DNA from: a virus | Length of the DNA stretch: 64,000 nucleotides | Virus record (IMG/VR): IMGVR_UViG_3300040801_001687 | Location: 1-64,000 of that record | Strand: one strand, 5' to 3' | Shown here: piece by piece, positions 1-64,000 of the stretch | Numbering within the stretch: position 1 is the first letter of the stretch | Layout: the number at the start of each line of letters is the position of its first letter | Notes under the pieces: generated by a model | Told to the model about the DNA's origin: nothing | Databases searched by the model: none | The model's input: only the letters and a program-made list of their open reading frames with translations | Position numbers and translations under genes: made by a program

Positions 1-64
1 AAATGTAGAGACCATACCAATCACCTTCACACCTAAACAAAAAGGCTCCGATGAAGAGACTTAA
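1..64 (+). CDS. 3' end of an ORF truncated by the window start (...NVETIPITFTPKQKGSDEET*)
   Basis: Open frame from 2 to TAA at 62-64, followed directly by a terminator hairpin. Confidence 0.5.
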   Translation, partial: NVETIPITFTPKQKGSDEET

Positions 65-71
65 TATTAAT

Positions 72-102
72 ACCCATAATTTTTATTGATTATGGGTTTT
101 TT
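72..102 (+). terminator. Rho-independent terminator
   Basis: Stem ACCCATAAT (72-80)/ATTATGGGT (89-97) followed by a T run. Confidence 0.7.
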
Positions 103-119
103 ATTTGAAATATTATTTC

Positions 120-127
120 TATATTTG
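120..127 (+). promoter_or_regulatory. Bacteroidota-type -7 promoter element TATATTTG
   Basis: Matches TAnnTTTG, 22 nt before ATG 150; no clean -33 TTG at the usual spacing. Confidence 0.55.
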
Positions 128-149
128 ATTAAATCAAAAATCAATCATT

Positions 150-425
150 ATGAAAAATCAAAATGAATTAGGAATCGAAGAGGAATTAGGAATGAATATA
201 AAAGATTATTCATTCATTAATAATTATGATGAATCTATAGGGTTTATAGAAATGAATGAAGGGTTAGCATTCCATAAAGATATGGATTTAGTTGTAGATA
301 GGCTGAATAAATCATATGTAGATGAAGCAATAGAAGGTAAGGGTTGGGAAGATTGGGAATATGACCTAGAAGGGCATAAATATAATCTTAAGTATAAAGA
401 GGATTTAAAAGGGTATATAGAATAA
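150..425 (+). CDS. Acidic hypothetical protein, early-type
   Basis: 91-aa ORF with A-rich leader; starts MKNQN like ORF 2875. Confidence 0.75.
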   Translation: MKNQNELGIEEELGMNIKDYSFINNYDESIGFIEMNEGLAFHKDMDLVVDRLNKSYVDEAIEGKGWEDWEYDLEGHKYNLKYKEDLKGYIE

Positions 426-437
426 AAATCAATAATT

Positions 438-767
438 ATGAAAACTTTCACAAAAGATGAATTTAACCAAAGGATAAAAGACCTTTGGGATGAAATGAAG
501 AAACCACACAATGAGATGGAGACACCTGCTGACCAGGTAAACTTTATATTGGAAGGGGAAATCATTGATGAAGCCGACAGGATAATGGGCGAAGGATATG
601 ATACATGGAACTTAATATCCATTATCATAAAGGATGCTAAACATCAAATCACATCAAGCGAATTATGCTCGATATTTGATGAAGGAAACCATTGCTTATC
701 CAATGGAACTATATTCTATGAGGATGAATATACCTACATACAATGGAGCAACAAAGGACACATTTAA
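438..767 (+). CDS. Acidic hypothetical protein
   Basis: 109-aa ORF with A-rich leader, followed by a hairpin. Confidence 0.75.
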   Translation: MKTFTKDEFNQRIKDLWDEMKKPHNEMETPADQVNFILEGEIIDEADRIMGEGYDTWNLISIIIKDAKHQITSSELCSIFDEGNHCLSNGTIFYEDEYTYIQWSNKGHI

Positions 768-775
768 ACCTTAAC

Positions 776-801
776 AGCCCTAAGGAATAACCTTAGGGCT
801 T
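776..801 (+). terminator. Perfect 10-bp hairpin, probable terminator
   Basis: AGCCCTAAGG-AATAA-CCTTAGGGCT; U-tail is weak. Confidence 0.55.
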
Positions 802-855
802 AACTGTGTTAACCTATCAAAAGACTATTACCAAAAAACAAATAAAAAAAAAACA

Positions 856-1623
856 ATGAGTACTAAAGGAAAGAAGAAGGAGAAGATTAAAAGAATACCA
901 AGAATCGCAGGCCTTACACAAAAGATGAAAGCCATTCACCTACAGAAAAACAAAAACAAGAAAAAAAGATTAAAGACTTCACTAAGGAATGAACTACTCA
1001 GAAGATATATAACGGAAGGATATTGCATTAACGGGATAAGGATGAATGTAGAAGAGGTATCTTTTTATCTTGGAGTTAGTTTAAGGGATGTAGTAAAAGG
1101 AATTAGTGATACTATGGCCACACTTTCAGGGCTAACGAAAGATGGAGGAATGGAGGAGGCTTATAGGGCGTTGTTGGCGATGGGGATTCAAAACTCACTA
1201 GCCGACCGAGGCCTAATACTTAACCAGGCCCAAGACCTTTTAAGGAGCCAGGGCAATCGCTACCAGCCTTTTTTATCAACAGCCGTGAACCAATCTCTTA
1301 AAAACCTAATGGATAGCCAGAAGCCTATTTTAGAATTAATTAAGGCCTTAAACCCACAAGGAGGTATCACTATTAATAATAATAACCAACAAGCTCAAGG
1401 GCAATATATGACTACTGCCGATGCTGTTAAAATGATAGACAAGAACAGGGAAGGCCTTTTACAATCTCCTGAGGCCCAACACCAACTGGGTGAATCCTAT
1501 GGGGTAAACGACCTTCCCGAGGTAATAGCTACCAAACAACGGGGCTTTAGGCTAGAGGACGATGCCATAATGGTTAAACAGTCCAAACCCACAGAACATG
1601 AAACTAGAAGAGAAAACGAATAA
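856..1623 (+). CDS. Hypothetical protein, possible terminase small subunit
   Basis: Basic N-terminus, HTH-like segment (NVEEVSFYLGVSLRDVVKGI), helical core and GGITINNNN beta segment, as seen in TerS proteins; no TerS candidate lies next to TerL. Confidence 0.4.
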   Translation: MSTKGKKKEKIKRIPRIAGLTQKMKAIHLQKNKNKKKRLKTSLRNELLRRYITEGYCINGIRMNVEEVSFYLGVSLRDVVKGISDTMATLSGLTKDGGMEEAYRALLAMGIQNSLADRGLILNQAQDLLRSQGNRYQPFLSTAVNQSLKNLMDSQKPILELIKALNPQGGITINNNNQQAQGQYMTTADAVKMIDKNREGLLQSPEAQHQLGESYGVNDLPEVIATKQRGFRLEDDAIMVKQSKPTEHETRRENE

Positions 1624-1916
1624 CCTATTACCCATACCTAATTACTTATATTCAACTTATCACTAAGGGGGAAATGCTCTTGATAATTTGTAGGTAGTAA
1701 GGTATGGGTTCTTTGTGTAGGTAGTTATTTCTTTTGTTTTGGGTACCTTAATGCCTTTACCTAAGAGTAGAAGGCCTCATACCTTAAATCTTATACACTA
1801 TATATAATTACCATAGCAGGTATCAGGCTTTCATGGCCTACAACCTTTACATCTAGGCCTTGATGGCCAGGTGCCAACAATCAAAAATAAAAAGAATATG
1901 GCCAATGATTAAAATG

Positions 1917-1947
1917 TTGCAAATGGTTTTTATTGTTCCTAAATTTG
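1917..1947 (+). promoter_or_regulatory. Bacteroidota sigma-70-type promoter
   Basis: TTG (1917-1919)-N20-TAAATTTG (1940-1947). Confidence 0.75.
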
Positions 1948-1977
1948 AAATATCAATTAATCAAAAAATATATAGAT

Positions 1978-2259
1978 ATGAATTATTTAGATCAAATAGA
2001 AAGAATCGAGACTACAACGGAATTACTAAATTCCATACGAAAAGAAAAAGGCCTTCATCCAAAAGATTCTTATAAATTGGGATTTCTAAAAACCTTAATG
2101 CAAGGCTTTGATGATAGAGCCGATATTGAAAATATTCTAAAGGCTATAGATGAAATGCGAAAGGAATTTTCCTTATTACATAAATTGATGCTGATAGAGG
2201 ATTACGAAAGCTCAAATGAGATTACTGACGAAGATGCTAGTACTCTTAAAGAACTTTAA
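1978..2259 (+). CDS. Hypothetical protein (start moved from TTG 1933 to ATG 1978)
   Basis: The TTG start overlaps the promoter; ATG 1978 follows an A-rich leader (MNYLDQ...). Confidence 0.7.
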   Translation: MNYLDQIERIETTTELLNSIRKEKGLHPKDSYKLGFLKTLMQGFDDRADIENILKAIDEMRKEFSLLHKLMLIEDYESSNEITDEDASTLKEL

Positions 2260-2299
2260 TAAGGAAATCAATTAATCAATATACTAAAATCACTAGACA

Positions 2300-2581
2300 A
2301 TGGAAAATTCAAGAACACTAATTTTAAGAAACAGAAAGAAAGAAATTGCCCAAATTGCTAAAAGCCTAAACCCTAAGGCCTTACCCAAAGACCCTAGGCA
2401 CCTTAGATACCTTGCTTCCCTAAGGCTTACCCTTGGCATTAAGAAAGATGAGGTATCAGATGAAGCCTTAATGACCTTTATAAGAAGAAGCCATAAGGCT
2501 AAGGAAGAAATAAAGACTACACAGATATACAAAGGCCTTAGACATTTAACATCTAAAGACCTTATTGCCATGATTGATTGA
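2300..2581 (+). CDS. Basic hypothetical protein
   Basis: 93-aa ORF with AATCAA-rich leader and downstream terminator. Confidence 0.65.
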   Translation: MENSRTLILRNRKKEIAQIAKSLNPKALPKDPRHLRYLASLRLTLGIKKDEVSDEALMTFIRRSHKAKEEIKTTQIYKGLRHLTSKDLIAMID

Positions 2582-2595
2582 TGGTTGATTGGATT

Positions 2596-2617
2596 GCCCT
2601 TCGGGGCTTTCTTTTTT
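2596..2617 (+). terminator. Rho-independent terminator with UUCG tetraloop
   Basis: GCCC-TTCG-GGGC followed by TTTCTTTTTT. Confidence 0.75.
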
Positions 2618-2803
2618 GATGTAAGTATTGGGCCTTAATGGCCTTAAACCTTAAAATGTTCCACTAGAATACCTTATACAATACATATATATAATTGCCA
2701 TAGCAGGCCCAATCCGCAGGTAGACTGGAATCTTTGGGGGAAATTTGGGGAAAAATGATGGATTTTTTGCCGAGAAAAAAGATAAAAAATAATTGCAGAA
2801 TAT

Positions 2804-2834
2804 TTTGCAGAATGATTTTTTATATATAGATTTG
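2804..2834 (+). promoter_or_regulatory. Consensus Bacteroidota promoter
   Basis: TTTG (2804-2807)-N19-TAGATTTG (2827-2834). Confidence 0.8.
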
Positions 2835-2874
2835 CATATATCAAAATCAATTAATTAATCAAAAATCAAAAATC

Positions 2875-3384
2875 ATGAAAAATCAAAATCAAAAAATCGA
2901 AGAGAAAAAAGGAAATCAATCAAAAGAAAATCAGATTGATAAAAAGAATTTGAATAATATCAAATTTGATTTAGGGAAAGGAAATTCTGAATTATGCAAT
3001 AAGGAAATGAAAATTTCCTTTAATAAAGGAATTTATAAGGATGAATTAATGAAAGAATTATCATCCGATGAGAGAAAGAAATTCCGAGGAAAGATAAGAA
3101 GAGATTTAAAGAGATTCATTTCCAATATATTAGGGAAAGATAGAAATGATTATGAAAGGATTTCTTCTTTATTTGCATTTATTTCTTTCTATCAAAAATA
3201 TTGGAGGATTCAAGATTTAAAGATTGAGAATTTTTCATCTTCAAGAAATGAAAAGGATTTAAAGGATTATAAGGATTTATTATCTTATATCGAATCATTG
3301 ATGCAAGGAAATAAAATAAATTCATTAGATGCAATGAAAGAGATATTAAATAATCAATTAAATGCAATGCAGGATAAAGGATAA
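2875..3384 (+). CDS. Hypothetical protein lacking Thr, Val, Pro and His
   Basis: 169-aa ORF with its own promoter and terminator, entirely inside the AC/GT-free segment. Confidence 0.8.
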   Translation: MKNQNQKIEEKKGNQSKENQIDKKNLNNIKFDLGKGNSELCNKEMKISFNKGIYKDELMKELSSDERKKFRGKIRRDLKRFISNILGKDRNDYERISSLFAFISFYQKYWRIQDLKIENFSSSRNEKDLKDYKDLLSYIESLMQGNKINSLDAMKEILNNQLNAMQDKG

Positions 3385-3409
3385 TTAATTAATCCTTATT
3401 CATGAATAT

Positions 3410-3455
3410 ATGAGAAATCAGATGGATTATCCCCCATTCGATTTCTCATTTTTTT
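3410..3455 (+). terminator. Rho-independent terminator
   Basis: ATGAGAAATC (3410-3419)/GATTTCTCAT (3440-3449) followed by a T run. Confidence 0.75.
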
Positions 3456-3594
3456 ATCCTCCTTCCACACCAAGCCCCTCTTGCACCACCCGGACCTCCC
3501 GTATGAGACCCAAAACCCATCAGGTATAGGCCCATAATTTAAAGAAGCCAACCCAAACACTCGGGGGTTCCCAGGCTATACTATAAAAACACAT

Positions 3595-3630
3595 AAAAAA
3601 GGCCTATATAAAAAATATATAAGCCCTTTC
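3595..3630 (-). terminator. Probable terminator of the leftward operon
   Basis: A run then GGCCTATATA...TATATAAGCC hairpin, downstream of minus-strand ORF 3649. Confidence 0.5.
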
Positions 3631-3648
3631 CCATGATAGACCCAAGCC

Positions 3649-3915
3649 TTAATCCCCAGGCCCAGAAGCAGTACCTTCCTTAACCCCACCCTTAGCAGGT
3701 GTAATATCCAGGTAATACTCTTCACCTTCAATAAAAATATTAGATGCAAGAGTACCTTTACTTATATCTAATACCAAGTTACCCGAAGGTGTGTATTTAG
3801 AGAAACTATTATTCTCCTCATTACCATCAATTAAAGCTACAAATGAAGCCTGAATAATTTCATTCTCTTGCTCCATTAATCTTTGACATATAAATTTTGC
3901 TCTTACTGTACTCAT
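3649..3915 (-). CDS. Small beta-rich phage protein, paralogue of 4121-4396
   Basis: VRAKF...FSKYTPSG...FIEGEEYYLDITP. Confidence 0.75.
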   Translation of the reverse strand: MSTVRAKFICQRLMEQENEIIQASFVALIDGNEENNSFSKYTPSGNLVLDISKGTLASNIFIEGEEYYLDITPAKGGVKEGTASGPGD

Positions 3916-3917
3916 AA

Positions 3918-4109
3918 TTATATATGGGTTTTACTAAGCCCTCCCAAGGCCTTATTATCTTTATTAATTGGAAGCCTATCATAGCATTCCTTAGAACATA
4001 CTATAGGTTCTGTAGGTAATCCTAAACATCCACAATCTCTACCCGAGCAACACATCTTAGGTTCTTCTCCTTCAAACTCCTTACCACATACTTGACAATT
4101 TAATTTCAT
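3918..4109 (-). CDS. Cys-rich small protein, putative zinc-binding
   Basis: 8 Cys in 63 aa (CxxC...CC...CxC...CxxxC). Confidence 0.7.
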   Translation of the reverse strand: MKLNCQVCGKEFEGEEPKMCCSGRDCGCLGLPTEPIVCSKECYDRLPINKDNKALGGLSKTHI

Positions 4110-4120
4110 AACTTTTATCT

Positions 4121-4396
4121 TTATCCTGGCCTATTATCTAAATCCTCATCAAAGGGTGTACCCATTACTGCTGAATCTTTATTAAGGCCTCTACTATTAA
4201 CCGGGTCAATAGAAAGGTAATACTCTTGGCCTTCTTTAAAAGGTTCAATTCCAGCATTAGCATCTGATACTACTACTTGTAGGCTTAAGGGTTTAGATTC
4301 ATCCTTATTCTCATCAACAGGCCTAAATCTAAAAACAACAATCCCATATTGGGGCTCATCCTGTTTACTTACACATTCCATTTTAATCTTTTCCAT
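4121..4396 (-). CDS. Small beta-rich phage protein, paralogue of 3649-3915
   Basis: KIKMEC...FKEGQEYYLSIDP. Confidence 0.7.
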   Translation of the reverse strand: MEKIKMECVSKQDEPQYGIVVFRFRPVDENKDESKPLSLQVVVSDANAGIEPFKEGQEYYLSIDPVNSRGLNKDSAVMGTPFDEDLDNRPG

Positions 4397-4407
4397 AACT
4401 CTATAAT

Positions 4408-4719
4408 TTAAAATGCTTCTACTTTAAAGACCTTCTTTTTATATAAAGGCCTTAATGATACTTGGTTTTTCCTAAGGTGTAAGGTATCACCTTTATCATA
4501 ATAGGCCTCATAGTATCTTATATAATACTCTCTAGTGTTTTCAATATCTTTTAAATCATATCTTATCATTCTTTCCCCTTCTTTATGGACTTGAGTGATT
4601 AAATACTCCTTAGAGCATCCCGAAAGAGTGATTATCAATAAGATTATTAAGATAGTAAAAATAATTGCATCAAAGCGGGATTGGTTACCCTGTGGTCTAG
4701 TTCCGTTTCTATAGTTCAT
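4408..4719 (-). CDS. Putative lipoprotein
   Basis: Hydrophobic stretch ending in lipobox LSG-C. Confidence 0.65.
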   Translation of the reverse strand: MNYRNGTRPQGNQSRFDAIIFTILIILLIITLSGCSKEYLITQVHKEGERMIRYDLKDIENTREYYIRYYEAYYDKGDTLHLRKNQVSLRPLYKKKVFKVEAF

Positions 4720-4880
4720 CTTTTTTTATCTTTAGGAAATAATAATGCTATGGGTTTACCCTTATCCCATAATACTCTACAGTTAAAGTGTCTTGATATA
4801 TACCAACCATTAAACTCCTTTAATTCATCGGGGTCCATGTAACCCTTAATAAAATTTATAATATCTTTTGACCTACTCAT
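4716..4880 (-). CDS. Hypothetical 54-aa protein, not in the ORF track
   Basis: MSRSKDIINFIKGYMDPDELKEFNGWYISRHFNCRVLWDKGKPIALLFPKDKKR*; ATGA overlap with the next gene; fills the operon gap. Confidence 0.7.
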   Translation of the reverse strand: MSRSKDIINFIKGYMDPDELKEFNGWYISRHFNCRVLWDKGKPIALLFPKDKKR

Positions 4881-4882
4881 CT

Positions 4883-5140
4883 TTATCTGAAGTTGAAGTT
4901 ATAATAAATAATAGCTCCTAATAATATCCCAAAAACTATAGTCCAAATTATAAACATAACCCATAGAATATTATTTCTATACTCTAAGTGGGGTTTTCTT
5001 AATTTATTATCATTATAAAACCCTGACATCTTATCTGCCCATTCTTTTTCTTTCCAAGTCTTTATTATAGACTTACCTATTATAACAAATCCCATAATAA
5101 AGGGTATAGATAATAATGATATAAATATTAATAAAGCCAT
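4883..5140 (-). CDS. Two-TM membrane protein
   Basis: Two hydrophobic segments. Confidence 0.7.
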   Translation of the reverse strand: MALLIFISLLSIPFIMGFVIIGKSIIKTWKEKEWADKMSGFYNDNKLRKPHLEYRNNILWVMFIIWTIVFGILLGAIIYYNFNFR

Positions 5141-5142
5141 AA

Positions 5143-5658
5143 TTAAAACCTTTTAATATTTGATAAATCCTTAATACCTGACCAAATCCCCAATAATTCT
5201 ATATGGTGTCTTTCCTTTTCCAATATAAAGGTATCAAATATACTTTGGTATTTGGGTATAAAATATTCATTGACTTTACTAAATAAATTACTATAAATAT
5301 CATCAGCATATTCTATCTTATGGTGGCCATCTAATTTATCAATATTTTTATTAAACTCCAATTCAGGAAATATATCATTTAATTTATACCCATAATTTAC
5401 TTCTATGGGTTTTTTATAGGATATAACCTTATAATAAAAATTTGATACTACCATGGGGTTATATAATACAGATAAACCCAACCCATATTTAATATTATTC
5501 CTTATATCTAGTGAAGAGATAAATGATACTTCGGATAAATCCACATAATTATCATCTATTGTCACTAGGGAATCCCTTTTATTGCCTCTTTGAGATTCTA
5601 ATACTCCTTTGATTAATTGAAGTTGTTTAATAATCTCATTAGCTGTTAATTCTTTCAT
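5143..5658 (-). CDS. Hypothetical protein
   Basis: 171-aa ORF in a tightly packed operon. Confidence 0.7.
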   Translation of the reverse strand: MKELTANEIIKQLQLIKGVLESQRGNKRDSLVTIDDNYVDLSEVSFISSLDIRNNIKYGLGLSVLYNPMVVSNFYYKVISYKKPIEVNYGYKLNDIFPELEFNKNIDKLDGHHKIEYADDIYSNLFSKVNEYFIPKYQSIFDTFILEKERHHIELLGIWSGIKDLSNIKRF

Positions 5659-5846
5659 ATTCCAAAAATTAAAATGTAAGACATATACCCGGTTACAATT
5701 AAACCTAATATATTTAAAACTATATAATACCTAAAAGCTTCTTCAGTGTAGGTTTCTCTAAAAGTATAAAGGGTGGCTATATTAACTATGGATAAAATAA
5801 ACAATGCAACCATTAACCCAGTAAAAGTTGTTAATATCCAGCTCAT
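5655..5846 (-). CDS. Two-TM small membrane protein
   Basis: Hydrophobic, with 4-nt overlaps at both ends. Confidence 0.7.
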   Translation of the reverse strand: MSWILTTFTGLMVALFILSIVNIATLYTFRETYTEEAFRYYIVLNILGLIVTGYMSYILIFGI

Positions 5847-6205
5847 AATTCTTCTGTTTGTTCTTCATCAGTTAAAACTCTAGTTACCCAAATATAATTA
5901 ACTTCTTTTTTATATTGGGTCTTTAATGTATACCTAAATAAATTTAAAGCATTCCAAAATATTATATTTTTATAATCTTTATCAAAAAACTCATTTATGT
6001 AGGCATACCTAAAACTAGGAGTGTATATTTGTCCTCTATCTATTCTTGAAGCAAAGGATAAAGCTATACCCTCATCAATATCTTCAATTTTATAAATACC
6101 CTCCACTGAAAGGTTTCCATGACCTTTAAATTTTTTGTGGAAGGTTTCATAGGTTTTCTTGTTTATGGGTATTATATCCCAACCGTTTAATTATATTGAT
6201 TCCAT
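5843..6205 (-). pseudogene. Hypothetical gene interrupted by an in-frame TAA at codon 5 (or a sequence error); alternative GTG start at 6106
   Basis: ATG 6205 has a good A-rich leader and is in frame with GTG 6106; reads MESI*LNGWDIIPINKKTY... Confidence 0.55.
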
Positions 6206-6231
6206 ATTATTGTTTAAATGGTTAATAAAAT

Positions 6232-6261
6232 AAAACCCCCACAACTAAAGAGGGGTTTTTT
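6232..6261. terminator. Terminator-like hairpin, potentially bidirectional
   Basis: AAAACCCC(C)...GGGGTTTTTT. Confidence 0.6.
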
Positions 6262-6330
6262 AATTTCAAATTAATAGGTTATACTCAAAACCCAGTTATA
6301 AAGAACTCTTAGTTGATTTCTTTTGATATT

Positions 6331-6361
6331 CAAAAATAGTCAATTATATATTAAAATGCAA
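6331..6361 (-). promoter_or_regulatory. Bacteroidota-type promoter, leftward
   Basis: Minus strand TTG-N20-TATTTTTG. Confidence 0.7.
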
Positions 6362-6395
6362 CATTTATCTTATTGGCCAAGAAAATTGTAGACAC

Positions 6396-6427
6396 AAAAA
6401 AAATCGGAAGGTAATCACTCCTTCCGA
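6396..6427 (-). terminator. Rho-independent terminator, minus strand
   Basis: TCGGAAGG/CCTTCCGA stem with an A run on its left. Confidence 0.65.
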
Positions 6428-6551
6428 CTCCAATTAATCAAATAATCATTAATCATTAATTAAAATTTACCGAGCATAAATTCAATAATAATGAAAGAAT
6501 CATAATTAAATAGTCACTTAGGTTAACTATTTTAATCACCACTAGCAAATC

Positions 6552-6902
6552 TTATGCTCCATAGTTACTCACCTCTTCCATTAAAAACTGATAATTTACT
6601 TTATCTTTGGGTAATTGGAATATAATATTAACATGGGTGGATAATTCTTTACCTGATTTAGAATGGTTATGGTGAACTTCCCACCTTTTATAATTAGGTA
6701 ATCGTTTAAAGAAAGAAGTAGCGGGGAAATACCTAAATTCATAGGGTTTTAAGAAAATCCTAATAAAGCAATACTTATCTCTATCAGAATTCATACCTAT
6801 ACCCCATTTATAATTATGCTTCCTTAGGAGGTTAATAAACTCCTTATTATTAGCTAAATCATGGCTAATGCTTTCTAAAGTTTTTTCTAGGTTGGGATTC
6901 AT
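6552..6902 (-). CDS. Hypothetical protein
   Basis: 116-aa ORF, stop/start overlap with the upstream gene. Confidence 0.7.
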   Translation of the reverse strand: MNPNLEKTLESISHDLANNKEFINLLRKHNYKWGIGMNSDRDKYCFIRIFLKPYEFRYFPATSFFKRLPNYKRWEVHHNHSKSGKELSTHVNIIFQLPKDKVNYQFLMEEVSNYGA

Positions 6903-7396
6903 TATTCCGAGAATTTTGATATTAGATATCTTTTAAGCTCTATTCTATCCTCCTCTGAAAGGTATTCTTTAGATTTAGCCTTTAAATCTATATGAACAAT
7001 TTTATCTAAAGGTATTTCAGTACTTTCCAATAATTCTCTAGCCTCATCACTACCTTTTTCCTTGAATATTTGTACATACTTATTGGGTTTAATATATTCA
7101 GGAATAAATAAAACATCGGCTATATTACCTGAACTTAGCCTTACATTTTTAAATAGCCAATGAGAGGATAATTTAAAAGTAATATCATTATAGAAGCCCG
7201 ATTCACTGGATTTAGTTAAATCATTTCTTTTGGGTTTAATTATCTTATCGGGTAATATCCCATTAGCATCTTTTAATACTAATACCCAAAATTGGTTTTC
7301 ATTAATGTAATCGGCTTTATATTCCCATTTAGGCCAAAATTTAACGGATACCATTTTGATTATCCATAATTTGATTTTTTGAATAATTTTCTTCAT
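6902..7396 (-). CDS. Hypothetical protein
   Basis: 164-aa ORF. Confidence 0.7.
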   Translation of the reverse strand: MKKIIQKIKLWIIKMVSVKFWPKWEYKADYINENQFWVLVLKDANGILPDKIIKPKRNDLTKSSESGFYNDITFKLSSHWLFKNVRLSSGNIADVLFIPEYIKPNKYVQIFKEKGSDEARELLESTEIPLDKIVHIDLKAKSKEYLSEEDRIELKRYLISKFSE

Positions 7397-7430
7397 AGTT
7401 TTCGAGTTTAAATGAAAATAGTATTAATTA

Positions 7431-7601
7431 TTATTCTGAATACCTACCTCTAATAAAAGATACTAGATTTATACATCCAAGTAATAAACATAATCTCATA
7501 TAAACCCAAAATGGTAAACCCCAAATTGTAAAGAGAAAAGCAAATACCATTATAAAATGTAACCAATATAACCCTCTATTAAACTTTTGTAGGTCATTCA
7601 T
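7431..7601 (-). CDS. Small two-TM membrane protein, 56 aa, not in the ORF track
   Basis: MNDLQKFNRGLYWLHFIMVFAFLFTIWGLPFWVYMRLCLLLGCINLVSFIRGRYSE*. Confidence 0.55.
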   Translation of the reverse strand: MNDLQKFNRGLYWLHFIMVFAFLFTIWGLPFWVYMRLCLLLGCINLVSFIRGRYSE

Positions 7602-7611
7602 ACAATACTTA
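7602..7611 (+). promoter_or_regulatory. Putative phage late promoter motif ACAATACTTA
   Basis: Same 10-mer upstream of genes at 7649, 16905, 22710 and 23167. Confidence 0.6.
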
Positions 7612-7648
7612 TTTATATTTCAAAAATTAAATAGTAACCCTTAAAAAA

Positions 7649-8641
7649 ATGAGTATATTAGCAATATGTGGAGGTAACGGAGTATTAGCTCACCCCTTCA
7701 AGAAACACTTAATAGGGAATATAGAGCCTAGAACTGTATTTCATACTCCTGACCACATCCAATGGAGGCTTAATTTTAATATCCCGTTTGATAAAGACCC
7801 TTTAGTTAGGTTTCCAAAATCAGATGTAAGTATTATAGTGGGAGCACCGGATTGTGGCCACTCTTCCGTATTAGCTTATTCAAGAGCTAAAAAACTATCG
7901 GACCCCAAATTAAACACATCCTTAAGTTTATACCTTGAAAACGTTGACTATTATAGGCCTGAAATCTTTATGATGGAGAACTTACCTAAGCTTTTAGAAT
8001 CCGATAAAACTATTATACCTTTTTTTGAATCACTAGGTTATAGGGTATTTATTTATGAGGAACCCGTATCGGCTTGGGGAAATTCTCAAATAAATAGAAA
8101 AAGGCTTATAATAATTGGTATATCTAAAAACCTTAAAAACAAAAAGAAATATTTTAGGTTACCAAAAGAAAGGTACCTTAAGAGCTCTGGTGAACTTATA
8201 GAAGGTTTGGGTAAAGAAGAGATACCTGAATTATGTCATGTAAGGGAATTAGATGATTGGAGGCTTCCAATGTATTATGGTGATGAGAGAAATATAAGTG
8301 TTAAGCAGGCTAGAAATTTATGGAAGCAGTATGGTACTAGAAAATGGCCAGTACCTAATTCAAAAATGAATAATCAACCAGGGGTATATAGAAACCTAGA
8401 TTCTGATTACCCAATGACTGTAAGAAAACAATCTAGGCAATTCAGAGAGGATGGATACCTTCTTACACCAAGGGAAATGGCTAGAATTCAAGGTGTACCT
8501 GATAATTTTAAATTACACTTTGAAGAAGATAGAAGGCTTTACTTTATTAATAAAGCTAGAGCAACTGTAACAAAATGTCCACCTTATCAAATAGGTGAGT
8601 GGTTTAATAAATGTTTAATTAAAATGAATTATTATGGATAA
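7649..8641 (+). CDS. DNA (cytosine-5) methyltransferase
   Basis: Motif I-like CGGNG, motif IV GAPDC, motif VI MENL, motif VIII QxNRKR, motif IX LTPREMARIQG. Confidence 0.9.
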   Translation: MSILAICGGNGVLAHPFKKHLIGNIEPRTVFHTPDHIQWRLNFNIPFDKDPLVRFPKSDVSIIVGAPDCGHSSVLAYSRAKKLSDPKLNTSLSLYLENVDYYRPEIFMMENLPKLLESDKTIIPFFESLGYRVFIYEEPVSAWGNSQINRKRLIIIGISKNLKNKKKYFRLPKERYLKSSGELIEGLGKEEIPELCHVRELDDWRLPMYYGDERNISVKQARNLWKQYGTRKWPVPNSKMNNQPGVYRNLDSDYPMTVRKQSRQFREDGYLLTPREMARIQGVPDNFKLHFEEDRRLYFINKARATVTKCPPYQIGEWFNKCLIKMNYYG

Positions 8642-9221
8642 GTTAATATGGAAACCCCAAGACAGATGGTTTAAGAAAGACCCACAATTTATTATAGCTC
8701 ACTCTATTTCAGAGTATATAGTAGATGTAAGAGGGGATGTAGGAGAAAAGGGTAAAGTTTATCACTTTATAGAATTTTTACAAATTATAGGTTTAGGCTA
8801 TCACCAGTTTGTAGAAGATGAAGATGGCTCTAAATACAATGGCCAAGATTTAGACAGATTAGCATGGCATGCAGGTGTATCAGAGGTTAGAGGTGTTACT
8901 TCTTTAAATTTCAAAAGCCTTGGAATTTGTTTTGTTGTAAAAGGGGAATATAGTTATGGCCAATTTTTAAAGAAAATCAAATACCCTGATGCTTACAATG
9001 AAGGCCAATACTTATATGGAGCTAATTGGATAGCTAAACAATGTATAAGGTTAGGAATAACTGAAAAAGAGATTTATAGACATTCAGACGTAAGTGGTAA
9101 AGACATTAGACCTAAAGACCCTAAATATGACCCCGGTGATGGTTTTGACTATTACAGATTAAAATCAATGGTAGCCCATAATATTTACCAAATTAATAAC
9201 GGGACTCCCCCTACTAATTAA
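8634..9221 (+). CDS. N-acetylmuramoyl-L-alanine amidase (Amidase_2 endolysin)
   Basis: IIAHS, AWHAG, SLGI and RHSDV...KxDPG zinc-amidase motifs. Confidence 0.85.
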   Translation: MDKLIWKPQDRWFKKDPQFIIAHSISEYIVDVRGDVGEKGKVYHFIEFLQIIGLGYHQFVEDEDGSKYNGQDLDRLAWHAGVSEVRGVTSLNFKSLGICFVVKGEYSYGQFLKKIKYPDAYNEGQYLYGANWIAKQCIRLGITEKEIYRHSDVSGKDIRPKDPKYDPGDGFDYYRLKSMVAHNIYQINNGTPPTN

Positions 9222-9238
9222 TATAGATATACATAAAA

Positions 9239-9305
9239 AGGGGATAGAAATATAATATATCCATCTCCCCCTAAGGGGGGATATATATATATTTCTTTCA
9301 CCCCT
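9239..9305. repeat. Long imperfect inverted repeat
   Basis: GGGGATAGAAATATA...CCCCCTAAGGGGG...TATATTTCT...CCCC. Confidence 0.55.
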
Positions 9306-9349
9306 ATTATATACCATATAGAAAAAAGAAAAAGATAAAAAGAAAAAAG

Positions 9350-10066
9350 ATGAAAACCTGGATTAACCCACAAAACGTATTATTGGCCATATTAATAATT
9401 ATGGTTACAATATTCTGGCTAGATAGAAAAGGCCAAGATGAGATTGCTAAAGAGTATTGGGAAAACCCAAACTTTAAAACCGATTCAATAAAGGTTTACA
9501 TTGATTATGATAAATTACCAAAACCCCAATATACTAATTATGTTCCCCCTGCAGTAAACATAAAATATATTGATCCCACAAAATCCTATAAGACGACGCA
9601 AGTTATAAAAAATGATTCTTTACTATTGATTATTGATTCCATGAGGGATGAGTTCACTAGAATCTCTCTTAGGTATCTCAAAAATAATCCTGAAGCATGG
9701 AAGATACTCTATGGAGAATTTAACTCAGATACAGTATCATTTGACATGGTAAACCTTGAGGGAAACACTATTACCGATAAGTATGCAGTTAACTTCAATA
9801 GGTTTAAATATCAATTAGTATACAATGAGGGAAGGCCAATTTTTAAAGCATCTTCACCTATTCAATCAGATTTTAATAACAAAGACCCATTATCACATGA
9901 ATTTTATGTAGCACCAGGGTATATGCTTTTAAGAAAAAGCCCTTCAGTAGGTCTTGATTATAACGCAAAGTGGAGGAATTTAAGATTTAGAGCTGATGGT
10001 ACTATTTCAATCGAAACAAATCCACAGTTATTCTTTAAAGTAGACGCAGGTTATAAAATATGGTAA
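9350..10066 (+). CDS. Membrane protein next to the endolysin; candidate spanin-like lysis protein
   Basis: N-terminal TM helix; C-terminal amphipathic beta strands ending in GYKIW. Confidence 0.5.
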   Translation: MKTWINPQNVLLAILIIMVTIFWLDRKGQDEIAKEYWENPNFKTDSIKVYIDYDKLPKPQYTNYVPPAVNIKYIDPTKSYKTTQVIKNDSLLLIIDSMRDEFTRISLRYLKNNPEAWKILYGEFNSDTVSFDMVNLEGNTITDKYAVNFNRFKYQLVYNEGRPIFKASSPIQSDFNNKDPLSHEFYVAPGYMLLRKSPSVGLDYNAKWRNLRFRADGTISIETNPQLFFKVDAGYKIW

Positions 10067-11637
10067 CAGGGGAAACTAATATATCAGATTCGAGAAAAGA
10101 AGCTAATAAGTTAATAAATGCCCCTTTAACGTCAGAACAATTTGACATACTGACTAAAGTTGCTTATGACCCTTTCTTCTTTTCAACCTTTATATATGTT
10201 ATTAATGCAGTACAAGGAAAAGTAAGGTTTGATTTATACCCTTATCAAAAATCAGTACTTTGGAGCTTTATACATAGGAGGTTTAATATAATCCTTAAAT
10301 TTCGTCAAGCTGGGATTACAGAGCTTATATCATTATTTTGTCTATGGTATGCAATGTTTCACCCGAATAAAAACATAAACATTATTTCCATTAAGGATAC
10401 CGTTGCTAAGAAGGTATTAAGGAAAATCAAGTTTATGTATAGAAACCTACCAGAATTTTTAAAGGTTCAAATAATTAATGGTAGAACTAAAGATTTAGGA
10501 ACTGCAAGCGAGATGGAATTTGCTAATGGTTCAATCATTACATCCATACCAACCACCGAGGAGGCTGGACGTTCTGAATCTTTATCTCTACTTGTAATTG
10601 ATGAAGCTGCTATAATTAGATGGGCAGACCAGATTTGGGCAGCAGCTTTCCCAACATTATCAACTGGTGGACGGGCTATACTTAACTCTACCCCGTACGG
10701 TATAGGTAACTTCTTTCACAAAAAATGGGTGGAAGCTTGTTCAGGGGGAAATGAATTTACACCCATTAGGCTTAAATGGAGAATGCACCCTGACAGAGAT
10801 ATTGAATGGTATAAGCAAATGTCTACTGCTTTGGGACCAAGAAGAACAGCTCAGGAAATTGATGGTGATTTCTTAACTTCGGGTGCATCAGTATTTGATT
10901 TAATGGATATAAGGGCAATAGAGGAGAACTTAGACCAATATATACCATTAAACCTTAGAAAAGACCCACTATTTTCTAAATTATTTAAAGGAGATATTAG
11001 GCAATTAAGTGATTTTTTACAGATATTTGATAAACCCAAAAAGAACAAGAAATACACAATTGGTTCAGATATTGCAACAGGACGTTCACGAGATTATTCC
11101 GCTTTTACAATAATGGACCAAGAAGGTGAAGAGGCCGGTTCTTTTAAAATGAAGCTTCCAGTTAATGAGCTATCATTATTACTTGCAAGGTTGGGTAATA
11201 TTTATAATAGAGCGACACTAGCACCAGAATCTAATGATATAGGTTTAGCCGTTTCTTCCAAATTACAAGAGGATGGTTACTCTAATCTTCATTACTCTGT
11301 TAAGTTAATAAAGCAGAAAAGAGAGAAAAGACCTAAAGAAGAAAAAATTCCAGGTTGGTATACTACTTCTAAAAATAGACCCATAATTATAAATGAGTTA
11401 GAGGAAGATATTAGATTAGGTAATATAAATATTAAAGATGAAGCTTTTGTACAAGAGGCTTATACTTTTATATATGATGATAAAAATAAACCCATAGCAA
11501 TGGGGAAAGGGAGCGGAAGTTCTGACTCCTTAGCGGATGATGATGATGCTTATGTAGATGATGCCATATTAGGTAAAGCTATCACAAATCACGTAAGAAA
11601 GATAAAACAAAGAGGATTAATAGTTCTACCACAATGA
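10060..11637 (+). CDS. terL: Terminase large subunit
   Basis: Adenine-binding LYPYQ, Walker A-like KFRQAGIT, Walker B LVIDEAA, STPYG, RNase H-fold SDIATG...DYS. Confidence 0.95.
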   Translation: MVTGETNISDSRKEANKLINAPLTSEQFDILTKVAYDPFFFSTFIYVINAVQGKVRFDLYPYQKSVLWSFIHRRFNIILKFRQAGITELISLFCLWYAMFHPNKNINIISIKDTVAKKVLRKIKFMYRNLPEFLKVQIINGRTKDLGTASEMEFANGSIITSIPTTEEAGRSESLSLLVIDEAAIIRWADQIWAAAFPTLSTGGRAILNSTPYGIGNFFHKKWVEACSGGNEFTPIRLKWRMHPDRDIEWYKQMSTALGPRRTAQEIDGDFLTSGASVFDLMDIRAIEENLDQYIPLNLRKDPLFSKLFKGDIRQLSDFLQIFDKPKKNKKYTIGSDIATGRSRDYSAFTIMDQEGEEAGSFKMKLPVNELSLLLARLGNIYNRATLAPESNDIGLAVSSKLQEDGYSNLHYSVKLIKQKREKRPKEEKIPGWYTTSKNRPIIINELEEDIRLGNINIKDEAFVQEAYTFIYDDKNKPIAMGKGSGSSDSLADDDDAYVDDAILGKAITNHVRKIKQRGLIVLPQ

Positions 11638-13175
11638 AGTTATTATATACAGATTACGAAAAAGACCAGAAAGAAAAAGAAGCCCTTATTAAAGAGGTTA
11701 GAGAACTTAAGTCTAAAATCGTTGAAGTTGAGAAAAAGAAAGTAGTTGTTAATACTACTCCATCTGTTTCAAGAGATAATGGTAAGGATTTTCTAAAAAA
11801 CCTTGAGGCTTCTCTTAAAGTTGTTACACCTGAATTTGATTTTGGAGTAATTCCAGTTATTAGAAAGCTTTCAAAAATTAACCCTGATGTTAACCAAGCT
11901 TTAAATGACTTTATTAAGTTAGCTAATACAGGCCATAAAATTAAATTCGATGATTCAGTATCAGGTGAGAAAATGGAGGAGGTAAGAAATTACCTTACCG
12001 AAGAAGCTAAAAATTGGCATACTGGAGCAGCTGGGATGAATGGTATAGTTAATAAGATGTTTAGGCAGATGCAAGTAGGGGGAGCTTTATCGAATGAGTG
12101 GATTCCTAATATGAGCCTTGATGGTATAGAAGAGATTAGGTTTTTAAATCCTGAAAATGTTCGATTTATTGTTGAAAAGAAAAGGTCTAAATACCACCCC
12201 TATCAACAATTACACCATACTCCTTTAAATAATAAACAAGGATTTCAAAACCTAAGAAGATTAAACACTAACCAATATAAGTACTATGCTTTAAATGGTG
12301 ATACAGATTTACCTTATGGTATCCCCCCTTATATTGCTGCATTAGAGCCCATATCTACTCAACGTAAAATGGTAGATAATATAAACTTTATTATTGAAAT
12401 GATGGGTATATTGGGTTACATAGATGCTAAAATTGATAAACCAGACCAACAAGCAGATGAAAATGATGAAGCTTACGAAAAGAGGTTAAATAAATTATTA
12501 ACCGATTTTAAAGATAGAGTTAAAGAGGGAGTAAGAGATGGTATTAGTGTTGGATTTATGGACGACCATGAATTTGATTTTAAACAAACTGCTAAAGATG
12601 CTAGGGGAGTTAAAGATTTATTTGACCAAAACGAGTTATTAATTGCAGGGGGATTAAATTATGATGCTATATTTATGGGTAAACCCGGTTCTACTGAAAC
12701 CCTGGTTACTGTAATGTTTACTAAAATGATTTCCTCATTAACTAACATCCAAAATATAGTTAAGGAGAATTTAGAGTTTGGTTATAAGTTAGCATTAACC
12801 TTAAAGGGTTTTAAATTTAAATCTTTACATGTAGAGTTTAACAAATCCACAGTTACCGATAATCTTAAATATCAACAAGCTAAAGAGATTCTAACTAGAA
12901 ACCTAGAAACTCATTTCAAATACGGTTTAATATCATTACAACAATTTGCGGATGAGTTAGGTTATGAATCACCTGACCAGAAAGAACCTAGAATATCTTT
13001 AGAAGGTGCACCTGATGCAATGGGTGATGCTAAAAAGAAAGAGGATAGAGAAAAGGATAAGGATAAGTCAGATAGAAAAAGCCGAGATAAATCAAACCCC
13101 CAAGGCACTGTCAAAAGACAGAATAAACAAGACTTTAGTATAATTGATAAGAACACAATAGCTTTAGACAATTAA
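11634..13175 (+). CDS. Portal protein
   Basis: Lies after TerL, 513 aa, PYGIPP motif, charged C-terminal tail. Confidence 0.85.
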   Translation: MKLLYTDYEKDQKEKEALIKEVRELKSKIVEVEKKKVVVNTTPSVSRDNGKDFLKNLEASLKVVTPEFDFGVIPVIRKLSKINPDVNQALNDFIKLANTGHKIKFDDSVSGEKMEEVRNYLTEEAKNWHTGAAGMNGIVNKMFRQMQVGGALSNEWIPNMSLDGIEEIRFLNPENVRFIVEKKRSKYHPYQQLHHTPLNNKQGFQNLRRLNTNQYKYYALNGDTDLPYGIPPYIAALEPISTQRKMVDNINFIIEMMGILGYIDAKIDKPDQQADENDEAYEKRLNKLLTDFKDRVKEGVRDGISVGFMDDHEFDFKQTAKDARGVKDLFDQNELLIAGGLNYDAIFMGKPGSTETLVTVMFTKMISSLTNIQNIVKENLEFGYKLALTLKGFKFKSLHVEFNKSTVTDNLKYQQAKEILTRNLETHFKYGLISLQQFADELGYESPDQKEPRISLEGAPDAMGDAKKKEDREKDKDKSDRKSRDKSNPQGTVKRQNKQDFSIIDKNTIALDN

Positions 13176-13186
13176 AATAAATAAAT

Positions 13187-14743
13187 ATGCCAGTATCAAA
13201 AGAAACATTTTCATTGGGCCATTCTCTTATTTCAAATAAGATGCCTAAAGGAGTTGCTTTGGATAAACTAGATGAAATAGAAAAGGAGATTAATAGGGAA
13301 ATGGATTTGGAATCCCTAGGCCTATTTAATACTTCCTCACCTGATTTCAATAAGTTTTATCCAAACTTAAGCCCCGAAGATTTAGTACCACAAGATAAGG
13401 ATTTTGCTTACCCCTTATTTAGAGCTTTATCAAAAGTAATTGTAAATAAGTACGGGCCAATTGATTTTTCTAAACCTGGAGTATTAGAGGCTTCAACTAA
13501 AAAATTATCAGGCCAATCTGTTTACACCAACCATGAGGTTATTACTGGGAATGAGGTTGGTTCTATTTCAGAAGTATTTTTTGAACAAGAGAAAAAGATA
13601 AACGGAGTAACTATACCTGCAGGTATTAATGTAAGATTAAAACTTGATGGAAAGGCTAACCCCAAATTAGTAAGGGGTATTATGATGGACCCCCCTTCAG
13701 TACACTCAGTTTCAGTAACTGTAATGTTTGTTTGGGAAAAGTCACATGATATGACTGATGAAGAATTCTACACAAGATTAGGAACTTATAGTGATAAAGG
13801 GGAGTTAGTAAGACGTGTAGTGAAAGAAGTATTCTCCTATGATGAGATTTCACTTGTTCCTCATGGGGCTGACCCATTCGCTCAAAAAATCAATGAAAAG
13901 ACTGGAAATATAACTAATCCTGAATATGCTGATAATAGGTATAGTTTTAGTGAGGAAGATTTTAAAGAGATGGCTCACCACTTTGATTGGAAATGTGGTA
14001 ATGTTGAAGAGTTATCACTTTCAGTAAATAAGACAATACCCAATGATAATAATAAAGAAAGTTTTAACAATAAATTAACAACTATGAATGAAGAGTATTT
14101 GAAATTTTTAAGAAATCAACTTAAGCTTTCTGATGATACTCCTGAAGCCCAAGTAATGGAAAAGCTTAAAGCAGGGTTACCTGACCTTTTGGCTTCTTCT
14201 GATAAAGTAGGGACTTTAGAGAGCGAACTCACAGAAGCCAAAGATGATTTAAAGAAACTCCAAGAAAAATACCCCGAAGGTACTATAGTCTTAGGAGAGA
14301 CGGAAAAGGAACAGTTAAATGAATACAAAACTGTTAAACCCATAGCTGATGCAGCTTTAGAGGCTACTAGAAGTGAAGCTTTAAAACTTTACCACTTATC
14401 ATGTGGTGGAGCAGACAAAGCAGACACTGCAATGACTGAACTTATTGCTAAAGCAAATTTTGAAACTATCACTGCTTTACAAAAGCAATATAGAAATCAG
14501 GTAGAAAAAGAATTCACTGCTACTTGTAAAGATTGTAACTCTACTAATATTAGTAGAATGTCAACTGCAGATAGAGAGACTGGGATTGCTAACCCTAATG
14601 ATGATGGAAACTCTAATGGGGGTGATAAGGATAAATCCAAAGAAACATTTACTGAAAAATCATTAGGTGAGGCTATGGATGATATTATGAAAAAGAAATC
14701 CAAAGGTATTTCTGCTCATATAAGCGAAGAGGATAATAAATAA
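13187..14743 (+). CDS. Prohead protease-scaffold fusion
   Basis: NH...EVG, SVSV and EISLVPHGADP protease motifs; coiled-coil C-terminal half. Confidence 0.85.
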   Translation: MPVSKETFSLGHSLISNKMPKGVALDKLDEIEKEINREMDLESLGLFNTSSPDFNKFYPNLSPEDLVPQDKDFAYPLFRALSKVIVNKYGPIDFSKPGVLEASTKKLSGQSVYTNHEVITGNEVGSISEVFFEQEKKINGVTIPAGINVRLKLDGKANPKLVRGIMMDPPSVHSVSVTVMFVWEKSHDMTDEEFYTRLGTYSDKGELVRRVVKEVFSYDEISLVPHGADPFAQKINEKTGNITNPEYADNRYSFSEEDFKEMAHHFDWKCGNVEELSLSVNKTIPNDNNKESFNNKLTTMNEEYLKFLRNQLKLSDDTPEAQVMEKLKAGLPDLLASSDKVGTLESELTEAKDDLKKLQEKYPEGTIVLGETEKEQLNEYKTVKPIADAALEATRSEALKLYHLSCGGADKADTAMTELIAKANFETITALQKQYRNQVEKEFTATCKDCNSTNISRMSTADRETGIANPNDDGNSNGGDKDKSKETFTEKSLGEAMDDIMKKKSKGISAHISEEDNK

Positions 14744-14769
14744 ATAAATAACTTTAAATTAAATAGATT

Positions 14770-15216
14770 ATGCCAAGTACTATAGGAGAAAAGACTCCAA
14801 ACGCTATATTTCTCAATGACCCTGAAGCTCACAAGCTTCATTTGGAATTTGAGGTAGCCACAGGACAATCCGTTCAATTTGGTGGACCAGTAGTATTGAA
14901 TACTAATGGTACCATTCAAAATGCACCTGCTGGAGTTGCAAGAAACTTAAATTTAGGTTATGCAATTCAAAGTGGAGCTGCTGGAGAAAGAGTTACAGTT
15001 GCCGTAAGAGGTTATGCTGTTGTAAGGGGGATTGCTGCTGCTGATGGCCAAACTGCTGGGTCAGTAGAGGCTGGAGCTGTAAGTACAGACCCTGCTAGAA
15101 GAACATATGCAGCTGTTACAGGAGCAAGCCCTGAAGCACAGAATACCAGAGCTGTTGGATTTCAATTAACAGCTACCGCAGACACTGGTGATGAAATTGA
15201 TGTTTGCGTATTGTAA
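14770..15216 (+). CDS. Head decoration/cement protein
   Basis: Ala/Gly-rich 148 aa between scaffold and major capsid protein. Confidence 0.7.
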   Translation: MPSTIGEKTPNAIFLNDPEAHKLHLEFEVATGQSVQFGGPVVLNTNGTIQNAPAGVARNLNLGYAIQSGAAGERVTVAVRGYAVVRGIAAADGQTAGSVEAGAVSTDPARRTYAAVTGASPEAQNTRAVGFQLTATADTGDEIDVCVL

Positions 15217-15244
15217 GTTTTGAACTTTTAATAATAAATTATAT

Positions 15245-16345
15245 ATGAATTTAGCACAAGCAAAGAAATCAAAATACGCAAAGGACTTAAAAGAATCTGT
15301 CCTTTCTTGCGAATCCATGAGAAAGAACAAAGATAACCCGGTAGACGTATCTATTGGTGAATTTGTTAACTCTCGATGGGGAATCAGTATGGAGGGGTTA
15401 TATGAGGACCTAGGACTTAATGCTGGTATTGATACAATCCAAAACATCTTCACATTGCCGGATGAGAGTAATAGATGGTTAATACCTGAAATTATTAGAG
15501 ATGCTTTGAGATTGGGTTTAAGAAAGTCACCTATTTGGGCTGATATAATTGCTGCGGAGCAAACAATTGCAAACCCTTCAGTAATTATGCCACACCTTAA
15601 TATGTCGGATGCTGCTCCAAGATATGTAGGTGAAGGTGAGACTATTTCTAAAGGAGCTATCAGCTTCGGGGAGAAAACCTTGAAAATCCGTAAAATGGGT
15701 AGAGGTATTAGAATTCCTTATGAAGTAGCTCAATATGTTACAATCAATGTAATGTCAATCTTTTTACAAGATTTTGGGGTTAAGTTAAACCATGGTATTG
15801 ATGCATTAATGATTGATGTATTAATTAATGGTGAGCAAGCTGACGGTTCTGAATCTGCACCGATTGTTGGAGTAGGAACTAGTGGAACTTTTGGTTACCG
15901 TGATTTATTAAAAGTTTGGATTAGAATGGCTAGAATTGGTAGAACTCCTTTCGGTATTATCGGGGGTGAGGAAGCTGCTATTGATACTTTATTCTTGGAT
16001 GAGTTTAAAAAGAGAGAGTCTGGAACAGTTGAGAAACAATTAAACTTGAGAACTCCAGTTCCCCAATCATCTGCTTATTACATCCACGGAAGTATGCCAG
16101 ACGACCAACAAATGGTAATAGATAGAACTTCTGCTATTATCAAATACAATGCTCAACCTCTATTAGTAGAATCTGATAAGATTGTATCGAATCAAACTTT
16201 AGAAACTTATGCTTCTTTAACTACTGGTTTTGGTATTTTATATAGAGATGCTCGAGTTATCATTGACTCTTCATTAGAGTTTGCTTCAAATGGATTCCCT
16301 GCCTATATGGATGTTGACCCATTAGAGCAAATTGAAATTAGCTAA
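15245..16345 (+). CDS. Major capsid protein (HK97 fold)
   Basis: Position and size; LIPEI, VGEGETI and KMGRGIRIPYE patterns. Confidence 0.9.
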   Translation: MNLAQAKKSKYAKDLKESVLSCESMRKNKDNPVDVSIGEFVNSRWGISMEGLYEDLGLNAGIDTIQNIFTLPDESNRWLIPEIIRDALRLGLRKSPIWADIIAAEQTIANPSVIMPHLNMSDAAPRYVGEGETISKGAISFGEKTLKIRKMGRGIRIPYEVAQYVTINVMSIFLQDFGVKLNHGIDALMIDVLINGEQADGSESAPIVGVGTSGTFGYRDLLKVWIRMARIGRTPFGIIGGEEAAIDTLFLDEFKKRESGTVEKQLNLRTPVPQSSAYYIHGSMPDDQQMVIDRTSAIIKYNAQPLLVESDKIVSNQTLETYASLTTGFGILYRDARVIIDSSLEFASNGFPAYMDVDPLEQIEIS

Positions 16346-16374
16346 ATAAATCTTAAATTATAAAATATAAAACC

Positions 16375-16809
16375 ATGGGAAAGAAAGGTAAAAAAAGATA
16401 CTTTGTATTGGGAAAGAAAGCTTCGGTATTCTTTGACCCGGTTACAAGATTAAAAGTAACCTCCACAGATACTTCAAAACCGGATGAGACTGATGCTCCT
16501 CTATCTAAGAGGGTTAAGATGGCATTAGAGGCGGGACATATCAAGAGTTTAGACGGTCCTACCGATGCTCCTGAAACCGATACTTCGGAAGATAAAGATG
16601 ATACTCCTAAAGAGTTAACAGTGGAGGCTTTGAAATCAGTTAAAGCTAAGGATTTAGCAAAGGCTCATTCAGGTGAAGAGTTCATGACTTTCTATAAAGA
16701 AAATTATGAGGTTTCAGAAGAGGATGAGAAGGCTTTTGAAAAAATGAACAAAACCGCAAAAGCTAAATTCTTACAAGATGCTGAAGAAGAAGGCGAAGAT
16801 GATGAGTAA
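16375..16809 (+). CDS. Hypothetical protein following the capsid gene
   Basis: 144 aa, acidic C-terminus. Confidence 0.75.
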   Translation: MGKKGKKRYFVLGKKASVFFDPVTRLKVTSTDTSKPDETDAPLSKRVKMALEAGHIKSLDGPTDAPETDTSEDKDDTPKELTVEALKSVKAKDLAKAHSGEEFMTFYKENYEVSEEDEKAFEKMNKTAKAKFLQDAEEEGEDDE

Positions 16810-16836
16810 TATTTCATAATTAGATATATAATTTAG

Positions 16837-16864
16837 AACCCCAACAATAGTTGGGGTTTTATTT
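16837..16864 (+). terminator. Rho-independent terminator after the head operon
   Basis: AACCCCAAC/GTTGGGGTT stem plus T run. Confidence 0.8.
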
Positions 16865-16867
16865 TGT

Positions 16868-16877
16868 ACAATACTTA
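16868..16877 (+). promoter_or_regulatory. Putative late promoter ACAATACTTA
   Basis: Conserved 10-mer immediately after the terminator. Confidence 0.6.
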
Positions 16878-16904
16878 ATACTTATATTCAAAAGGATTAT
16901 TTAA

Positions 16905-17765
16905 ATGGAAACCTATAAAACAAAAGACTTTGATTTTATCGTAATTGAAAACTCAATTATAGATAAATCATTCTATCCAATAAACCCCGATGGAACACCT
17001 TACTCTATGTCGGGCTCTTCAGTGTCAATGAAGATATACACTGACCCTGTAACTTCTATGGGCTTAACTTTAAATGGAACAGATGATACAGTTGGTACTG
17101 TTAGGTTAGATTCTTCAATAACCTCCACTCTTCAAACTTTGGAATATTCTATTGTAGAGACTAAAACTAATGGGGAGATAATAACCCTTTTCCAAGGTAC
17201 TATATCTATACAATCGGAATCTCAATTTACCACATCAGTTAATTCTTTAATAGAAGGGTTAAAACCTGATGGTATTAATTTAGACCCTAATTTTAAAAAC
17301 CAACAAATTACTTATTGGAGATTATACCTTCAACCTTTAACTACTCCTCCAATAGATGATGAAAATTTAAATAGCGATGAAAACTGGCCCCCTCTAGTAA
17401 ACTTTCTTATTGCTTATTTAGTCATTTATGATTTCTTAAAGAAATATGCTAGAAAAGCATTTTCTGATATGTTTGGAAATGGAGCTGCTGATACTGAAGG
17501 AGCTCAAATAAAGAAGATAGAAACTGGCCCCACTAATGTGGAATACTTTGATTCGGCTTCAGCCTTACAAAATGTATTTAAAACTAATACCCAAGGAATG
17601 TCACCTTTTGATAAGTTGGCAGAAGAAGCTTGTATGCTTTCAAAAAGGTTGAGGATATACTTACCAATATGTGGACATTTAAGTCACAACCCAGTAATTC
17701 CCCACAAGGTTGGACGACCTCCAATTAAAGATGCTATAACTATTCTAAATAAATACTATGGGTAA
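16905..17765 (+). CDS. Head-tail adaptor with an extra N-terminal beta domain
   Basis: Synteny; IKKIETGPTNVEY hairpin typical of adaptors; N-terminal BppU-like beta pattern. Confidence 0.6.
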   Translation: METYKTKDFDFIVIENSIIDKSFYPINPDGTPYSMSGSSVSMKIYTDPVTSMGLTLNGTDDTVGTVRLDSSITSTLQTLEYSIVETKTNGEIITLFQGTISIQSESQFTTSVNSLIEGLKPDGINLDPNFKNQQITYWRLYLQPLTTPPIDDENLNSDENWPPLVNFLIAYLVIYDFLKKYARKAFSDMFGNGAADTEGAQIKKIETGPTNVEYFDSASALQNVFKTNTQGMSPFDKLAEEACMLSKRLRIYLPICGHLSHNPVIPHKVGRPPIKDAITILNKYYG

Positions 17766-18225
17766 TATCGGAAAAGCTCGTTGGAATAAGTATAAAAACC
17801 TTATAAATAAAATTCATAAGGAGTTTAACCAGGACACCTTAACTTGGAGGAAACATACTCCACAAGGTGTAACTCAATTTAATGAAGGTATTGAGAATAA
17901 TTATGAAGATTTTGAATTAAAAATTCTTATTGGTTATAACTCTTATAGAACATGGCCAATAACAAAACATAATCAGGATACTGGAGAAATAGATAACCAA
18001 AATTTAGTGGTATATATTAATGTTAGCTATCTAAAAGAGTTGGGATATACTGACCAACATGGGTATTTTCAATTTAATCCCGCTAATGATAAATTTATAC
18101 ATAGGGGTATAATCTATAAGGGTGAAGGGGATACATTTTTATCTCAAGCAAGTGATGAGCCTTTATTATTTATATTGGTATTGAGAAGAGAAGAGGAGAT
18201 AACAGGTAAGAGTAGATTTAACTAA
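17758..18225 (+). CDS. Putative head-closure protein
   Basis: Synteny, size, beta-rich. Confidence 0.55.
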   Translation: MGNIGKARWNKYKNLINKIHKEFNQDTLTWRKHTPQGVTQFNEGIENNYEDFELKILIGYNSYRTWPITKHNQDTGEIDNQNLVVYINVSYLKELGYTDQHGYFQFNPANDKFIHRGIIYKGEGDTFLSQASDEPLLFILVLRREEEITGKSRFN

Positions 18226-18227
18226 AA

Positions 18228-18719
18228 ATGATAGGGGTTAGTTTTATAGGTGATTGGACTGGGGTTCAAGCAGGATTAACTGCTTTACCCCAGATATTAA
18301 AATCTTCAGCTGACTGGGGAAATAGAAAAGCTGCAGAAAAACTAGTTAAAATTGCCAAAGCTCACATTGATAACCAAGATTTGGGATGGCCTGCTTTATC
18401 ATCAAGTAGTAATTCAGGTGACCCACGAATCCTAGTAGACACTGAAGATATGAGAAACTCCATAAAGGCATGGAGACAAAATTATAAATATTATGCGGGT
18501 ATTCCAATGAATGCTCACAACTCAAGAGGTATTAGAATAGCTGACATTGCTATTATGCACGAGTTTGGATATGGAAATATGCCCCAAAGGTCTTTATGGG
18601 GACCATCTATCCAAGACCTAGGGGGAAGAAAGGGTATACAGAAGATTGTTTCAGATGCAATTTATAATAAAATTAAATTCCTAAGAACTAAAGGTATTCA
18701 AGTAGACTATAGATTATGA
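18228..18719 (+). CDS. Neck/tail-completion (virion morphogenesis) protein
   Basis: LVDT..MRNSI and IA.MHEFG...MPQRSLW motifs. Confidence 0.75.
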   Translation: MIGVSFIGDWTGVQAGLTALPQILKSSADWGNRKAAEKLVKIAKAHIDNQDLGWPALSSSSNSGDPRILVDTEDMRNSIKAWRQNYKYYAGIPMNAHNSRGIRIADIAIMHEFGYGNMPQRSLWGPSIQDLGGRKGIQKIVSDAIYNKIKFLRTKGIQVDYRL

Positions 18720-20788
18720 GAGAGATTTTAGACACTCAAAAACTTGTGGAAAGAACTTTCGAGAATGAGGTTTATAAAATCTTGTTAGGGGAGGGGTGGA
18801 TTCCTAATAGGTTAAATTATACAAATGATTACCAAGGCTATATTGATGAAAAAAATCAGATAGCTAATAATAGAGGTTTTGCTGTAGAGGTTTTTGGACA
18901 TGGCTCAGCAAGGGATAGAGAGATAAAAGAAGTTCCAAGAATAGTTATAACGGGTTCAGGTTTTTATACTGGAAGTGTAGGAGATAATTTTCCAGGTTCA
19001 ATAGAAAGTAACAATGACGGTACTTTTAGAAAACAAAGGTATAAAGGTACATCTTCAACCTATAGAATAGAGGTTACCCTAATTTCACAAACTTCTACTC
19101 AAGATAGAATTTTGGAGCAGGTTAGACAAGCAGCTTTACCCAATTTAACATTTTTAGGATTTTATAATAACCCCGAAAGTAGGTTTGTAATTACTTATGG
19201 GTTTGTTAAGGAGAACAGTGATTATAATCATAGGATTATAGAAAGAACTTATATATATGAAGCCTTAGATGTAGAGGAACAAGGACAAGATGTAGTAGAT
19301 TCTAACATATCTAAAATCAGAGAAATTGATACAGGTATTGGGGAGGATAATTTAATAATTAAAGCTAAGGCTAAATTATTAATTAACACCGAAAACCTAA
19401 CCATACAAGAAAAAACTATTTCTTTAGAGATATCTAAAGGCCCATCAGTTAACCTTAACATATCTAAAGAATCATTAACATTAACCGAGAAATCAATCTC
19501 GTTTAGTATTAATAATCAATTAGTAAACCTTAATATTATTAAGGAATCATTAACTTTAGAAGAAAAGCCATTAACTTTTAGTATTAATAATCAATTAATA
19601 AATCTAAACCTAAATAAAGAATCCCTAACCTTAGAAGAAAAAATATTAACCCTTGTTGTAAATAACCAAATACAAGAAATTAACTTAAATAAGGAATCTT
19701 TAATTTTATCCGAAAATATTATAGTTGTTGAATCCCCTATAGGTGTAAATAATAATATTATAACTAATGATGGAGGTGAATTACTAGGGGGTTATACTCT
19801 ATCTAATTCTCCTTCATTAGAGAATAACCAACCACCTTTAGTAGATAATATTACCTTTAGTGGAACAGAATCAGAAGGTGAAGATTTAACTGTTACTGTT
19901 ATTTGGGAAAAGAATACTCAAGCTAATGAAGGAACCCACGAATTAAAAATTTATAGGCATTCCGATATAAACGGTTCTGGTAGAGTTTTAGCATCAACAT
20001 TAACAACAAGTACTACAACATATTTAGGGGATAATAAATACTCAACTGAATTTACTTATACATTAGTACTTGGGGATGTTAGTAAGTATTTAGCATTTGA
20101 GGCTATAGTAAAAGTAACCGGAGTTGAAAATACAGACTCTTTACCTAACAGCTCTGATTTTACAGAATTAATATCTAGTACCTCATTTAACCCTGCTAAC
20201 CTGGGGGCTGGAACTTCTAATGTATCTTTAAGAAATATAGGAGTTCCAGGTAATTGGAATAGCGACCCTAATCCAGTTTGGGTAAATGAGGGTAGTACTA
20301 CAAACGCAACAGTAGGTACAGGAAAACCTGTTTGGAATGATGTTGACCAAAGAATGGAGTTTACAAAAGCTTCTTTACACCAACTATTAGTAGCTAAAGG
20401 AACAATATCAGAACCTTGTGAAATATGGATTAAGGGTAAATTTGATATTACTGATGTAATGGTAATGTTTGGGTTTAGTTCATCCATAGAATTTAGGAAA
20501 TCTGCCTCTAGCTTTAGAATGAATGGGCAAAATATAGCCCCGGCTGATTTAAATGAACATTTGTTCAGGTTTAGACTTAACGGAGTAAACAGTTTTCTAA
20601 AAATAGATAGTGATACTCCTATAACCTTTGATTCAACTAGTTCTACTTTGGGTTCAGGAGATTTAGAGTTAGGAGCTAATAATAGTGGAAATTACTTAGA
20701 AGGTTTTATTAAGAATTTTCACCTATATAATTTTTTAGTTGAAAATCAAGATGAGACGGATATGAACTCTTATTTTAACGTAACTTAA
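18716..20788 (+). CDS. Putative tail terminator fused to 25-aa repeats, an Ig-like domain and a lectin/LamG-like domain
   Basis: N-terminal ~210 aa sit in the terminator position (PRIVI motif); tandem repeats; beta-rich C-terminus. Confidence 0.55.
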   Translation: MREILDTQKLVERTFENEVYKILLGEGWIPNRLNYTNDYQGYIDEKNQIANNRGFAVEVFGHGSARDREIKEVPRIVITGSGFYTGSVGDNFPGSIESNNDGTFRKQRYKGTSSTYRIEVTLISQTSTQDRILEQVRQAALPNLTFLGFYNNPESRFVITYGFVKENSDYNHRIIERTYIYEALDVEEQGQDVVDSNISKIREIDTGIGEDNLIIKAKAKLLINTENLTIQEKTISLEISKGPSVNLNISKESLTLTEKSISFSINNQLVNLNIIKESLTLEEKPLTFSINNQLINLNLNKESLTLEEKILTLVVNNQIQEINLNKESLILSENIIVVESPIGVNNNIITNDGGELLGGYTLSNSPSLENNQPPLVDNITFSGTESEGEDLTVTVIWEKNTQANEGTHELKIYRHSDINGSGRVLASTLTTSTTTYLGDNKYSTEFTYTLVLGDVSKYLAFEAIVKVTGVENTDSLPNSSDFTELISSTSFNPANLGAGTSNVSLRNIGVPGNWNSDPNPVWVNEGSTTNATVGTGKPVWNDVDQRMEFTKASLHQLLVAKGTISEPCEIWIKGKFDITDVMVMFGFSSSIEFRKSASSFRMNGQNIAPADLNEHLFRFRLNGVNSFLKIDSDTPITFDSTSSTLGSGDLELGANNSGNYLEGFIKNFHLYNFLVENQDETDMNSYFNVT
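19373..19735 (+). repeat. 75-bp (25-aa) tandem repeat, 4-5 copies
   Basis: Units start at 19451, 19526, 19601 and 19676 (NLNxxKESLTLxEKxxxFxINNQxx), with a degenerate unit before them. Confidence 0.85.
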
Positions 20789-20790
20789 TT

Positions 20791-22671
20791 ATGGCTAATA
20801 GAGTAGTAACAAATGAAACTTCCGAAAGAACTACTTACAATAACCCTATTGTAAATGGGAGGCGTATTGTTAATGGGGATATAATTATAGATACCTTTAC
20901 TAATGAAAGTAAAAACGTTATATTCTATACAGATTCTGAAACAGTGTTTTCAGGAGCTAGGTTAGGAGCTACAATTTGGATTAAAAACCCTAATGGTAAT
21001 CCTATATCAGCTTTTTGGTTAAGAACTACAGATGATTTAGAGTGGGCAATTAGTGATGTAAATAATCCAGTTGTTATAACTGCTTTAGAAGGTCAAGTTA
21101 TATTTAGAAAGATACCCAATAATGATAACCCTTACAATATTAATATTACTAACCTAGCTTATGTATCTCTTTGGGGAGAGACAGAATCCCACCCAGGTAT
21201 GAGGAATGGTTGGGGTCCTTTTAAACACGGTACTTTTGGAATACAAGTTGATAGGTGGGGAAACCCTGAACCGGGTCAAAATAATTTTACAATAGGTGGA
21301 GACTTTTTAAGTGGTATAGAAGTAATAGGGGTAGAATCAATCCATGGTTTTGCTAGGTATAGAAGTGAACCCACTGCTCCAGGTTTAGAAAGTAGAAGGG
21401 TTGATTATTTTAGATTAAAGAGAAGCTTTCTTCATACTGGGGAAACAGGGGAAGGGATATATATAGGGTCTACTAAAGCTCCTCCTTATGCATTATTTGA
21501 AAATGTATTAATTGAAGATGTTCTTTGCACTAGAGCAGCTGCAGAAGGATTTCAAATGCAACATATGGTAACTGGTTCAAGAACTGGAATTATAAGAAAT
21601 ACTATATGGCATGCTAATGGAGCTGATTGGAAAGCAGCCTTTCAAAACTTTCAATCAGCAGGTTTACAGTTATCCTACGATGAGGGTGATATATTATTTG
21701 AAAATTCTATTGTAGATGGTTGGGGTAGTAATGGTTTAACTTTATTTAAAGCTGATGAAGGTTTATTAGTTAATAATAAAAAAGTAAGGTTTAGGAATGT
21801 ACTTTGGTTAAATGGGAGAAATAGGGGTATATATTTCAATGCCAACGATGATGCTATACCAATTGAATTTAATCAGTGTGAGTTTGGGGAGATGGTAGAT
21901 AATTGGGAAGAGACTTACCCTAATGAGGTTGCAGCAGACCACCATATGGATGTAGCTAATGACATTGACCTTATTTTAAAATATTGTAAATATAGAAACA
22001 ATAAAACCTTTTACACAGGAACTTATCAAGGTAATGTTAAAGAAGTTGAGAATAATGGGTTTCCAACTCAAGAGTACCCAGAGTATTTAAACTCAGACCC
22101 CATATCCCAAGATACTGAAAAATATGAGGTTTGGCATGAAGAGTATGCAGACTGGACTGTTAACCAAGGGCATGCTGCTAACACAAAAATTGAATTTAAC
22201 CAAGGGGATACTGTATTTAATACCCAAGATAAAAGATTTTACAGGTGTCTAATAACTCATACAAGTTCAGCTTCAACACGACCTGATTTAGATAATACTA
22301 ATTGGTTATTACTAACTTGGGATAAAACTAATGGGGTTGCTAATGATAAACCCGGTTGGGATTTTAATAACCCACAAAGTATATACCCACCTGATGATTA
22401 TAGGTTAGCTATAGGTAATACTCATAATACTTTAGGAAGGGGGTTAAGTAGTAACCCAACCCCCTACACTTTCTATAATTGGCAATATAGTGAAGATGAT
22501 GGTTCTAATAATCCCGATGGAATTTGGGTTAATATAGCGGATATAGAATCTAAAAAATTAAACTATACTCCACCTACTGGGTTGAATAGACATTATAGGA
22601 GAGTAGTAACAGTTAAAAATACAACAGGTCAAGAAATAGAGAGTATATCAAATACTATTCAAGTTATTTAA
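20791..22671 (+). CDS. Putative beta-helix polysaccharide depolymerase with a carbohydrate-binding module
   Basis: GEGIYIG/EGFQ/GLQL parallel-beta-helix turns; CBM5/12-like FNQGDTV...YRCLITHTS...W; C-terminal Ig-like strands. Confidence 0.6.
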   Translation: MANRVVTNETSERTTYNNPIVNGRRIVNGDIIIDTFTNESKNVIFYTDSETVFSGARLGATIWIKNPNGNPISAFWLRTTDDLEWAISDVNNPVVITALEGQVIFRKIPNNDNPYNINITNLAYVSLWGETESHPGMRNGWGPFKHGTFGIQVDRWGNPEPGQNNFTIGGDFLSGIEVIGVESIHGFARYRSEPTAPGLESRRVDYFRLKRSFLHTGETGEGIYIGSTKAPPYALFENVLIEDVLCTRAAAEGFQMQHMVTGSRTGIIRNTIWHANGADWKAAFQNFQSAGLQLSYDEGDILFENSIVDGWGSNGLTLFKADEGLLVNNKKVRFRNVLWLNGRNRGIYFNANDDAIPIEFNQCEFGEMVDNWEETYPNEVAADHHMDVANDIDLILKYCKYRNNKTFYTGTYQGNVKEVENNGFPTQEYPEYLNSDPISQDTEKYEVWHEEYADWTVNQGHAANTKIEFNQGDTVFNTQDKRFYRCLITHTSSASTRPDLDNTNWLLLTWDKTNGVANDKPGWDFNNPQSIYPPDDYRLAIGNTHNTLGRGLSSNPTPYTFYNWQYSEDDGSNNPDGIWVNIADIESKKLNYTPPTGLNRHYRRVVTVKNTTGQEIESISNTIQVI

Positions 22672-22672
22672 A

Positions 22673-22682
22673 ACAATACTTA
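22673..22682 (+). promoter_or_regulatory. Putative late promoter ACAATACTTA
   Basis: Conserved intergenic 10-mer. Confidence 0.6.
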
Positions 22683-22709
22683 ATATTATTAAAAATAAAT
22701 TATATAGAT

Positions 22710-23123
22710 ATGCCAGTACTTAATGCTTTTAAAAGAAGAATGTTCGATAGCCAATTGGCTTTAGGGGATTTAAAAATGATGTTATTGGATGATAACCATT
22801 CAACAGATATAGACACTCAAGAGTTTATTGATGATATTTCTGCTAATGAGGTATCATCTTCCGGCTATACCGCAGGGGGAGTAACTTTAGCCAACCCTAA
22901 TGTAGTAGTTGATAATGCTAATGACGAAGCCTCGATTGATGCTGACAATGTTTCTTTAGTGGGTATAACTGCTACCGTAAGATATCTAGCTTTCTATGTT
23001 GACACGGGAACTCCTGGTACTTCTCCTATTATAAACATCTATGATTTAACTACTAACCAAGTTTTGAATAACCAAGATTTGGATATTAATTTTGAATCTA
23101 CTGGTATAATAGGTTTAGCATAA
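22710..23123 (+). CDS. Small virion structural protein (NEV..SGYTAGG type)
   Basis: 137 aa, acidic, has its own promoter motif. Confidence 0.7.
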   Translation: MPVLNAFKRRMFDSQLALGDLKMMLLDDNHSTDIDTQEFIDDISANEVSSSGYTAGGVTLANPNVVVDNANDEASIDADNVSLVGITATVRYLAFYVDTGTPGTSPIINIYDLTTNQVLNNQDLDINFESTGIIGLA

Positions 23124-23125
23124 AA

Positions 23126-23135
23126 ACAATACTTA
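23126..23135 (+). promoter_or_regulatory. Putative late promoter ACAATACTTA
   Basis: Conserved 10-mer before the sheath gene. Confidence 0.6.
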
Positions 23136-23166
23136 ATATTTCTAATATAAATAAATGTAATTAATT

Positions 23167-24723
23167 ATGCCAAATTCTGCAAAAGTTAAATTTAATGAAA
23201 TTGACCTTTCTTCTTTTATTGATTCACTAATAGGGGGTATAGCTGCAGTTTCATTACAAACCCTAAGAGGCCCTTATGGACATGATGGTTCTGTAATTGC
23301 TACTTGGCCTGAGTTTGTAAAGAAATATGGGGGAGAGGTTGAAGGTTTAGAAGGTGCATCTTTAGTAAAGAGAGCATTTTCTTATGGTTGTGCATTAAGG
23401 GTAAATAAGGTTGGTAATTATACTGACCCGGCAGATGCTGGAACTCTTACTGCTGAAAAAGCAGCTTTTGATGCTGCTCTGGGTTCTAATGCTGTTGATA
23501 CAGAGGATTATTTTGAAGTAGTTCCAAAATATGCCGGAGCTGACTATAATAACTTAGTAGTTCAAATATTAGAGGCTTCCAATGGAGATGCTGATGCCTT
23601 TGATTTAGTTGTATCACACCTTAATGAGCCATCTTTGGGAGAAATTTATCAAAACTTAAAAATTGAGGGTACTCCTACTATTGCTGAATCCGATTATCTT
23701 AACAGAGTAAAATCTGGTTCAGCTCTTATAGATATTAACTATTTGGATTGCTCTGGATTATCAGGACAATTAAGACCCGATGATGGTACATATTCAGCAA
23801 CAACTGGTTCTAATGGTGACCCAGTAACAGCAGCGGACTATGAAGGCGATGAAGCCGGGGGTACTGGAGTATATGCTTTTGACCAATACAGTGATTTTGA
23901 GGTTATAGCTTCTTTAGATAATTCAGATACTTCGGTATTACAAGCATATTCAGCTTACACTGACAGTAGACAAGATTCAGTAACATTTGCACACCTTAAG
24001 AATACTTCTAATACTGTAACTAAATTAATTACTGAAAGAGGGGATACAAATATAGATTCTCGATTCACTGCTTTCTTTGCGGGGGGTTTAGAAATCCCTG
24101 ACCCATTCCTAGAAAATACTCAAAAAGAAATTTCTGAATTAGGGGATGTATTGGGGTTAGCAATGTTCTCTTCAAGAGAATTTGGCCCATGGTGGAGTTT
24201 TGCTGGAACCCAAAGGGGGGTAATAAGAAATGCCTCTGATGTAGTTAATAATTTCTATGGGGCTAACACTATTAAGTTAGACCAACTTGCTCAAAGACAA
24301 ATTAACGTAGTAGTTAATCAAAACGGTAGAATCTATATTAAAGGAAATTTTTCTGCCCAAATGGCTTCTTCAAGAAAAAGCTTTTTAAATGTGGTTAAAT
24401 TAATTATATTTATTAAGAAATCACTAAGGCCTAATATGGAACTTTATTTAGAAGAACCGAATGACTTTAGAACCTTCTTACAAATATACAACGAAGTGGA
24501 ACCGTTTTTATCATCTTTAGTAGGGGGAGAAAAAAGAGCTTTAGTTGATTATGAGTGGAGGGGTGACCAATTTGCTACAAAGGATTCTGAGTTAGTGATT
24601 AATAATAGAGCTGATTTAGACCAAGGTAAATATAGAGTTCAACTTTGGTTAAAAGAAGTAGTCTCTTTACAAGAGTTTACTATTGATATTATCTCTGCAC
24701 CATCCGGCGTATCTTTTGAATAA
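23167..24723 (+). CDS. Tail sheath protein
   Basis: EIDLS N-terminus, WWSFAG..RG, FLNV..L, EEPND motifs. Confidence 0.92.
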   Translation: MPNSAKVKFNEIDLSSFIDSLIGGIAAVSLQTLRGPYGHDGSVIATWPEFVKKYGGEVEGLEGASLVKRAFSYGCALRVNKVGNYTDPADAGTLTAEKAAFDAALGSNAVDTEDYFEVVPKYAGADYNNLVVQILEASNGDADAFDLVVSHLNEPSLGEIYQNLKIEGTPTIAESDYLNRVKSGSALIDINYLDCSGLSGQLRPDDGTYSATTGSNGDPVTAADYEGDEAGGTGVYAFDQYSDFEVIASLDNSDTSVLQAYSAYTDSRQDSVTFAHLKNTSNTVTKLITERGDTNIDSRFTAFFAGGLEIPDPFLENTQKEISELGDVLGLAMFSSREFGPWWSFAGTQRGVIRNASDVVNNFYGANTIKLDQLAQRQINVVVNQNGRIYIKGNFSAQMASSRKSFLNVVKLIIFIKKSLRPNMELYLEEPNDFRTFLQIYNEVEPFLSSLVGGEKRALVDYEWRGDQFATKDSELVINNRADLDQGKYRVQLWLKEVVSLQEFTIDIISAPSGVSFE

Positions 24724-24743
24724 ACTTAAATAAAATATAGATT

Positions 24744-25199
24744 ATGGCTAACGTATCAAATCCACATAAAAAGTTTCAATTTAGTATAGCTATATTGGGC
24801 ATGAATCCATTTCTTGCTCAAAAAGTTACTACTGCGGAAAGAGATTTAGACCAGGTGGAACATGGAGAAGGAAACCATGTTATTAAAACAGCTGGTATGG
24901 TAAAATTAGGAAACATAATGGTAGAAAAGATTTCATCTGCCGATGGGCCTGATAGATTATTTTGGGATTGGATTGCTTCAATTCAAAATGAATTTATAGG
25001 TGGGGGTTTAATTCCTGACAATTATAAATTCCCAATACAAATACAGAAATATGCCACTGATGGTCTTACTGTAATTGCAACCTGGAACTATATAGGATGT
25101 TGGGTAAAGAAAATCAATGGGGTGGAACTCGACAGAGTATCATCTGAAAATACCATTGAGAGTTTGGAGTTATCAGTAGATAGACAAGCTTATTTATAA
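24744..25199 (+). CDS. Tail tube protein (T4 gp19-like)
   Basis: NP...FQF, LFWDW, W....CW...ELD....E..IESLEL. Confidence 0.9.
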   Translation: MANVSNPHKKFQFSIAILGMNPFLAQKVTTAERDLDQVEHGEGNHVIKTAGMVKLGNIMVEKISSADGPDRLFWDWIASIQNEFIGGGLIPDNYKFPIQIQKYATDGLTVIATWNYIGCWVKKINGVELDRVSSENTIESLELSVDRQAYL

Positions 25200-25218
25200 A
25201 ACTAAAATTTACTATTTG

Positions 25219-25254
25219 AAAGAGCTATCGGATTTAATCTAATAGCTCTTTTTT
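25219..25254 (+). terminator. Rho-independent terminator
   Basis: AAAGAGCTAT/ATAGCTCTTT stem plus T run. Confidence 0.75.
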
Positions 25255-25279
25255 GTTTAACCCTTAAATAATTAAAACA

Positions 25280-26059
25280 ATGTCAGAAAAAATTGTAAGG
25301 GATGTGGCTAATGATGGATATCAGCTTACACCTAATACAGAAACTTTTAAATTACCTGATGGTAGAATGATTACCATTAGAGAGAGAAATGGTGAGGATG
25401 AGGATATTCTTTCCAAGGTACAGAATAATGATGATGGTAGTGCCTTTGATAAATTTCTTTATAATATTATAGAGGATTTAGATAATCAAGGTAAACCCAC
25501 TAGAGCCCAAATATCTTCTTTTAAGAATCGTTCAAAATATTACATTTTATATAAATCAAGGATTCAAGCTTTGGGTGATGAGATGGAGTTTGAACATACC
25601 TTTGAAAATGGTGATAAGTTTGAATTTACCGAAGATTTAAAAATCTTTGATTTTGACTGGGAAAAGAAAGATTTAGAAGATAGAGAAGAATTTCAAATAG
25701 AACCTTATAAAGAGGCAGGAGATTCATTCTCATTTACATTATCTAGTGGATTAACTTGTAAAATGGATTATCTGACTTCAGCAATGGAATCCACAACGCT
25801 AGCAAAGGATATATCACAGCTTAGCATCAATGAGAAACTAAGGATAAGAAACTTTAGAGTTGCTGATAAAGGGGGAGACTTTGTTCCGGTAGTAAACTTT
25901 AAAATGTTTCCTACTAGATTGATGCAAGAAATAAGAAAATACCTTAAAGAGTATGATTCAGAGTTTACATTAACAACAAGTTTAAAGCATCCTTCAAAAC
26001 CAATTCGAGAGGAGGTGTCATTGTTTATGTACTCGGATTTTTTCTTCCCAAAGGTTTAG
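25280..26059 (+). CDS. Tail assembly chaperone (G-type)
   Basis: Between tube and TMP; FKLP...RERNGEDEDIL; ends DFFFP at a slippery site. Confidence 0.75.
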   Translation: MSEKIVRDVANDGYQLTPNTETFKLPDGRMITIRERNGEDEDILSKVQNNDDGSAFDKFLYNIIEDLDNQGKPTRAQISSFKNRSKYYILYKSRIQALGDEMEFEHTFENGDKFEFTEDLKIFDFDWEKKDLEDREEFQIEPYKEAGDSFSFTLSSGLTCKMDYLTSAMESTTLAKDISQLSINEKLRIRNFRVADKGGDFVPVVNFKMFPTRLMQEIRKYLKEYDSEFTLTTSLKHPSKPIREEVSLFMYSDFFFPKV

Positions 26060-26217
26060 GTGAATTCTTTTACCAGCCTTTGGAATACCAATATTTTTAT
26101 GTATGCCAGGCAAAATTTAATTTTAGTGAATATGAATTTAGAAGGCTTCCAACTTCAAGGAGGTTAGTATATTTAAATATTGCTAAAAATTATGCTGAAA
26201 AGATGGAAAATATATGA
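26047..26217 (+). CDS. -1 frameshift extension (GT-type chaperone) from slippery site C CCA AAG
   Basis: Heptamer at 26047-26053; -1 frame reads GLGEFFYQPLEYQYFYVCQAKFNFSEYEFRRLPTSRRLVYLNIAKNYAEKMENI* and ends in an ATGA overlap with TMP. Confidence 0.8.
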   Translation, partial: PKGLGEFFYQPLEYQYFYVCQAKFNFSEYEFRRLPTSRRLVYLNIAKNYAEKMENI

Positions 26218-28319
26218 TTAATTTAGGTTCTAACGTAATGGGTATCGGTCTTTCAATAGTTTTGAGAGACCGTTTTACTGCGCAAGCTAATCGAGTAGCT
26301 GCATCAATGGGTATAATGAATAAACAAGCCCGTACTTTGCAAGCTTCTCTAGGTGCTACTCAAATAATGGGCTTTGGGTTAGCAGCGGGGGGTTTATTAA
26401 TGGCTCGTTCTTTTAAGAAGGCTGTTGATATATCTTCTGACTTTCATTACACATTAAAAGGTGTACAAGCAGTTTCCCAAGCTACTACAGAAGAACTTAA
26501 TCAAATAGAGGCTTCAGCTTTAAGGATAGGTAAATCCACTATATTTACTGCAAGGGAAGTAGGTTCTGCAATGCATTATTTGGGTGTTGCAGGTATGAAC
26601 GCTAAACAAATATTAGGTTCAATTGATGCTACTGCTTTATTAGGAGCGGCAACAGACACTAAAATTGGGGGTCAAGGGGGAACAGCTGATATTCTAACTA
26701 ATATAATGACCCCCTTTGGTTTAGCTGCTAATCAATCTATGAGGCTTGCGGATATTCTTGCTAGGGGTACAACTCGTGCAAATATTGAAATGCATGATTT
26801 AGGCCAATCCATGAAGTATGTGGCTAATGCTGCAAAACAAGTGGGGGTAGATGTAGAAGAAGCTACTGCAATGGTTACAGTATTAGGTAATGCAGGTATT
26901 AGAGGAGGTATGGCAGGTAGAGGACTTGCTAACGTATTAACATATATGTCTAGGATTCAATCCGAGTGGAGAACTCCAAAACAAGCCGAAATGCTTAAAT
27001 CCATAGGAATGAACCCATCGGATTTAAGAGATTCACAAGGGGAGCTTAGAGATATGGCTGGCTTACTTGATGTCTTTAGACAAAAGATGAGACACTTACC
27101 TGGAACTGAAAGGTTAGCTATACTATCAGGAGTATTAAATATTAGAGGTGCTAGAGCATTTATGCCTTTGTTTGAAGAAGGTACTAAACTGGGTTTGGGC
27201 TTTGCTGAAATGTTAACTTTATTAAGAGATGGCTCACAAGGAGCAGCAGAGGAGATTGCTAGAATGAGATTAGATAACCTTAAGGGTGATATTATTATAT
27301 TAAAATCAGCATGGGAGGCATTTAAGATTGCTCAGGGTTCTGCATTAGAAGGAACTTTAAGATTTATTACACAGGGATTAACTAAAGTAGTTAACCTAAT
27401 GACTAGGGTTGCAGAACATCCAATAGGTAAAGCTTTAATGGTATTAGGTTCTGTATTTGCAATTGCTACTTTGGGTTTAGGAGCTTTCTTAGTACTATTC
27501 TCAACCTTTGGGTTAATGATTACTACTTCAAGAACTTCCCTCAAATCAATGAGGGCTGCATTAGTTTGGACTTGGAATTCAGGTACTGCTGCTGTGGCTA
27601 GATATATTGCTGCTGCTCAAGGTGCTAGTTTTGTGGGTCCCGGTGGAAGTTTTGTTCAAAAAGGTAAAAAAGGTTTCCAATCAATTAACAAACCCAATAC
27701 ATTAATGGGAAGCTCATGGATTGCATCTAAGTTAGGATTGGGTGAGAAAGCTAAAGGAGCTACTCAAGCGGGAACTAAAGGAATGAAAGGATTCATTTCA
27801 TCATTAACTAAATCCAGTGGACTACTGGGGAAATTAGGAAGAGTTTTAAAATTAGTATTAGGACCTATTGGTTGGATTATAGGTTTAGCCGTTTCTTTTA
27901 TGGGTCTTAAAAATATAGTTAATCTATTGGTATGGGGTTTAGGAAAATTCCTACACTCTATTATGTTTATCTATGATTATATAAAAGGAGTATTTACTCA
28001 GGGGGATTTATCAGGTAGAAGGGCTAGAGAAAATTGGAATAAAAGGTCTAATAAATTAAATAAAGCTACAGGTTTAGATTTAAATGCTGGAGTATTGGGT
28101 TGGGGACAACCTGCTTCACCTGGAGTTTCTAAATCTCAAAAAGAATATGAGAAGAAGGAGATGGGTAGAATGATAGAAACCCTAGGAAAGATGGCTGGTA
28201 AAGAAACTAAAGTATCAGCTTCTAATGTAAACCTTGATGGAAAAAAAGTGGGTGAGATAATATTTGAAAATGAGGAGTATTCAAGTTTAAAGGATTTTTT
28301 AAATAACACAAGTCAATAA
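26214..28319 (+). CDS. Tape measure protein (TP901 core type)
   Basis: Ala/Gly-rich helical; T.FTA.EV, GNAGI.G..AG, DNLKGD...LKSAWE. Confidence 0.92.
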   Translation: MINLGSNVMGIGLSIVLRDRFTAQANRVAASMGIMNKQARTLQASLGATQIMGFGLAAGGLLMARSFKKAVDISSDFHYTLKGVQAVSQATTEELNQIEASALRIGKSTIFTAREVGSAMHYLGVAGMNAKQILGSIDATALLGAATDTKIGGQGGTADILTNIMTPFGLAANQSMRLADILARGTTRANIEMHDLGQSMKYVANAAKQVGVDVEEATAMVTVLGNAGIRGGMAGRGLANVLTYMSRIQSEWRTPKQAEMLKSIGMNPSDLRDSQGELRDMAGLLDVFRQKMRHLPGTERLAILSGVLNIRGARAFMPLFEEGTKLGLGFAEMLTLLRDGSQGAAEEIARMRLDNLKGDIIILKSAWEAFKIAQGSALEGTLRFITQGLTKVVNLMTRVAEHPIGKALMVLGSVFAIATLGLGAFLVLFSTFGLMITTSRTSLKSMRAALVWTWNSGTAAVARYIAAAQGASFVGPGGSFVQKGKKGFQSINKPNTLMGSSWIASKLGLGEKAKGATQAGTKGMKGFISSLTKSSGLLGKLGRVLKLVLGPIGWIIGLAVSFMGLKNIVNLLVWGLGKFLHSIMFIYDYIKGVFTQGDLSGRRARENWNKRSNKLNKATGLDLNAGVLGWGQPASPGVSKSQKEYEKKEMGRMIETLGKMAGKETKVSASNVNLDGKKVGEIIFENEEYSSLKDFLNNTSQ

Positions 28320-28320
28320 T

Positions 28321-28941
28321 ATGCCATTCTTTGAAGAACTAAGAGATTTAACAACCCCAAATAGGTTTGGGAGTAGGGGTCGTAATGAAAGGGAAAAAGG
28401 TTTTAATAACACCTCCACTATTTACAACCCCCATGAATTAGCTATTGTAAGAGTTGATGAGAGGGAGAAAAAAGTAGAAACCTTAAAAATTCAAGTTGTT
28501 CCAAAAGAATTAGATTATCAGCCTTCTTCTAATTGGGCAGTAATTCCAAGCGTAGGAAGAAACAACCCATTCTACAATTACACAGGAGGGGAAGATACTT
28601 TAAAATTTACTTTAGATTGGTTTTGTAATGATGAAAGAAGAACTGATGTAATACAATCCTGCAGGTGGTTAGAATCCCTTTCTAAAGCGGATGGGTATAA
28701 TACAGAACCCCCAAGAGTAATATTACAATTTGGTAGGTTATTTAGATTTGAGAAGTGGATTATAGAATCAGCCCCTTATAAATTATCATTATTTAATAGA
28801 GAATATTCAATGCTTCCAGGTCAAGCTTACCAGGAAGTAACTCTTAAAAGGGTAACAGGTTTTAACCTGGGTATTAAAGATATGAGAACAGTTTGGGGTG
28901 CAAAAGGAGAAAGAACAAATGACACAAGTAATTTCTATTAA
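28321..28941 (+). CDS. Baseplate/tube initiator (P2 gpU-like)
   Basis: GRNNP.Y.YTGG and PPRV...FG motifs; follows TMP. Confidence 0.75.
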   Translation: MPFFEELRDLTTPNRFGSRGRNEREKGFNNTSTIYNPHELAIVRVDEREKKVETLKIQVVPKELDYQPSSNWAVIPSVGRNNPFYNYTGGEDTLKFTLDWFCNDERRTDVIQSCRWLESLSKADGYNTEPPRVILQFGRLFRFEKWIIESAPYKLSLFNREYSMLPGQAYQEVTLKRVTGFNLGIKDMRTVWGAKGERTNDTSNFY

Positions 28942-29245
28942 CAGACAGAATCTAAGGCTACCTAAAGAGAACTTATACTCTAACGGTTATATAGTGGACT
29001 TAGGAGAAGAAGGCATGCTTTTAAAAAGGGATAGGTTAATTTATAACTTTAAATCCGAAAGAGATGTAAGACATAGAGTAACTGCTGGGGAAACTCTTAG
29101 CTCTTTAGCGTATAGATATTATAATAATTCTTTATCATGGTTTATATTAGCTGATGTTAACAATATATACAACCCCTTTAATTTAACTCCAGGCTCTATA
29201 TTACTAATACCTGATATTGATATAATTGAAAACCTTAGAAGATGA
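28898..29245 (+). CDS. LysM-type baseplate protein (gpX-like); true start probably ATG 28919
   Basis: GETLSSLAYRYY...W..LAD.N.I.NP..L.PG..L.IP. Confidence 0.85.
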   Translation: MQKEKEQMTQVISINRQNLRLPKENLYSNGYIVDLGEEGMLLKRDRLIYNFKSERDVRHRVTAGETLSSLAYRYYNNSLSWFILADVNNIYNPFNLTPGSILLIPDIDIIENLRR

Positions 29246-30804
29246 GTGATATAAAAAAACAAGGTTATGCTGGTATATTTATTAGAGTATTCAATGCTAA
29301 TAACTCTGAACTTATCCAAGGTGTTACCTCTATAAAATATACTCATTCTGAAAGAGCAGATGATGCCTCTACTATAACCATAAAAAGTAAAGAAGTTGGT
29401 ATAGTGGATTCTCCTGATATTCAGGAAAACAAGATGTTGAATTTAGTTTTTGGTTACACTAGTGGAGAGAAACAAAAAAGACAAGTTTGGATTTGGGATA
29501 TACAAACTGAATTCACTACGGAAGGTGTAACACTAAGGATAGAGGCTTATTGTAAAGCTGCTTACTTATTATTAGATTCATCTAAGGATGTATGGAATAA
29601 TACTAACCTAGAAGATATGGCAAGACAAATTGCTGATTCAAGTGGGTTAGAATTTGAAAATGAATTCGATGAGGCTTATGTAGATTTTGCAAAGGGTTCA
29701 GAATTTGATGAAGAGACTAACCAATTTACTCAGGCTAGGGATACAACTTCAAGACCTAGAGTATATAGGTGGAAAAACCAACAGGTTGTTGCAGCTAATC
29801 GTTCCAAAGCTCGTATACTTCAGGATATGAAAGAAAAAGAACCAACTCCTGATGTTGTTATAGAGGGTAGGGATGATAAACTAATACTAAGAAGAAGAAA
29901 TTTAAAACAAAGCCCTTATAAATCATTAGTATGGAGAGGGGAACCAGGAAATTTTTTACAATTTGAACCCCGTTCTAATTTAAGGTTAAATAAAAAATAT
30001 GGTATTAGTAATTCGGTATCTACTTGGGATGAGGAGAATAAAGAATACACTCAAGGCTCTGTAGGTAAACCCCAAACTGGTATAACCTCTTTGGGAGATA
30101 ATGAGGAAGTAACTTGGGGTCAACAAAAGGCCGAAGATATACAATCAGCTTTAAATGAAGATATATTAACCGGGTCACCTTATACAGTTGATGGGGTATA
30201 TGTAGAGGAGGAAATTGATGAAAAGGATGAAAACGGTAACCCCATAATAAAGAGAAGGTTTAATAAAAAACTAGAGATTGGGGATAATGCTTTTGTAGGT
30301 TGGGTAAAAAGGGGTACTAGAAAATCTAATTTAGTATTAGATAAAAAATTTATTACTGTAGAAACTGATGTAACCGGAAGAATAGAACAAAGGGGTTTTG
30401 ATGTTATACCCATAACTAAAGAAAATTTACCCACTGGAGATGGAACACCAGAAGAAGAAGCAGGAGCGGGAGCAAATAGAAAAGCTAGAAATGAGTTAGA
30501 TTTATATGAGGCTAATATCATGGTATTGGGTGACCCCGATTTAGTATCAGGTAAAATAGTAAATATAAAAGGTACAGGAGTTAAGTACTCAGGTAATTGG
30601 TATATAAAGTCTGCTACCCACGAATTGGAAACAGAAAGTGGTTACATTACTAGATTATTAGTATGTAGAAACTCATTAAATAGTTTAGATAATGAAAACC
30701 CTTTAAAATTAAAAACATCTCAAATTAATATAGAATCCAATAATGGTATATTAACTGAAGATGGGACTATTAACCTATTAAACGTACCAGTTAGAAATGA
30801 TTAA
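29242..30804 (+). CDS. Baseplate hub (P2 gpD/Mu gp44-like)
   Basis: GDPDL..G..VNI.G.G.KYSG.WYI.S..H motif. Confidence 0.85.
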   Translation: MSDIKKQGYAGIFIRVFNANNSELIQGVTSIKYTHSERADDASTITIKSKEVGIVDSPDIQENKMLNLVFGYTSGEKQKRQVWIWDIQTEFTTEGVTLRIEAYCKAAYLLLDSSKDVWNNTNLEDMARQIADSSGLEFENEFDEAYVDFAKGSEFDEETNQFTQARDTTSRPRVYRWKNQQVVAANRSKARILQDMKEKEPTPDVVIEGRDDKLILRRRNLKQSPYKSLVWRGEPGNFLQFEPRSNLRLNKKYGISNSVSTWDEENKEYTQGSVGKPQTGITSLGDNEEVTWGQQKAEDIQSALNEDILTGSPYTVDGVYVEEEIDEKDENGNPIIKRRFNKKLEIGDNAFVGWVKRGTRKSNLVLDKKFITVETDVTGRIEQRGFDVIPITKENLPTGDGTPEEEAGAGANRKARNELDLYEANIMVLGDPDLVSGKIVNIKGTGVKYSGNWYIKSATHELETESGYITRLLVCRNSLNSLDNENPLKLKTSQINIESNNGILTEDGTINLLNVPVRND

Positions 30805-31513
30805 AAACATAGCTAAAGTATTTAGGGATTTAAGTTTATATGGGTTAGAGAAGTTAGGGTTGTACTACTCTAAGTATAGAGCTTTTGTTTATGATAGAGA
30901 CGACCCAAAGGGTTATGGGAGATTAAGAGTTCAAGTTCCCGAAGTATTTGGGGATATGGTTTTAGATTATTGGGCTTGGCCTGCTTCTAATTATTCAGGA
31001 ATAGGTTATGGAGCTCAAGTGATACCTCAAAATAATGATATGGTATGGGTTGAATTTGAAAAAGGAAATCCAAGAAAACCCCTTTGGAATTATGGGTACC
31101 ATTCAAAAGGAGAAAAACCTGATGATTTAAAAGACCCAAATAAGTATTGGTTTAGAACTCCAAAAGGTTTACATATTGAGTTTGATGATAATCTTTTAAA
31201 GACCAAGATTACAACACCAAATGGGTATATATTTGAAATGGATGAAGATTCTGAAACCATAAAAGTTAGTGGGGGAGTTATCTCATTAAACGGAGACGGG
31301 GAAGGGGGTTTAGTTTTATCACAAGAGGTATCAGATAAGTTTAATGATTTAGAATCAGAAATAAATGAATTAAAAACTATATTTACATCTTGGGTAGTGG
31401 CTCCAACTGATGGGGGTTTAGCTTTAAAAACTTTAGTAACTAATTGGGCTTCAGGACAATTAACACCTTCTCAAAAAGGAGAGTTTGAAAATGACAATGT
31501 AAAACATGGATAG
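30797..31513 (+). CDS. Baseplate spike (gp5/gpV OB fold)
   Basis: DDPKGYGRLRVQVP...WA.P...P...D.VWVEFE.G....P. Confidence 0.9.
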   Translation: MIKNIAKVFRDLSLYGLEKLGLYYSKYRAFVYDRDDPKGYGRLRVQVPEVFGDMVLDYWAWPASNYSGIGYGAQVIPQNNDMVWVEFEKGNPRKPLWNYGYHSKGEKPDDLKDPNKYWFRTPKGLHIEFDDNLLKTKITTPNGYIFEMDEDSETIKVSGGVISLNGDGEGGLVLSQEVSDKFNDLESEINELKTIFTSWVVAPTDGGLALKTLVTNWASGQLTPSQKGEFENDNVKHG

Positions 31514-31898
31514 TATTAATAAATTTATAGGTACAGGAATATCTTTCCCAATAATACTTCAAGGTGGTAAGCCAGTTATATCTTCGGGTTCAGAGCTTAT
31601 TAGTTCCTCTATAAAGATAATACTATCTTGGACAGTGGGGACAAGGTTAATGAATTCTTCTTTTGGTTCCTTAGTGGATGATTTAATAGAGGAACCCAAT
31701 GATAGCTTTATAAGGGGTTTATTAGAAGAGTTAATTTTTGATTCTTTAAGTACCTTTGAAAAAAGAATTACGGTTTTAGATATTAATGTATCTAAAATAG
31801 AAAATGAAAAATTAGAAGTTTTTGTGTTGTATAGAATTAAAGGCTCTAGGATTGAGGACTCATTAACTTTTCCATATTATAAAACTTTATCGAATTAA
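31506..31898 (+). CDS. gp25/GPW baseplate wedge
   Basis: G.GISFP, G.RLM...FGS, EPND, EKRI. Confidence 0.9.
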   Translation: MDSINKFIGTGISFPIILQGGKPVISSGSELISSSIKIILSWTVGTRLMNSSFGSLVDDLIEEPNDSFIRGLLEELIFDSLSTFEKRITVLDINVSKIENEKLEVFVLYRIKGSRIEDSLTFPYYKTLSN

Positions 31899-31900
31899 TT

Positions 31901-33604
31901 ATGGCTAATGTAAAAAATAATTGGGTAGGCTTTTTAGATAGGTCTTATCAGCAAATAAAGAATGCTCTTCTATCCCGAGTTACTATAAGTAACCCCGAGT
32001 TGACAGACCATAGCCCATCAAATCCTTTTGTTATAATAATTGATATGTTTGCTGCAATAGCAGAGATGCTCAACTATTATATTGATAATGTTGCAAAGGA
32101 ATCATTTTTTGCTACTGCTAGTAGAAGAAGTTCCATAATTAATCATTCTACTGGACTTGACTATAGAATTAAAGCTAGAAGTCCTGAATCAGTAGATGTA
32201 GTACTAACTTTCGATAGTCCAGGTGGAGCAAATTTTAGTATATTAAGTAACACCTCCATAAATTCAAATGATGGGTATACTTTTAGAACTTTAGAGGACC
32301 ATGATGTATTAGCTGCAGATACCTTTGCAAATATACCTTTTGTACAAGTTGATTTAATAAGTAGAACACTAGGTTCTTCTAATGGTGCTTCCAATCAAAA
32401 ATTCCAAATAAGCGATAAGTATGTACATAAAACTATGGAGATAACCATAGCTGGTCAAGATTATTTTGAAGTAAATACTTTTGCTAATTCTAATCAAGAG
32501 GATAGGCATTATGTAGTGGATATAGATACTGATGGTTTTGCTTATGTAAGATTTGGAGATGGTAAAAAGGGAGTAGTTCCCCAAAATGGTGAGGATATAA
32601 TAGCTAATTACCAAGACACTGAAGCGGGGGACAATAAAATTGATGCTAATGATTTAGATATAAATACATTAACCTTAAACTTAAGTCAAAATTTAGTAAC
32701 AGTAGATACTGCAAATAACCCAACATCTTCATCGGGGGGAGCATTTTTTGAATCAACTGAAGATATTAGGGACAATGCAATGAGAAGCCTAAGAACTTTG
32801 GATAGAGCTGTAAATGTTCAAGACCATGTAGATATTATTAATGCTTTACCTGGGATAAGGGATACTGCTATAAACTTCTGTTGTGGGGAAGATATAAATT
32901 TATACATTGTACCCCAAGGGGGTGGCTTAGCTCAACAATCATTAATTAATCAGGCTCAAGAAGAAATTAATGATAAGTCAATGGTTTTAGTAAACCCAAT
33001 AGTTAGAGCAGCTGGAGAGAGTAGGTTATTCATTAGAATGAAAGTTTATGCTAGACCTAGAAAATCCTTAATAGATGTAAAACAAACAGTAGAACAAGCT
33101 TTACTAGATTACCAGGATTCATCTGATATAAAAATAAATAGTAATATAAGGTTATCTGATATTCAAGCCTTAATAGATAATTTACCTTCTGTTGATTATT
33201 TGGATATAACAGAACTCTGGGTAGAACCTTATGCTAGACCCATAGGTCACAACAATCAATTAAATTGGACTAGGATAGGGGGTAAAGCTATGGACCAAAT
33301 AAGGGATTGGAGATTGGAAGTTGACTCAAATGGTGATTTTCTAGTATACATGGACAATGTTTTACAAGAGATATTAGAAGTAGGCCAAGAGTGGAACAGC
33401 CCACTAGGTAGTACAAATAACCCATATTTTACAATAACTATAAACTCTGGTTCTTATAACGTAGGGGATAGGTGGGAATTTAAAACTTACCCTTATTTAC
33501 AAAATGTATCTTTAAGGGATTTCACAATTGTAAAGATGGATTTAAACTTTATAAAGGTATCTGTAGTTTCTAGTCAAAACCAAGAAAGTTCTTCATCATG
33601 TTAA
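31901..33604 (+). CDS. Baseplate J/gp6-like wedge protein
   Basis: YYID....E.F..TA, FGDG..G..P, GG...ES, RAV...D. Confidence 0.9.
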   Translation: MANVKNNWVGFLDRSYQQIKNALLSRVTISNPELTDHSPSNPFVIIIDMFAAIAEMLNYYIDNVAKESFFATASRRSSIINHSTGLDYRIKARSPESVDVVLTFDSPGGANFSILSNTSINSNDGYTFRTLEDHDVLAADTFANIPFVQVDLISRTLGSSNGASNQKFQISDKYVHKTMEITIAGQDYFEVNTFANSNQEDRHYVVDIDTDGFAYVRFGDGKKGVVPQNGEDIIANYQDTEAGDNKIDANDLDINTLTLNLSQNLVTVDTANNPTSSSGGAFFESTEDIRDNAMRSLRTLDRAVNVQDHVDIINALPGIRDTAINFCCGEDINLYIVPQGGGLAQQSLINQAQEEINDKSMVLVNPIVRAAGESRLFIRMKVYARPRKSLIDVKQTVEQALLDYQDSSDIKINSNIRLSDIQALIDNLPSVDYLDITELWVEPYARPIGHNNQLNWTRIGGKAMDQIRDWRLEVDSNGDFLVYMDNVLQEILEVGQEWNSPLGSTNNPYFTITINSGSYNVGDRWEFKTYPYLQNVSLRDFTIVKMDLNFIKVSVVSSQNQESSSSC

Positions 33605-34383
33605 CAACCTATAAAGAATATTTATCTCAAAAACTATTACCTAGTTATTTTACATCAGAGGATAGCTATAAGGATTCTAATGGTAAAGGTTTTCTTCAAA
33701 GGTTTTTAGAGATATTTGGAGAGGAACTAGACGATTATAGTGATGAGGCTATAAATGAATTGGAGAGTTTAGCTAACCCTTTATTGTTAAGCGATATAGA
33801 ATTTTTAAATTATAAAGCTTTTAGAAGTGGGGATTTAAATTTAACCTCACTTCTTTTAAGTACTGGGGAGTATCAAAACCTATTAACCTATATATTTACA
33901 ATCTATAAAGTAAAAGGAACTAAAAAATCCTATGAGGCTCTTTTAGCATTACTTAATATAACTGAAGTATCTTTTCAAAGATATCCAACACCTGATATAA
34001 GGTATGATGTTGAGGGGATAAATTATGATGATAACCAAGTAAGATACGATGATTCAATTTGTATAACCTGTTTTGAATATGATTTAATAATTACAGGAAC
34101 AGAGTCTATAAGCTCATTGTTTTATAGTAATGTAATTAAATTAGTTAAATTAGTAGAACCCATAAATGCTAAATTAATAAAAATTATATATAATGGAACT
34201 GAACTATCAGAAGCTCCAATCACGGTATATGTAGATGAGAATGGAGATTTAGTATATGATAATACAAATGACCCTGGTTTAATATTATCATTGGACGATA
34301 ATGGAAATTTAATTATTTCAGGGCCTAGTGAGGACAACTATTTTGTTGACGACCAAGGTAATTTAATCTATATAAATGACTAA
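33598..34383 (+). CDS. Baseplate wedge (P2 gpI-like) with C-terminal DxxGxL repeats
   Basis: LP.YF, LQRFL..FG, YK.KGT. Confidence 0.75.
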   Translation: MLTTYKEYLSQKLLPSYFTSEDSYKDSNGKGFLQRFLEIFGEELDDYSDEAINELESLANPLLLSDIEFLNYKAFRSGDLNLTSLLLSTGEYQNLLTYIFTIYKVKGTKKSYEALLALLNITEVSFQRYPTPDIRYDVEGINYDDNQVRYDDSICITCFEYDLIITGTESISSLFYSNVIKLVKLVEPINAKLIKIIYNGTELSEAPITVYVDENGDLVYDNTNDPGLILSLDDNGNLIISGPSEDNYFVDDQGNLIYIND

Positions 34384-34385
34384 AT

Positions 34386-35969
34386 ATGATTAATGTAGGA
34401 AATGTAGTTGGTTTAATTAAGTCAGTAAACCCACCATCAAAGACTTATGTACTATGGGGTAAGATATTAAATCCATCTTTCCCCAATGTTGTAGATATAC
34501 TATACTACGACAACCTGGGTGGGGAATGGATAAGTATAACTGACCCAACTCTACAATATTGGTTAAAACCTGTTATCCAAGTTTTAGGAGCCCCACCTAG
34601 TAGCCCTAGTGAAAGAGATAGGTACCTAATAACTGATACAGGTGCATCTGGTGACTTTGTTAATAAAGAGGACCAAATAGCTACATATATAACTGGGGAA
34701 TGGCAATACGCTATACCAAGAGATGGTTATATAATTACTGTTAGAAATCAAGCTAATAAACTTTATGAGTATGTAGGAGAATATGGGAACGGAGGTGAAT
34801 GGACTATAAATGATTTTCAAGTACCCATATCACCTGATGATTATATACCTAATGTAGAAAAGGGTTTACCCGAGGGAGTAGCTACTTTAGATGAATTGGG
34901 TTGGATTCCAATAAATCAAATAAATTCAGAAACCTTACCTTATGATACAGACTACCCAAGCCTATGGCCAAGTGGTAATCCGTCTACTATTGTTAATGCT
35001 TTAGAAGAGTTAATACAAATTATAGGTAATCAAGCTGATTTAAGTGGTTATGTTCAAAGTGTAAATGGAGAAGGACCAGACCCCTCTGGTAATGTTGATA
35101 TAGATACCAGCTCCGAAGAAGAGATAACAGTTAATGTTGATATACCAGAAGCGGGCTACCAAAGTGGTGATGTTATACCCCAAGGTACTTCATTTACTGA
35201 TTTTCTTAAAAACTTTTTAACTAAAGTAAAAAATCCTACTTTTTTAAACCCAAGTTTTAATTTAGTAAGAGATTACCCTGACCAATTACAAGTGATTGGA
35301 GCTCTAGTAGAAGTTAAGGTTATATTTAATTTTAACAGAGGACAGATAAGAGGGGACCTAGTGAATGGAGTTTGGGATGCTAATGAAGTTCAAGGGGAAA
35401 GAGCAGGAGAAGCTACTAGCTATGATATAATGGGACAAATAAGAACTGTGGGAGTAGATGCAGACCCTAACGAATATATAGATACTATAGAAATCCAGAG
35501 TGGTGATAATGATTTCACTGGAGAAGTTACTTACTTAGAAGGGCCCCAACCTTATAACTCAGACCAAGTTGATTTTGATTCACCTTATCCGGCTGGAACT
35601 TCTCCACAAGAGGTTGCTTCTGTTATAGGGGTATACCCTTTATTTGCTTCTACAGTTGATATTACAGTTGACACAGAACAACCTTTATATAATATGTTTA
35701 ATGTAAATTCAATAGAACTAGATTTAGTAGCTGAATCAGGTGGAGAAAAACAATTCTTCGAGATTCCACAGGCTTGGTTGGATGTAAACCCAATAGCTGC
35801 TATACAATTTTTTAATCCGGTTTCAAATCAATTTGACCCGACCAATCAACTATCAACCTTTATACAAGAATTTTTTACAAAAACTATAGAAGGTAACGTA
35901 GTTGATTACGTAAGATACAGAAATTCCTCAGCTGATAGAGGAGCTTTAACAATAAAATTAATATTCTAA
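34386..35969 (+). CDS. Tail fibre/baseplate protein with a DUF2793-like domain
   Basis: PPSSP...DRYLI...ASGDF......IA.Y..GEW; GVATLD and VQSVNG fibre motifs. Confidence 0.7.
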   Translation: MINVGNVVGLIKSVNPPSKTYVLWGKILNPSFPNVVDILYYDNLGGEWISITDPTLQYWLKPVIQVLGAPPSSPSERDRYLITDTGASGDFVNKEDQIATYITGEWQYAIPRDGYIITVRNQANKLYEYVGEYGNGGEWTINDFQVPISPDDYIPNVEKGLPEGVATLDELGWIPINQINSETLPYDTDYPSLWPSGNPSTIVNALEELIQIIGNQADLSGYVQSVNGEGPDPSGNVDIDTSSEEEITVNVDIPEAGYQSGDVIPQGTSFTDFLKNFLTKVKNPTFLNPSFNLVRDYPDQLQVIGALVEVKVIFNFNRGQIRGDLVNGVWDANEVQGERAGEATSYDIMGQIRTVGVDADPNEYIDTIEIQSGDNDFTGEVTYLEGPQPYNSDQVDFDSPYPAGTSPQEVASVIGVYPLFASTVDITVDTEQPLYNMFNVNSIELDLVAESGGEKQFFEIPQAWLDVNPIAAIQFFNPVSNQFDPTNQLSTFIQEFFTKTIEGNVVDYVRYRNSSADRGALTIKLIF

Positions 35970-35972
35970 GTT

Positions 35973-38924
35973 ATGGCCAGACAACAAGGAACATTTCCAA
36001 TTAGTGCAAACTACGAAGTAAGGATAAAAGGAACATTTGATGCAAGGCAACTTGTGGATGATGTAGCCGACTTATACAACTTTAATAGTGCAAACTATAT
36101 ACCTTATGGGTTTACTGTATCAGTTAAAGGTTTAGCTGATTCAGCCACTAGGGGTATATATATGTGTATAGATGAGAACAACTTATCACTTCCAGCCTCA
36201 TGGATAAAAATTACTGGAACAGGAGGGGGAGCCTCTAATTGGGGGGATTTAGCGGGTAATGTTGAGGACCAAACCGATTTAGTTAATTACATAGATTCTA
36301 AAACTACTTTACAAAATGTATTAGAACAAGGTTCTGATTACTTAGGCAGTAATAATATAGACATAACTGTAGAAGATGTTACAAACCCTTTAACTGATTA
36401 TGTTTCTTTTACTATAGAAGGTGACCCGGTAAACTCTAGTGGTTTTGTTAAAAGAGTTGGTGTAGGAGGAGGGGATTATAAAGAAAGCTCTATATTAGTA
36501 TCTGATGGGGTTGCAAATTTAAGTGTATTTACTAGTGATAATGGTTCAGGGTCTTTTGGAAGTACCTTTGTTAGAGCCTCCGATGATGAGGGAATTGTTT
36601 TATTAGACGGTATAAACTCGATAGGTGCTAGGTATACTTCTGATTATTCTGCTAATAATACTGGAGCTAATTATAACCCAAGATGGATACCCGATTTAGA
36701 GTATGTGAATTCCATATCAGATTTACAAGGGACTATAGAGGCCGGAGGTTTTTACTCGGGAACTGATTCTGTAATTATAGCAGTCCAAGACCAAGTAGAT
36801 ACAGGTAGGGAATCAACTTTTTATTTAGGTAATGGTGCTTTATATTATTTATCTTCCAAAAAAGGAATAAGCTCACAAACTAACTATAGAGAAAGTATAT
36901 TAACTTTTGACCCCACCCGAATACAATATACTATATTAAAGGGTAATGGTACTTCTAGTGATAGAGCCGGGTTACATATTCAAACTATGGGTTCTCAATA
37001 TGAGGACGGAATTGTAATAGTAGATGATATATACAACCAAGGGGTATTATATGATAAAGATTTTTCAGCTAATAACCTGGGAGTTAATGAGAATGATAGG
37101 TGGATACCTGATGTAGCAGGAGTTAAATCTTTAATATCTACTTACTCAGGGGGAGGGGGAAGTTCTACCTGGGGCTCTATTACAGGAACAATAACAGACC
37201 AAACAGATTTAACTGGTTATATAGACGACCAAATACCCGAAGGTACAAACGGTGTTGAGTTTTTAAACGGTTCTTATCAATTGTCGGGAGAATCCGATTT
37301 AACTAAAAGTGTACTTTTGGGTGGAGGATATAGTTATACATTTGATTTTGGAGGAGCATTTTCAGGGTTTGGAGATTTATATAGTCCTTTTGCTGAATTT
37401 GGAATAATGTCATTGAACACACAAATATATAATGAAAATTATGATGGTTTAAGAATAACAGATTCAATACAACATTTATCAGGAATTAATCTACAATTAA
37501 GAAATAATAATGGTACTCTAAGAATATTAGATTTAGGGCAAGGAGGAAATGATGATGATAAATCAATATTTAAAAATGATGGGGGAGATGTATATATTAG
37601 AGGACATCAAGCTCTTGCTCTTTATAGAGGAGGAGGAGACTTCTTCGATGATACAGGACTATTATTTGCTTCTTCTCCTAGTACTTCTGCTTCCCAAGGA
37701 ATAGAAATAGGAAATGTATTTTATCAAAATATTAGATTTAAAAGTGGTTTAAGTTATAGTAATCCTTTAGATGTAGTTCCTAAAACTTATATAGATAGTA
37801 ATTTTGCTTTACAATCTTCTCTATCTGATTACTTAACTGTATCTCAATATAATAGTGAAAGACATTTTAAAGGTACTTATACTTCTTTAGCTAATCTTAC
37901 AACTGCTGAACCAACTGCAAATGCGGGTGATTTTGCAAATATAGATGCAGGAGTTGGAAGTACAGTTCAAAGAGCTATATGGGATAATGATGATAGTGAG
38001 TGGGTTATAAGTGCTAGTGGAGGAGGTAGTGTAGAATCAGTTAATGGACAAATTCCTGATGGTTCAGGTAATGTATTATTAAATTTAACTCATATTAGTG
38101 ATACTGATTTTACATCTTTAACTAATGGAGATTTAATAAAATATAATGGCACTAATTTTGTAAATGTACCTGATACAGATTATGCCAGACCTTTAGATAA
38201 ATCCACGAGTGAAGCACTACCAACAAGTATTGATTTTAGTTTAGCAGCTTTTCAACCTAAATCACTTTCAGGTACTCTTAACATTACAGCTATTACAAAC
38301 CCCCAATTAGGTACCATAGTATTACCTGTAACAGGGGGAAGTGATATAACTATAGATACTGGATTAATACCTGCTGAAAGAATTAGGGGAGCATTTAATA
38401 GTTCTAAATCAACCAATGTTTTAAAAATAACTTGTTATGATGCTTCAGCCCCTTCTTATTTTGCAGTATGGGAATTAGAAGGAGGAGGTACAGGGGGAGG
38501 TACTAGTTTAATTGAGTATGAGAAAAATACTAGTTTAACTGTTACTGGAACAGTTGCAGATATAACGAGTTTAGATGCTTCCCCTATTGATATTAGTAGT
38601 GAAGGGGTAACTGTTAATGAGACTACAGGTGTAATCACGTTAGCAGCTAACGGTAATTATAATCTTAGTATAAGTGCTAATTATTTAGCTACTAGTGGTA
38701 CTGATAGAAGTACTATAGATGTTTTGTTAACTCAAGCAGATAATACAGAAATATGGAAAGCTCATAACTATATAAGAGCAAGTGGAGACAGAAGTACTTT
38801 ATCTTTCTCTAAAACTGTAATGGTTGGAGGAACTGATTTAGATGTAAAATTTAGACATGTACTCTCTAAAGGTACAATGCCAATTGATTTAGAAAGTGCT
38901 TTAATAAAAATACAGAAAATATAA
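35973..38924 (+). CDS. Long tail fibre/receptor-binding protein
   Basis: Two WGxxxGxxxDQTDL motifs, internal duplication, VESVNG, beta-sandwich C-terminus. Confidence 0.7.
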   Translation: MARQQGTFPISANYEVRIKGTFDARQLVDDVADLYNFNSANYIPYGFTVSVKGLADSATRGIYMCIDENNLSLPASWIKITGTGGGASNWGDLAGNVEDQTDLVNYIDSKTTLQNVLEQGSDYLGSNNIDITVEDVTNPLTDYVSFTIEGDPVNSSGFVKRVGVGGGDYKESSILVSDGVANLSVFTSDNGSGSFGSTFVRASDDEGIVLLDGINSIGARYTSDYSANNTGANYNPRWIPDLEYVNSISDLQGTIEAGGFYSGTDSVIIAVQDQVDTGRESTFYLGNGALYYLSSKKGISSQTNYRESILTFDPTRIQYTILKGNGTSSDRAGLHIQTMGSQYEDGIVIVDDIYNQGVLYDKDFSANNLGVNENDRWIPDVAGVKSLISTYSGGGGSSTWGSITGTITDQTDLTGYIDDQIPEGTNGVEFLNGSYQLSGESDLTKSVLLGGGYSYTFDFGGAFSGFGDLYSPFAEFGIMSLNTQIYNENYDGLRITDSIQHLSGINLQLRNNNGTLRILDLGQGGNDDDKSIFKNDGGDVYIRGHQALALYRGGGDFFDDTGLLFASSPSTSASQGIEIGNVFYQNIRFKSGLSYSNPLDVVPKTYIDSNFALQSSLSDYLTVSQYNSERHFKGTYTSLANLTTAEPTANAGDFANIDAGVGSTVQRAIWDNDDSEWVISASGGGSVESVNGQIPDGSGNVLLNLTHISDTDFTSLTNGDLIKYNGTNFVNVPDTDYARPLDKSTSEALPTSIDFSLAAFQPKSLSGTLNITAITNPQLGTIVLPVTGGSDITIDTGLIPAERIRGAFNSSKSTNVLKITCYDASAPSYFAVWELEGGGTGGGTSLIEYEKNTSLTVTGTVADITSLDASPIDISSEGVTVNETTGVITLAANGNYNLSISANYLATSGTDRSTIDVLLTQADNTEIWKAHNYIRASGDRSTLSFSKTVMVGGTDLDVKFRHVLSKGTMPIDLESALIKIQKI

Positions 38925-39982
38925 TGGCAGCTACTCACACTAAAGATTTAACAACATTTGATTTACCTGCATGGGTTTATAAACCCGATGGTTATGAAAA
39001 TGCAGACCCTTTAAGTTATCCTGTACTTGTATTTTTGCATGGTAACGGTATTCAAGGTAGTGGCATTGATGCAATGCTAACTGCTGATGCACCAACCCCA
39101 TGTACAGAGATTGATGATAAAATTAATACCGTTGATTGGCCTTATAATTTTATTGTTATATGCCCTTATAAGGATACTGGAGATTGGTTTCCTAACCCTG
39201 TTTATAACCTTATGCAAAGTATAGTAGATAATGCTAGTGCATACAAAATAGATATTAATAAAATAGCTTTAACAGGTTTATCTTTAGGGGGTATAGGTAT
39301 TTCTCAATGGATTCAAGACCCAGTTGCCAACAATAGGTATGTAAGTATAAAGGCTGCATTTCCCATTGCCGGGGGTAGTCAATCGGGTGCTGATGTTGCA
39401 CAGGATGCTGTAGATAGAAATATATTAGTTAAGGGGTGGTACGGTGAAAATGACCCAAGCTCATTTGCTAACCCTAGAATGATTAATGATAGAGATGAGA
39501 TGAATGCTATTGAAGCAGGGTATTACGAACTGTTTGAAATAGCTGGAGGAACTCATAGTTCTTCAACTTGGGGAAAGGTTTATAATAGGCAAGATGCTAA
39601 TGCTGTTAGTTATGATATATACAATTATCTTGAAGGTTTATCCAACCCACCCGACACTACTCCACCTACAATTCCCAACAATTTATTAAGTAGTAATATA
39701 GAAAAACACTCCTTTGAGGTTAGTTGGGATGCTTCTACTGATGCTGAAAATTCGGTAGACTACTATAATATCTATTTAGATGATATACTAATAGGAGATA
39801 CTACTTTATTAAACTTTAATTTTGGGTATAGGCTAGCTCCTAATACTGAATATAAAGTAGAAATATCTGCAGTAGATACACTGGGTAATGAGAGTAATTT
39901 AAGCACAGCCTTATTTGTTACAACCCTTGAAGATTTAGCCTCTGTTAACATGGGGGGATTTTCTAAAGAAACTCTTTTATAA
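38924..39982 (+). CDS. Alpha/beta hydrolase (esterase/peptidase) with an FN3 domain
   Basis: YPVLVFLHG, GLSLGG (GxSxG), GEND, GGTH; DTTPPT.P..L...W.ASTD...Y FN3. Confidence 0.85.
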   Translation: MAATHTKDLTTFDLPAWVYKPDGYENADPLSYPVLVFLHGNGIQGSGIDAMLTADAPTPCTEIDDKINTVDWPYNFIVICPYKDTGDWFPNPVYNLMQSIVDNASAYKIDINKIALTGLSLGGIGISQWIQDPVANNRYVSIKAAFPIAGGSQSGADVAQDAVDRNILVKGWYGENDPSSFANPRMINDRDEMNAIEAGYYELFEIAGGTHSSSTWGKVYNRQDANAVSYDIYNYLEGLSNPPDTTPPTIPNNLLSSNIEKHSFEVSWDASTDAENSVDYYNIYLDDILIGDTTLLNFNFGYRLAPNTEYKVEISAVDTLGNESNLSTALFVTTLEDLASVNMGGFSKETLL

Positions 39983-40019
39983 ATTAACTATTATAATAGA
40001 ATAAAAAACATAAATAATT

Positions 40020-40304
40020 ATGACTAAAGAAACACAATCAAAAAAGAACCTTGATTTTCCTATAAGGGATTTAGAAGGTGGAGTTTACAGAGGTATAGAG
40101 AGTTGCTCTAAATTCATAGCCGAAAGAATTGCCTCAACCGATAGTAAACAAGACTTCTTTAAGATATTTAATATATCTAAGGAGCTTTATGAGAAAGGGG
40201 AATTATCAAACCCCGAAGATGAAGCCAAACTTTTAGATGAAATAAAAAAGTTAAGGCTTCCAGTAATTGTTAAAGGTCAAATTTTAGAAACTTTAAACTC
40301 ATAA
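40020..40304 (+). CDS. Small helical protein, paralogue of 40307-40621; possible fibre chaperone
   Basis: LDFPIRDLEG...IVKGQILE. Confidence 0.7.
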   Translation: MTKETQSKKNLDFPIRDLEGGVYRGIESCSKFIAERIASTDSKQDFFKIFNISKELYEKGELSNPEDEAKLLDEIKKLRLPVIVKGQILETLNS

Positions 40305-40306
40305 AC

Positions 40307-40621
40307 ATGAAGGTATTTAATCTTAATTTCAAATTTAAAGATTTAAAAGGTAGTGAATTGGATGTTGCTCCAGCTAACCAAGTAGTTGCAAACCACTTAT
40401 CAGAATATATACCAGATGCTCAAGAAGAAGATTTAATCCTAAAATACTATGGATGGGTCAAATCTTTACAATCAGGTGAATCTATTACTTTAGATAATTC
40501 AGATTTACAAAAATTTAAAAATATAGTACGGGATAAGTTAAGTCTTACAAATATTGCTAAAGCTCAAATATTTGAGGCCTTGGAGAAAAATTTAAAGGAC
40601 ACCCTAAAAGAAGATAAATAA
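40307..40621 (+). CDS. Small helical protein, paralogue of 40020-40304
   Basis: LNFKFKDLKG...IAKAQIFE. Confidence 0.7.
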   Translation: MKVFNLNFKFKDLKGSELDVAPANQVVANHLSEYIPDAQEEDLILKYYGWVKSLQSGESITLDNSDLQKFKNIVRDKLSLTNIAKAQIFEALEKNLKDTLKEDK

Positions 40622-40651
40622 TCTAACTCTTAATCCAAAATATAAAGTCCA

Positions 40652-41050
40652 ATGGTGCATTTATTATTAATTCTATTCCTTCAAGTAAAAGAAATCATAA
40701 AGGATGATGATACTTTTTTTAAAGCACTAGAATCAGAGGATTTTATATTTTGGTTTTTTGGGGCTTTTATTATATCATACCTAGATTTTAAGGAATATAA
40801 AAACAACCTAGAAGAAGAAGGTAAACCTTTTGTATGGAAAACCTTTTGGTCAGAAAATATAGAGGATACTCTATGGGCTTATTTGGGCTCATTTGTTGTA
40901 CTTATAATTTATGGTATAACCGGTAATATTTTAATTTTAAAAGGGGTAATAAACCAGGATAACTCTTTTGAAGTTTATACACCTTTCATTATAGGTTTAC
41001 TTGGAAGCTGGGCTATTGAAAAATTAGTTTATAAATATAAAAAGAAATGA
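40652..41050 (+). CDS. Holin-like multi-TM protein
   Basis: 3-4 hydrophobic segments and a basic C-terminus (YKYKKK). Confidence 0.55.
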   Translation: MVHLLLILFLQVKEIIKDDDTFFKALESEDFIFWFFGAFIISYLDFKEYKNNLEEEGKPFVWKTFWSENIEDTLWAYLGSFVVLIIYGITGNILILKGVINQDNSFEVYTPFIIGLLGSWAIEKLVYKYKKK

Positions 41051-42720
41051 CACAAACTAGATACCATAGTTATTTAAGACCCCTAGATTCTTTTGATGAG
41101 AATTCAAGAATATCAGGTATAGCTGCTAAAGGAGTTATTTGTGGGTTTGATACTTACTTACCTTCCCCATCAAGTAGAAATTTTTCAATATCACATTTAG
41201 CTTCGGGAATTAAAAAAGGAACAAAGGATAATTTAACATTATCAGACCCCCAAGGTTGTGTAATATCTCCTCACGGGGTTGTAGTATATGAAGATGAAGC
41301 TATACAATTAACTTTATCTGATAATTCCACTAACTCAAACAGAAGAGTTTACCTTGTAATAATGGAACACCAATGGGTATCATCTGAAAATGGTTCCCCC
41401 GCTACATACTCTTTAGTAGTTGGGCCTTCTAATGGAAGTATACCTGTGATACCAAACCCTGAAAGACAAGTATTAATAGCTACTATAGAACAACCCGCCA
41501 ATTCTACAAATGCTTCCGAAGCAGTATATTATAGAGCTAACCCAAAACTAATGGGGGGTAATGAAGTATTTTCTTATTTAAACGATGGAGTAAATTTACC
41601 TAGTATAACTCCATTAGAAGGTAGGTTAGATAATATAACAAAATCAGGTTTATACTATGTGGGAAATAATTCAAATATACCTGATAGGCCAGGAGGAAAT
41701 ACTGAAGATAGAGGCTTTTTAATGGTACTTATAAATGGCAACTATGTTCATCAATTTTATTTATCGAGTAGAAGTGGAAGGGTTTATGTAAGAGGGGGAG
41801 GAATGACAAACAATGCGGGTAATGTAGCTTATACTAAATGGGGCTCATTAAATAATGTTGAAATTGATTCCGATGTTACTGAATTATTTGATATAATAGG
41901 TGATAGAGAATACAACAGTAACCTCCTAACTGATGGAGTTACAATAACTGCATCTTTAAATACATTAGCCGATGAGTTAGATACTGCTTTAGATGATATA
42001 GTTAGCCTTCAAACCGGTAAAGCTGATAAAAGTATAGAAGTAATTGGTGACGGAGCTCTAACCGGGGGAGGAAGTTTAAGCCAAAATAGATTTATAAGTA
42101 TTAAACCGGGTGGAGTTACTGGGGCTATGATTGATAGTAAAACTATCTCAGCTTCAAATATTGCTGACTTTTCTATAAGCTCTTTAAATTTAGGTGATTT
42201 TATAGTTACCCATAATAAATTAGGCCCCAATGCAGTAGAGAATGATAATATTGATGCGGGAGCTGTGGATACTGGGGAATTAGCAAACTTTGCAGTTACT
42301 AATACTAAATTGGGTGATAATTCTATATCTAATATAAAAATTCAAGATGGAGCAGTAGGAACTTCTAAATTAGCTATAGGAGGTTGGACTACTTCAGGGG
42401 TTAGTTCCAATTGGACTACATCCGGCAGTGGAACTGATGAAGGCTTTAGGTATAGAAAAAATGTAAATGAGGTTGTAGAATTTAAGGGGTTAGTTTGGAG
42501 AAACACCGGAACAACAGTTGATTTTTTTTTAACTTTACCCGTATCTTATAGGCCTTCGGGAGACAGGTATTTACCTATATTAGATTATGCCGGGGACCCA
42601 ATATATTTATTTGTGGATGCTTCAACTGGTAGGTGTACTATATACCCAATAAGGAGTGGAGCAGCAACCTCACCTTCTACTAATAATGGAGCTTATGTTG
42701 AAACTGTAATGCCTTTATAA
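41047..42720 (+). CDS. Tail fibre protein
   Basis: Knob-like LDNITKSGLYYV; GALTGGGSLS; 10-aa VTxxKLxxxA repeats; C-terminal LP..YRP domain. Confidence 0.8.
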   Translation: MTQTRYHSYLRPLDSFDENSRISGIAAKGVICGFDTYLPSPSSRNFSISHLASGIKKGTKDNLTLSDPQGCVISPHGVVVYEDEAIQLTLSDNSTNSNRRVYLVIMEHQWVSSENGSPATYSLVVGPSNGSIPVIPNPERQVLIATIEQPANSTNASEAVYYRANPKLMGGNEVFSYLNDGVNLPSITPLEGRLDNITKSGLYYVGNNSNIPDRPGGNTEDRGFLMVLINGNYVHQFYLSSRSGRVYVRGGGMTNNAGNVAYTKWGSLNNVEIDSDVTELFDIIGDREYNSNLLTDGVTITASLNTLADELDTALDDIVSLQTGKADKSIEVIGDGALTGGGSLSQNRFISIKPGGVTGAMIDSKTISASNIADFSISSLNLGDFIVTHNKLGPNAVENDNIDAGAVDTGELANFAVTNTKLGDNSISNIKIQDGAVGTSKLAIGGWTTSGVSSNWTTSGSGTDEGFRYRKNVNEVVEFKGLVWRNTGTTVDFFLTLPVSYRPSGDRYLPILDYAGDPIYLFVDASTGRCTIYPIRSGAATSPSTNNGAYVETVMPL

Positions 42721-42723
42721 ATT

Positions 42724-43302
42724 ATGGAAAGTCCTTTAGAGATGGTAATTTATGGAGTAGGGGGTTTATTAAGTAAAGTAACCTTCGATTACATAAAGAA
42801 AAAGATAAATATAAATAACTCATTTAGAAATATATTATTAGCCATAAAAGAGGTTTATGGTAATATGTCAAATTTAGCTGCAGTAACTGGAGCTTATAGA
42901 GTAGTTATATATAAAGGGGAAAATGGAGGGGGAGTACCTAAACTGGGAAACTCTTTATACTCTTCGGCTATATATGAGATTTACAAAGATTCACCTATTA
43001 AGGTATTTTGGCAAAGACAACCAATGGATGCTAAGTATACTGAAAATCTATTGCAAGTATATTCTAATAAGTTTCTATTAATAATCACTAGAAATCTTCC
43101 AAAATGTCAACAAAGAACTCTTTATGATGCAGAAGGGATAAGGAGAGTAGAGATGCATAAGATAAGAGTTGATAAGACCAGATTTATATACCTGGAATTA
43201 CAATTTACAGATGAGGATGAATTAAACCCAAAAATAGAACACGTAAAAAGGGCATCTATAAATACCCTTATTAACCTATTTGATAAAAATTCTTTAGACT
43301 GA
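42724..43302 (+). CDS. Single-TM protein with a soluble domain; possible holin-like lysis protein
   Basis: N-terminal hydrophobic segment, GAYRV.I....NGG pattern, last gene of the late block. Confidence 0.4.
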   Translation: MESPLEMVIYGVGGLLSKVTFDYIKKKININNSFRNILLAIKEVYGNMSNLAAVTGAYRVVIYKGENGGGVPKLGNSLYSSAIYEIYKDSPIKVFWQRQPMDAKYTENLLQVYSNKFLLIITRNLPKCQQRTLYDAEGIRRVEMHKIRVDKTRFIYLELQFTDEDELNPKIEHVKRASINTLINLFDKNSLD

Positions 43303-43947
43303 TACTGGGTTTTTTCTAAAATGTTCTTGGGCTTCTAAAATCATTTGCTTTATCTCTCTTCTATAACAATTGATTATTTTAATGGATTCTTTTGAAGTAT
43401 CCATTCCAAAGAAATCGGCTATAATCTCGGAAGGAATTTTTGAGGTTGTAGCTTTATTGTGTTTGGATAATTTATTTAGTATAAATGGGGGTGGGTTTAA
43501 TTCAAGTTTTAATACCTCATAAGCTTGTTCAGATAAATTATCCTTCATAAAATTCATGCAGGTATCTAAAAAGATAGAATTTTCATCTATGGGTTCATCT
43601 TCAAATTCTAATTCTTTATAACCATAGGCTTCTGATATATCTATAGTATCATTTATTTGGTTCTTTTGAGAATAGATACTTCTTAATATTCTTTGTTTAA
43701 AGAATTGAAGTCCCGAAATAATATGCCCTTTAAGAACCTCCTCATCATGTTTATCACAATATCTATTAAAGATAAATATTATCTTAACATCGAACCAAGA
43801 TAATATTTCCTCATAATCCACTCCTAATCTTCTACAATCAATTTGATGGGCTAATTTTCTTTTAAGAGATTGAGTATTCTTATATATGTTCATGAATACC
43901 TCATTATTAAACTCTTCCTTCATTGGGGTTAATCTGTGCTCTTCCAT
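43294..43947 (-). CDS. Putative phage sigma-factor-like transcription factor
   Basis: Region-2-like (LAHQI...DYEEILSW) and region-4-like (LSEQAYEVLKL...IIADFFGM) segments; own promoter. Confidence 0.5.
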   Translation of the reverse strand: MEEHRLTPMKEEFNNEVFMNIYKNTQSLKRKLAHQIDCRRLGVDYEEILSWFDVKIIFIFNRYCDKHDEEVLKGHIISGLQFFKQRILRSIYSQKNQINDTIDISEAYGYKELEFEDEPIDENSIFLDTCMNFMKDNLSEQAYEVLKLELNPPPFILNKLSKHNKATTSKIPSEIIADFFGMDTSKESIKIINCYRREIKQMILEAQEHFRKNPVSV

Positions 43948-43986
43948 AATTTTAAAGATTTTACTATTATTAAATGATTATTTCAT

Positions 43987-44017
43987 CAAATAAAGATATA
44001 AATTTTCTAATTTCCAA
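43987..44017 (-). promoter_or_regulatory. Near-consensus Bacteroidota promoter for the sigma-like gene
   Basis: TTG-N20-TTTATTTG; closely resembles the promoter at 63774-63796. Confidence 0.55.
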
Positions 44018-44089
44018 ATAATTTTTATAAAGTTATTGATTTTCAGTCAGTTATAAAGTTTTACTTTTATATATAAATAATATTAAACC

Positions 44090-45508
44090 ATGAGTAATGA
44101 TAAGTTTGATTTTGATATAGATTTTCAATGGCAAATAATAAAATATACTCTAAAAGATAAGTCAGGATATAAACTTCTTAGACTTTATAAACACTCTTAT
44201 TTTGAAATAGACGACCAACAAATTGTAGCCCATGCAATAGAGAGGTACTTTAGAAGAAAACAGTCAATTCCTAAATCAGCTTCTATTCTTAACCAAGAGA
44301 TAAACCAATTATTTAGAACTAAAAACTATGCTAAATCCTTTCTACAACCTGATAGGGATAGAGTAAAAAGAAAAACTAAAAAATTATATAAGTCAGTTTT
44401 AAAAGATGCCGATGAAATTTATGAACAGTGTAAACTATTTGCATCTTATATAGAATTAAAGAAAACTTTGGAAGAGGTTGATTTAAAAGACTTCTCTAAA
44501 TACTCGGGTTACTCTAAAAAAATACAGAAAGCAGTTAACATAGGAATGGAGCTTGATGATAAAAGGGGTAGCTTTATTGTATCCGGTGCAAAGACCCGAA
44601 TTTTAGAAAGACATCAACAAGAAGAGACTATACCTACACCTTACCGTCAAATTAATAAACTCACTAATGCTAATGGTTATACTAAAGGAAGTATTATAGT
44701 TCTTGTAGATAAACCTAAGATGGGTAAAACCCTATCCATGGTCAATTTTGCAAGGGATTATATGAGCCGTAAGGGTAAGTATAAATCCAATAAAAAAGTT
44801 ATCTACTTTGATTTAGAGAACGGTGAAACCTCAATAAATATAAGAATAGACCAAGGGGTTTTAAATAAATCTAAAAAAGATATCATATCAGGCCAATATG
44901 ATTCTCTATTAATAAAACAATATAGAAAATATAAGAGGCTTGGGGGTGAGATTTATGTTATAAGAATGCAAAATGGTTCTACTGTTAATGATTTTCAAAA
45001 AGAACTAGACGACCTATATAATGAGTTTGGTTTAAAATTTGAAGTAGCAATAATTGATTACATCGGAATTATGGGTACCACTACTGGAAAGAAAGATGAT
45101 AATGAGAGAATCAGTGATGCCTATTTAGATGTTAAGAACTGGGCTAAACAAAATGACTTAGATGCAGTTATAACGGGACACCATGTTAAAAGGGAGGGAT
45201 ACAAAAGAAGGTACACTAAATACAGAACAGAAGATTTAGCTAAGTGTATTGATATCGAAAGGCATGTAGACACTTTATATGGGATTCAACAAAACCCCGA
45301 AGAGTTTTCAAACAATATAATTAGATTAGAGACAATGGCCCAAAGAGATGGGTTAAACGGTAAAGCTTTATTCCATGTAAACCAATCATATCAAAAAATA
45401 AAAGAATTTACTAAGGAGGAGATAGAAGCTTATGATGAGTTCTATAAGGATTACTCAGAGGATGAAGGAACTTCACCCAAAAGAAAACCATCAGAAGATT
45501 TAGATTAA
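44090..45508 (+). CDS. dnaB: Replicative DNA helicase (DnaB/SF4)
   Basis: PKMGKT Walker A, YFDLE, IIDYI, QRDG. Confidence 0.9.
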   Translation: MSNDKFDFDIDFQWQIIKYTLKDKSGYKLLRLYKHSYFEIDDQQIVAHAIERYFRRKQSIPKSASILNQEINQLFRTKNYAKSFLQPDRDRVKRKTKKLYKSVLKDADEIYEQCKLFASYIELKKTLEEVDLKDFSKYSGYSKKIQKAVNIGMELDDKRGSFIVSGAKTRILERHQQEETIPTPYRQINKLTNANGYTKGSIIVLVDKPKMGKTLSMVNFARDYMSRKGKYKSNKKVIYFDLENGETSINIRIDQGVLNKSKKDIISGQYDSLLIKQYRKYKRLGGEIYVIRMQNGSTVNDFQKELDDLYNEFGLKFEVAIIDYIGIMGTTTGKKDDNERISDAYLDVKNWAKQNDLDAVITGHHVKREGYKRRYTKYRTEDLAKCIDIERHVDTLYGIQQNPEEFSNNIIRLETMAQRDGLNGKALFHVNQSYQKIKEFTKEEIEAYDEFYKDYSEDEGTSPKRKPSEDLD

Positions 45509-45509
45509 T

Positions 45510-46487
45510 ATGAAGGCATTTCAAAGAGAGACTACCGAGAAACTTACTACATACTTTATTGAGAAGCTAGAGTGTACTCCAGCATCTACAGGTTGGCTTA
45601 GAAGAGGTACTTGCCCCTCTTGTGAAGAGAGTATGAAGTTTGGAGTTAACCTTTGGCTTAATAGAACAAATTGTTTTAAATGTGGTTATCATCCAAAGCC
45701 CATAAACCTTCTCATGGATTTAGAAGGTTTAGAAACAATGCCCGCCTTCTATAATTTTATAGGTACTTTTGAATCCACTGATGTATTAGATAAACCTGTA
45801 GAGCTTCTACAACAGAAGTTTGGAAAATTACCGGAGAGTTATAAGCTTATAATATTTGGGGAATCGACATTCGGTAAGTTAGCTAGAAAATACATGAAAG
45901 GTAGGGGGTATGATATAGATGAACTTGCTTTAAAAGGAGTAGGTTATTGTACTAAGGGGCCCTATAAGGGTAGAATAATAACTCCTTTTTATGAAAACGG
46001 TAGAGTGGTATATTTTAATGCAAGAAAATTTATAGATGTAGGAGAGAAGCATAAAAACCCTTCAATTAATGAGTTTGGGGTTGGTAAATCCTTATTAATA
46101 TACAATGTGGATGCTTTATGGTTATACAATAGGACCTATCTAGTTGAATCCGCCACTAATGCTTTAACATTAGGGGATAGAGCAATAGCTACTGGGGGTA
46201 AAAAATTATCAAATTATCAGGTATCTAAAATAATAAAATCCCCATGTAAAGAAGTTAGTATAGTTTTAGATAAAGATGCCTGGTGGGAAGCATTACAATT
46301 AGGTTTAAAGTTATCACCCCATAAAAGGGTTAGGTTAATAGAGATGCCTGATGATAGAGATGTAAACGAGTTAGGAAAAAAGAAAAGCCTTAAGTTAATT
46401 AAGAAATCAAAAGTATTATCTTATAAAGAGATATATAAACTATTTATTAATACGGAAAAACCCGAACATTATTTACCTACAGTATGA
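45510..46487 (+). CDS. dnaG: DNA primase (zinc finger plus TOPRIM)
   Basis: CPSC...CFKC, LVES, VLDKDA, DVNE. Confidence 0.9.
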   Translation: MKAFQRETTEKLTTYFIEKLECTPASTGWLRRGTCPSCEESMKFGVNLWLNRTNCFKCGYHPKPINLLMDLEGLETMPAFYNFIGTFESTDVLDKPVELLQQKFGKLPESYKLIIFGESTFGKLARKYMKGRGYDIDELALKGVGYCTKGPYKGRIITPFYENGRVVYFNARKFIDVGEKHKNPSINEFGVGKSLLIYNVDALWLYNRTYLVESATNALTLGDRAIATGGKKLSNYQVSKIIKSPCKEVSIVLDKDAWWEALQLGLKLSPHKRVRLIEMPDDRDVNELGKKKSLKLIKKSKVLSYKEIYKLFINTEKPEHYLPTV

Positions 46488-47329
46488 GGAAAGCATCAAT
46501 ACATATTACTTTAGATACTTTGGAATCCATATTAGATAAATGGTTCGACGGAGACACTGATACAGAAGCTCTAGTAGAGTTCATTGCTAAGAGTGGAAAG
46601 TCTAAATCACTTTCTCATAGATTGATACTAGACTCCTTAGATAAGAAAACTGAAAAGAAAGTAAAGAACACTTTAAAATACTCATCCAAATCGGACTCAG
46701 TTCTATTTGCTAACACCTTAATAAATGTTAGAAGAAAACTAAAACATAGGGGTATATCCTTAATAAAGGAATCTTCTAAAGATTGGGAATTTATAAGGCA
46801 GGGTTCAGAATTAGCATTCTCATTCTGTAAAGATTTTAACCTTTCTAAAAAAGAAGGTTTTAAAGTTTATATAGAGAATGCCTTAAGGTTAATGGTTAGA
46901 TTTAACCTTAGACAATTAAACTCTAAACATGAACAGATATGTGAAAGATATGAGGCTATGGATAATATGACCAATGACCCTAATAAAGAAATAACTGAAA
47001 AGGCCTATGAAGTTTATATAGAAAGAGTTTATTCTAAAACTGGTATGGCCCCTAAATATAAAGAGAAACAGCCAGAGAAATATTTAAACTTTATAAAAGT
47101 AGGAGCAACATGTAAGGAGTTGGGTATTAACCCAAAGGATTTTATAGTAGGTAACTTTGAATCTTTAGAATGGACCTCTTCAATCCCTATGCCTGAACAA
47201 CTGGTTACAGATAATGCGGTTAACAGAGTTATCAAATGGGCTGCTGAAAATGAAGTAAGGATAGGTAAAACTTCTACTGTAGATAAATCTAAATCATTAC
47301 AAGATATACTTAAAAAAGCAAGGGGATGA
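46484..47329 (+). CDS. Hypothetical protein in the replication module
   Basis: 281 aa, overlaps both neighbours. Confidence 0.75.
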   Translation: MRKASIHITLDTLESILDKWFDGDTDTEALVEFIAKSGKSKSLSHRLILDSLDKKTEKKVKNTLKYSSKSDSVLFANTLINVRRKLKHRGISLIKESSKDWEFIRQGSELAFSFCKDFNLSKKEGFKVYIENALRLMVRFNLRQLNSKHEQICERYEAMDNMTNDPNKEITEKAYEVYIERVYSKTGMAPKYKEKQPEKYLNFIKVGATCKELGINPKDFIVGNFESLEWTSSIPMPEQLVTDNAVNRVIKWAAENEVRIGKTSTVDKSKSLQDILKKARG

Positions 47330-48759
47330 GATTAATATTAGACAATAACCAATCGAAGATAGAGTGCACAGCTAAAGAACTTATTAAGATAAGGAAGTAT
47401 AATATGTTTTCTTTTAAATCACCAGGTGCTTTCTTCTCTACAGCATTTAGGAAAAGACACTGGGATGGTATGATAAGATTTGTTACAGAAAATGGTTATA
47501 TTCCTACAGGTAAGGTTCCCCAACTATTAGAGTATGTAGATGAAAAAATGGATTCCAGTATTGATATAATTGATACTAGAGAAGATGTAAAGGTAAGAAA
47601 AAAGGTACCCAATAAATTAAAAGATTTAACTTTAAGACCTAACCAAAGAAACTTAATAAAACAAATAGTTGATAATAAGTTAGATGATGGTACTCCATTT
47701 CCAAGGGGTATACTTAAAGCTGCAACCAATGCGGGTAAAACTTTAGTATCTGCTGGAATATATAAAACTATAAAAGAGCCTACTTTATTTTTAATTAATT
47801 CAAAGGACTTATTTCAAGAAGCCCTAATGGAATTACCCAAGTACATGGACGGGGATGAGTTTGGTTGGATAAGTTCTGATAAGGGTATAAAGTGGGCTCC
47901 CTTTATGATAGTAATGGTAAAGACTGGGCTTAATAAGATAGATGAAATCCATAATGATATAGCTAAATATAGAGTTCTTTTAGTTGATGAGTGTGATTTA
48001 TCTACTTCTGATACCTATAAAAACTTTATCAAATATACCTACAGATGTTATTGGAAAATAGGAATGTCGGGTTCAGCCCTTGTGGATAAAAGAAAATCCA
48101 AACTACAAAAGAATGAAACTATAAGGGCTCAATTCGGTGAAGTACTAGGAGAGATAACAAACAAAGAGCAAATAGATAAAGGTTATTCAGCTAAGGTAAT
48201 TGTAAATATTTGGAAAGGAAATACCGAGGTTAAAATAAAAGGTGACTTTCCACAAGAATATTTAAGGGGTATAATTGAGAGTCCCGAAAGAAATAAAAAA
48301 GTTATAAAGAGATTAAAGACTCATATAAGGAAGCAGAGATTACCCATCCTAATTCTAGTAAAGAATCATGCTCATATAAAGAAGTTATTTCCAAAGATAG
48401 AAAAAGTTGCTAGAAAGAATGGATTAAAAGCCGACTGGGTTCACCATAAAAAGAAAGGAAGATTCGATATATCTAAGAAATTTAAGGATGGTAACTTAGA
48501 TATACTTTTGGGTTCTTATATTTTAAAGAGGGGTAAAAACTTTCCACTAATGAGGGCTTTAATAAATGCCTCTGGTGGAGACTCAATGGAAAACACCTTA
48601 CAAATACTGGGTAGAGCAACAAGGGCTCATGAATCAAAGACAAAAACATACCTAGATGATTTTCATGATGAAGGGGTCTATTTAAAAAGACATGCTAACA
48701 GAAGGTACAGAGTATATAGAGATGAAAAACTAAGGGTTATTAGAAGGTATAAAGATTAA
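47326..48759 (+). CDS. Superfamily 2 helicase (UvsW-like)
   Basis: LRPNQ, TNAGKT, DECD, SGS, QILGRATR. Confidence 0.9.
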   Translation: MRLILDNNQSKIECTAKELIKIRKYNMFSFKSPGAFFSTAFRKRHWDGMIRFVTENGYIPTGKVPQLLEYVDEKMDSSIDIIDTREDVKVRKKVPNKLKDLTLRPNQRNLIKQIVDNKLDDGTPFPRGILKAATNAGKTLVSAGIYKTIKEPTLFLINSKDLFQEALMELPKYMDGDEFGWISSDKGIKWAPFMIVMVKTGLNKIDEIHNDIAKYRVLLVDECDLSTSDTYKNFIKYTYRCYWKIGMSGSALVDKRKSKLQKNETIRAQFGEVLGEITNKEQIDKGYSAKVIVNIWKGNTEVKIKGDFPQEYLRGIIESPERNKKVIKRLKTHIRKQRLPILILVKNHAHIKKLFPKIEKVARKNGLKADWVHHKKKGRFDISKKFKDGNLDILLGSYILKRGKNFPLMRALINASGGDSMENTLQILGRATRAHESKTKTYLDDFHDEGVYLKRHANRRYRVYRDEKLRVIRRYKD

Positions 48760-48772
48760 ACTATTATCAGAT

Positions 48773-49237
48773 ATGAAAAGAAAAGCGAGAGATAAAGAAG
48801 TAAAAAATAAACATGATGTTTCCAAACCTATATCTATTGATATATTCGGAACAGAGGACGACCCCTGTTTCGGAAAACACTATTCTGAAAAAGCAGATGA
48901 GTGTAGTATGTGTGGAGATTCAGAATTATGTTTTATAATCAAATCTCAAAAACAACACAAGGTTAGAGAGTTTGAAGAAGAAGAGGCTAATTTTAAAGAT
49001 TTGGAAGAGCCTTTCTTTAATCTAGTTAAGCTAGAGGAATATTTAATTAAGAAACTAAAACCGAATAACAAATTGTTAATTACTTCAGTTTACTCTAAAG
49101 TGAATAAAAGATTTAATAAATTGGGTCAAGTTTCAAAGAAAGAAGTTAAGTCTGCTGTATTAAAGGTAGTTAAGAACTCTAAAAAAATAGTACTTTACAA
49201 AAATAGAGGAGTTAGAAAAATAAAACTTAAACAATGA
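48773..49237 (+). CDS. Putative zinc-binding DNA-binding protein
   Basis: PCFG...ECSMCGDSELC and a basic C-terminal domain. Confidence 0.6.
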   Translation: MKRKARDKEVKNKHDVSKPISIDIFGTEDDPCFGKHYSEKADECSMCGDSELCFIIKSQKQHKVREFEEEEANFKDLEEPFFNLVKLEEYLIKKLKPNNKLLITSVYSKVNKRFNKLGQVSKKEVKSAVLKVVKNSKKIVLYKNRGVRKIKLKQ

Positions 49238-49929
49238 GAAAACAAGATTATTTTCAAAAAGGAGAGATTACTAATGCTATTATAGAGTTATCTAAAATAA
49301 GGGTATACCAAGAAGGTAACTTAAATAGTGAGCTACGGCTTATATTAGAGGCCTTTATAAAAAAGTCAGTAAAATTTAATAACACTTACCAAGAAGCTAT
49401 TGAATTTATTAATAGTGTTAATTTTCTTGAACTGGAGAATCAGGTTAAGGTATTTAATAAGATAAAACAATTAAACCTTCAATTTAAAGCTATTATTATA
49501 GATTTATTTTCAATATTCGGTTTAACTAATAAGAACTCTGATGATTTAATAATACCTATTAAAAAACACCTAGATGGTGCAGGTATAACTTCAACATTCT
49601 ACTTCCCAGGTGATGTATTAAAAACAATGATAACCTATATTAATTACATCCAACTAAATGATGAGAGGACTAGGTTACCCAAAACAAAATTATATAAATT
49701 TGATGTGGGGGATGAACCTTTCGGATTTACTAGGTTAAGTGAAGAGGTGTTAATGATAAATAATGGTTTGTTTTTAGAAATAATTCAATCAGTATACCTT
49801 ATGATTGATAAGGAGGAGCAAGTTGTTTATAAAGAGGATTTAACTGCTGACCTATTATTTAGAATTTCAGAATTTTTAAGCTTTAATGATTTTGATAATT
49901 TAAAACTTTATAACCTAATAAGGAAATGA
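49234..49929 (+). CDS. Hypothetical helical protein
   Basis: 231 aa, coupled to the TS-like genes. Confidence 0.7.
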   Translation: MRKQDYFQKGEITNAIIELSKIRVYQEGNLNSELRLILEAFIKKSVKFNNTYQEAIEFINSVNFLELENQVKVFNKIKQLNLQFKAIIIDLFSIFGLTNKNSDDLIIPIKKHLDGAGITSTFYFPGDVLKTMITYINYIQLNDERTRLPKTKLYKFDVGDEPFGFTRLSEEVLMINNGLFLEIIQSVYLMIDKEEQVVYKEDLTADLLFRISEFLSFNDFDNLKLYNLIRK

Positions 49930-50849
49930 ATAAAATTACAGACAGTGATTCAGGAATAGTAACCACATTAAAATACCCTAATCTACAAAAAGGTTGGGAG
50001 GGTATTAATGAATTTCTATTTTTAGAGGCTGATAGAATAGCTGAAAATTCAGGGGGAGTCCATGGACCAGAGATGGTATCCTATAATAATTTTGTAGTTA
50101 TGGATAAAGCTTGGGTAGACCCTGAGTTTAATTTCGGAAAGGTATTAGGGTATTCAATAGCTAAATGGTCAGCCTTAGTAAATAATTATGTAGACTTTTA
50201 TTACCTTGATTTATTAAGAGCTGAAATAAGCAGAAGAGTTAAATCAAAAGCAAGAGCCTATAACTATACTTACCACTTTGATAATAAACATGGGGGAGGT
50301 AAAGACTGCTTAGTTGCAATCACTTTTACAAAAAGGATGTTCTCAAGGCGACCAGTTGTAGTATTTCAAATAAGAACTTCTGAAGTAACTAAAAGGTTAC
50401 TCTTTGATTTCTTACTAGTACAGAGGATAACAGAGTATATTTATGGACATAATGATGTGGAAGTGCACTTTTTTGCTCCATCCTATTATGTTACACGGGA
50501 ATCATTTGTAATGTATAATAATGTAAAATCAATAAAGAAGCTTTACAAAAACCATATTAGGAAAAATGGTAAACCTTTACCTGATAATCAGAAGTTTCAA
50601 AAGAAAGTAAAAGAAACCTTTAAAGAATACATGAACCACCCTGACCCCATGAGTGTAATGTATAGAGTTAACAGACGCTCAATGATGCAAATCCAAAAGG
50701 ATGAAAATGGGGAACCTATATCAGGTGTTAAAGATTTATTTGCTAAGGATTTAAAACTTAGAGAAGAGAATGATAACTTACCTAAAGATGTAATATCACC
50801 ATCAAAGGTAAGGGGTTATAAAAGAATCCAAAAAAACAAAAAGAAATGA
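49926..50849 (+). CDS. Divergent thymidylate-synthase-fold protein
   Basis: KDCL..ITF corresponds to the PC motif; RTSEVTKRLLFD aligns with RSxD.......N/D. Confidence 0.6.
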   Translation: MNKITDSDSGIVTTLKYPNLQKGWEGINEFLFLEADRIAENSGGVHGPEMVSYNNFVVMDKAWVDPEFNFGKVLGYSIAKWSALVNNYVDFYYLDLLRAEISRRVKSKARAYNYTYHFDNKHGGGKDCLVAITFTKRMFSRRPVVVFQIRTSEVTKRLLFDFLLVQRITEYIYGHNDVEVHFFAPSYYVTRESFVMYNNVKSIKKLYKNHIRKNGKPLPDNQKFQKKVKETFKEYMNHPDPMSVMYRVNRRSMMQIQKDENGEPISGVKDLFAKDLKLREENDNLPKDVISPSKVRGYKRIQKNKKK

Positions 50850-51616
50850 ATACTATAATAAAAAACCAACAGAAACAACTATACCATGTTGGCCAAAAAT
50901 ACTCAGTAGAGAAATGGCAGGGGGTGGATTCACCTGATGATATGATTGAATTGTTAAACCAAAGGGTAGTTATAGATACTTCTTTATTGAAAAATAAGTT
51001 AGAAGAGGAAATAAAACCCCACTTACCTTGGGCTGAACTTCAATTCCAAGAAAGGGTATCGGGTAAACCCTTAAACCCCGGTGAATCTTATAAAGAATGG
51101 CCTTTTTATAAACACAAAAAAGAGGATGATAAATTTAGAAATACAGAAGAAGGCCAATTCAGTCACACCTATATGGAGAGGTTTTGGCCAAAGCAAGCCC
51201 CCATGTTTAATGGTAGAATTAATGCAGATATAAATATAGGTATAAGGTATGGATATGGGGACCTTGATGATTTAATTCAACTACTAATGGACCAACCCCA
51301 TACAAGGCAAGCTTTCTTACCTATCTGGTTTCCCGAAGATTTAAAGGCATCAAATTTAGGTGATAGAGTTCCATGTTCATTGGGTTATGATTTCATTATA
51401 AGAAACAATAGACTTCACATGGTTTATTATATGAGGTCATGCGATGCCCTTAGACATTTTAGAGATGATATTTATATAGCCATTAGGTTGATGCAATGGG
51501 TATGCCAAGAGTTAAATATGTTACATGACATAGATACTGGGATGTTCACTATGTATATTAAGAATTTCCACTGTTTCTATAAAGAAAGAGAAAGTTTACT
51601 ATCAGATAAATTTTAA
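50846..51616 (+). CDS. Thymidylate synthase/dCMP hydroxymethylase family protein with Asp at the specificity position
   Basis: TRQA...IW.P.D, VPCS, MRSCDALRHFRDD, NFH. Confidence 0.88.
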   Translation: MNTIIKNQQKQLYHVGQKYSVEKWQGVDSPDDMIELLNQRVVIDTSLLKNKLEEEIKPHLPWAELQFQERVSGKPLNPGESYKEWPFYKHKKEDDKFRNTEEGQFSHTYMERFWPKQAPMFNGRINADINIGIRYGYGDLDDLIQLLMDQPHTRQAFLPIWFPEDLKASNLGDRVPCSLGYDFIIRNNRLHMVYYMRSCDALRHFRDDIYIAIRLMQWVCQELNMLHDIDTGMFTMYIKNFHCFYKERESLLSDKF

Positions 51617-51641
51617 AAGGAGAGGTAGACTATTAAAAATT

Positions 51642-52082
51642 ATGGAAAGGATTAATAGAAACGAACTTAATTTAAGAATTGCCTACCTTATATCCCAAAG
51701 AGCTACTTGTCAAAGGTTGGGGGTGGGAGCAATAATCACTAGGGATAATCGAATAGTTGCAACGGGTTATAATGGACCGGTTAAAGGTTCTCCTCATTGC
51801 TCTATACTGGGATGTGATACTTCGGAACACTGCCAACATGCAGTTCATGCAGAAGCTAATGCAATTTATTTTGCAGCAAGGTATGGAGTATCACTTGAGG
51901 GGTGTACTTTATATGTAACCCATTCCCCTTGTAGAAAATGTGCAGAGGCTATAGTAAATGCAGGCATAGACTCAGTTATATATGATATACAATTTAGGGA
52001 CACCTCTTCACTTAAATTTTTAACAAGTAATGGGGTAGGAGTTTCACAACATATACTAAATAATAATGAAGAAAAGTTATAA
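51642..52082 (+). CDS. dCMP deaminase
   Basis: RATC....VGA, TGYNG, HAEANAI, SPCRKC. Confidence 0.93.
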   Translation: MERINRNELNLRIAYLISQRATCQRLGVGAIITRDNRIVATGYNGPVKGSPHCSILGCDTSEHCQHAVHAEANAIYFAARYGVSLEGCTLYVTHSPCRKCAEAIVNAGIDSVIYDIQFRDTSSLKFLTSNGVGVSQHILNNNEEKL

Positions 52083-54294
52083 GATAGTTACAACTTTTGC
52101 TGAAATAGAAAATGTAATCAAATGGTGTCAGGAAACTAGATACTGTTCCTTTGATTATGAGACTAGAGCTCATGGACCTTTAGGACCTTCTTATAAAGGA
52201 AAGAATTCAGACAATCCCGCAGGGCCCCAATTTAAAGAAGATAAACCTACAATCCTAGGTATATCTTTTCAAATTGGGTTTGCTTATGTAATACCCCTAT
52301 TTCATTTAGAGTCACCTTTTTCTAATAGAGAGGTATTAAAGATATTCACGATGTTATCTCAAGGTATATTTGAGAATAAAGAAATAATTAAGATAGCCCA
52401 TAACTTTAAATTTGAATACAAATGGTCTACAAGATATGGTTGTAAATTCAATGGTAGAATATTTGATACCATGCTTGCTAAATATTTATTAGATGAGGAA
52501 AGACCACATGGTCTAAAAGATTTAGTAGCTCTTAAATTTCCAGAGTATGCCGAATACGATGATGAGGTAGAGGAATGCGTAAAGAAAGGTGGGGGTTGGC
52601 ATTCAGTTCCTTTAGATACTCTTTCTGAATACTGTGCATTAGATTGCGATATGACCTTAAGGCTAATGATTATACTTGAGGAGAAGCTAATGGATATGGG
52701 TTTTTATTTATTATTTAGAAACATGACTATGATGCAGACCAGGGTATTGGCTGAATCAGAAATTCAGGGTTTTATAATTGATAAGGATTACTTATATGAT
52801 TTGGAAGAGAAAGAGGCTAAGAAGATTGAGGAAACCGAAGAAGCTTTACAAGGGCATAAGAAAATTAGAAAATTCTTAAAACAAAGAAAGAAAGACCACA
52901 TTAAAAAATTAATAGAGAATACTCAAGATGAGATTAGAAAGATAAGGTCAGGGGAAATTGAGTATGCTAATATAGATAGAGCAATACAAAATAGGGAGGA
53001 GAAGGTTAGTAGATACCTAGCAGGAGAGCTAGTGACCAATAAAGAGAAAATTGAAGATAGAGTTAACTTTAATTCTACTCCTCAACTACGAGAGTTATTA
53101 TTTACATCTAAAGCAGGTTTTAAATTTGGTATAGTAAAATATACTTTAGATAAAAAGAAACAACCTACTGAAAACCCTTCAACTGATGAAGATGTATTAT
53201 TAGAACTTGAACTTAAAGATAAGTCGGGTTTTATATCTAACCTTTTAAAGCTTAGGGGTTTAAATAAGATTTATTCTACCTATATAAAAGGGCCAATGAA
53301 AAGGATAAACCATAAAGGTAGACTAAATACTGACTACCTTATACATGGAACGGTAACAGGAAGGCTATCATCAAAGAATCCAAATTTACAAAACATTCCA
53401 AGAGGTACAACTTCTAATATAATCAAAAGGATGTTTATTCCACCTAAAGACCACCTTATTTTAGAAGTCGACTATGGACAGGCAGAATTAAGGGTAGTGG
53501 CTGAAATATCAAATGATAAAACCATGATTGAATTATTTGATAAAGGCTATAATATTCACGTTGCTACTGCTTGTAAAGCTAATGATTGTATAGAAGATTA
53601 TGACCATATAAAGAAGGTTGTACTAAAAGATGAAAACCATCCTGACAATTTATTTTGGACCAAACAAAAGAAAAGGGCTAAGGTTATTAATTTTGGTATT
53701 ATCTATGGACAGACACCTAAAATGCTTGCTGAATCACTATCATTACCTGGGGACCCGGTAACGGAAGAAGAGGCTAGACAATTTAGAGAGGAATGGTTGA
53801 ACTTATACCCAGGTGTTAAGAGATGGTTTAAGAAACAAGAAAGGTTTTTAAAGAAACATGGATACGTTAAAAATATATTTGGAAGAAAGAGAAGGCTTCC
53901 AGGTATATGGGATTCTCAAATAGGAGTACAGAATAAGGCTATAAGGGATTGTATTAATGCTCCTATTCAGGGGGCTTCATCTGATATGACCCAATTCTCA
54001 TCTGTAGTTATAAGGGAGCAGGTTATAAAGAATGAAATTATAATGAGTGATTATGCTGAATTTAGAAACCAATTATACACAGTACATGATTCACTAGGTT
54101 TTTACATACAACCTAAATATATACATACTGTAGTTCCCCAATTAAAGGCAATATGTGAGAATCCACAAACCCAAAAATACTTTGGATTTCAAATGAAAAA
54201 AGTAAGAATGAAAGTATCAGCGGAGATAGGATTAAATTGGGGAGAATTAAAGGACTACAATAAGGAAGAAGATTACCAAAAATGGATTAGTTAA
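52066..54294 (+). CDS. polA: DNA polymerase family A with 3'-5' exonuclease
   Basis: FDYET, AHNFKF, TGRLSS.NPNLQNIP, DYGQAELR, K.INFGIIYG, VHDS. Confidence 0.97.
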   Translation: MKKSYKIVTTFAEIENVIKWCQETRYCSFDYETRAHGPLGPSYKGKNSDNPAGPQFKEDKPTILGISFQIGFAYVIPLFHLESPFSNREVLKIFTMLSQGIFENKEIIKIAHNFKFEYKWSTRYGCKFNGRIFDTMLAKYLLDEERPHGLKDLVALKFPEYAEYDDEVEECVKKGGGWHSVPLDTLSEYCALDCDMTLRLMIILEEKLMDMGFYLLFRNMTMMQTRVLAESEIQGFIIDKDYLYDLEEKEAKKIEETEEALQGHKKIRKFLKQRKKDHIKKLIENTQDEIRKIRSGEIEYANIDRAIQNREEKVSRYLAGELVTNKEKIEDRVNFNSTPQLRELLFTSKAGFKFGIVKYTLDKKKQPTENPSTDEDVLLELELKDKSGFISNLLKLRGLNKIYSTYIKGPMKRINHKGRLNTDYLIHGTVTGRLSSKNPNLQNIPRGTTSNIIKRMFIPPKDHLILEVDYGQAELRVVAEISNDKTMIELFDKGYNIHVATACKANDCIEDYDHIKKVVLKDENHPDNLFWTKQKKRAKVINFGIIYGQTPKMLAESLSLPGDPVTEEEARQFREEWLNLYPGVKRWFKKQERFLKKHGYVKNIFGRKRRLPGIWDSQIGVQNKAIRDCINAPIQGASSDMTQFSSVVIREQVIKNEIIMSDYAEFRNQLYTVHDSLGFYIQPKYIHTVVPQLKAICENPQTQKYFGFQMKKVRMKVSAEIGLNWGELKDYNKEEDYQKWIS

Positions 54295-54312
54295 ACTTTA
54301 AACAATAGAAAA

Positions 54313-54924
54313 ATGAAAATTGCATTTACAGGGAGTTCAGGCTCAGGAAAGACTACACTTGCTACTTGGTTAGCAGAGGAGAAAGATTTAACATTTATAC
54401 CAGGTTCATCAGGTGGATTGAAAACTGATGAGGATAGAAAGTTTTTAAAAGAAAATTTTGGATTTGAAGGGGGTAAAGGCCATGCAAATGTTATACAACA
54501 ATCTCATATTAACCCCGAATTGGGTTACTATATCCAATCTACAGTACGTAGAAGAAGGGCTGAATTAATTAGAAACAACGATGATTTTGTAACTGACAGA
54601 AGCCCTTTAGATAATTGGGTATACTTTATATTACAAGCATCTACTTATCAGAGCCAAGAGAATTGTAATAACTTTCTTGTAAAGGTTACAGAGATGTTTA
54701 AAGATTTGGATGCAGTTATATATGTACCTTCAATGTTTTCTAATATTGAAAACAACGGTTCAAGAGTTTCCAATGTATATTTTCAACAAGCAGTAGATGC
54801 TTATTTTGAATTATGCTTTAGAAATTTCCAAAGAAGTTTAGCTGCTGACTATGGTACTAAATTTTTAAGGATTCCTATGGTAGACCTTCAGTTAAGAAAG
54901 GATTATATCATTAATAACCTTTAA
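54313..54924 (+). CDS. P-loop nucleotide kinase (dNMP kinase-like)
   Basis: GSSGSGKTT, VTDRSPLD. Confidence 0.8.
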   Translation: MKIAFTGSSGSGKTTLATWLAEEKDLTFIPGSSGGLKTDEDRKFLKENFGFEGGKGHANVIQQSHINPELGYYIQSTVRRRRAELIRNNDDFVTDRSPLDNWVYFILQASTYQSQENCNNFLVKVTEMFKDLDAVIYVPSMFSNIENNGSRVSNVYFQQAVDAYFELCFRNFQRSLAADYGTKFLRIPMVDLQLRKDYIINNL

Positions 54925-54938
54925 TACTATTATCCGAT

Positions 54939-55379
54939 ATGGGAAAATTATCAAAATACTCATCAAAATCCTCTATAATGGATGTTAAAATCAAGTACGG
55001 TAAGGAAGTATTTGAATTTAACCTTAATGATGAGTTAAAGATTTCGGATTCTAATAGGGATAATGAGATTAGAAACCATCCAAGAAGTTATGCTTTTCTA
55101 TGTATGTTAAGTGTAAAACTTAAAACTATAGTAAAGGAACTTCACCAAGAATCTAAAAGGGTTTATGCTAAAAGGATGGCTTATCTTAGAGAAAAGGCTC
55201 CTTCAGTTAAAGAAGCTGAAATAAAAATAAGGTATGATAAAAAATACCTTAAGGCTTTAGATGATGTAACTAATGCTGAAGAGTTAAAGGATATAGTTGA
55301 TGTATCAGTAAGGGCCTTTGAAGAAAGGAAAGATTTATTACAAACTTTATCTGCAAATACACGAAGAGAAAATAAATAA
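54939..55379 (+). CDS. UvsY-like recombination mediator
   Basis: Helical, AFEERKDLLQTL C-terminus, located before SSB and RecA. Confidence 0.6.
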   Translation: MGKLSKYSSKSSIMDVKIKYGKEVFEFNLNDELKISDSNRDNEIRNHPRSYAFLCMLSVKLKTIVKELHQESKRVYAKRMAYLREKAPSVKEAEIKIRYDKKYLKALDDVTNAEELKDIVDVSVRAFEERKDLLQTLSANTRRENK

Positions 55380-55400
55380 ACAATTTAAATTTCAAATTTT

Positions 55401-56156
55401 ATGCCAACTAAAGAACAGATTAAAAAATTAAAAGCTAGAAAGAAAAAGCTTAAAGAGAAATCAGAAGGTGGAGCATTTATATTCTTCAAAGCTGATGAGA
55501 CTCAGAGGTTAAGAGTTCTTCCAGTGCCGGAAGATGAGGAGTTTGGTTTAGAAATAATCCAATTCTATTTAGGTAATGATATTAAAGGGGTTATTTCACC
55601 TGCTACTTTTGGAGAGCCTTGTGCAATAATGGAAACCTTTGAAAAATTAAATGCTGGAGATGAGGACGATAAAGAGTTAGCTGCTACATTTAAACCTAAA
55701 TCTAAATACGTAATTCCAGTTGTAAAGTATAAAGATATAAAAGGAAAAGAGGTTGACCATCAAATAGGGGAAAGGTTAGCAATGCTTACATCGGGTCAAT
55801 ACCAAGACCTAGTAGATTACTTTTTAGATGAGGAGAAGGGGGACTTCACTAACCCAAAAACGGGTTATGATATTAAATTTAGTAGAACGGGGTCAGGTCA
55901 ATTTGATACTGAATATTCTACAATGGATTGTAAACCTACTAAATTGGATAAAAAATACATTAAGAAGATTTATGACCCCGAAGAGATGCTCAGAAAAGAG
56001 ATGCCTTCATATGAAGATACCGAAGAGCTTATAAATAAATTCTTAGGGTTAGATGATGAAGATGAATCACTAAAGAAGAAGAAAAAGAAGAAGTCTAGTA
56101 AGAAAACTTCTACTAAAAAGAAATCTTCTAAGAAAAAGAAAAAATCTGACTTATGA
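55401..56156 (+). CDS. Single-stranded DNA-binding protein (gp32-like) with a Lys-rich tail
   Basis: RLRVLP, GYDIKFSRTGSG..DTEY. Confidence 0.75.
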   Translation: MPTKEQIKKLKARKKKLKEKSEGGAFIFFKADETQRLRVLPVPEDEEFGLEIIQFYLGNDIKGVISPATFGEPCAIMETFEKLNAGDEDDKELAATFKPKSKYVIPVVKYKDIKGKEVDHQIGERLAMLTSGQYQDLVDYFLDEEKGDFTNPKTGYDIKFSRTGSGQFDTEYSTMDCKPTKLDKKYIKKIYDPEEMLRKEMPSYEDTEELINKFLGLDDEDESLKKKKKKKSSKKTSTKKKSSKKKKKSDL

Positions 56157-57283
56157 GTTCAAAAGGTATAAAATTACTTTCTGACTCAGCTATTAGGAAA
56201 AAATACCCTAACTCTTATAGAGCGGATACCATTATATCAGAGGAGGAAACTATATGGCTACCCTCAAGTTGTTTACCATTAAATAATCAACTTGGGGGTG
56301 GCATCCCTTACGGAAAAATCCTTGAGTTGTTTGGTTATGAGTCTACTGGGAAATCAATTCTAGCTTTAGATTTTGCTAAATCTACACAGAAGCTTGGGGG
56401 TATAGTTCTTTGGGATGATGCAGAAGGGGCTTTCACTAAATATTGGGCTGAAGCTAATGGAGTAGACCCAAGTATGGTAGAAGTTTATCCTGAAAATGAT
56501 GTAGAAGGTTATTCCGATTGGCAAAGGGATATGATTATTTATCACAGAGCTAAGTTAACTAACAATGAACCCATATTATTAGTATGTGATTCTATTGCTG
56601 CTCTTGAATGCCTTGCTAATATAGATGCTACTCAAACAGATTCTAAAGCTGAAATGGGTAATAGAGCAAAGGCTATATATAAGATGTATAGAATTAGAAA
56701 TAACCTTTATGCTAAATATGGGGTATGTGTTATAATGATTAACCAGGTTAGAGATAAGGTAGGGGCTTCAATGTTTGAAGCAGCAACTACTACACCAGGG
56801 GGTCAGTCTACTAAATTCTATGCTTCACAAAGAGTAGGTTTATCAGGCTCTTCAATGATTAAAGGTAGATTAGTTAAAGGAGAGTTTAAAGAGGATAAAA
56901 CTAAAGGTCACAGAATAGGTAGAAACATATATGTGAAGATTGATAAAAATAAGGTAGCCCCACCTAGGGATAATATTAAAACCCAAGTATACTTTACAAA
57001 TGAAAGGTATGGGTATGTGGGTTATTCAAGATATCATGGGTTAGCTGATATCCTAGTAGAAAAAGGAAAACTTAAAAAGAAGGGTTCTTATTATAAATTG
57101 GATGGAGAGAGTATAGCTCAAGGTGAGGACCAATTTATTAACCTAATGATGGAAGATAAAGACTTTAGAAAGAGGATGATTAAAGCTTCTGGTATAAATA
57201 CTATATCCAAAACAAGAAAAGTTATTAATTCAATTTCTAATAATCTTTATCCGGTAAAACTTAAAGGAGGGGAAGATGAGTAG
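56153..57283 (+). CDS. recA: RecA/UvsX recombinase
   Basis: GGGIP.G...E.FG.ESTGKS, DSIAAL, INQVR, PGG...KFYAS.R, KNKVAPP. Confidence 0.95.
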   Translation: MSSKGIKLLSDSAIRKKYPNSYRADTIISEEETIWLPSSCLPLNNQLGGGIPYGKILELFGYESTGKSILALDFAKSTQKLGGIVLWDDAEGAFTKYWAEANGVDPSMVEVYPENDVEGYSDWQRDMIIYHRAKLTNNEPILLVCDSIAALECLANIDATQTDSKAEMGNRAKAIYKMYRIRNNLYAKYGVCVIMINQVRDKVGASMFEAATTTPGGQSTKFYASQRVGLSGSSMIKGRLVKGEFKEDKTKGHRIGRNIYVKIDKNKVAPPRDNIKTQVYFTNERYGYVGYSRYHGLADILVEKGKLKKKGSYYKLDGESIAQGEDQFINLMMEDKDFRKRMIKASGINTISKTRKVINSISNNLYPVKLKGGEDE

Positions 57284-58178
57284 GTTATTATTAATAGATT
57301 CTAACAATAGATGTTGGGCCTCATATCATGCATATAGTAGGCTTTCATATAAAGGTGAATCAGTTTCTATACTATATGGGTTGCCTTCGATTGTTAGTTC
57401 TACTATTAAAAAACTTAATGCTGATAAAACTATAATGGTTTGGGATGGTAAACATGATTCGGAAAGAGTAAAAATACACCCGAATTATAAAGAGAGGGAT
57501 AAAAAGAGTTTAGTGGATTATGAAAGCTTTATGGAGCAAAAGTCTACAGTATACTCTATGGTTAGGTTTTTAGGAATACCCCAAGCCCTTAACGCTACGA
57601 TGGAAGCTGATGATTTAATTTATTCTTTGGTTAGAAAAAACCTTAAGAAGTATGATGAGATAACTATTGTATCGGGTGATAAGGATTTTAACCAATTAGT
57701 AAGACCCTATTCTAAAAAGAAGGGTACTGCTGCAGTTAATATTTTTAATGACTCCAAGAAGTTAACTCTTGACCATAAAAATATGGAAACCCAATTTGGT
57801 TACACTCCTAAACAGACGGTGGATTATCTTTCATTAGTAGGTGATAAATCGGATAACATACCGGGGTATCCAGGTATAGGTGATAAAAGGGCTAGAGATT
57901 TGTTATCAAAATATGGGAGTGTAGCGGGATTCTTGAAATCAAGTGATTCTCACAATCAAATTAATAAGGAGAAGCTACTAGAAGTCATGGAGATTAATCG
58001 TATACTGATTGATTTAAGATACTTCCATAAGACTTTTATAAAAGGGAATCCAAAAAAGAAAATAAAGTGGATAAACAATGAAGAGAACCCCGAAAAGGAT
58101 ATAAAGAAATTTAAAAAATTATGTGCTAAGTATGGGATGAAAAAATTAATGGGTAAATCATTTTTAAATACATTTTAA
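57276..58178 (+). CDS. 5'-3' exonuclease/RNase H (FEN family)
   Basis: LLID, YK..R, EADD, SGDKD, GDKSDNIPG..GIG.K. Confidence 0.93.
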   Translation: MSRLLLIDSNNRCWASYHAYSRLSYKGESVSILYGLPSIVSSTIKKLNADKTIMVWDGKHDSERVKIHPNYKERDKKSLVDYESFMEQKSTVYSMVRFLGIPQALNATMEADDLIYSLVRKNLKKYDEITIVSGDKDFNQLVRPYSKKKGTAAVNIFNDSKKLTLDHKNMETQFGYTPKQTVDYLSLVGDKSDNIPGYPGIGDKRARDLLSKYGSVAGFLKSSDSHNQINKEKLLEVMEINRILIDLRYFHKTFIKGNPKKKIKWINNEENPEKDIKKFKKLCAKYGMKKLMGKSFLNTF

Positions 58179-58179
58179 T

Positions 58180-58671
58180 ATGGGTAAAAAATATAAAAAA
58201 TTCAATCCAGTAAAAAAGGTAGCAGAGTTTCATAAGGTATCAGGTAATTCAATATTACCTAAACCAGAAATTCCTAAAGCCGAAAGGTTAAAACTAAGAG
58301 TAATACTTATTCAGGAGGAACTGGATGAATTAAAGGAGGCTATAGAACAAAACGATTTTGTTGAGATGGCTGATGCTCTTACAGATATTCTTTATGTAAC
58401 TATAGGTTCTTTCTTAGAGTTAGGGTTAGGGAAGATAACCCATAAGTTATTTAAAGAAGTTCATAGGTCTAATATGACTAAATTTTGTGATACTGAAGAA
58501 CAAGCAAAGGCTCAGGTTAATTGGTATATGCAGAATAAAGGTATAGTTGCTGACTACTATGAGAAAGGGGGTAAGTGGATTCTATTTAACACTGCCACTG
58601 AAAAAACAATAAAGAGGCGGGACTATTCACGACCTGATTTAAAATCAATAATTCAAAAGGCCTCTAAATAA
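58180..58671 (+). CDS. MazG-like all-alpha NTP pyrophosphohydrolase
   Basis: EELDEL...E.ADALTD.LYV, EVHRSNMTK. Confidence 0.88.
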   Translation: MGKKYKKFNPVKKVAEFHKVSGNSILPKPEIPKAERLKLRVILIQEELDELKEAIEQNDFVEMADALTDILYVTIGSFLELGLGKITHKLFKEVHRSNMTKFCDTEEQAKAQVNWYMQNKGIVADYYEKGGKWILFNTATEKTIKRRDYSRPDLKSIIQKASK

Positions 58672-58683
58672 GAGGCTTTTTTT
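58660..58683 (+). terminator. Rho-independent terminator
   Basis: GCCTCT/AGAGGC stem plus 7 T. Confidence 0.7.
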
Positions 58684-58702
58684 ATCACTTAAGTAGTCTA
58701 CC

Positions 58703-59668
58703 ATGAAAAAGAAAGTAATATTTATAGCATTTTCAGATATACAAATAGAAGATTGGAAACAATATTCCAAAGACCACTCAAGGCTTTATGATAATGAGAA
58801 GATACTTAAAAAGATATACGAGAAGGCCGAAAAATATAAATGTCCTGTTCTATTTGGGGGTGATTTGTTTGATAATCCTTATGGCCTATCTAACAGAGTC
58901 CTTAATGAGATGGCCAAATGGTTTAAGAAATTTAAAAGGCCGATTTATGCAATATCTGGAAACCATGACCAACAAGAGAAAAATACCTTAACTAATAAAA
59001 GCCCCACCTATATGGATTTCATGTCCATAGCTTTTGATAATTTTGTAAACTTAGATAATGGGTATCACCTATTTGCTAAAAATGAAACTATTGTTGCTGG
59101 TATACCATATTATGCCTCCTCTAAAGATTTAATTGAGGCTATAAAGACAATGAATAAGAAATTAAAAAGAAGGCCAGAAAGAAAGATTCTCCTATTACAT
59201 ACACATTTACCTGGTGCTAAAGAACCTTCTGGCCTACAATTGGAATCAGATTTACCCTCCACAATATATAGACATCTAAAAGGTTATGATTTAGTTTTAT
59301 CGGGTCACATTCATAAACCCCAAAAGATATTTAAGAACACGTTAAATATGGGAGCTACCCATAACCAAAGGACTTCAGATGAAGGGTGTAAAATGGGTTT
59401 TTGGTTAATTTATGATGATTTAACTTATAAGTTTATAGATGCTAAGGCCCCAATGTTTAAATATATAGAAGAAGATGAAGAACCCGAAGATGATTACAAT
59501 TTCTATATTAGGGTATCGAAAGAAGAGGAGTATGAGGAAACAGAAGAGGTATCGGTTAATTTTAAACCAAATTCAAAACCGGAAACTCTTGCAAAAGAAT
59601 ACCTCAAAGCCAAAAATATAAAATCAAAGGCTAAATTAAAAACACTTAAAAAATATCTAAAACTATGA
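58703..59668 (+). CDS. sbcD: SbcD/Mre11-like metallophosphoesterase nuclease
   Basis: SDIQ, GGDLFD, GNHD, LLHT, GHIH. Confidence 0.9.
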   Translation: MKKKVIFIAFSDIQIEDWKQYSKDHSRLYDNEKILKKIYEKAEKYKCPVLFGGDLFDNPYGLSNRVLNEMAKWFKKFKRPIYAISGNHDQQEKNTLTNKSPTYMDFMSIAFDNFVNLDNGYHLFAKNETIVAGIPYYASSKDLIEAIKTMNKKLKRRPERKILLLHTHLPGAKEPSGLQLESDLPSTIYRHLKGYDLVLSGHIHKPQKIFKNTLNMGATHNQRTSDEGCKMGFWLIYDDLTYKFIDAKAPMFKYIEEDEEPEDDYNFYIRVSKEEEYEETEEVSVNFKPNSKPETLAKEYLKAKNIKSKAKLKTLKKYLKL

Positions 59669-61533
59669 TAAAGTTTAAAGAGATAGAAGTTATCGGGTTT
59701 GGTTCAATCAAAGGACCTTTTAAATACCGATTAGATAAAAAGGGAATCAATATTATATCAGGTAAAAATGGTTCGGGAAAGACTACTTGGTTATCAGCTT
59801 TTTCATGGTGCTTATTTGGAAAAACTTTAAAAGGAGGCTCATCCATTACCATGTGGGAGCACCTAAGAGATAAGGGTTATAAAGGAGCTAAGGTAACTAA
59901 TACTTTCCAGGCCAATGGAAAAGAGTGTATAGTTATTAGGTGTAAAGATTATAAAGGAAAAATAGAGAATATAAAAGGAGCCTCTAAGTTATTTCTTTAC
60001 ATTGATGGAAAATACCAAGAGAAGTTAAGAAATGTTAAAGATGTACAAGATAAAATAATAGAGTTACTGGGTATGAGTTTTAAATTATTTAAGAACTCTA
60101 TTTTATTTGGTCAAAAGGTTACTAGGTTATTATCTGAAAAAGGTGATGAGCAAAAAAGGATATTTGATGAGGCATTTGCTACTGGATTTATTAATCAGGC
60201 TAAAATAGATGCTAAAAATGAATTGGATAAACTATACTCTGAAAGCTCTTCATTGGCTGTAGAAGTGAATCAATTAGAGGATAAACTTTCTGAACTAAAT
60301 AATAAGGAAGAGGAGCTAAGAGAACTCCAAAAGAATTTTACTATAGAGAAACAGGAAAACCTTAAATCTATAAGAGAAGAAATAAAAACCAAGAAAGAAA
60401 AAATAAAAGAGGTAAAAAATCAAATAAAAGAAAAGAAAGAATTTAAGGCTAAAAGAGTAGAAGTAGAAAATAAATTAATAGAACTTTTTAAAAAAATTGA
60501 TAGCCTTAAAGATGAAGAAAATGAACACTTTAAATTAGACCTACATATTGATGGCCAAAAATCTGAAATAGAATCATTAATGGTTAAATTAAAAAAGGAG
60601 CAGGCCAAATCTTTAAATAAGGTTAAGAAATGTGATAAGTGTGGCTCTGTATTAAATAAAGAGCAGGCCAAAAAACAAAAGAAAGAAACTCAAAAAAATA
60701 TTAAAGATTATAAAAAAGAAATAGAAACTTTACAATCCAAGTTAAATGGGGATGAGTTAAGGCTATCAGAGTTACAATCTAGTATAGATAATTTAGAATC
60801 ACTAAAGAAAGAGAAGAGAGATTTATCCAATAAACTAGATAATGTAAATAGGCATATAGATAAACTACCTTCTAAAGATTATCTTAAATCTTTAAAAGAA
60901 GATTTATCAAACACCAAAGAGAGGTTAAAATTAGAAAAGGGAAGAGAGTTTAGCTATGATTTCACTAAATTACATAAAGAAAGGGATGTTATAAAAAACA
61001 AACTTAAAAAATTAGAACCCGATGTTAAAAAACTTGATAAAAAAATAAAGGTACATGAATGGGTAATATCTGATGCATTGTCTAATAAGGGTCTAAAGGC
61101 ATATATATTTAAAAATATGATTACTAATATAAATAAAATGCTACGATACTATGACAGACATTTGGGTTTTCAGGTTAAATTTGAAATAGACCTAGATTCA
61201 GGTAATAAATCATTTGGAGCATCCATTTATAAAGAAGGGGGTCAAGTTAGTTATGATGATTTATCAGGTGGCCAACAACAATTAGTAGATGTATCATTAG
61301 CATTTGCAGTGAATGATGTATATAATGAGGTTAATCCAGTTAATATATTGGGTTTAGATGAATTATTTGAATCATTGGATGAATCTAATATTGCCATAGT
61401 TTCAGATATACTCTACAAAAAATCTCAAAATTTAGCTATACACCTTATCACACATAGAAAGGAATTTATATCTTCAAGAGTGGTTAATAAAATCGAAATG
61501 GTTAATAGCAGTGGTATATCCAGTGTTGTCTAA
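59665..61533 (+). CDS. sbcC: SbcC/Rad50-like ATPase
   Basis: GKNGSGKT, CDKC zinc hook, LSGGQ, LDE, ITH. Confidence 0.93.
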   Translation: MIKFKEIEVIGFGSIKGPFKYRLDKKGINIISGKNGSGKTTWLSAFSWCLFGKTLKGGSSITMWEHLRDKGYKGAKVTNTFQANGKECIVIRCKDYKGKIENIKGASKLFLYIDGKYQEKLRNVKDVQDKIIELLGMSFKLFKNSILFGQKVTRLLSEKGDEQKRIFDEAFATGFINQAKIDAKNELDKLYSESSSLAVEVNQLEDKLSELNNKEEELRELQKNFTIEKQENLKSIREEIKTKKEKIKEVKNQIKEKKEFKAKRVEVENKLIELFKKIDSLKDEENEHFKLDLHIDGQKSEIESLMVKLKKEQAKSLNKVKKCDKCGSVLNKEQAKKQKKETQKNIKDYKKEIETLQSKLNGDELRLSELQSSIDNLESLKKEKRDLSNKLDNVNRHIDKLPSKDYLKSLKEDLSNTKERLKLEKGREFSYDFTKLHKERDVIKNKLKKLEPDVKKLDKKIKVHEWVISDALSNKGLKAYIFKNMITNINKMLRYYDRHLGFQVKFEIDLDSGNKSFGASIYKEGGQVSYDDLSGGQQQLVDVSLAFAVNDVYNEVNPVNILGLDELFESLDESNIAIVSDILYKKSQNLAIHLITHRKEFISSRVVNKIEMVNSSGISSVV

Positions 61534-61562
61534 TTTGTACTATTAAGTATAAATATAAAACG

Positions 61563-62108
61563 ATGGCGATTAACCAAAGAAGAAAAGGTAAAAAAGGAGA
61601 ACAGAAGGCTATAAACTTCTTTAAACAATGGACTGGGATGGATTTTAAAAAATCCCCAGCTTCAGGGGGATTAAGAGGTCACGTTGTGGAATATACGGTA
61701 GGAGATATTATATGCGTAGAAAAGAATTATGTATTTCCTATATCTGTAGAATGTAAATTTTATGCCGATATAAACTTTGCTCATCTCCTATATGATGTAA
61801 ATTCTGAAATTTTTAAATATTGGGACCAATGCCTGGAAGATGCAGAGAGAGCTGAAAAATTCCCCTTACTTATGATGAGATATAATCGCCTTCCCGCTGA
61901 CTTCTTCTTTATTGTGATGCTTTACAAAGACTACAGGTTATTAAAAGATAAAGGCCTTAGAATAAGGGGTAGAAGGTTTTTAGTTCATAACCCCGAAGGA
62001 GGAAACCTATTAATAACTAACACAGAAGAACTAGAGAAGTTAAATTGGAAGAGAGTTGAAAAAGTTTTAATGAAAAACCTAAAAAAGAGATGGCAAAAGA
62101 ACCGATAG
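61563..62108 (+). CDS. PD-(D/E)xK nuclease, Holliday-junction-resolvase-like
   Basis: KG..GE, PASGG, GDI, VECK. Confidence 0.8.
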   Translation: MAINQRRKGKKGEQKAINFFKQWTGMDFKKSPASGGLRGHVVEYTVGDIICVEKNYVFPISVECKFYADINFAHLLYDVNSEIFKYWDQCLEDAERAEKFPLLMMRYNRLPADFFFIVMLYKDYRLLKDKGLRIRGRRFLVHNPEGGNLLITNTEELEKLNWKRVEKVLMKNLKKRWQKNR

Positions 62109-62791
62109 TTTGGATATGTGCCTATATATCTTCTAAGTATCTTAACAAATTAAATGCTGATATAAGAAAGCATAAAAAGTATTTGGGAGTAAGAACTTTT
62201 ATACCTATTATAAGGGTATTAAAGAAGAGGTATAAAGGTAATGAGTATTTTGAAGATGTACCTTTTTTATTTAATTACGGTTTTTTTAGAGTTCCCAAAT
62301 ATTTTATAACAAATCCCCATTTTTTGGATGCCATGAAAGAGGATATATCTTGTATATATTCATGGGTATTTGATAGAGCTAGAGAGAATAGGGGTGAATT
62401 TAAAAAAGGTAATAAATCATATCTTTACAACCCTAAGGGTATATCCATAGTTAGCCAATCTGAATTGTTATTAGTTAAAAGAATGCAGGGTTATAAATCC
62501 ATATTTACTAAGAAAGATGTAGATAATTTATATCCAGGTAAAGTGGTTATATTAAAAGGGTATCCATTTGATGATTTAGAAGCAGAGGTTGTAAAAATAC
62601 ATTCCAAAGCTAAAAAAGTAGAGGTTAGGTTATTGGTATCAAATAATATAAGCAGGGTAACTGTATCTTTTGAAAATATATTTTTTACAATGTACCAATC
62701 TAATTATATGAACACTCCAATGAAAGAACAGTCATTGGAAGAGTTTAAAGAGAAGTCAGGTAATATAAGTAACCTAATGAGAGATGAGTAA
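62090..62791 (+). CDS. nusG: NusG-family transcription elongation/antitermination factor
   Basis: NGN domain (FIP...VPFLFNYGFF) and KOW domain (PGKVVILKGYPFDDLEAEV...KKVEV). Confidence 0.8.
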   Translation: MAKEPIVWICAYISSKYLNKLNADIRKHKKYLGVRTFIPIIRVLKKRYKGNEYFEDVPFLFNYGFFRVPKYFITNPHFLDAMKEDISCIYSWVFDRARENRGEFKKGNKSYLYNPKGISIVSQSELLLVKRMQGYKSIFTKKDVDNLYPGKVVILKGYPFDDLEAEVVKIHSKAKKVEVRLLVSNNISRVTVSFENIFFTMYQSNYMNTPMKEQSLEEFKEKSGNISNLMRDE

Positions 62792-63776
62792 TATTAATGA
62801 TAAAGCCTGGAAGTTATTAAGTGAAGATGAGCAATTAGCTGTTACCTTAAAATATGGCCATAATAAGTCTACATGGGAAGCAGGTGAAATAATGAACAAA
62901 TCCCATTATAAGTTTTTAGAGATAGAGGCTAGAGGTAAAAAATTTCTTCAGTTATTTACTGAACACTATGAGTTTTATGAAACCTTAATACCTCCTTACA
63001 TTAAAATGGACATTAGAGTAAGAAAATATTTTAGGGCTACTATAGAGAAGAGATTAAAGCCCAAAGAAATAGTAGAGGATTTAGATGATACAATTTTCAA
63101 TATCAAATCCATGAGGGAAGAGCTTATTTCAAAGGAAATAGAGAAGCTAGTGAACTCAAAGAGTGCAGTTGATAAGAACTTAGCAAATGTTATACTTGAT
63201 TTCGATAGATGGAACAATTATAGAATATTACCTTCTGATATTCAAGAACCTTCAGCATTCAAAAGAAGAAACAAAAACAACGATAAAAATAATATAAAAC
63301 ATTTAACCTCAATGAATACCTTTACTGTTGAGAAGATAGTGGAGAGGTATAAATTTGAGGCCAAGTCCAATAATTCAAAAGAACTATTTGTACCTATATT
63401 TTCAAGGTTTATAATACCCGAAGAATCTATATTACCTATAAGAAATGATAACGATATTATAAAAGAACTTTCAAAAATAGGTTTCTTTATATTTACAAAT
63501 ATGGAACATGCCCAAAACCTATATAATTTAATATATAATTATGACATTAACCAGAAAAAAAGTTGTAAGGAAGGTCAGAAGTTTTGGCCTAAATATAGAC
63601 TAATAACTAGAAGAGCTATTAATCACAATATGATTAGAAAAAGAATAGCTTCACGTAAATTCTTAGAATCAGCTTTAAAGGATATGGATTTAAACTATTT
63701 AAACCCCAAGGATAGGGATTCCAATAACCCAAGAAGAAAACGAAGAAAAAATATAGATTTAGGTTTAGATAAATAG
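62784..63776 (+). CDS. Protein with an N-terminal sigma-region-4-like HTH
   Basis: LSEDEQLAVTLKY...STWEAGEIM....KFLEIEARG. Confidence 0.55.
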   Translation: MSNINDKAWKLLSEDEQLAVTLKYGHNKSTWEAGEIMNKSHYKFLEIEARGKKFLQLFTEHYEFYETLIPPYIKMDIRVRKYFRATIEKRLKPKEIVEDLDDTIFNIKSMREELISKEIEKLVNSKSAVDKNLANVILDFDRWNNYRILPSDIQEPSAFKRRNKNNDKNNIKHLTSMNTFTVEKIVERYKFEAKSNNSKELFVPIFSRFIIPEESILPIRNDNDIIKELSKIGFFIFTNMEHAQNLYNLIYNYDINQKKSCKEGQKFWPKYRLITRRAINHNMIRKRIASRKFLESALKDMDLNYLNPKDRDSNNPRRKRRKNIDLGLDK

Positions 63777-63788
63777 AAAAATTATATC

Positions 63789-63796
63789 TATATTTG
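63789..63796 (+). promoter_or_regulatory. Bacteroidota -7 element TATATTTG
   Basis: Followed by an AATCAA leader and ATG 63822. Confidence 0.6.
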
Positions 63797-63821
63797 GATA
63801 AATCAAATAATCAATATTCCA

Positions 63822-64000
63822 ATGGCAAAGAAACACGATTCTAAAAAAGCTAAATCTCAATCTATCTATGATAAGATTGGAAACATGAGAGTAGTTGAAC
63901 TACAAGCCTCTTGTATTATGAGAGGATTAGACTTTACCGATGTAGTTGAATGGGACTTCGGGAAATTAGCCTCATGGCTTATCAAAAACTATGACAAAGA
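63822..64000 (+). CDS. Hypothetical protein truncated by the window end
   Basis: MAKKHDSKKAKSQSIYDKIGNMRVVELQASC... open to the end. Confidence 0.7.
   Translation, partial: MAKKHDSKKAKSQSIYDKIGNMRVVELQASCIMRGLDFTDVVEWDFGKLASWLIKNYDK

Follow-up and report, generated by a model that had tools for sequence, protein, structure and literature searches.

Dense GGCC palindromes around a candidate small-terminase gene in a Flandersviridae-like phage: a possible packaging-recognition zone

The recognition regions known from pac and cos sites measure about 20–300 bp, and in P22, SPP1, P1 and T4 the pac site lies within the small-terminase gene, terS. In P22, SPP1 and T4 there is a single site or a few, fixed within 20–100 bp; P1 pac, which lies in pacA, consists of seven hexamers with Dam sites, spread over about 160 bp around a single point of cleavage. 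The SRL and SRR arrays of T7, regular and non-palindromic, border a physical terminal repeat. Sequence specificity is considered weak in T4-type terminases. One short site is likewise present in many copies in the KorB boxes of RK2 and the stoperators of mycobacteriophage L5, through which one protein controls a multi-gene block.

Flandersviridae are among the phages most often detected in human gut metagenomes, and the paper that defined the family reported a gene block of ~20 kb without detectable similarity to characterised proteins, naming neither a small terminase nor a GGCC array (Benler et al., 2021; PMC8008677). The genome described here is that of a 77-kb Flandersviridae-like myovirus from a microbial-mat sample, assembled as a circle with a 117-bp overlap; ‘the window’ is the 64-kb stretch of it that was analysed, to which all coordinates refer unless stated. 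Its large terminase (TerL) and portal are 60% and 41% identical to those of an 87.7-kb Flandersviridae member, its TerL joins Ackermannviridae, and it has in common with the family synteny, a contractile tail, DnaB, PolA and a long block of uncharacterised small genes. A GGCC array lies within that block, as it does in Flandersviridae proper; the present genome differs in its length and in belonging to a sister clade with an AC/GT-free cassette. The features of the region are as follows.

856..1623, + strand: ORF 856, 255 aa, with a modelled helix-turn-helix (HTH) N-terminus, a modelled helical hairpin (residues 99–165) and a conserved C-terminal region
910..2709: left arm of the array, 18 GGCC of which nine are AGGCCT, with dense CCTTA/TAAGG half-sites
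1624..1932, + strand: non-coding module 1, a terminator-like long hairpin (1630–1709) followed by five GGCC (1773–1900)
1933..2581, + strand: two small genes (1933–2259 and 2300–2581), function not assigned
2582..2874, + strand: non-coding module 2, a short terminator hairpin and three GGCC (2631, 2640, 2706)
2725..3466, + strand: AC/GT-free cassette, 743 bp, with ORF 2875–3384 and no GGCC; context, outside the array proper
3385..3660: zone in which rightward and leftward transcription converge, with a hairpin (3402–3457) and a C-rich tract
3529..4507: right arm of the array, 10 GGCC of which six are AGGCCT, mostly within small leftward genes, in their 3' parts
3649–3915, 3918–4109, 4121–4396 and 4408–4719, − strand: four small leftward genes, holding eight right-arm sites
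7649..8641, + strand: C5-cytosine methyltransferase-like gene, adjoining TerL in five of five related genomes
10060..11637, + strand: TerL, T4/Ackermannviridae type, predicted partner of ORF 856

An earlier note on this DNA had listed 28 GGCC sites and judged them more numerous than composition predicts. Its positions and counts were exact, with 18 sites in 910–2709, 10 in 3529–4507 and none in 2710–3528, as compared with 76 in the remaining 60 kb of the window. Its remarks that many sites are AGGCCT or AAGGCCTT, that they lie within coding sequence on both strands and that CCTTA half-sites are dense among them were likewise upheld. Fifteen of the 28 were AGGCCT and seven AAGGCCTT, which amounts to 15 of the 24 AGGCCT and seven of the eight AAGGCCTT in the whole window; AGGCCT occurs around the candidate small-terminase gene at ~25 times the expected number of copies within 3.6 kb. 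With the rest of the window as baseline, the array held 39 AGGCC/GGCCT (3.4 expected), 18 AAGGCCT (0.5 expected) and 43 CCTTA/TAAGG (12.6 expected). In 1000 dinucleotide-preserving shuffles of 900–4520, GGCC occurred 10.1±2.9 times (maximum 19, against 28 observed), AGGCCT 1.2±1.1 times (maximum 6, against 15) and CCTTA/TAAGG 15.3±3.6 times (maximum 30, against 43). In an unbiased 4- to 6-mer scan of the whole 77-kb genome, the strongest 5-mer cluster was AGGCC in 501–4500 (p about 8e-21).

Eighteen of the 28 sites are coding, with each of the three frames and both strands represented, and 10 are non-coding. When synonymous codons were shuffled within ORFs, ORF 856 retained an excess of AGGCCT (4 versus 0.5, p<0.001) and ORF 4121–4396 an excess of GGCC (4 versus 1.5, p=0.009). 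GGCC spacing was irregular, from 9 to 327 bp, and no helical phasing of the sites was found. The GGCC-free middle needs no special explanation, because the AC/GT-free cassette is 24–26% G+C. Module 1 sits 5' of the start of gene 1933–2259, and its sites at 1835 and 1856 can pair as a local hairpin; gene 2300–2581 is saturated with CCTTA/TAAGG/AGGC half-sites. A direct repeat of ~45 nt has one copy at about 1779–1826 and a second at about 2669–2712, in module 2, followed by a match to a Bacteroidota-type promoter that starts at 2804. On the minus strand, the terminator at 3595–3631 carries the GGCC at 3601 within its stem.

GGCC arrays occur in this neighbourhood in related phages too, and the array is therefore a real DNA-level signal, with packaging recognition as a possible function. 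In five of five complete genomes, with TerL 58–70% and the small terminase (TerS) 26–42% identical, the best GGCC-type cluster fell within the syntenic small-gene block, with p-values of 6e-23 in the present genome, 9e-13 in MT121964, 2e-10 in G003, 4e-7 in G002 and 5e-5 in G001. The array is a conserved and easily scored DNA feature, newly recognised, inside the uncharacterised block. Density was kept between orthologues and site positions were not; the flanks of the core also vary, AGGCCT being used by the present genome, MT121964 and G003, and TGGCCA/CGGCCG by G002. The array overlaps the TerS gene and runs directly 3' of it in the present genome, G001 and G002, but lies 5–7.5 kb away from it in G003-type genomes. 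About 60 gut Flandersviridae contigs have 10–21 GGCC within a 2-kb stretch whose offset is constant, 5–7.5 kb downstream from the homologue of ORF 856, and in Flandersviridae proper the TerS gene itself has 0–1 sites. The array is accordingly associated in a constant way not with terS but with the block's distal non-coding modules. The symmetry about the AC/GT-free segment stressed in the earlier note holds in the present genome, to which the right arm is particular, but not in cassette-bearing relatives, where the array stands on the TerS side only (7 versus 0 and 16 versus 3 sites); the array is present as well in relatives without the cassette.

ORF 856, whose family comprises 473 clusters, is probably the displaced small terminase of these phages and provides a small-terminase candidate for the whole Flandersviridae family. 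In structure prediction, residues 184–238 of its conserved C-terminal region were predicted to bind TerL residues 19–272, the ATPase domain, at 0.63 as compared with 0.35 for the best control. Of solved complexes, 58 of 80 attain this mark, and of mismatched pairs two of 110; runs agreed in at least 73% of contacts, with partner pLDDT at least 56. Since TerS–TerL is a textbook pairing, the pass may partly mirror likeness to solved complexes. The models show the N-terminal HTH and the central hairpin, with sigma region 4 and LuxR-type folds as best matches of the HTH (E 0.6–2.4) and T4-like or G20c TerS as those of the hairpin (Z 8.7–8.9), none above background. ORF 856 had no match in Pfam and no significant match in PHROG; its language-model neighbours include T5_Terminase_small at 0.92, a lead only. 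No other TerS candidate was found beside TerL, the gene directly upstream of which was rejected because it encodes a membrane protein.

The type of TerL suggests headful packaging (PMC11260489). The earlier note had placed a packaging end in the array region and likened its words to SRL and SRR of T7; the first proposal gained no support and the second failed. The assembly is circular, a search for a terminal repeat in the source genome yielded only the 117-bp assembly overlap, and among the assembled contigs of one sample, in which no terminus was seen, one bridges 615–4727, with depth following G+C. The array shares with SRL/SRR short CCTAA-like words near a presumed packaging region, but has irregular spacing, a palindromic core and a T4/Ackermannviridae-type TerL, unlike the regular tandem heptamers of T7 that flank a physical direct terminal repeat.

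Our best guess, offered tentatively, is that the array is a pac-like packaging-recognition zone. Such a zone would be a selected high density of short palindromic sites with a GGCC core, which here mostly takes the form (A)AGGCC(T)T. The sites are set in both coding and non-coding sequence at the far end of the small-gene block and, in the present genome, overlie the putative displaced small-terminase gene. The small terminase would gather there on concatemeric DNA and pass the DNA to the T4-type TerL, headful packaging would start at the zone, and the conserved C5-methyltransferase beside TerL might likewise read, or write, the core. The enrichment beyond composition and synonymous-codon expectation, the recurrence of the array, the modelled HTH and hairpin and the predicted TerL contact of ORF 856, the lack of a rival TerS beside TerL, and the overlap or adjacency of array and TerS gene in three genomes are consistent with this. 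Seven GGCC, which arise from lineage-specific codon choices, lie inside ORF 856 and eight more in the two spacers downstream, so that, as in P22, SPP1 and T4 gene 16, recognition DNA would be embedded in the gene of its reader, a protein with a predicted DNA-binding N-terminus and TerL-binding C-terminus like TerS of those phages. A headful pac lies in or beside the small-terminase gene, as the array does here and in G001 and G002 but not in G003-type genomes or Flandersviridae proper. A pac is also compact and fixed, as against 28 sites over 3.6 kb, unphased and unconserved in position. Furthermore, the recognition-helix residues of the TerS HTH differ among the present genome, MT121964 and G003 despite their common AGGCCT, and the T4-type terminase of Det7 is thought to be weakly sequence-specific (PMC11260489). 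Were the array a packaging or regulatory signal, it would offer a handle for genome-end mapping, prediction of transduction and engineering of uncultured phages.

A regulatory function leads to the first alternative, that the palindromes are operators on which a dimeric phage regulator switches early or cassette promoters, for example in early-gene shut-off. Palindromic sites suit a dimer, many of them fall in conserved non-coding modules that have a terminator on one side and the next host-type promoter on the other (present genome, MT121964 and G003), and the family-wide sigma-like, HTH and NusG-like proteins are candidate readers. The array resembles KorB boxes and L5 stoperators in its many copies of one short site, intergenic spacers included; those sites, however, are at least 13 bp long, fewer per kb and largely intergenic, whereas here a 6- to 8-bp palindrome recurs at 8–11 per kb, genes included. 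That 18 of 28 sites are intragenic and made by synonymous choices, that their distance to promoters is not fixed and that no regulator is yet tied to the motif make this explanation unlikely.

The second alternative, rather unlikely in our estimation, is that the array is a cluster of targets for a GGCC-recognising C5-methyltransferase, serving as an epigenetic mark that might time replication or packaging, in the manner of P1 pac, or protect as a sink against an enzyme restricting GGCC/AGGCCT. The invariance of the GGCC core across lineages while its flanks vary fits a methyltransferase rather than a diverging HTH, because 4 bp is the width of methyltransferase specificity. The enzyme adjoins TerL in all five genomes and its variable region has motifs common to them; its best solved match is M.HaeIII, a weak and generic similarity (E 1e-5). 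The two are collinear and of equal length but their variable regions share no residue similarity, and a methylation mark by itself does not account for the clustering of sites. GGCC is not avoided across the genome, and GATC is nearly absent. A concrete and testable link to packaging or regulation is proposed for the conserved methyltransferase and the 4-bp core. Combined with the packaging reading, this would give a kb-scale GGCC ‘self’ zone, methylated by the conserved enzyme and read by the displaced TerS, in which packaging start is epigenetically gated by a P1-pac-like logic expanded ~20-fold. Several features recall P1, namely short palindromic hexamers whose 4-bp core is methylatable and which lie in and around the putative small-terminase gene, a phage-encoded DNA methyltransferase and the presumed headful-type packaging; the array differs from P1 pac in having 28 sites over 3.6 kb and no defined centre, and its methylation would be C5, not Dam. 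We regard this combination as quite doubtful; if true, epigenetically gated packaging would exist in one of the commonest human gut phage groups.

Dense arrays of short palindromes within a few kb also recall plasmid centromeres and viral maintenance elements. A centromere- or origin-like platform for an episomal replicating form would agree with this resemblance and with the AT-rich segment adjoining the array in the present genome. Persistence of Flandersviridae as circular episomes has been speculated upon, but no partition genes were found in the family (Benler et al., 2021; PMC8008677), and sites that are irregular, partly coding and not iterated units render such a platform distinctly improbable. 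The turning point of cumulative GC skew is uninformative on an origin because it coincides with the gene-strand switch.

In ~50 Flandersviridae contigs two GGCC-rich non-coding modules, 75–95% identical, flank 0.4–1.2 kb that is replaced by unrelated sequence. Together with the array arms that flank the AC/GT-free cassette in the present genome and the duplication of module parts (the ~45-nt repeat and a shared leader), this raises the possibility that the modules are recombination linkers, conserved flanks for cassette swaps between related phages. That account is more improbable still, as it leaves unexplained the sites made by synonymous codon choice in TerS and the leftward genes, and within the module GGCC is conserved no better than the other sequence (permutation p 0.19). 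Finally, that the enrichment has no function and follows from local composition, codon usage or the recent import of a segment, as a G+C of 0.37–0.44 in parts of the region (genome mean 0.32) might suggest, is scarcely credible, being already contradicted by counts above all 1000 local shuffles and above the synonymous shuffles, and by a relative with proteins only 26–42% identical, whose syntenic region has the same k-mer as its top cluster. A second, weaker enrichment of AGGCCT is present at 66–73 kb of the genome, beyond the window.

The GGCC sites counted in the earlier note are correct at every position, 18 in 910-2709 and 10 in 3529-4507 with none between, and the expectation that their density exceeds that of the rest of the genome is borne out: among all 4- to 6-mers scanned over the whole genome, AGGCC in 501-4500 is the top 5-mer cluster. 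The features referred to below are as follows.

910-2709 and 3529-4507: left and right arms of the array of GGCC/AGGCCT and CCTTA/TAAGG sites
856-1623 (+): ORF 856, 255 aa, candidate displaced small terminase (TerS)
1624-1932 and 2582-2874: non-coding modules
2725-3466: AC/GT-free cassette, with ORF 2875-3384
3385-3660: convergence zone
7649-8641 (+): C5-methyltransferase-like gene
10060-11637 (+): TerL gene

The other 60 kb of the window contain 76 GGCC. Fifteen of the 28 array sites are AGGCCT and seven are AAGGCCTT, so that the array holds 15 of the 24 AGGCCT and seven of the eight AAGGCCTT copies of the window. With expectations derived from the remaining window sequence, there are 39 AGGCC/GGCCT (3.4 expected), 18 AAGGCCT (0.5 expected) and 43 CCTTA/TAAGG (12.6 expected). 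A harsher control is provided by local shuffles that preserve dinucleotides, since these retain the excess of GG, GC and CC that the motif itself makes; they gave 10.1±2.9 GGCC (maximum 19) for the 28 observed, and 1.2±1.1 AGGCCT (maximum 6) for the 15 observed. The half-site logo reads GGCC-T (71%), then T/A, then A. The half-sites have no strand polarity and the array is therefore not Chi- or KOPS-like; helical phasing of the sites was not detected (Rayleigh p 0.23).

Eighteen sites are coding, in all three frames and on both strands, and 10 are non-coding, with similar densities of ~8 and ~11 per kb, respectively. When synonymous codons were shuffled within each ORF, leaving the protein and the codon usage of that ORF unchanged, the excess persisted in ORF 856 (four AGGCCT, compared with 0.5 after shuffling) and likewise in ORF 4121-4396. 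Codon-level comparison of orthologues places the seven sites of ORF 856 at residues that have other codons in relatives, as exemplified by an invariant Gly-Leu near the N-terminus, and the orthologues carry seven, five, three, one and zero sites. Judged from these sequences, it is the density of sites in the zone that is conserved, and not their particular positions. The signal resides in the DNA, not in the proteins. Structured RNA is not supported as an explanation: modules 1624-1932 and 3385-3660 reach folding z-scores of about -3, owing mainly to terminator hairpins, module 2582-2800 has a z of +0.2, and RNAalifold of 37 Flandersviridae modules found one compensatory pair, located in a terminator. 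Rfam returned only a chance snoRNA row, and no tRNAs were found. We conclude with high confidence that the array is a selected, DNA-level set of palindromic recognition sites.

The window covers the first 64 kb of a contig of 77,187 bp; a 117-bp overlap between the contig ends means that the assembly is circular. Source DNA was present, as contigs, in three runs, all from one microbial-mat sample; no RNA run was among those listed. The genome encodes TerL, portal, protease, major head protein, sheath, tape measure and baseplate, together with DnaB, helicase, PolA, a UvsX-like recombinase and SbcC. Among cultured phages, TerL matches T4-like and Ackermannviridae terminases, and megablast of 1-12000 against cultured phages gave no match. 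The genomes closest to this one are MT121964 (75.5 kb, from human faeces), a pair of contigs of 76 and 80 kb (G001 and G002) and a large group of gut contigs of 85-88 kb (G003 type). They fit the description of the ‘Flandersviridae’, phages of Bacteroides and Parabacteroides in which TerL joins Ackermannviridae, the tail is contractile, and DnaB/DnaG/PolA are followed by ~20 kb of unknown ORFs (PMC8008677). In the genome studied, Pfam gave nothing usable for 20 proteins of the small-gene block. A strict Bacteroidota promoter pattern matched only a few places, and a sigma-70 scan was at chance level.

All five complete genomes have their best 4-kb window of GGCC-type sites within the same small-gene block, either around the ORF 856 homologue or downstream of it.

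Best 4-kb window of GGCC-type sites in each genome
Genome studied: AGGCC/GGCCT, p 6e-23
MT121964: AGGCC/GGCCT, p 9e-13
G003: AGGCC/GGCCT, p 2e-10
G002: GGCC with flanks TGGCCA/CGGCCG, p 4e-7
G001: AGGCC/GGCCT, p 5e-5, weak

When k-mers of the syntenic region of MT121964 were ranked de novo, AAGGCC(T) came first, with 11 AAGGCCT there as compared with one in the other 68 kb. Across ~60 Flandersviridae contigs, the 2-kb window richest in sites has 10-21 of them, roughly half the number in 20 kb, and its start is always 5-7.5 kb downstream from the ORF 856 homologue; these G003-type relatives are many but closely related, and therefore count as one lineage, not sixty. Their array lies within two non-coding modules of 75-95% identity between contigs. 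The module sites are mostly retained (five of six in at least 33 of 37 sequences), and over these 37 modules the GGCC columns are no more conserved than the rest (permutation p 0.19). The array stands at the distal end of the early or small-gene block, and it is found again throughout a phage family that is widespread. Two non-coding spacers of G002 hold very tight clusters: at L009:10860-10945 six GGCC fall within 70 bp, three GGTATGGCC repeats among them, and L009:11695-11795 has five in 90 bp at 10-bp spacings. Both are preceded by a TTGCGCGC word, and in sequence they look like discrete protein-binding boxes.

The function of the array is less certain. Our tentative first choice is a packaging-recognition zone, in which the displaced TerS would read the array. 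The ORF 856 family comprises 473 clusters at 50% identity. ORF 856 has no Pfam or PHROG assignment, a single-sequence search of viral contigs returned nothing (relatives needed an alignment query), and the family profile matched nothing among PDB sequences; a 62-sequence alignment was too diverse for a locus scan. The model (pLDDT 81) has an N-terminal helix-turn-helix, a helical hairpin at 99-165 and a conserved C-terminal region. With the N-terminal domain folded alone, the best rows were sigma region 4 and LuxR-type DNA-binding domains, and those for the hairpin include T4-like and G20c small terminases, none above background in either case; language-model neighbours include the T5 small-terminase family at 0.92, a lead only. 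The predicted complex of TerL with ORF 856 passed, scoring 0.63 against 0.35 for the best control, at a mark reached by 58 of 80 solved complexes and two of 110 mismatched pairs, with at least 73% contact agreement between runs and a partner pLDDT of at least 56. In the predicted interface, residues 184-238 of ORF 856 contact the N-terminal ATPase domain of TerL. Placement of a C-terminal part of TerS on the TerL ATPase domain is the textbook TerS–TerL geometry, and some of this pass may come from resemblance to complexes already solved; even so, ORF 856 resembles none of these detectably in sequence. ORF 856 is probably the displaced small terminase of this family. The gene immediately upstream of TerL was rejected as TerS on account of an N-terminal membrane helix in its product. 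Gene 9350-10066, between amidase and TerL and conserved in G001, G002 and MT121964, encodes a protein with a single membrane helix at its N-terminus and a C-terminal part rich in beta structure, and probably belongs to the lysis cassette, not to the packaging genes.

A packaging end, which the earlier note placed in the array region, was not shown there; the assembly is circular and a contig of the sample bridges 615-4727. By analogy we infer from the TerL type that packaging would be headful; for the Ackermannviridae phage Det7, the headful inference rests on T4 likeness only (PMC11260489). Word depth in contigs from the three runs is raised 1.5- to 2-fold over ~1200-3346, which we do not read as a terminal repeat because it tracks G+C and coverage is only 3-9×. 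The proposed likeness to T7 SRL/SRR fails, since repeat type, spacing and terminase type all differ. Nor is symmetric flanking of the AC/GT-free cassette conserved, the TerS side being favoured in G001 (seven versus zero) and G002 (16 versus three). These two genomes keep the cassette (770 bp, L008:10971-11741, and 784 bp, L009:11786-12570, respectively), with a homologue of ORF 2875-3384 at 49-50% identity; no AC/GT-free run exceeds 193 bp in 78 other family loci, or 120 bp in MT121964, and both MT121964 and the G003 type, which have no such cassette, still carry arrays. One-sided arrays in cassette carriers, together with arrays lacking a cassette, indicate that the two are independent and chance neighbours here.

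After the packaging-recognition zone, we rank second an operator array for a transcription regulator, a less likely reading. Conserved HTH proteins are encoded at 62784-63776 and 43294-43947.

Third, and rather unlikely, the array would be a methylation mark or sink, with the conserved methyltransferase at its centre. A C5-methyltransferase-like protein is encoded just upstream of the TerL cluster in all five genomes; the five share 39-55% identity, have motifs in common in the variable region, and read P-(D/S)-C-G at the catalytic Pro-Cys motif, where P-P-C-Q is usual. The best solved match is M.HaeIII (only E 1e-5), and the likeness does not extend to the target-recognition part. These genomes do not avoid GGCC, two of them almost lack GATC, and restriction-avoidance analysis did not reveal the methyltransferase target. 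The GGCC core is invariant across lineages with varying flanks, and TerS recognition-helix residues differ even among three lineages that share AGGCCT; this is one argument for a 4-bp-specific reader. The P1-like scheme of the earlier note, which combines the packaging and methylation readings, is improbable. The five methyltransferases also have ENL where ENV is usual, and the start codon in the genome studied directly follows the divergent promoter region 7601-7649.

A centromere- or origin-like platform, ranked fourth, is unlikely, and cassette-exchange linkers, ranked fifth, slightly more so. The two Flandersviridae GGCC modules border a replaceable gene segment, which at L010:16930-17510 and homologous places (~50 loci) is swapped for unrelated sequence of 0.4-1.2 kb and is a hot spot of cassette replacement. 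That the array has no function, ranked last, is very improbable.

Several further features were observed. GATC is almost absent from the genome studied (three versus ~211 expected) and from the 87.7-kb relative G003 (eight versus ~326 expected), and is only mildly depleted in the other three relatives; TCTAGA, ATCGAT and TTCGAA are also strongly depleted in the genome studied. This points to strong, host-specific restriction pressure. In G001 (~22887-25397) the TerL gene matches as two pieces ~800 bp apart, which suggests an intron, intein or homing-endonuclease insertion. A direct repeat of ~45 nt, ATACCTTA ... TATATATAATT.CCATAGCAGG, occurs at ~1779-1826 and ~2669-2712, its only two copies in the genome, one in each non-coding module upstream of the next gene, and may be a duplicated regulatory element. 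ORF 150-425 and ORF 2875-3384 have a common leader and first codons (MKNQN...), at 132-205 and 2857-2927, which indicates a duplicated promoter–leader–start unit; the L008 cassette has a similar tandem duplication at ~10980-11060 and ~11160-11260.

Follow-up and report, generated by a model that had tools for sequence, protein, structure and literature searches.

Anatomy of an AC/GT-free transcription unit

The window analyzed here, positions 1 to 64,000 (64,000 nucleotides) of IMG/VR virus record IMGVR_UViG_3300040801_001687, carries at 2725 to 3467 one self-contained transcription unit (here called the cassette), located between the end of a long plus-strand gene block and the end of a minus-strand block. 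The source is a 77,187-bp contig from a microbial-mat metagenome, with ends overlapping by 117 bp (an assembly circle). Its gene content includes TerL and a contractile-tail structural module, along with a T4-like replication/recombination set comprising a DnaB-type helicase, primase, UvsW, gp32, UvsX/RecA, UvsY-like and gp46/47-like proteins, PolA, and a 5′-3′ exonuclease. For about 30 small genes, no family could be assigned.

On the left, the cassette is preceded by a repeated element of ~80 bp on the plus strand, with a first copy at 1743 to 1820 and a second at 2633 to 2707, ending in TATATATAATTrCCATAGCAGG. Given that the AC/GT-free segment begins ~18 bp beyond the end of the second copy, we regard that copy as a left boundary marker. 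Two TTTGGGG direct repeats (2733 to 2750, plus strand) make up the G tracts of the left edge, upstream of the promoter, and are followed by two operator-like TTGCAGAAT direct repeats (2793 to 2813, plus strand) that overlap a −33 TTTG (2804 to 2807, plus strand). A spacing of 19 bp separates the latter from the −7 box, TAGATTTG (2827 to 2834, plus strand), a perfect match to TAnnTTTG that lies 102 bp inside the segment. By the −33/−7 consensus of Bacteroides promoters, TTTG-N19-TAGATTTG is a Bacteroidota-type promoter. Strict matches to this consensus number 11 in the genome; the cassette promoter is one of them and is intergenic, with a gene 40 nt downstream. The intervening 40-nt leader (2835 to 2874, plus strand; AATCAAAAATCAAAAATC) is A-rich and without a Shine-Dalgarno sequence, and the cassette open reading frame (ORF; 2875 to 3384, plus strand) has 169 codons encoding a basic, helical protein that lacks Thr and Val and has 3 Ala residues. 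Downstream is an intrinsic terminator (3412 to 3455, plus strand) with the stem GAGAAATC/GATTTCTC in a hairpin at 3412 to 3447 and then a run of seven T residues, and the AC/GT-free segment ends 12 bp past this run. A right-bounding block conserved across loci (3467 to 3500; TCCTCC..CACAC/CACCGTGTGCC) begins where the purge stops and, in the form found in the related locus L003 (CTCACCGTGTACGG), may resemble the left end of T7. Rfam and tRNA scans of the flanks returned no match.

Over the 743 bp that separate the AC at 2724-2725 from that at 3467-3468, neither AC nor GT occurs. One would expect 65 such steps at the rate seen across the window (0.0877 per position, which gives a gap this long a chance of ~e^-68) and 66.5 given the base composition of the segment itself. 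A first-pass annotation made from the letters alone had reported this 743-bp absence and predicted 60 to 80 steps, both of which hold up, while its by-eye estimate of ~30% GC was too high: the segment measures 24.9% GC versus 32.6% for the genome. Per-gene observed/expected ratios for AC/GT across the genome have a median of 0.79, with 0.00 for the ORF at 2875 to 3384 and 0.36 for the next lowest gene, and the lowest AC/GT count in any 743-bp window elsewhere in the genome is 38.

A dinucleotide count over the whole 77,187-bp genome left this segment, hereafter the desert, unmatched. The runners-up are gaps of 230 bp (65252 to 65482) and 146 bp (96 to 242), and we rejected the former as a comparable desert because it is trivial, arising in a GAT/GAG acidic repeat. 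Deserts scattered across the genome, which the first-pass annotation held would count against specific selection, are limited to the 146-bp stretch. This second, small stretch (96 to 242, plus strand) is without AC, GT, or GC and covers a promoter-like region, a leader, and the first ~31 codons of an ORF at 150 to 425. Its leader is identical to that of the cassette and, together with an MKNQN start, lies at 132 to 167.

The absence of AC and GT in the desert holds in coding and noncoding DNA and in all codon phases, spanning promoter, leader, gene, and terminator, and its edges are sharp. The constraint works symmetrically on duplex DNA and not on protein or codons, in agreement with the first-pass annotation, which had also described the sharp boundaries. 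Loss of Thr and Val from the cassette protein follows from loss of AC and GT steps on both strands.

This extent bears on an explanation at the level of RNA, in which a transcript without sites for a MazF (ACA/UAC)- or MqsR (GCU)-type endoribonuclease would be the sole message spared by an RNase of host or phage origin. "ACA-less" messages that escape MazF are a known principle, and AC-containing and GCU motifs are all missing from the mRNA; however, their complements, GU and AGC, are purged equally, and the purge begins ~100 bp ahead of the −7 box and continues past the terminator, outside the transcript. In the partly depleted relatives, AC and GT are both reduced on the sense strand, with L004 keeping them about evenly (8 versus 7), although L007 keeps 9 AC versus 3 GT. 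Altogether, we consider selection on the message very improbable.

Deserts in relatives and a wider rule

Three relatives whose proteins are only ~45 to 63% identical have deserts of their own. In L001, a 76-kb IMG/VR phage whose cassette protein is 50% identical, a 770-bp desert contains two promoters, a small membrane ORF, the homologue, and a terminator. The desert of L099, a 79.6-kb phage with a cassette protein from another clade of the family, is 784 bp long, and that of L003 covers at least 1,147 bp and three genes, with three "leaks." Desert length increases with the number of cassette genes, from one gene in 743 bp through two genes in 770 and 784 bp to three genes in at least 1,147 bp. 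In three loci, the desert extends from ~75 to 110 bp upstream of the −7 box to ~12 to 25 bp beyond the terminator, which is roughly the DNA touched by RNA polymerase.

The first-pass annotation had reasoned that relatives carrying the same gene with normal AC/GT content would argue against specific selection. L001, L003, and L099 are purged, whereas distant homologues at the same syntenic spot (L013, L021, L024, and L030) are not depleted in AC/GT. Phages with TerL at 69 to 71% identity and a C5-cytosine methyltransferase (MTase) at 50 to 56% identity (this genome, L001, L099, and L007) all purge the cassette (4/4; L007 partly), while none of 17 relatives with TerL at 52 to 64% identity does so; in these, each with upstream sequence of 6 kb or more, no AC/GT gap exceeds 133 bp. 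Judged by TerL and MTase identity, the purge tracks phage lineage.

The avoided steps are not limited to AC and GT. All 10 GC steps in the desert are TGC, 9 of them TGCA and 1 TGCC, and AGC/GCT is missing, as the first-pass annotation had noticed. Elsewhere in the genome, 10% of GC sites read TGCA, which gives P = 1.2e-8 for 9 of 10. The Ala codon GCT, the commonest in the genome (59%), is unused in the segment, and its three Ala codons are all GCA. Counted as strand readings of GC, GCA makes up 19 of 20 in this desert and 13 of 14 in that of L001, against a background of 0.30. The L003 desert has 0 GC versus 12.4 expected, TGCA is found at 7 of 11 GC sites in the L099 desert, and the partly purged cassette ORF of L007 has TGCA, TGCC, or GGCA at 12 of 14 GC sites. 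Since GC is purged alongside AC/GT unless both strands read GCA, what is avoided is the step purine-C (R-C), or equivalently G-pyrimidine (G-Y), on either strand, with TGCA as the sole exemption. A rule of AC/GT absence, as formulated in the first-pass annotation, is therefore correct as far as it goes and too narrow. The deserts are without AC/GT, and that of L003 is also without GC, whereas those of this genome, L001, and L099 tolerate TGCA.

Extent, relatives, and GC contexts together bear on the model put forward in the first-pass annotation, a direct terminal repeat devoid of primase sites (template 5′-GYN) on both strands, in which the 3′ ends would remain single-stranded along the full repeat and anneal or invade to form concatemers. 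T4 primase sites are GTT and GCT and the T7 primase site is GTC. Although the forbidden G-Y steps take in all of these, the purge goes beyond any such trinucleotide: each of the four GTN contexts is missing and GCA is spared, and we know of no primase specificity that predicts loss of GTN with retention of GCA. That exemption instead matches a published methyltransferase specificity, discussed below. Sharp edges, motif arrays on both flanks, and a location at the strand switch between gene blocks would all suit a chromosome end, yet desert length (743 to at least 1,147 bp) tracks the one to three cassette genes, whereas a repeat would be defined by packaging signals, and a second mini-desert at 96 to 242 lies over the promoter and start of a different gene that has the same leader. 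An all-or-none purge suits a single-site effect, and the T4-like set for recombination-dependent replication is encoded; however, the purge is patchy among phages that have this primase, with 17 relatives of the same primase lineage (41 to 54% identity) showing no desert within the syntenic 6 to 10 kb, the trait follows one gene family over at least 3, and about 9, transitions, and the three leaks in L003 would defeat a design that prevents priming. We thus find the terminal-repeat model unsupported and consider it improbable.

Sequencing data for this genome consist of Logan contigs only, at ~5 to 9×, from one microbial-mat sample. One Logan contig bridges both desert boundaries, as expected with or without a terminal repeat, and a 157-nt contig inside the right end of the desert has a word depth about that of its neighbors, although such depths are not comparable.

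A discrete state in one protein family

The 169-amino-acid cassette protein had no match in Pfam, PHROGs, or PADLOC, and fold searches (Foldseek PDB, BFVD, and VIA wide) returned only generic helical bundles and uncharacterized myovirus proteins. No match was obtained in a blastn search of positions 1 to 8000 against the INPHARED phage collection, in an IMG/VR scan with the cassette protein alone, or in a scan with alignment A6. A scan of genome contigs likewise yielded no cellular homologue and, with it, no clue to the host.

We took a census of the family by a profile search of 1.84 billion representative proteins, which yielded 172 members, and analyzed 166 sequences. Both Thr and Val are entirely absent from 23 of these 166 representatives. 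Only two others have 3% Thr+Val or less (2.5% and 2.9%), and the rest range from ~3 to 20%, with a median of 9.3%. This bimodal distribution indicates that the purge is a discrete, all-or-none state. On a tree of 99 family members, the state requires 9 changes, with well-supported branches alone forcing at least 3; label shuffling gave a mean of 19.3 changes, and 0 of 500 shuffles were as low as 9. Since shared composition may draw purged sequences together, the figure of 9 is more likely too low than too high. Branches leading to purged lineages are long in the family tree, as would be expected if a rule on DNA forces change in the protein. A state that is all-or-none fits an agent for which one site is fatal to the unit, and together with its recurrence and its conservation despite sequence divergence, the bimodal pattern points to a single-hit selective agent.

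It could instead be proposed that a local mutational process, such as deamination of cytosine in particular contexts (AC becoming AT, on either strand) across a unit under heavy transcription, removed these steps without selection. The segment lies ~57 G+C below the prediction from the genome average, which is near the ~65 missing steps, and replacements of Val by Ile and of Thr by Ile or Ser predominate. Such a process would have to account for an erasure that is perfect and sharp edged and that left ORF, promoter, and terminator intact, in a genome in which every other gene has an observed/expected ratio of at least 0.36. It would also have to account for maintenance of the state across 50% protein divergence, its bimodality in 166 representatives, and the precise exemption of TGCA. 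We think it extremely improbable that mutation alone produced the desert.

Modification genes in the phage genome

Two enzymes encoded by this phage may be relevant to a modification of its pyrimidines. The first is the C5-cytosine DNA methyltransferase (7649 to 8641, plus strand; PF00145, E = 1e-20), with intact PDCG and ENL motifs and M.HaeIII as its nearest solved relative. Its gene adjoins the packaging genes and is intact in this genome and in all purging relatives, including L007, which we had entertained as a natural methyltransferase knockout and rejected because its gene is intact with a GTG start. By its sequence, this enzyme is a candidate writer of a mark in GC contexts. The second is a thymidylate synthase (TS)-fold enzyme (50846 to 51616, plus strand) with a cytosine-type Asp where ThyA has Asn177 and the CMP 5-hydroxymethylase MilA as its best solved match; the module in which it lies also includes a dCMP deaminase, a P-loop kinase, and a MazG-like NTPase.

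Searches for other modifying enzymes were negative. A six-frame search for DpdA/TGT (PF01702) found no match, with controls positive in 14 of 14 genomes, and 7-deazaguanine was rejected as the mark on account of this missing gene. A six-frame search for TET/JBP (PF12851) also found no match, under a weak control: a single genome of the 14 used as controls gave a match, below the cutoff, and a divergent enzyme may thus have been missed. A G-5-methylpyrimidine dioxygenase would unify the GT and GC rules, and gene support for one is absent here.

Several observations run against a DNA mark as the reason for the purge. No enzyme marking AC/GT was identified among the genes. Genome-wide observed/expected ratios for AC/GT and for GC are no different in phages that purge and phages that do not, and a palindrome test gave only a weak, GATC-dominated trend. 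Non-purging relatives, too, have the methyltransferase and the TS-fold enzyme with its Asp, and neither presence nor absence of the TS-fold enzyme, its Asp, the primase, or the methyltransferase sorts the two groups. As a result, the modification toolkit alone does not explain which phages purge; only differences in the target recognition domain (TRD) and in identity correlate. L004 and L007, as cases of intermediate purge, also fit a mark less well.

A proposed mark-free cassette

Weighing these observations, we give an even chance to the reading that selection keeps out of the cassette those short contexts in which DNA of this lineage is given a C5-pyrimidine mark, or in which such a mark is recognized. 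AC, GT, and GCB contexts would be the sites of the phage mark, or of its reading; we infer the marking itself from what is avoided, and a 5-substituted cytosine from the C5-methyltransferase and the TS-fold enzyme with its cytosine-type Asp. In this scheme, selection would strip purine-C steps from the duplex of a host-promoter-driven, probably immediate-early cassette, leaving it as the sole mark-free stretch of the phage chromosome. The benefit could be of two kinds. McrBC cleaves DNA close to R-5mC/5hmC elements, which it reads in either strand (PMC3874153), and an unmarked cassette would escape binding or cutting by a modification-dependent host nuclease of this kind. Unmodified host RNA polymerase might also transcribe an unmarked cassette without delay. 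Global replacement of cytosine would fit less well, because an McrBC-type reader would then leave the TGCA exemption unexplained and the methyltransferase would be without a substrate. The first-pass annotation had named two alternatives to its own model, clearing of defense motifs and removal of a context-specific base modification from the first-expressed gene, and both are close to the reading preferred here.

Published phage enzymes make contexts this short plausible. Phage C5-methyltransferases specific for GpC[C/T] or GpC[C/T/G], with GpCA not targeted, have been described (Burke et al. 2021, PMC8256090), and post-replicative modification and oxidation of pyrimidines at the dinucleotide contexts NTC and NTG is known from other phages (PMC13229309). 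Slightly short of even, in our estimate, is the chance that these phages form a lineage of T4-like-replicating, Bacteroidota-type myoviruses that has an undescribed mark or reader at R-C/G-Y steps and a dedicated unmarked early cassette.

The main rival to a phage mark is a host reader of unmodified DNA. A short-motif nuclease, nickase, glycosylase, or base-modifying enzyme could read or damage G-pyrimidine/purine-C steps independently of any phage mark, and the cassette, perhaps encoding a countermeasure, would survive intact long enough for expression. This proposal is also in keeping with the anatomy of the cassette and with its symmetric, all-or-none purge, and the patchy, recurrent distribution resembles that of an arms-race trait. 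By analogy, early DNA of T5 and T7 can lack sites, and this phage clearly uses site avoidance against at least one system, with GATC occurring 3 times versus 211 expected. However, we know of no defense that reads a bare dinucleotide. GATC is normal in L001, so that its avoidance differs between phages that share the purge, which tracks TerL/MTase lineage and not host-specific signals. The remaining genome, rich in these steps, would still be open to attack, and the GCA exemption has a precedent in phage methyltransferases (PMC8256090). We therefore regard a host defense directed at unmodified DNA as unlikely.

Relation to known systems and significance

The first-step-transfer (pre-early) region of T5 and the early region of T7 with gene 0.3 (Ocr) are short, driven by host-type promoters, expressed first, and lacking in sites found elsewhere in the same genomes. 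The cassette is similar in being a unit with a promoter for host RNA polymerase and 0 of ~65 expected steps, versus an observed/expected ratio of 0.79 genome-wide. It differs in that the sites avoided in T5 and T7 are specific 4- to 8-bp restriction sites, while here a whole dinucleotide class is avoided on both strands at the cost of Thr and Val. Furthermore, the T5 and T7 regions act before other DNA is exposed, whereas first entry of 2725 to 3467 is only hypothetical. To our knowledge, motif avoidance in phages, although well known, has been described only for specific restriction sites.

Type IV restriction by McrBC (PMC3874153) provides a second comparison. The R-C step that McrBC reads on either strand corresponds to the forbidden set here (AC, GT, and GC) apart from TGCA, a dinucleotide suffices, and both 5mC and 5hmC are substrates of McrBC; the TGCA exemption seen here distinguishes this case from Escherichia coli McrBC, and modification of the DNA of this phage is putative. 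The pathway of Burke et al. 2021 (PMC8256090) likewise includes a phage C5-methyltransferase, and GCA, which escapes that enzyme, is near enough (with one TGCC) the only GC context left in the deserts. Unlike that pathway, we found no TET partner or glycosyltransferase in this genome, and AC/GT is left unexplained. Other phages carry post-replicative marks at di- or trinucleotide contexts across the genome, among them preQ0 at two motifs in CAjan (PMC7544227) and the products of T-dioxygenases (PMC13229309). CAjan differs from this phage, which has no DpdA/TGT gene, and a mark-free gene island is not described in PMC7544227 or PMC13229309. A full-text literature search found no published phage gene island free of a dinucleotide step.

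What is new here is the erasure of a whole class of dinucleotide steps from one transcription unit, with the loss of two to three amino acids from its protein. Being all-or-none and having arisen repeatedly, this erasure points, from sequence alone, to a short-context mark or reader undescribed for these phages. If this reading is true, the cassette would be the first case of an epigenetic or defense constraint that limits the amino acid alphabet of a gene (no Thr, no Val, and Ala only as GCA). Transitions of this state within the one family number at least 3 and, by the best tree, about 9. The signature also singles out the gene most likely to be needed before the mark/reader system acts. Proteins free of Thr and Val and islands free of R-C may thus provide a computable handle for finding such systems in metagenomes.

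Putative regulatory elements of the desert and its relatives

An approximately 80-bp element is repeated at positions 1743-1820 and 2633-2707 of the window (CCTTAATG..ACCTTA..TATATATAATTrCCATAGCAGG), with its copies standing ahead of ORF 1933-2259 and of the AC/GT-free desert (2725-3467), respectively, and it may represent a phage-specific promoter or regulatory site. Three small genes of the window begin with a common A-rich leader and start, AAAAATCAxxxATTATGAAAA, encoding MKNQN... (132-167, 424-444, and 2857-2892). The same A-rich leader, followed by an MKNQ/MENQ start, precedes the cassette genes of the desert-bearing relatives L001 and L003.

Inside the desert of relatives, the homologue of the 169-aa cassette protein is preceded by a small membrane ORF (single-pass, about 40 to 75 aa) that has its own promoter copy (L001, 9790-9990; L003, about 560-700; L099, about 9800-10000; also L004, L006, and L007); the window's own cassette has no membrane ORF. 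Palindromic operator-like sites overlap the promoters, reading GGATAATCC in L001 and L003 and TCGGAT..ATCCGA in L099, and are found again in the terminators.

Sequences flanking the desert

A block adjoining the terminator (3467-3600, minus strand; TCCTCC..CACCGTGTGCC..GCGAG..ACTCCTAAGG) is also conserved in the right flanks of L001, L003, L007, and L099. On the minus strand it presents GGAGGA and then a short ORF extending into the terminator hairpin. Both flanks of the desert are rich in GGCC, which is enriched ~5-fold over positions 900-4600 (28 of the 127 genomic sites within 3.7 kb); the observed/expected ratio is 1.39 genome-wide. Many of these clustered sites read AAGGCCTTA or GGCCTTA and lie within genes, on both strands. 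Possibilities for the clusters are protein-binding sites or sites for a methyltransferase.

Other genes, genome ends, and GATC depletion

Outside the window, a 157-aa protein (65097-65570 of the whole-genome contig) contains a pure Asp/Glu tract of ~75 residues; the tract is encoded by a (GAT/GAG)n repeat, which accounts for a 230-bp AC/GT gap. Upstream of the thymidylate-synthase-fold gene (50846-51616, plus strand), a 307-aa ORF (49926-50849) had no sequence match in Pfam or PDB and gave only a weak thymidylate synthase lead in a protein-atlas search (10% of one cluster); it may be a second, divergent enzyme of that fold. The two ends of the contig share a 117-bp overlap (1-117 = 77071-77187), which lies within coding sequence and is an assembly-circle signature. 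In IMG/VR-style labelling this overlap counts as "direct terminal repeats", but it is uninformative on the real termini.

Across the whole genome, GATC occurs only 3 times (at 1990, 9572, and 73628) versus 211 expected, a near-loss not found in the relatives L001, L007, and L031. Such depletion implies that a GATC-specific restriction system in the host exerts strong pressure on this phage and that GATC in phage DNA is left unprotected by any modification.
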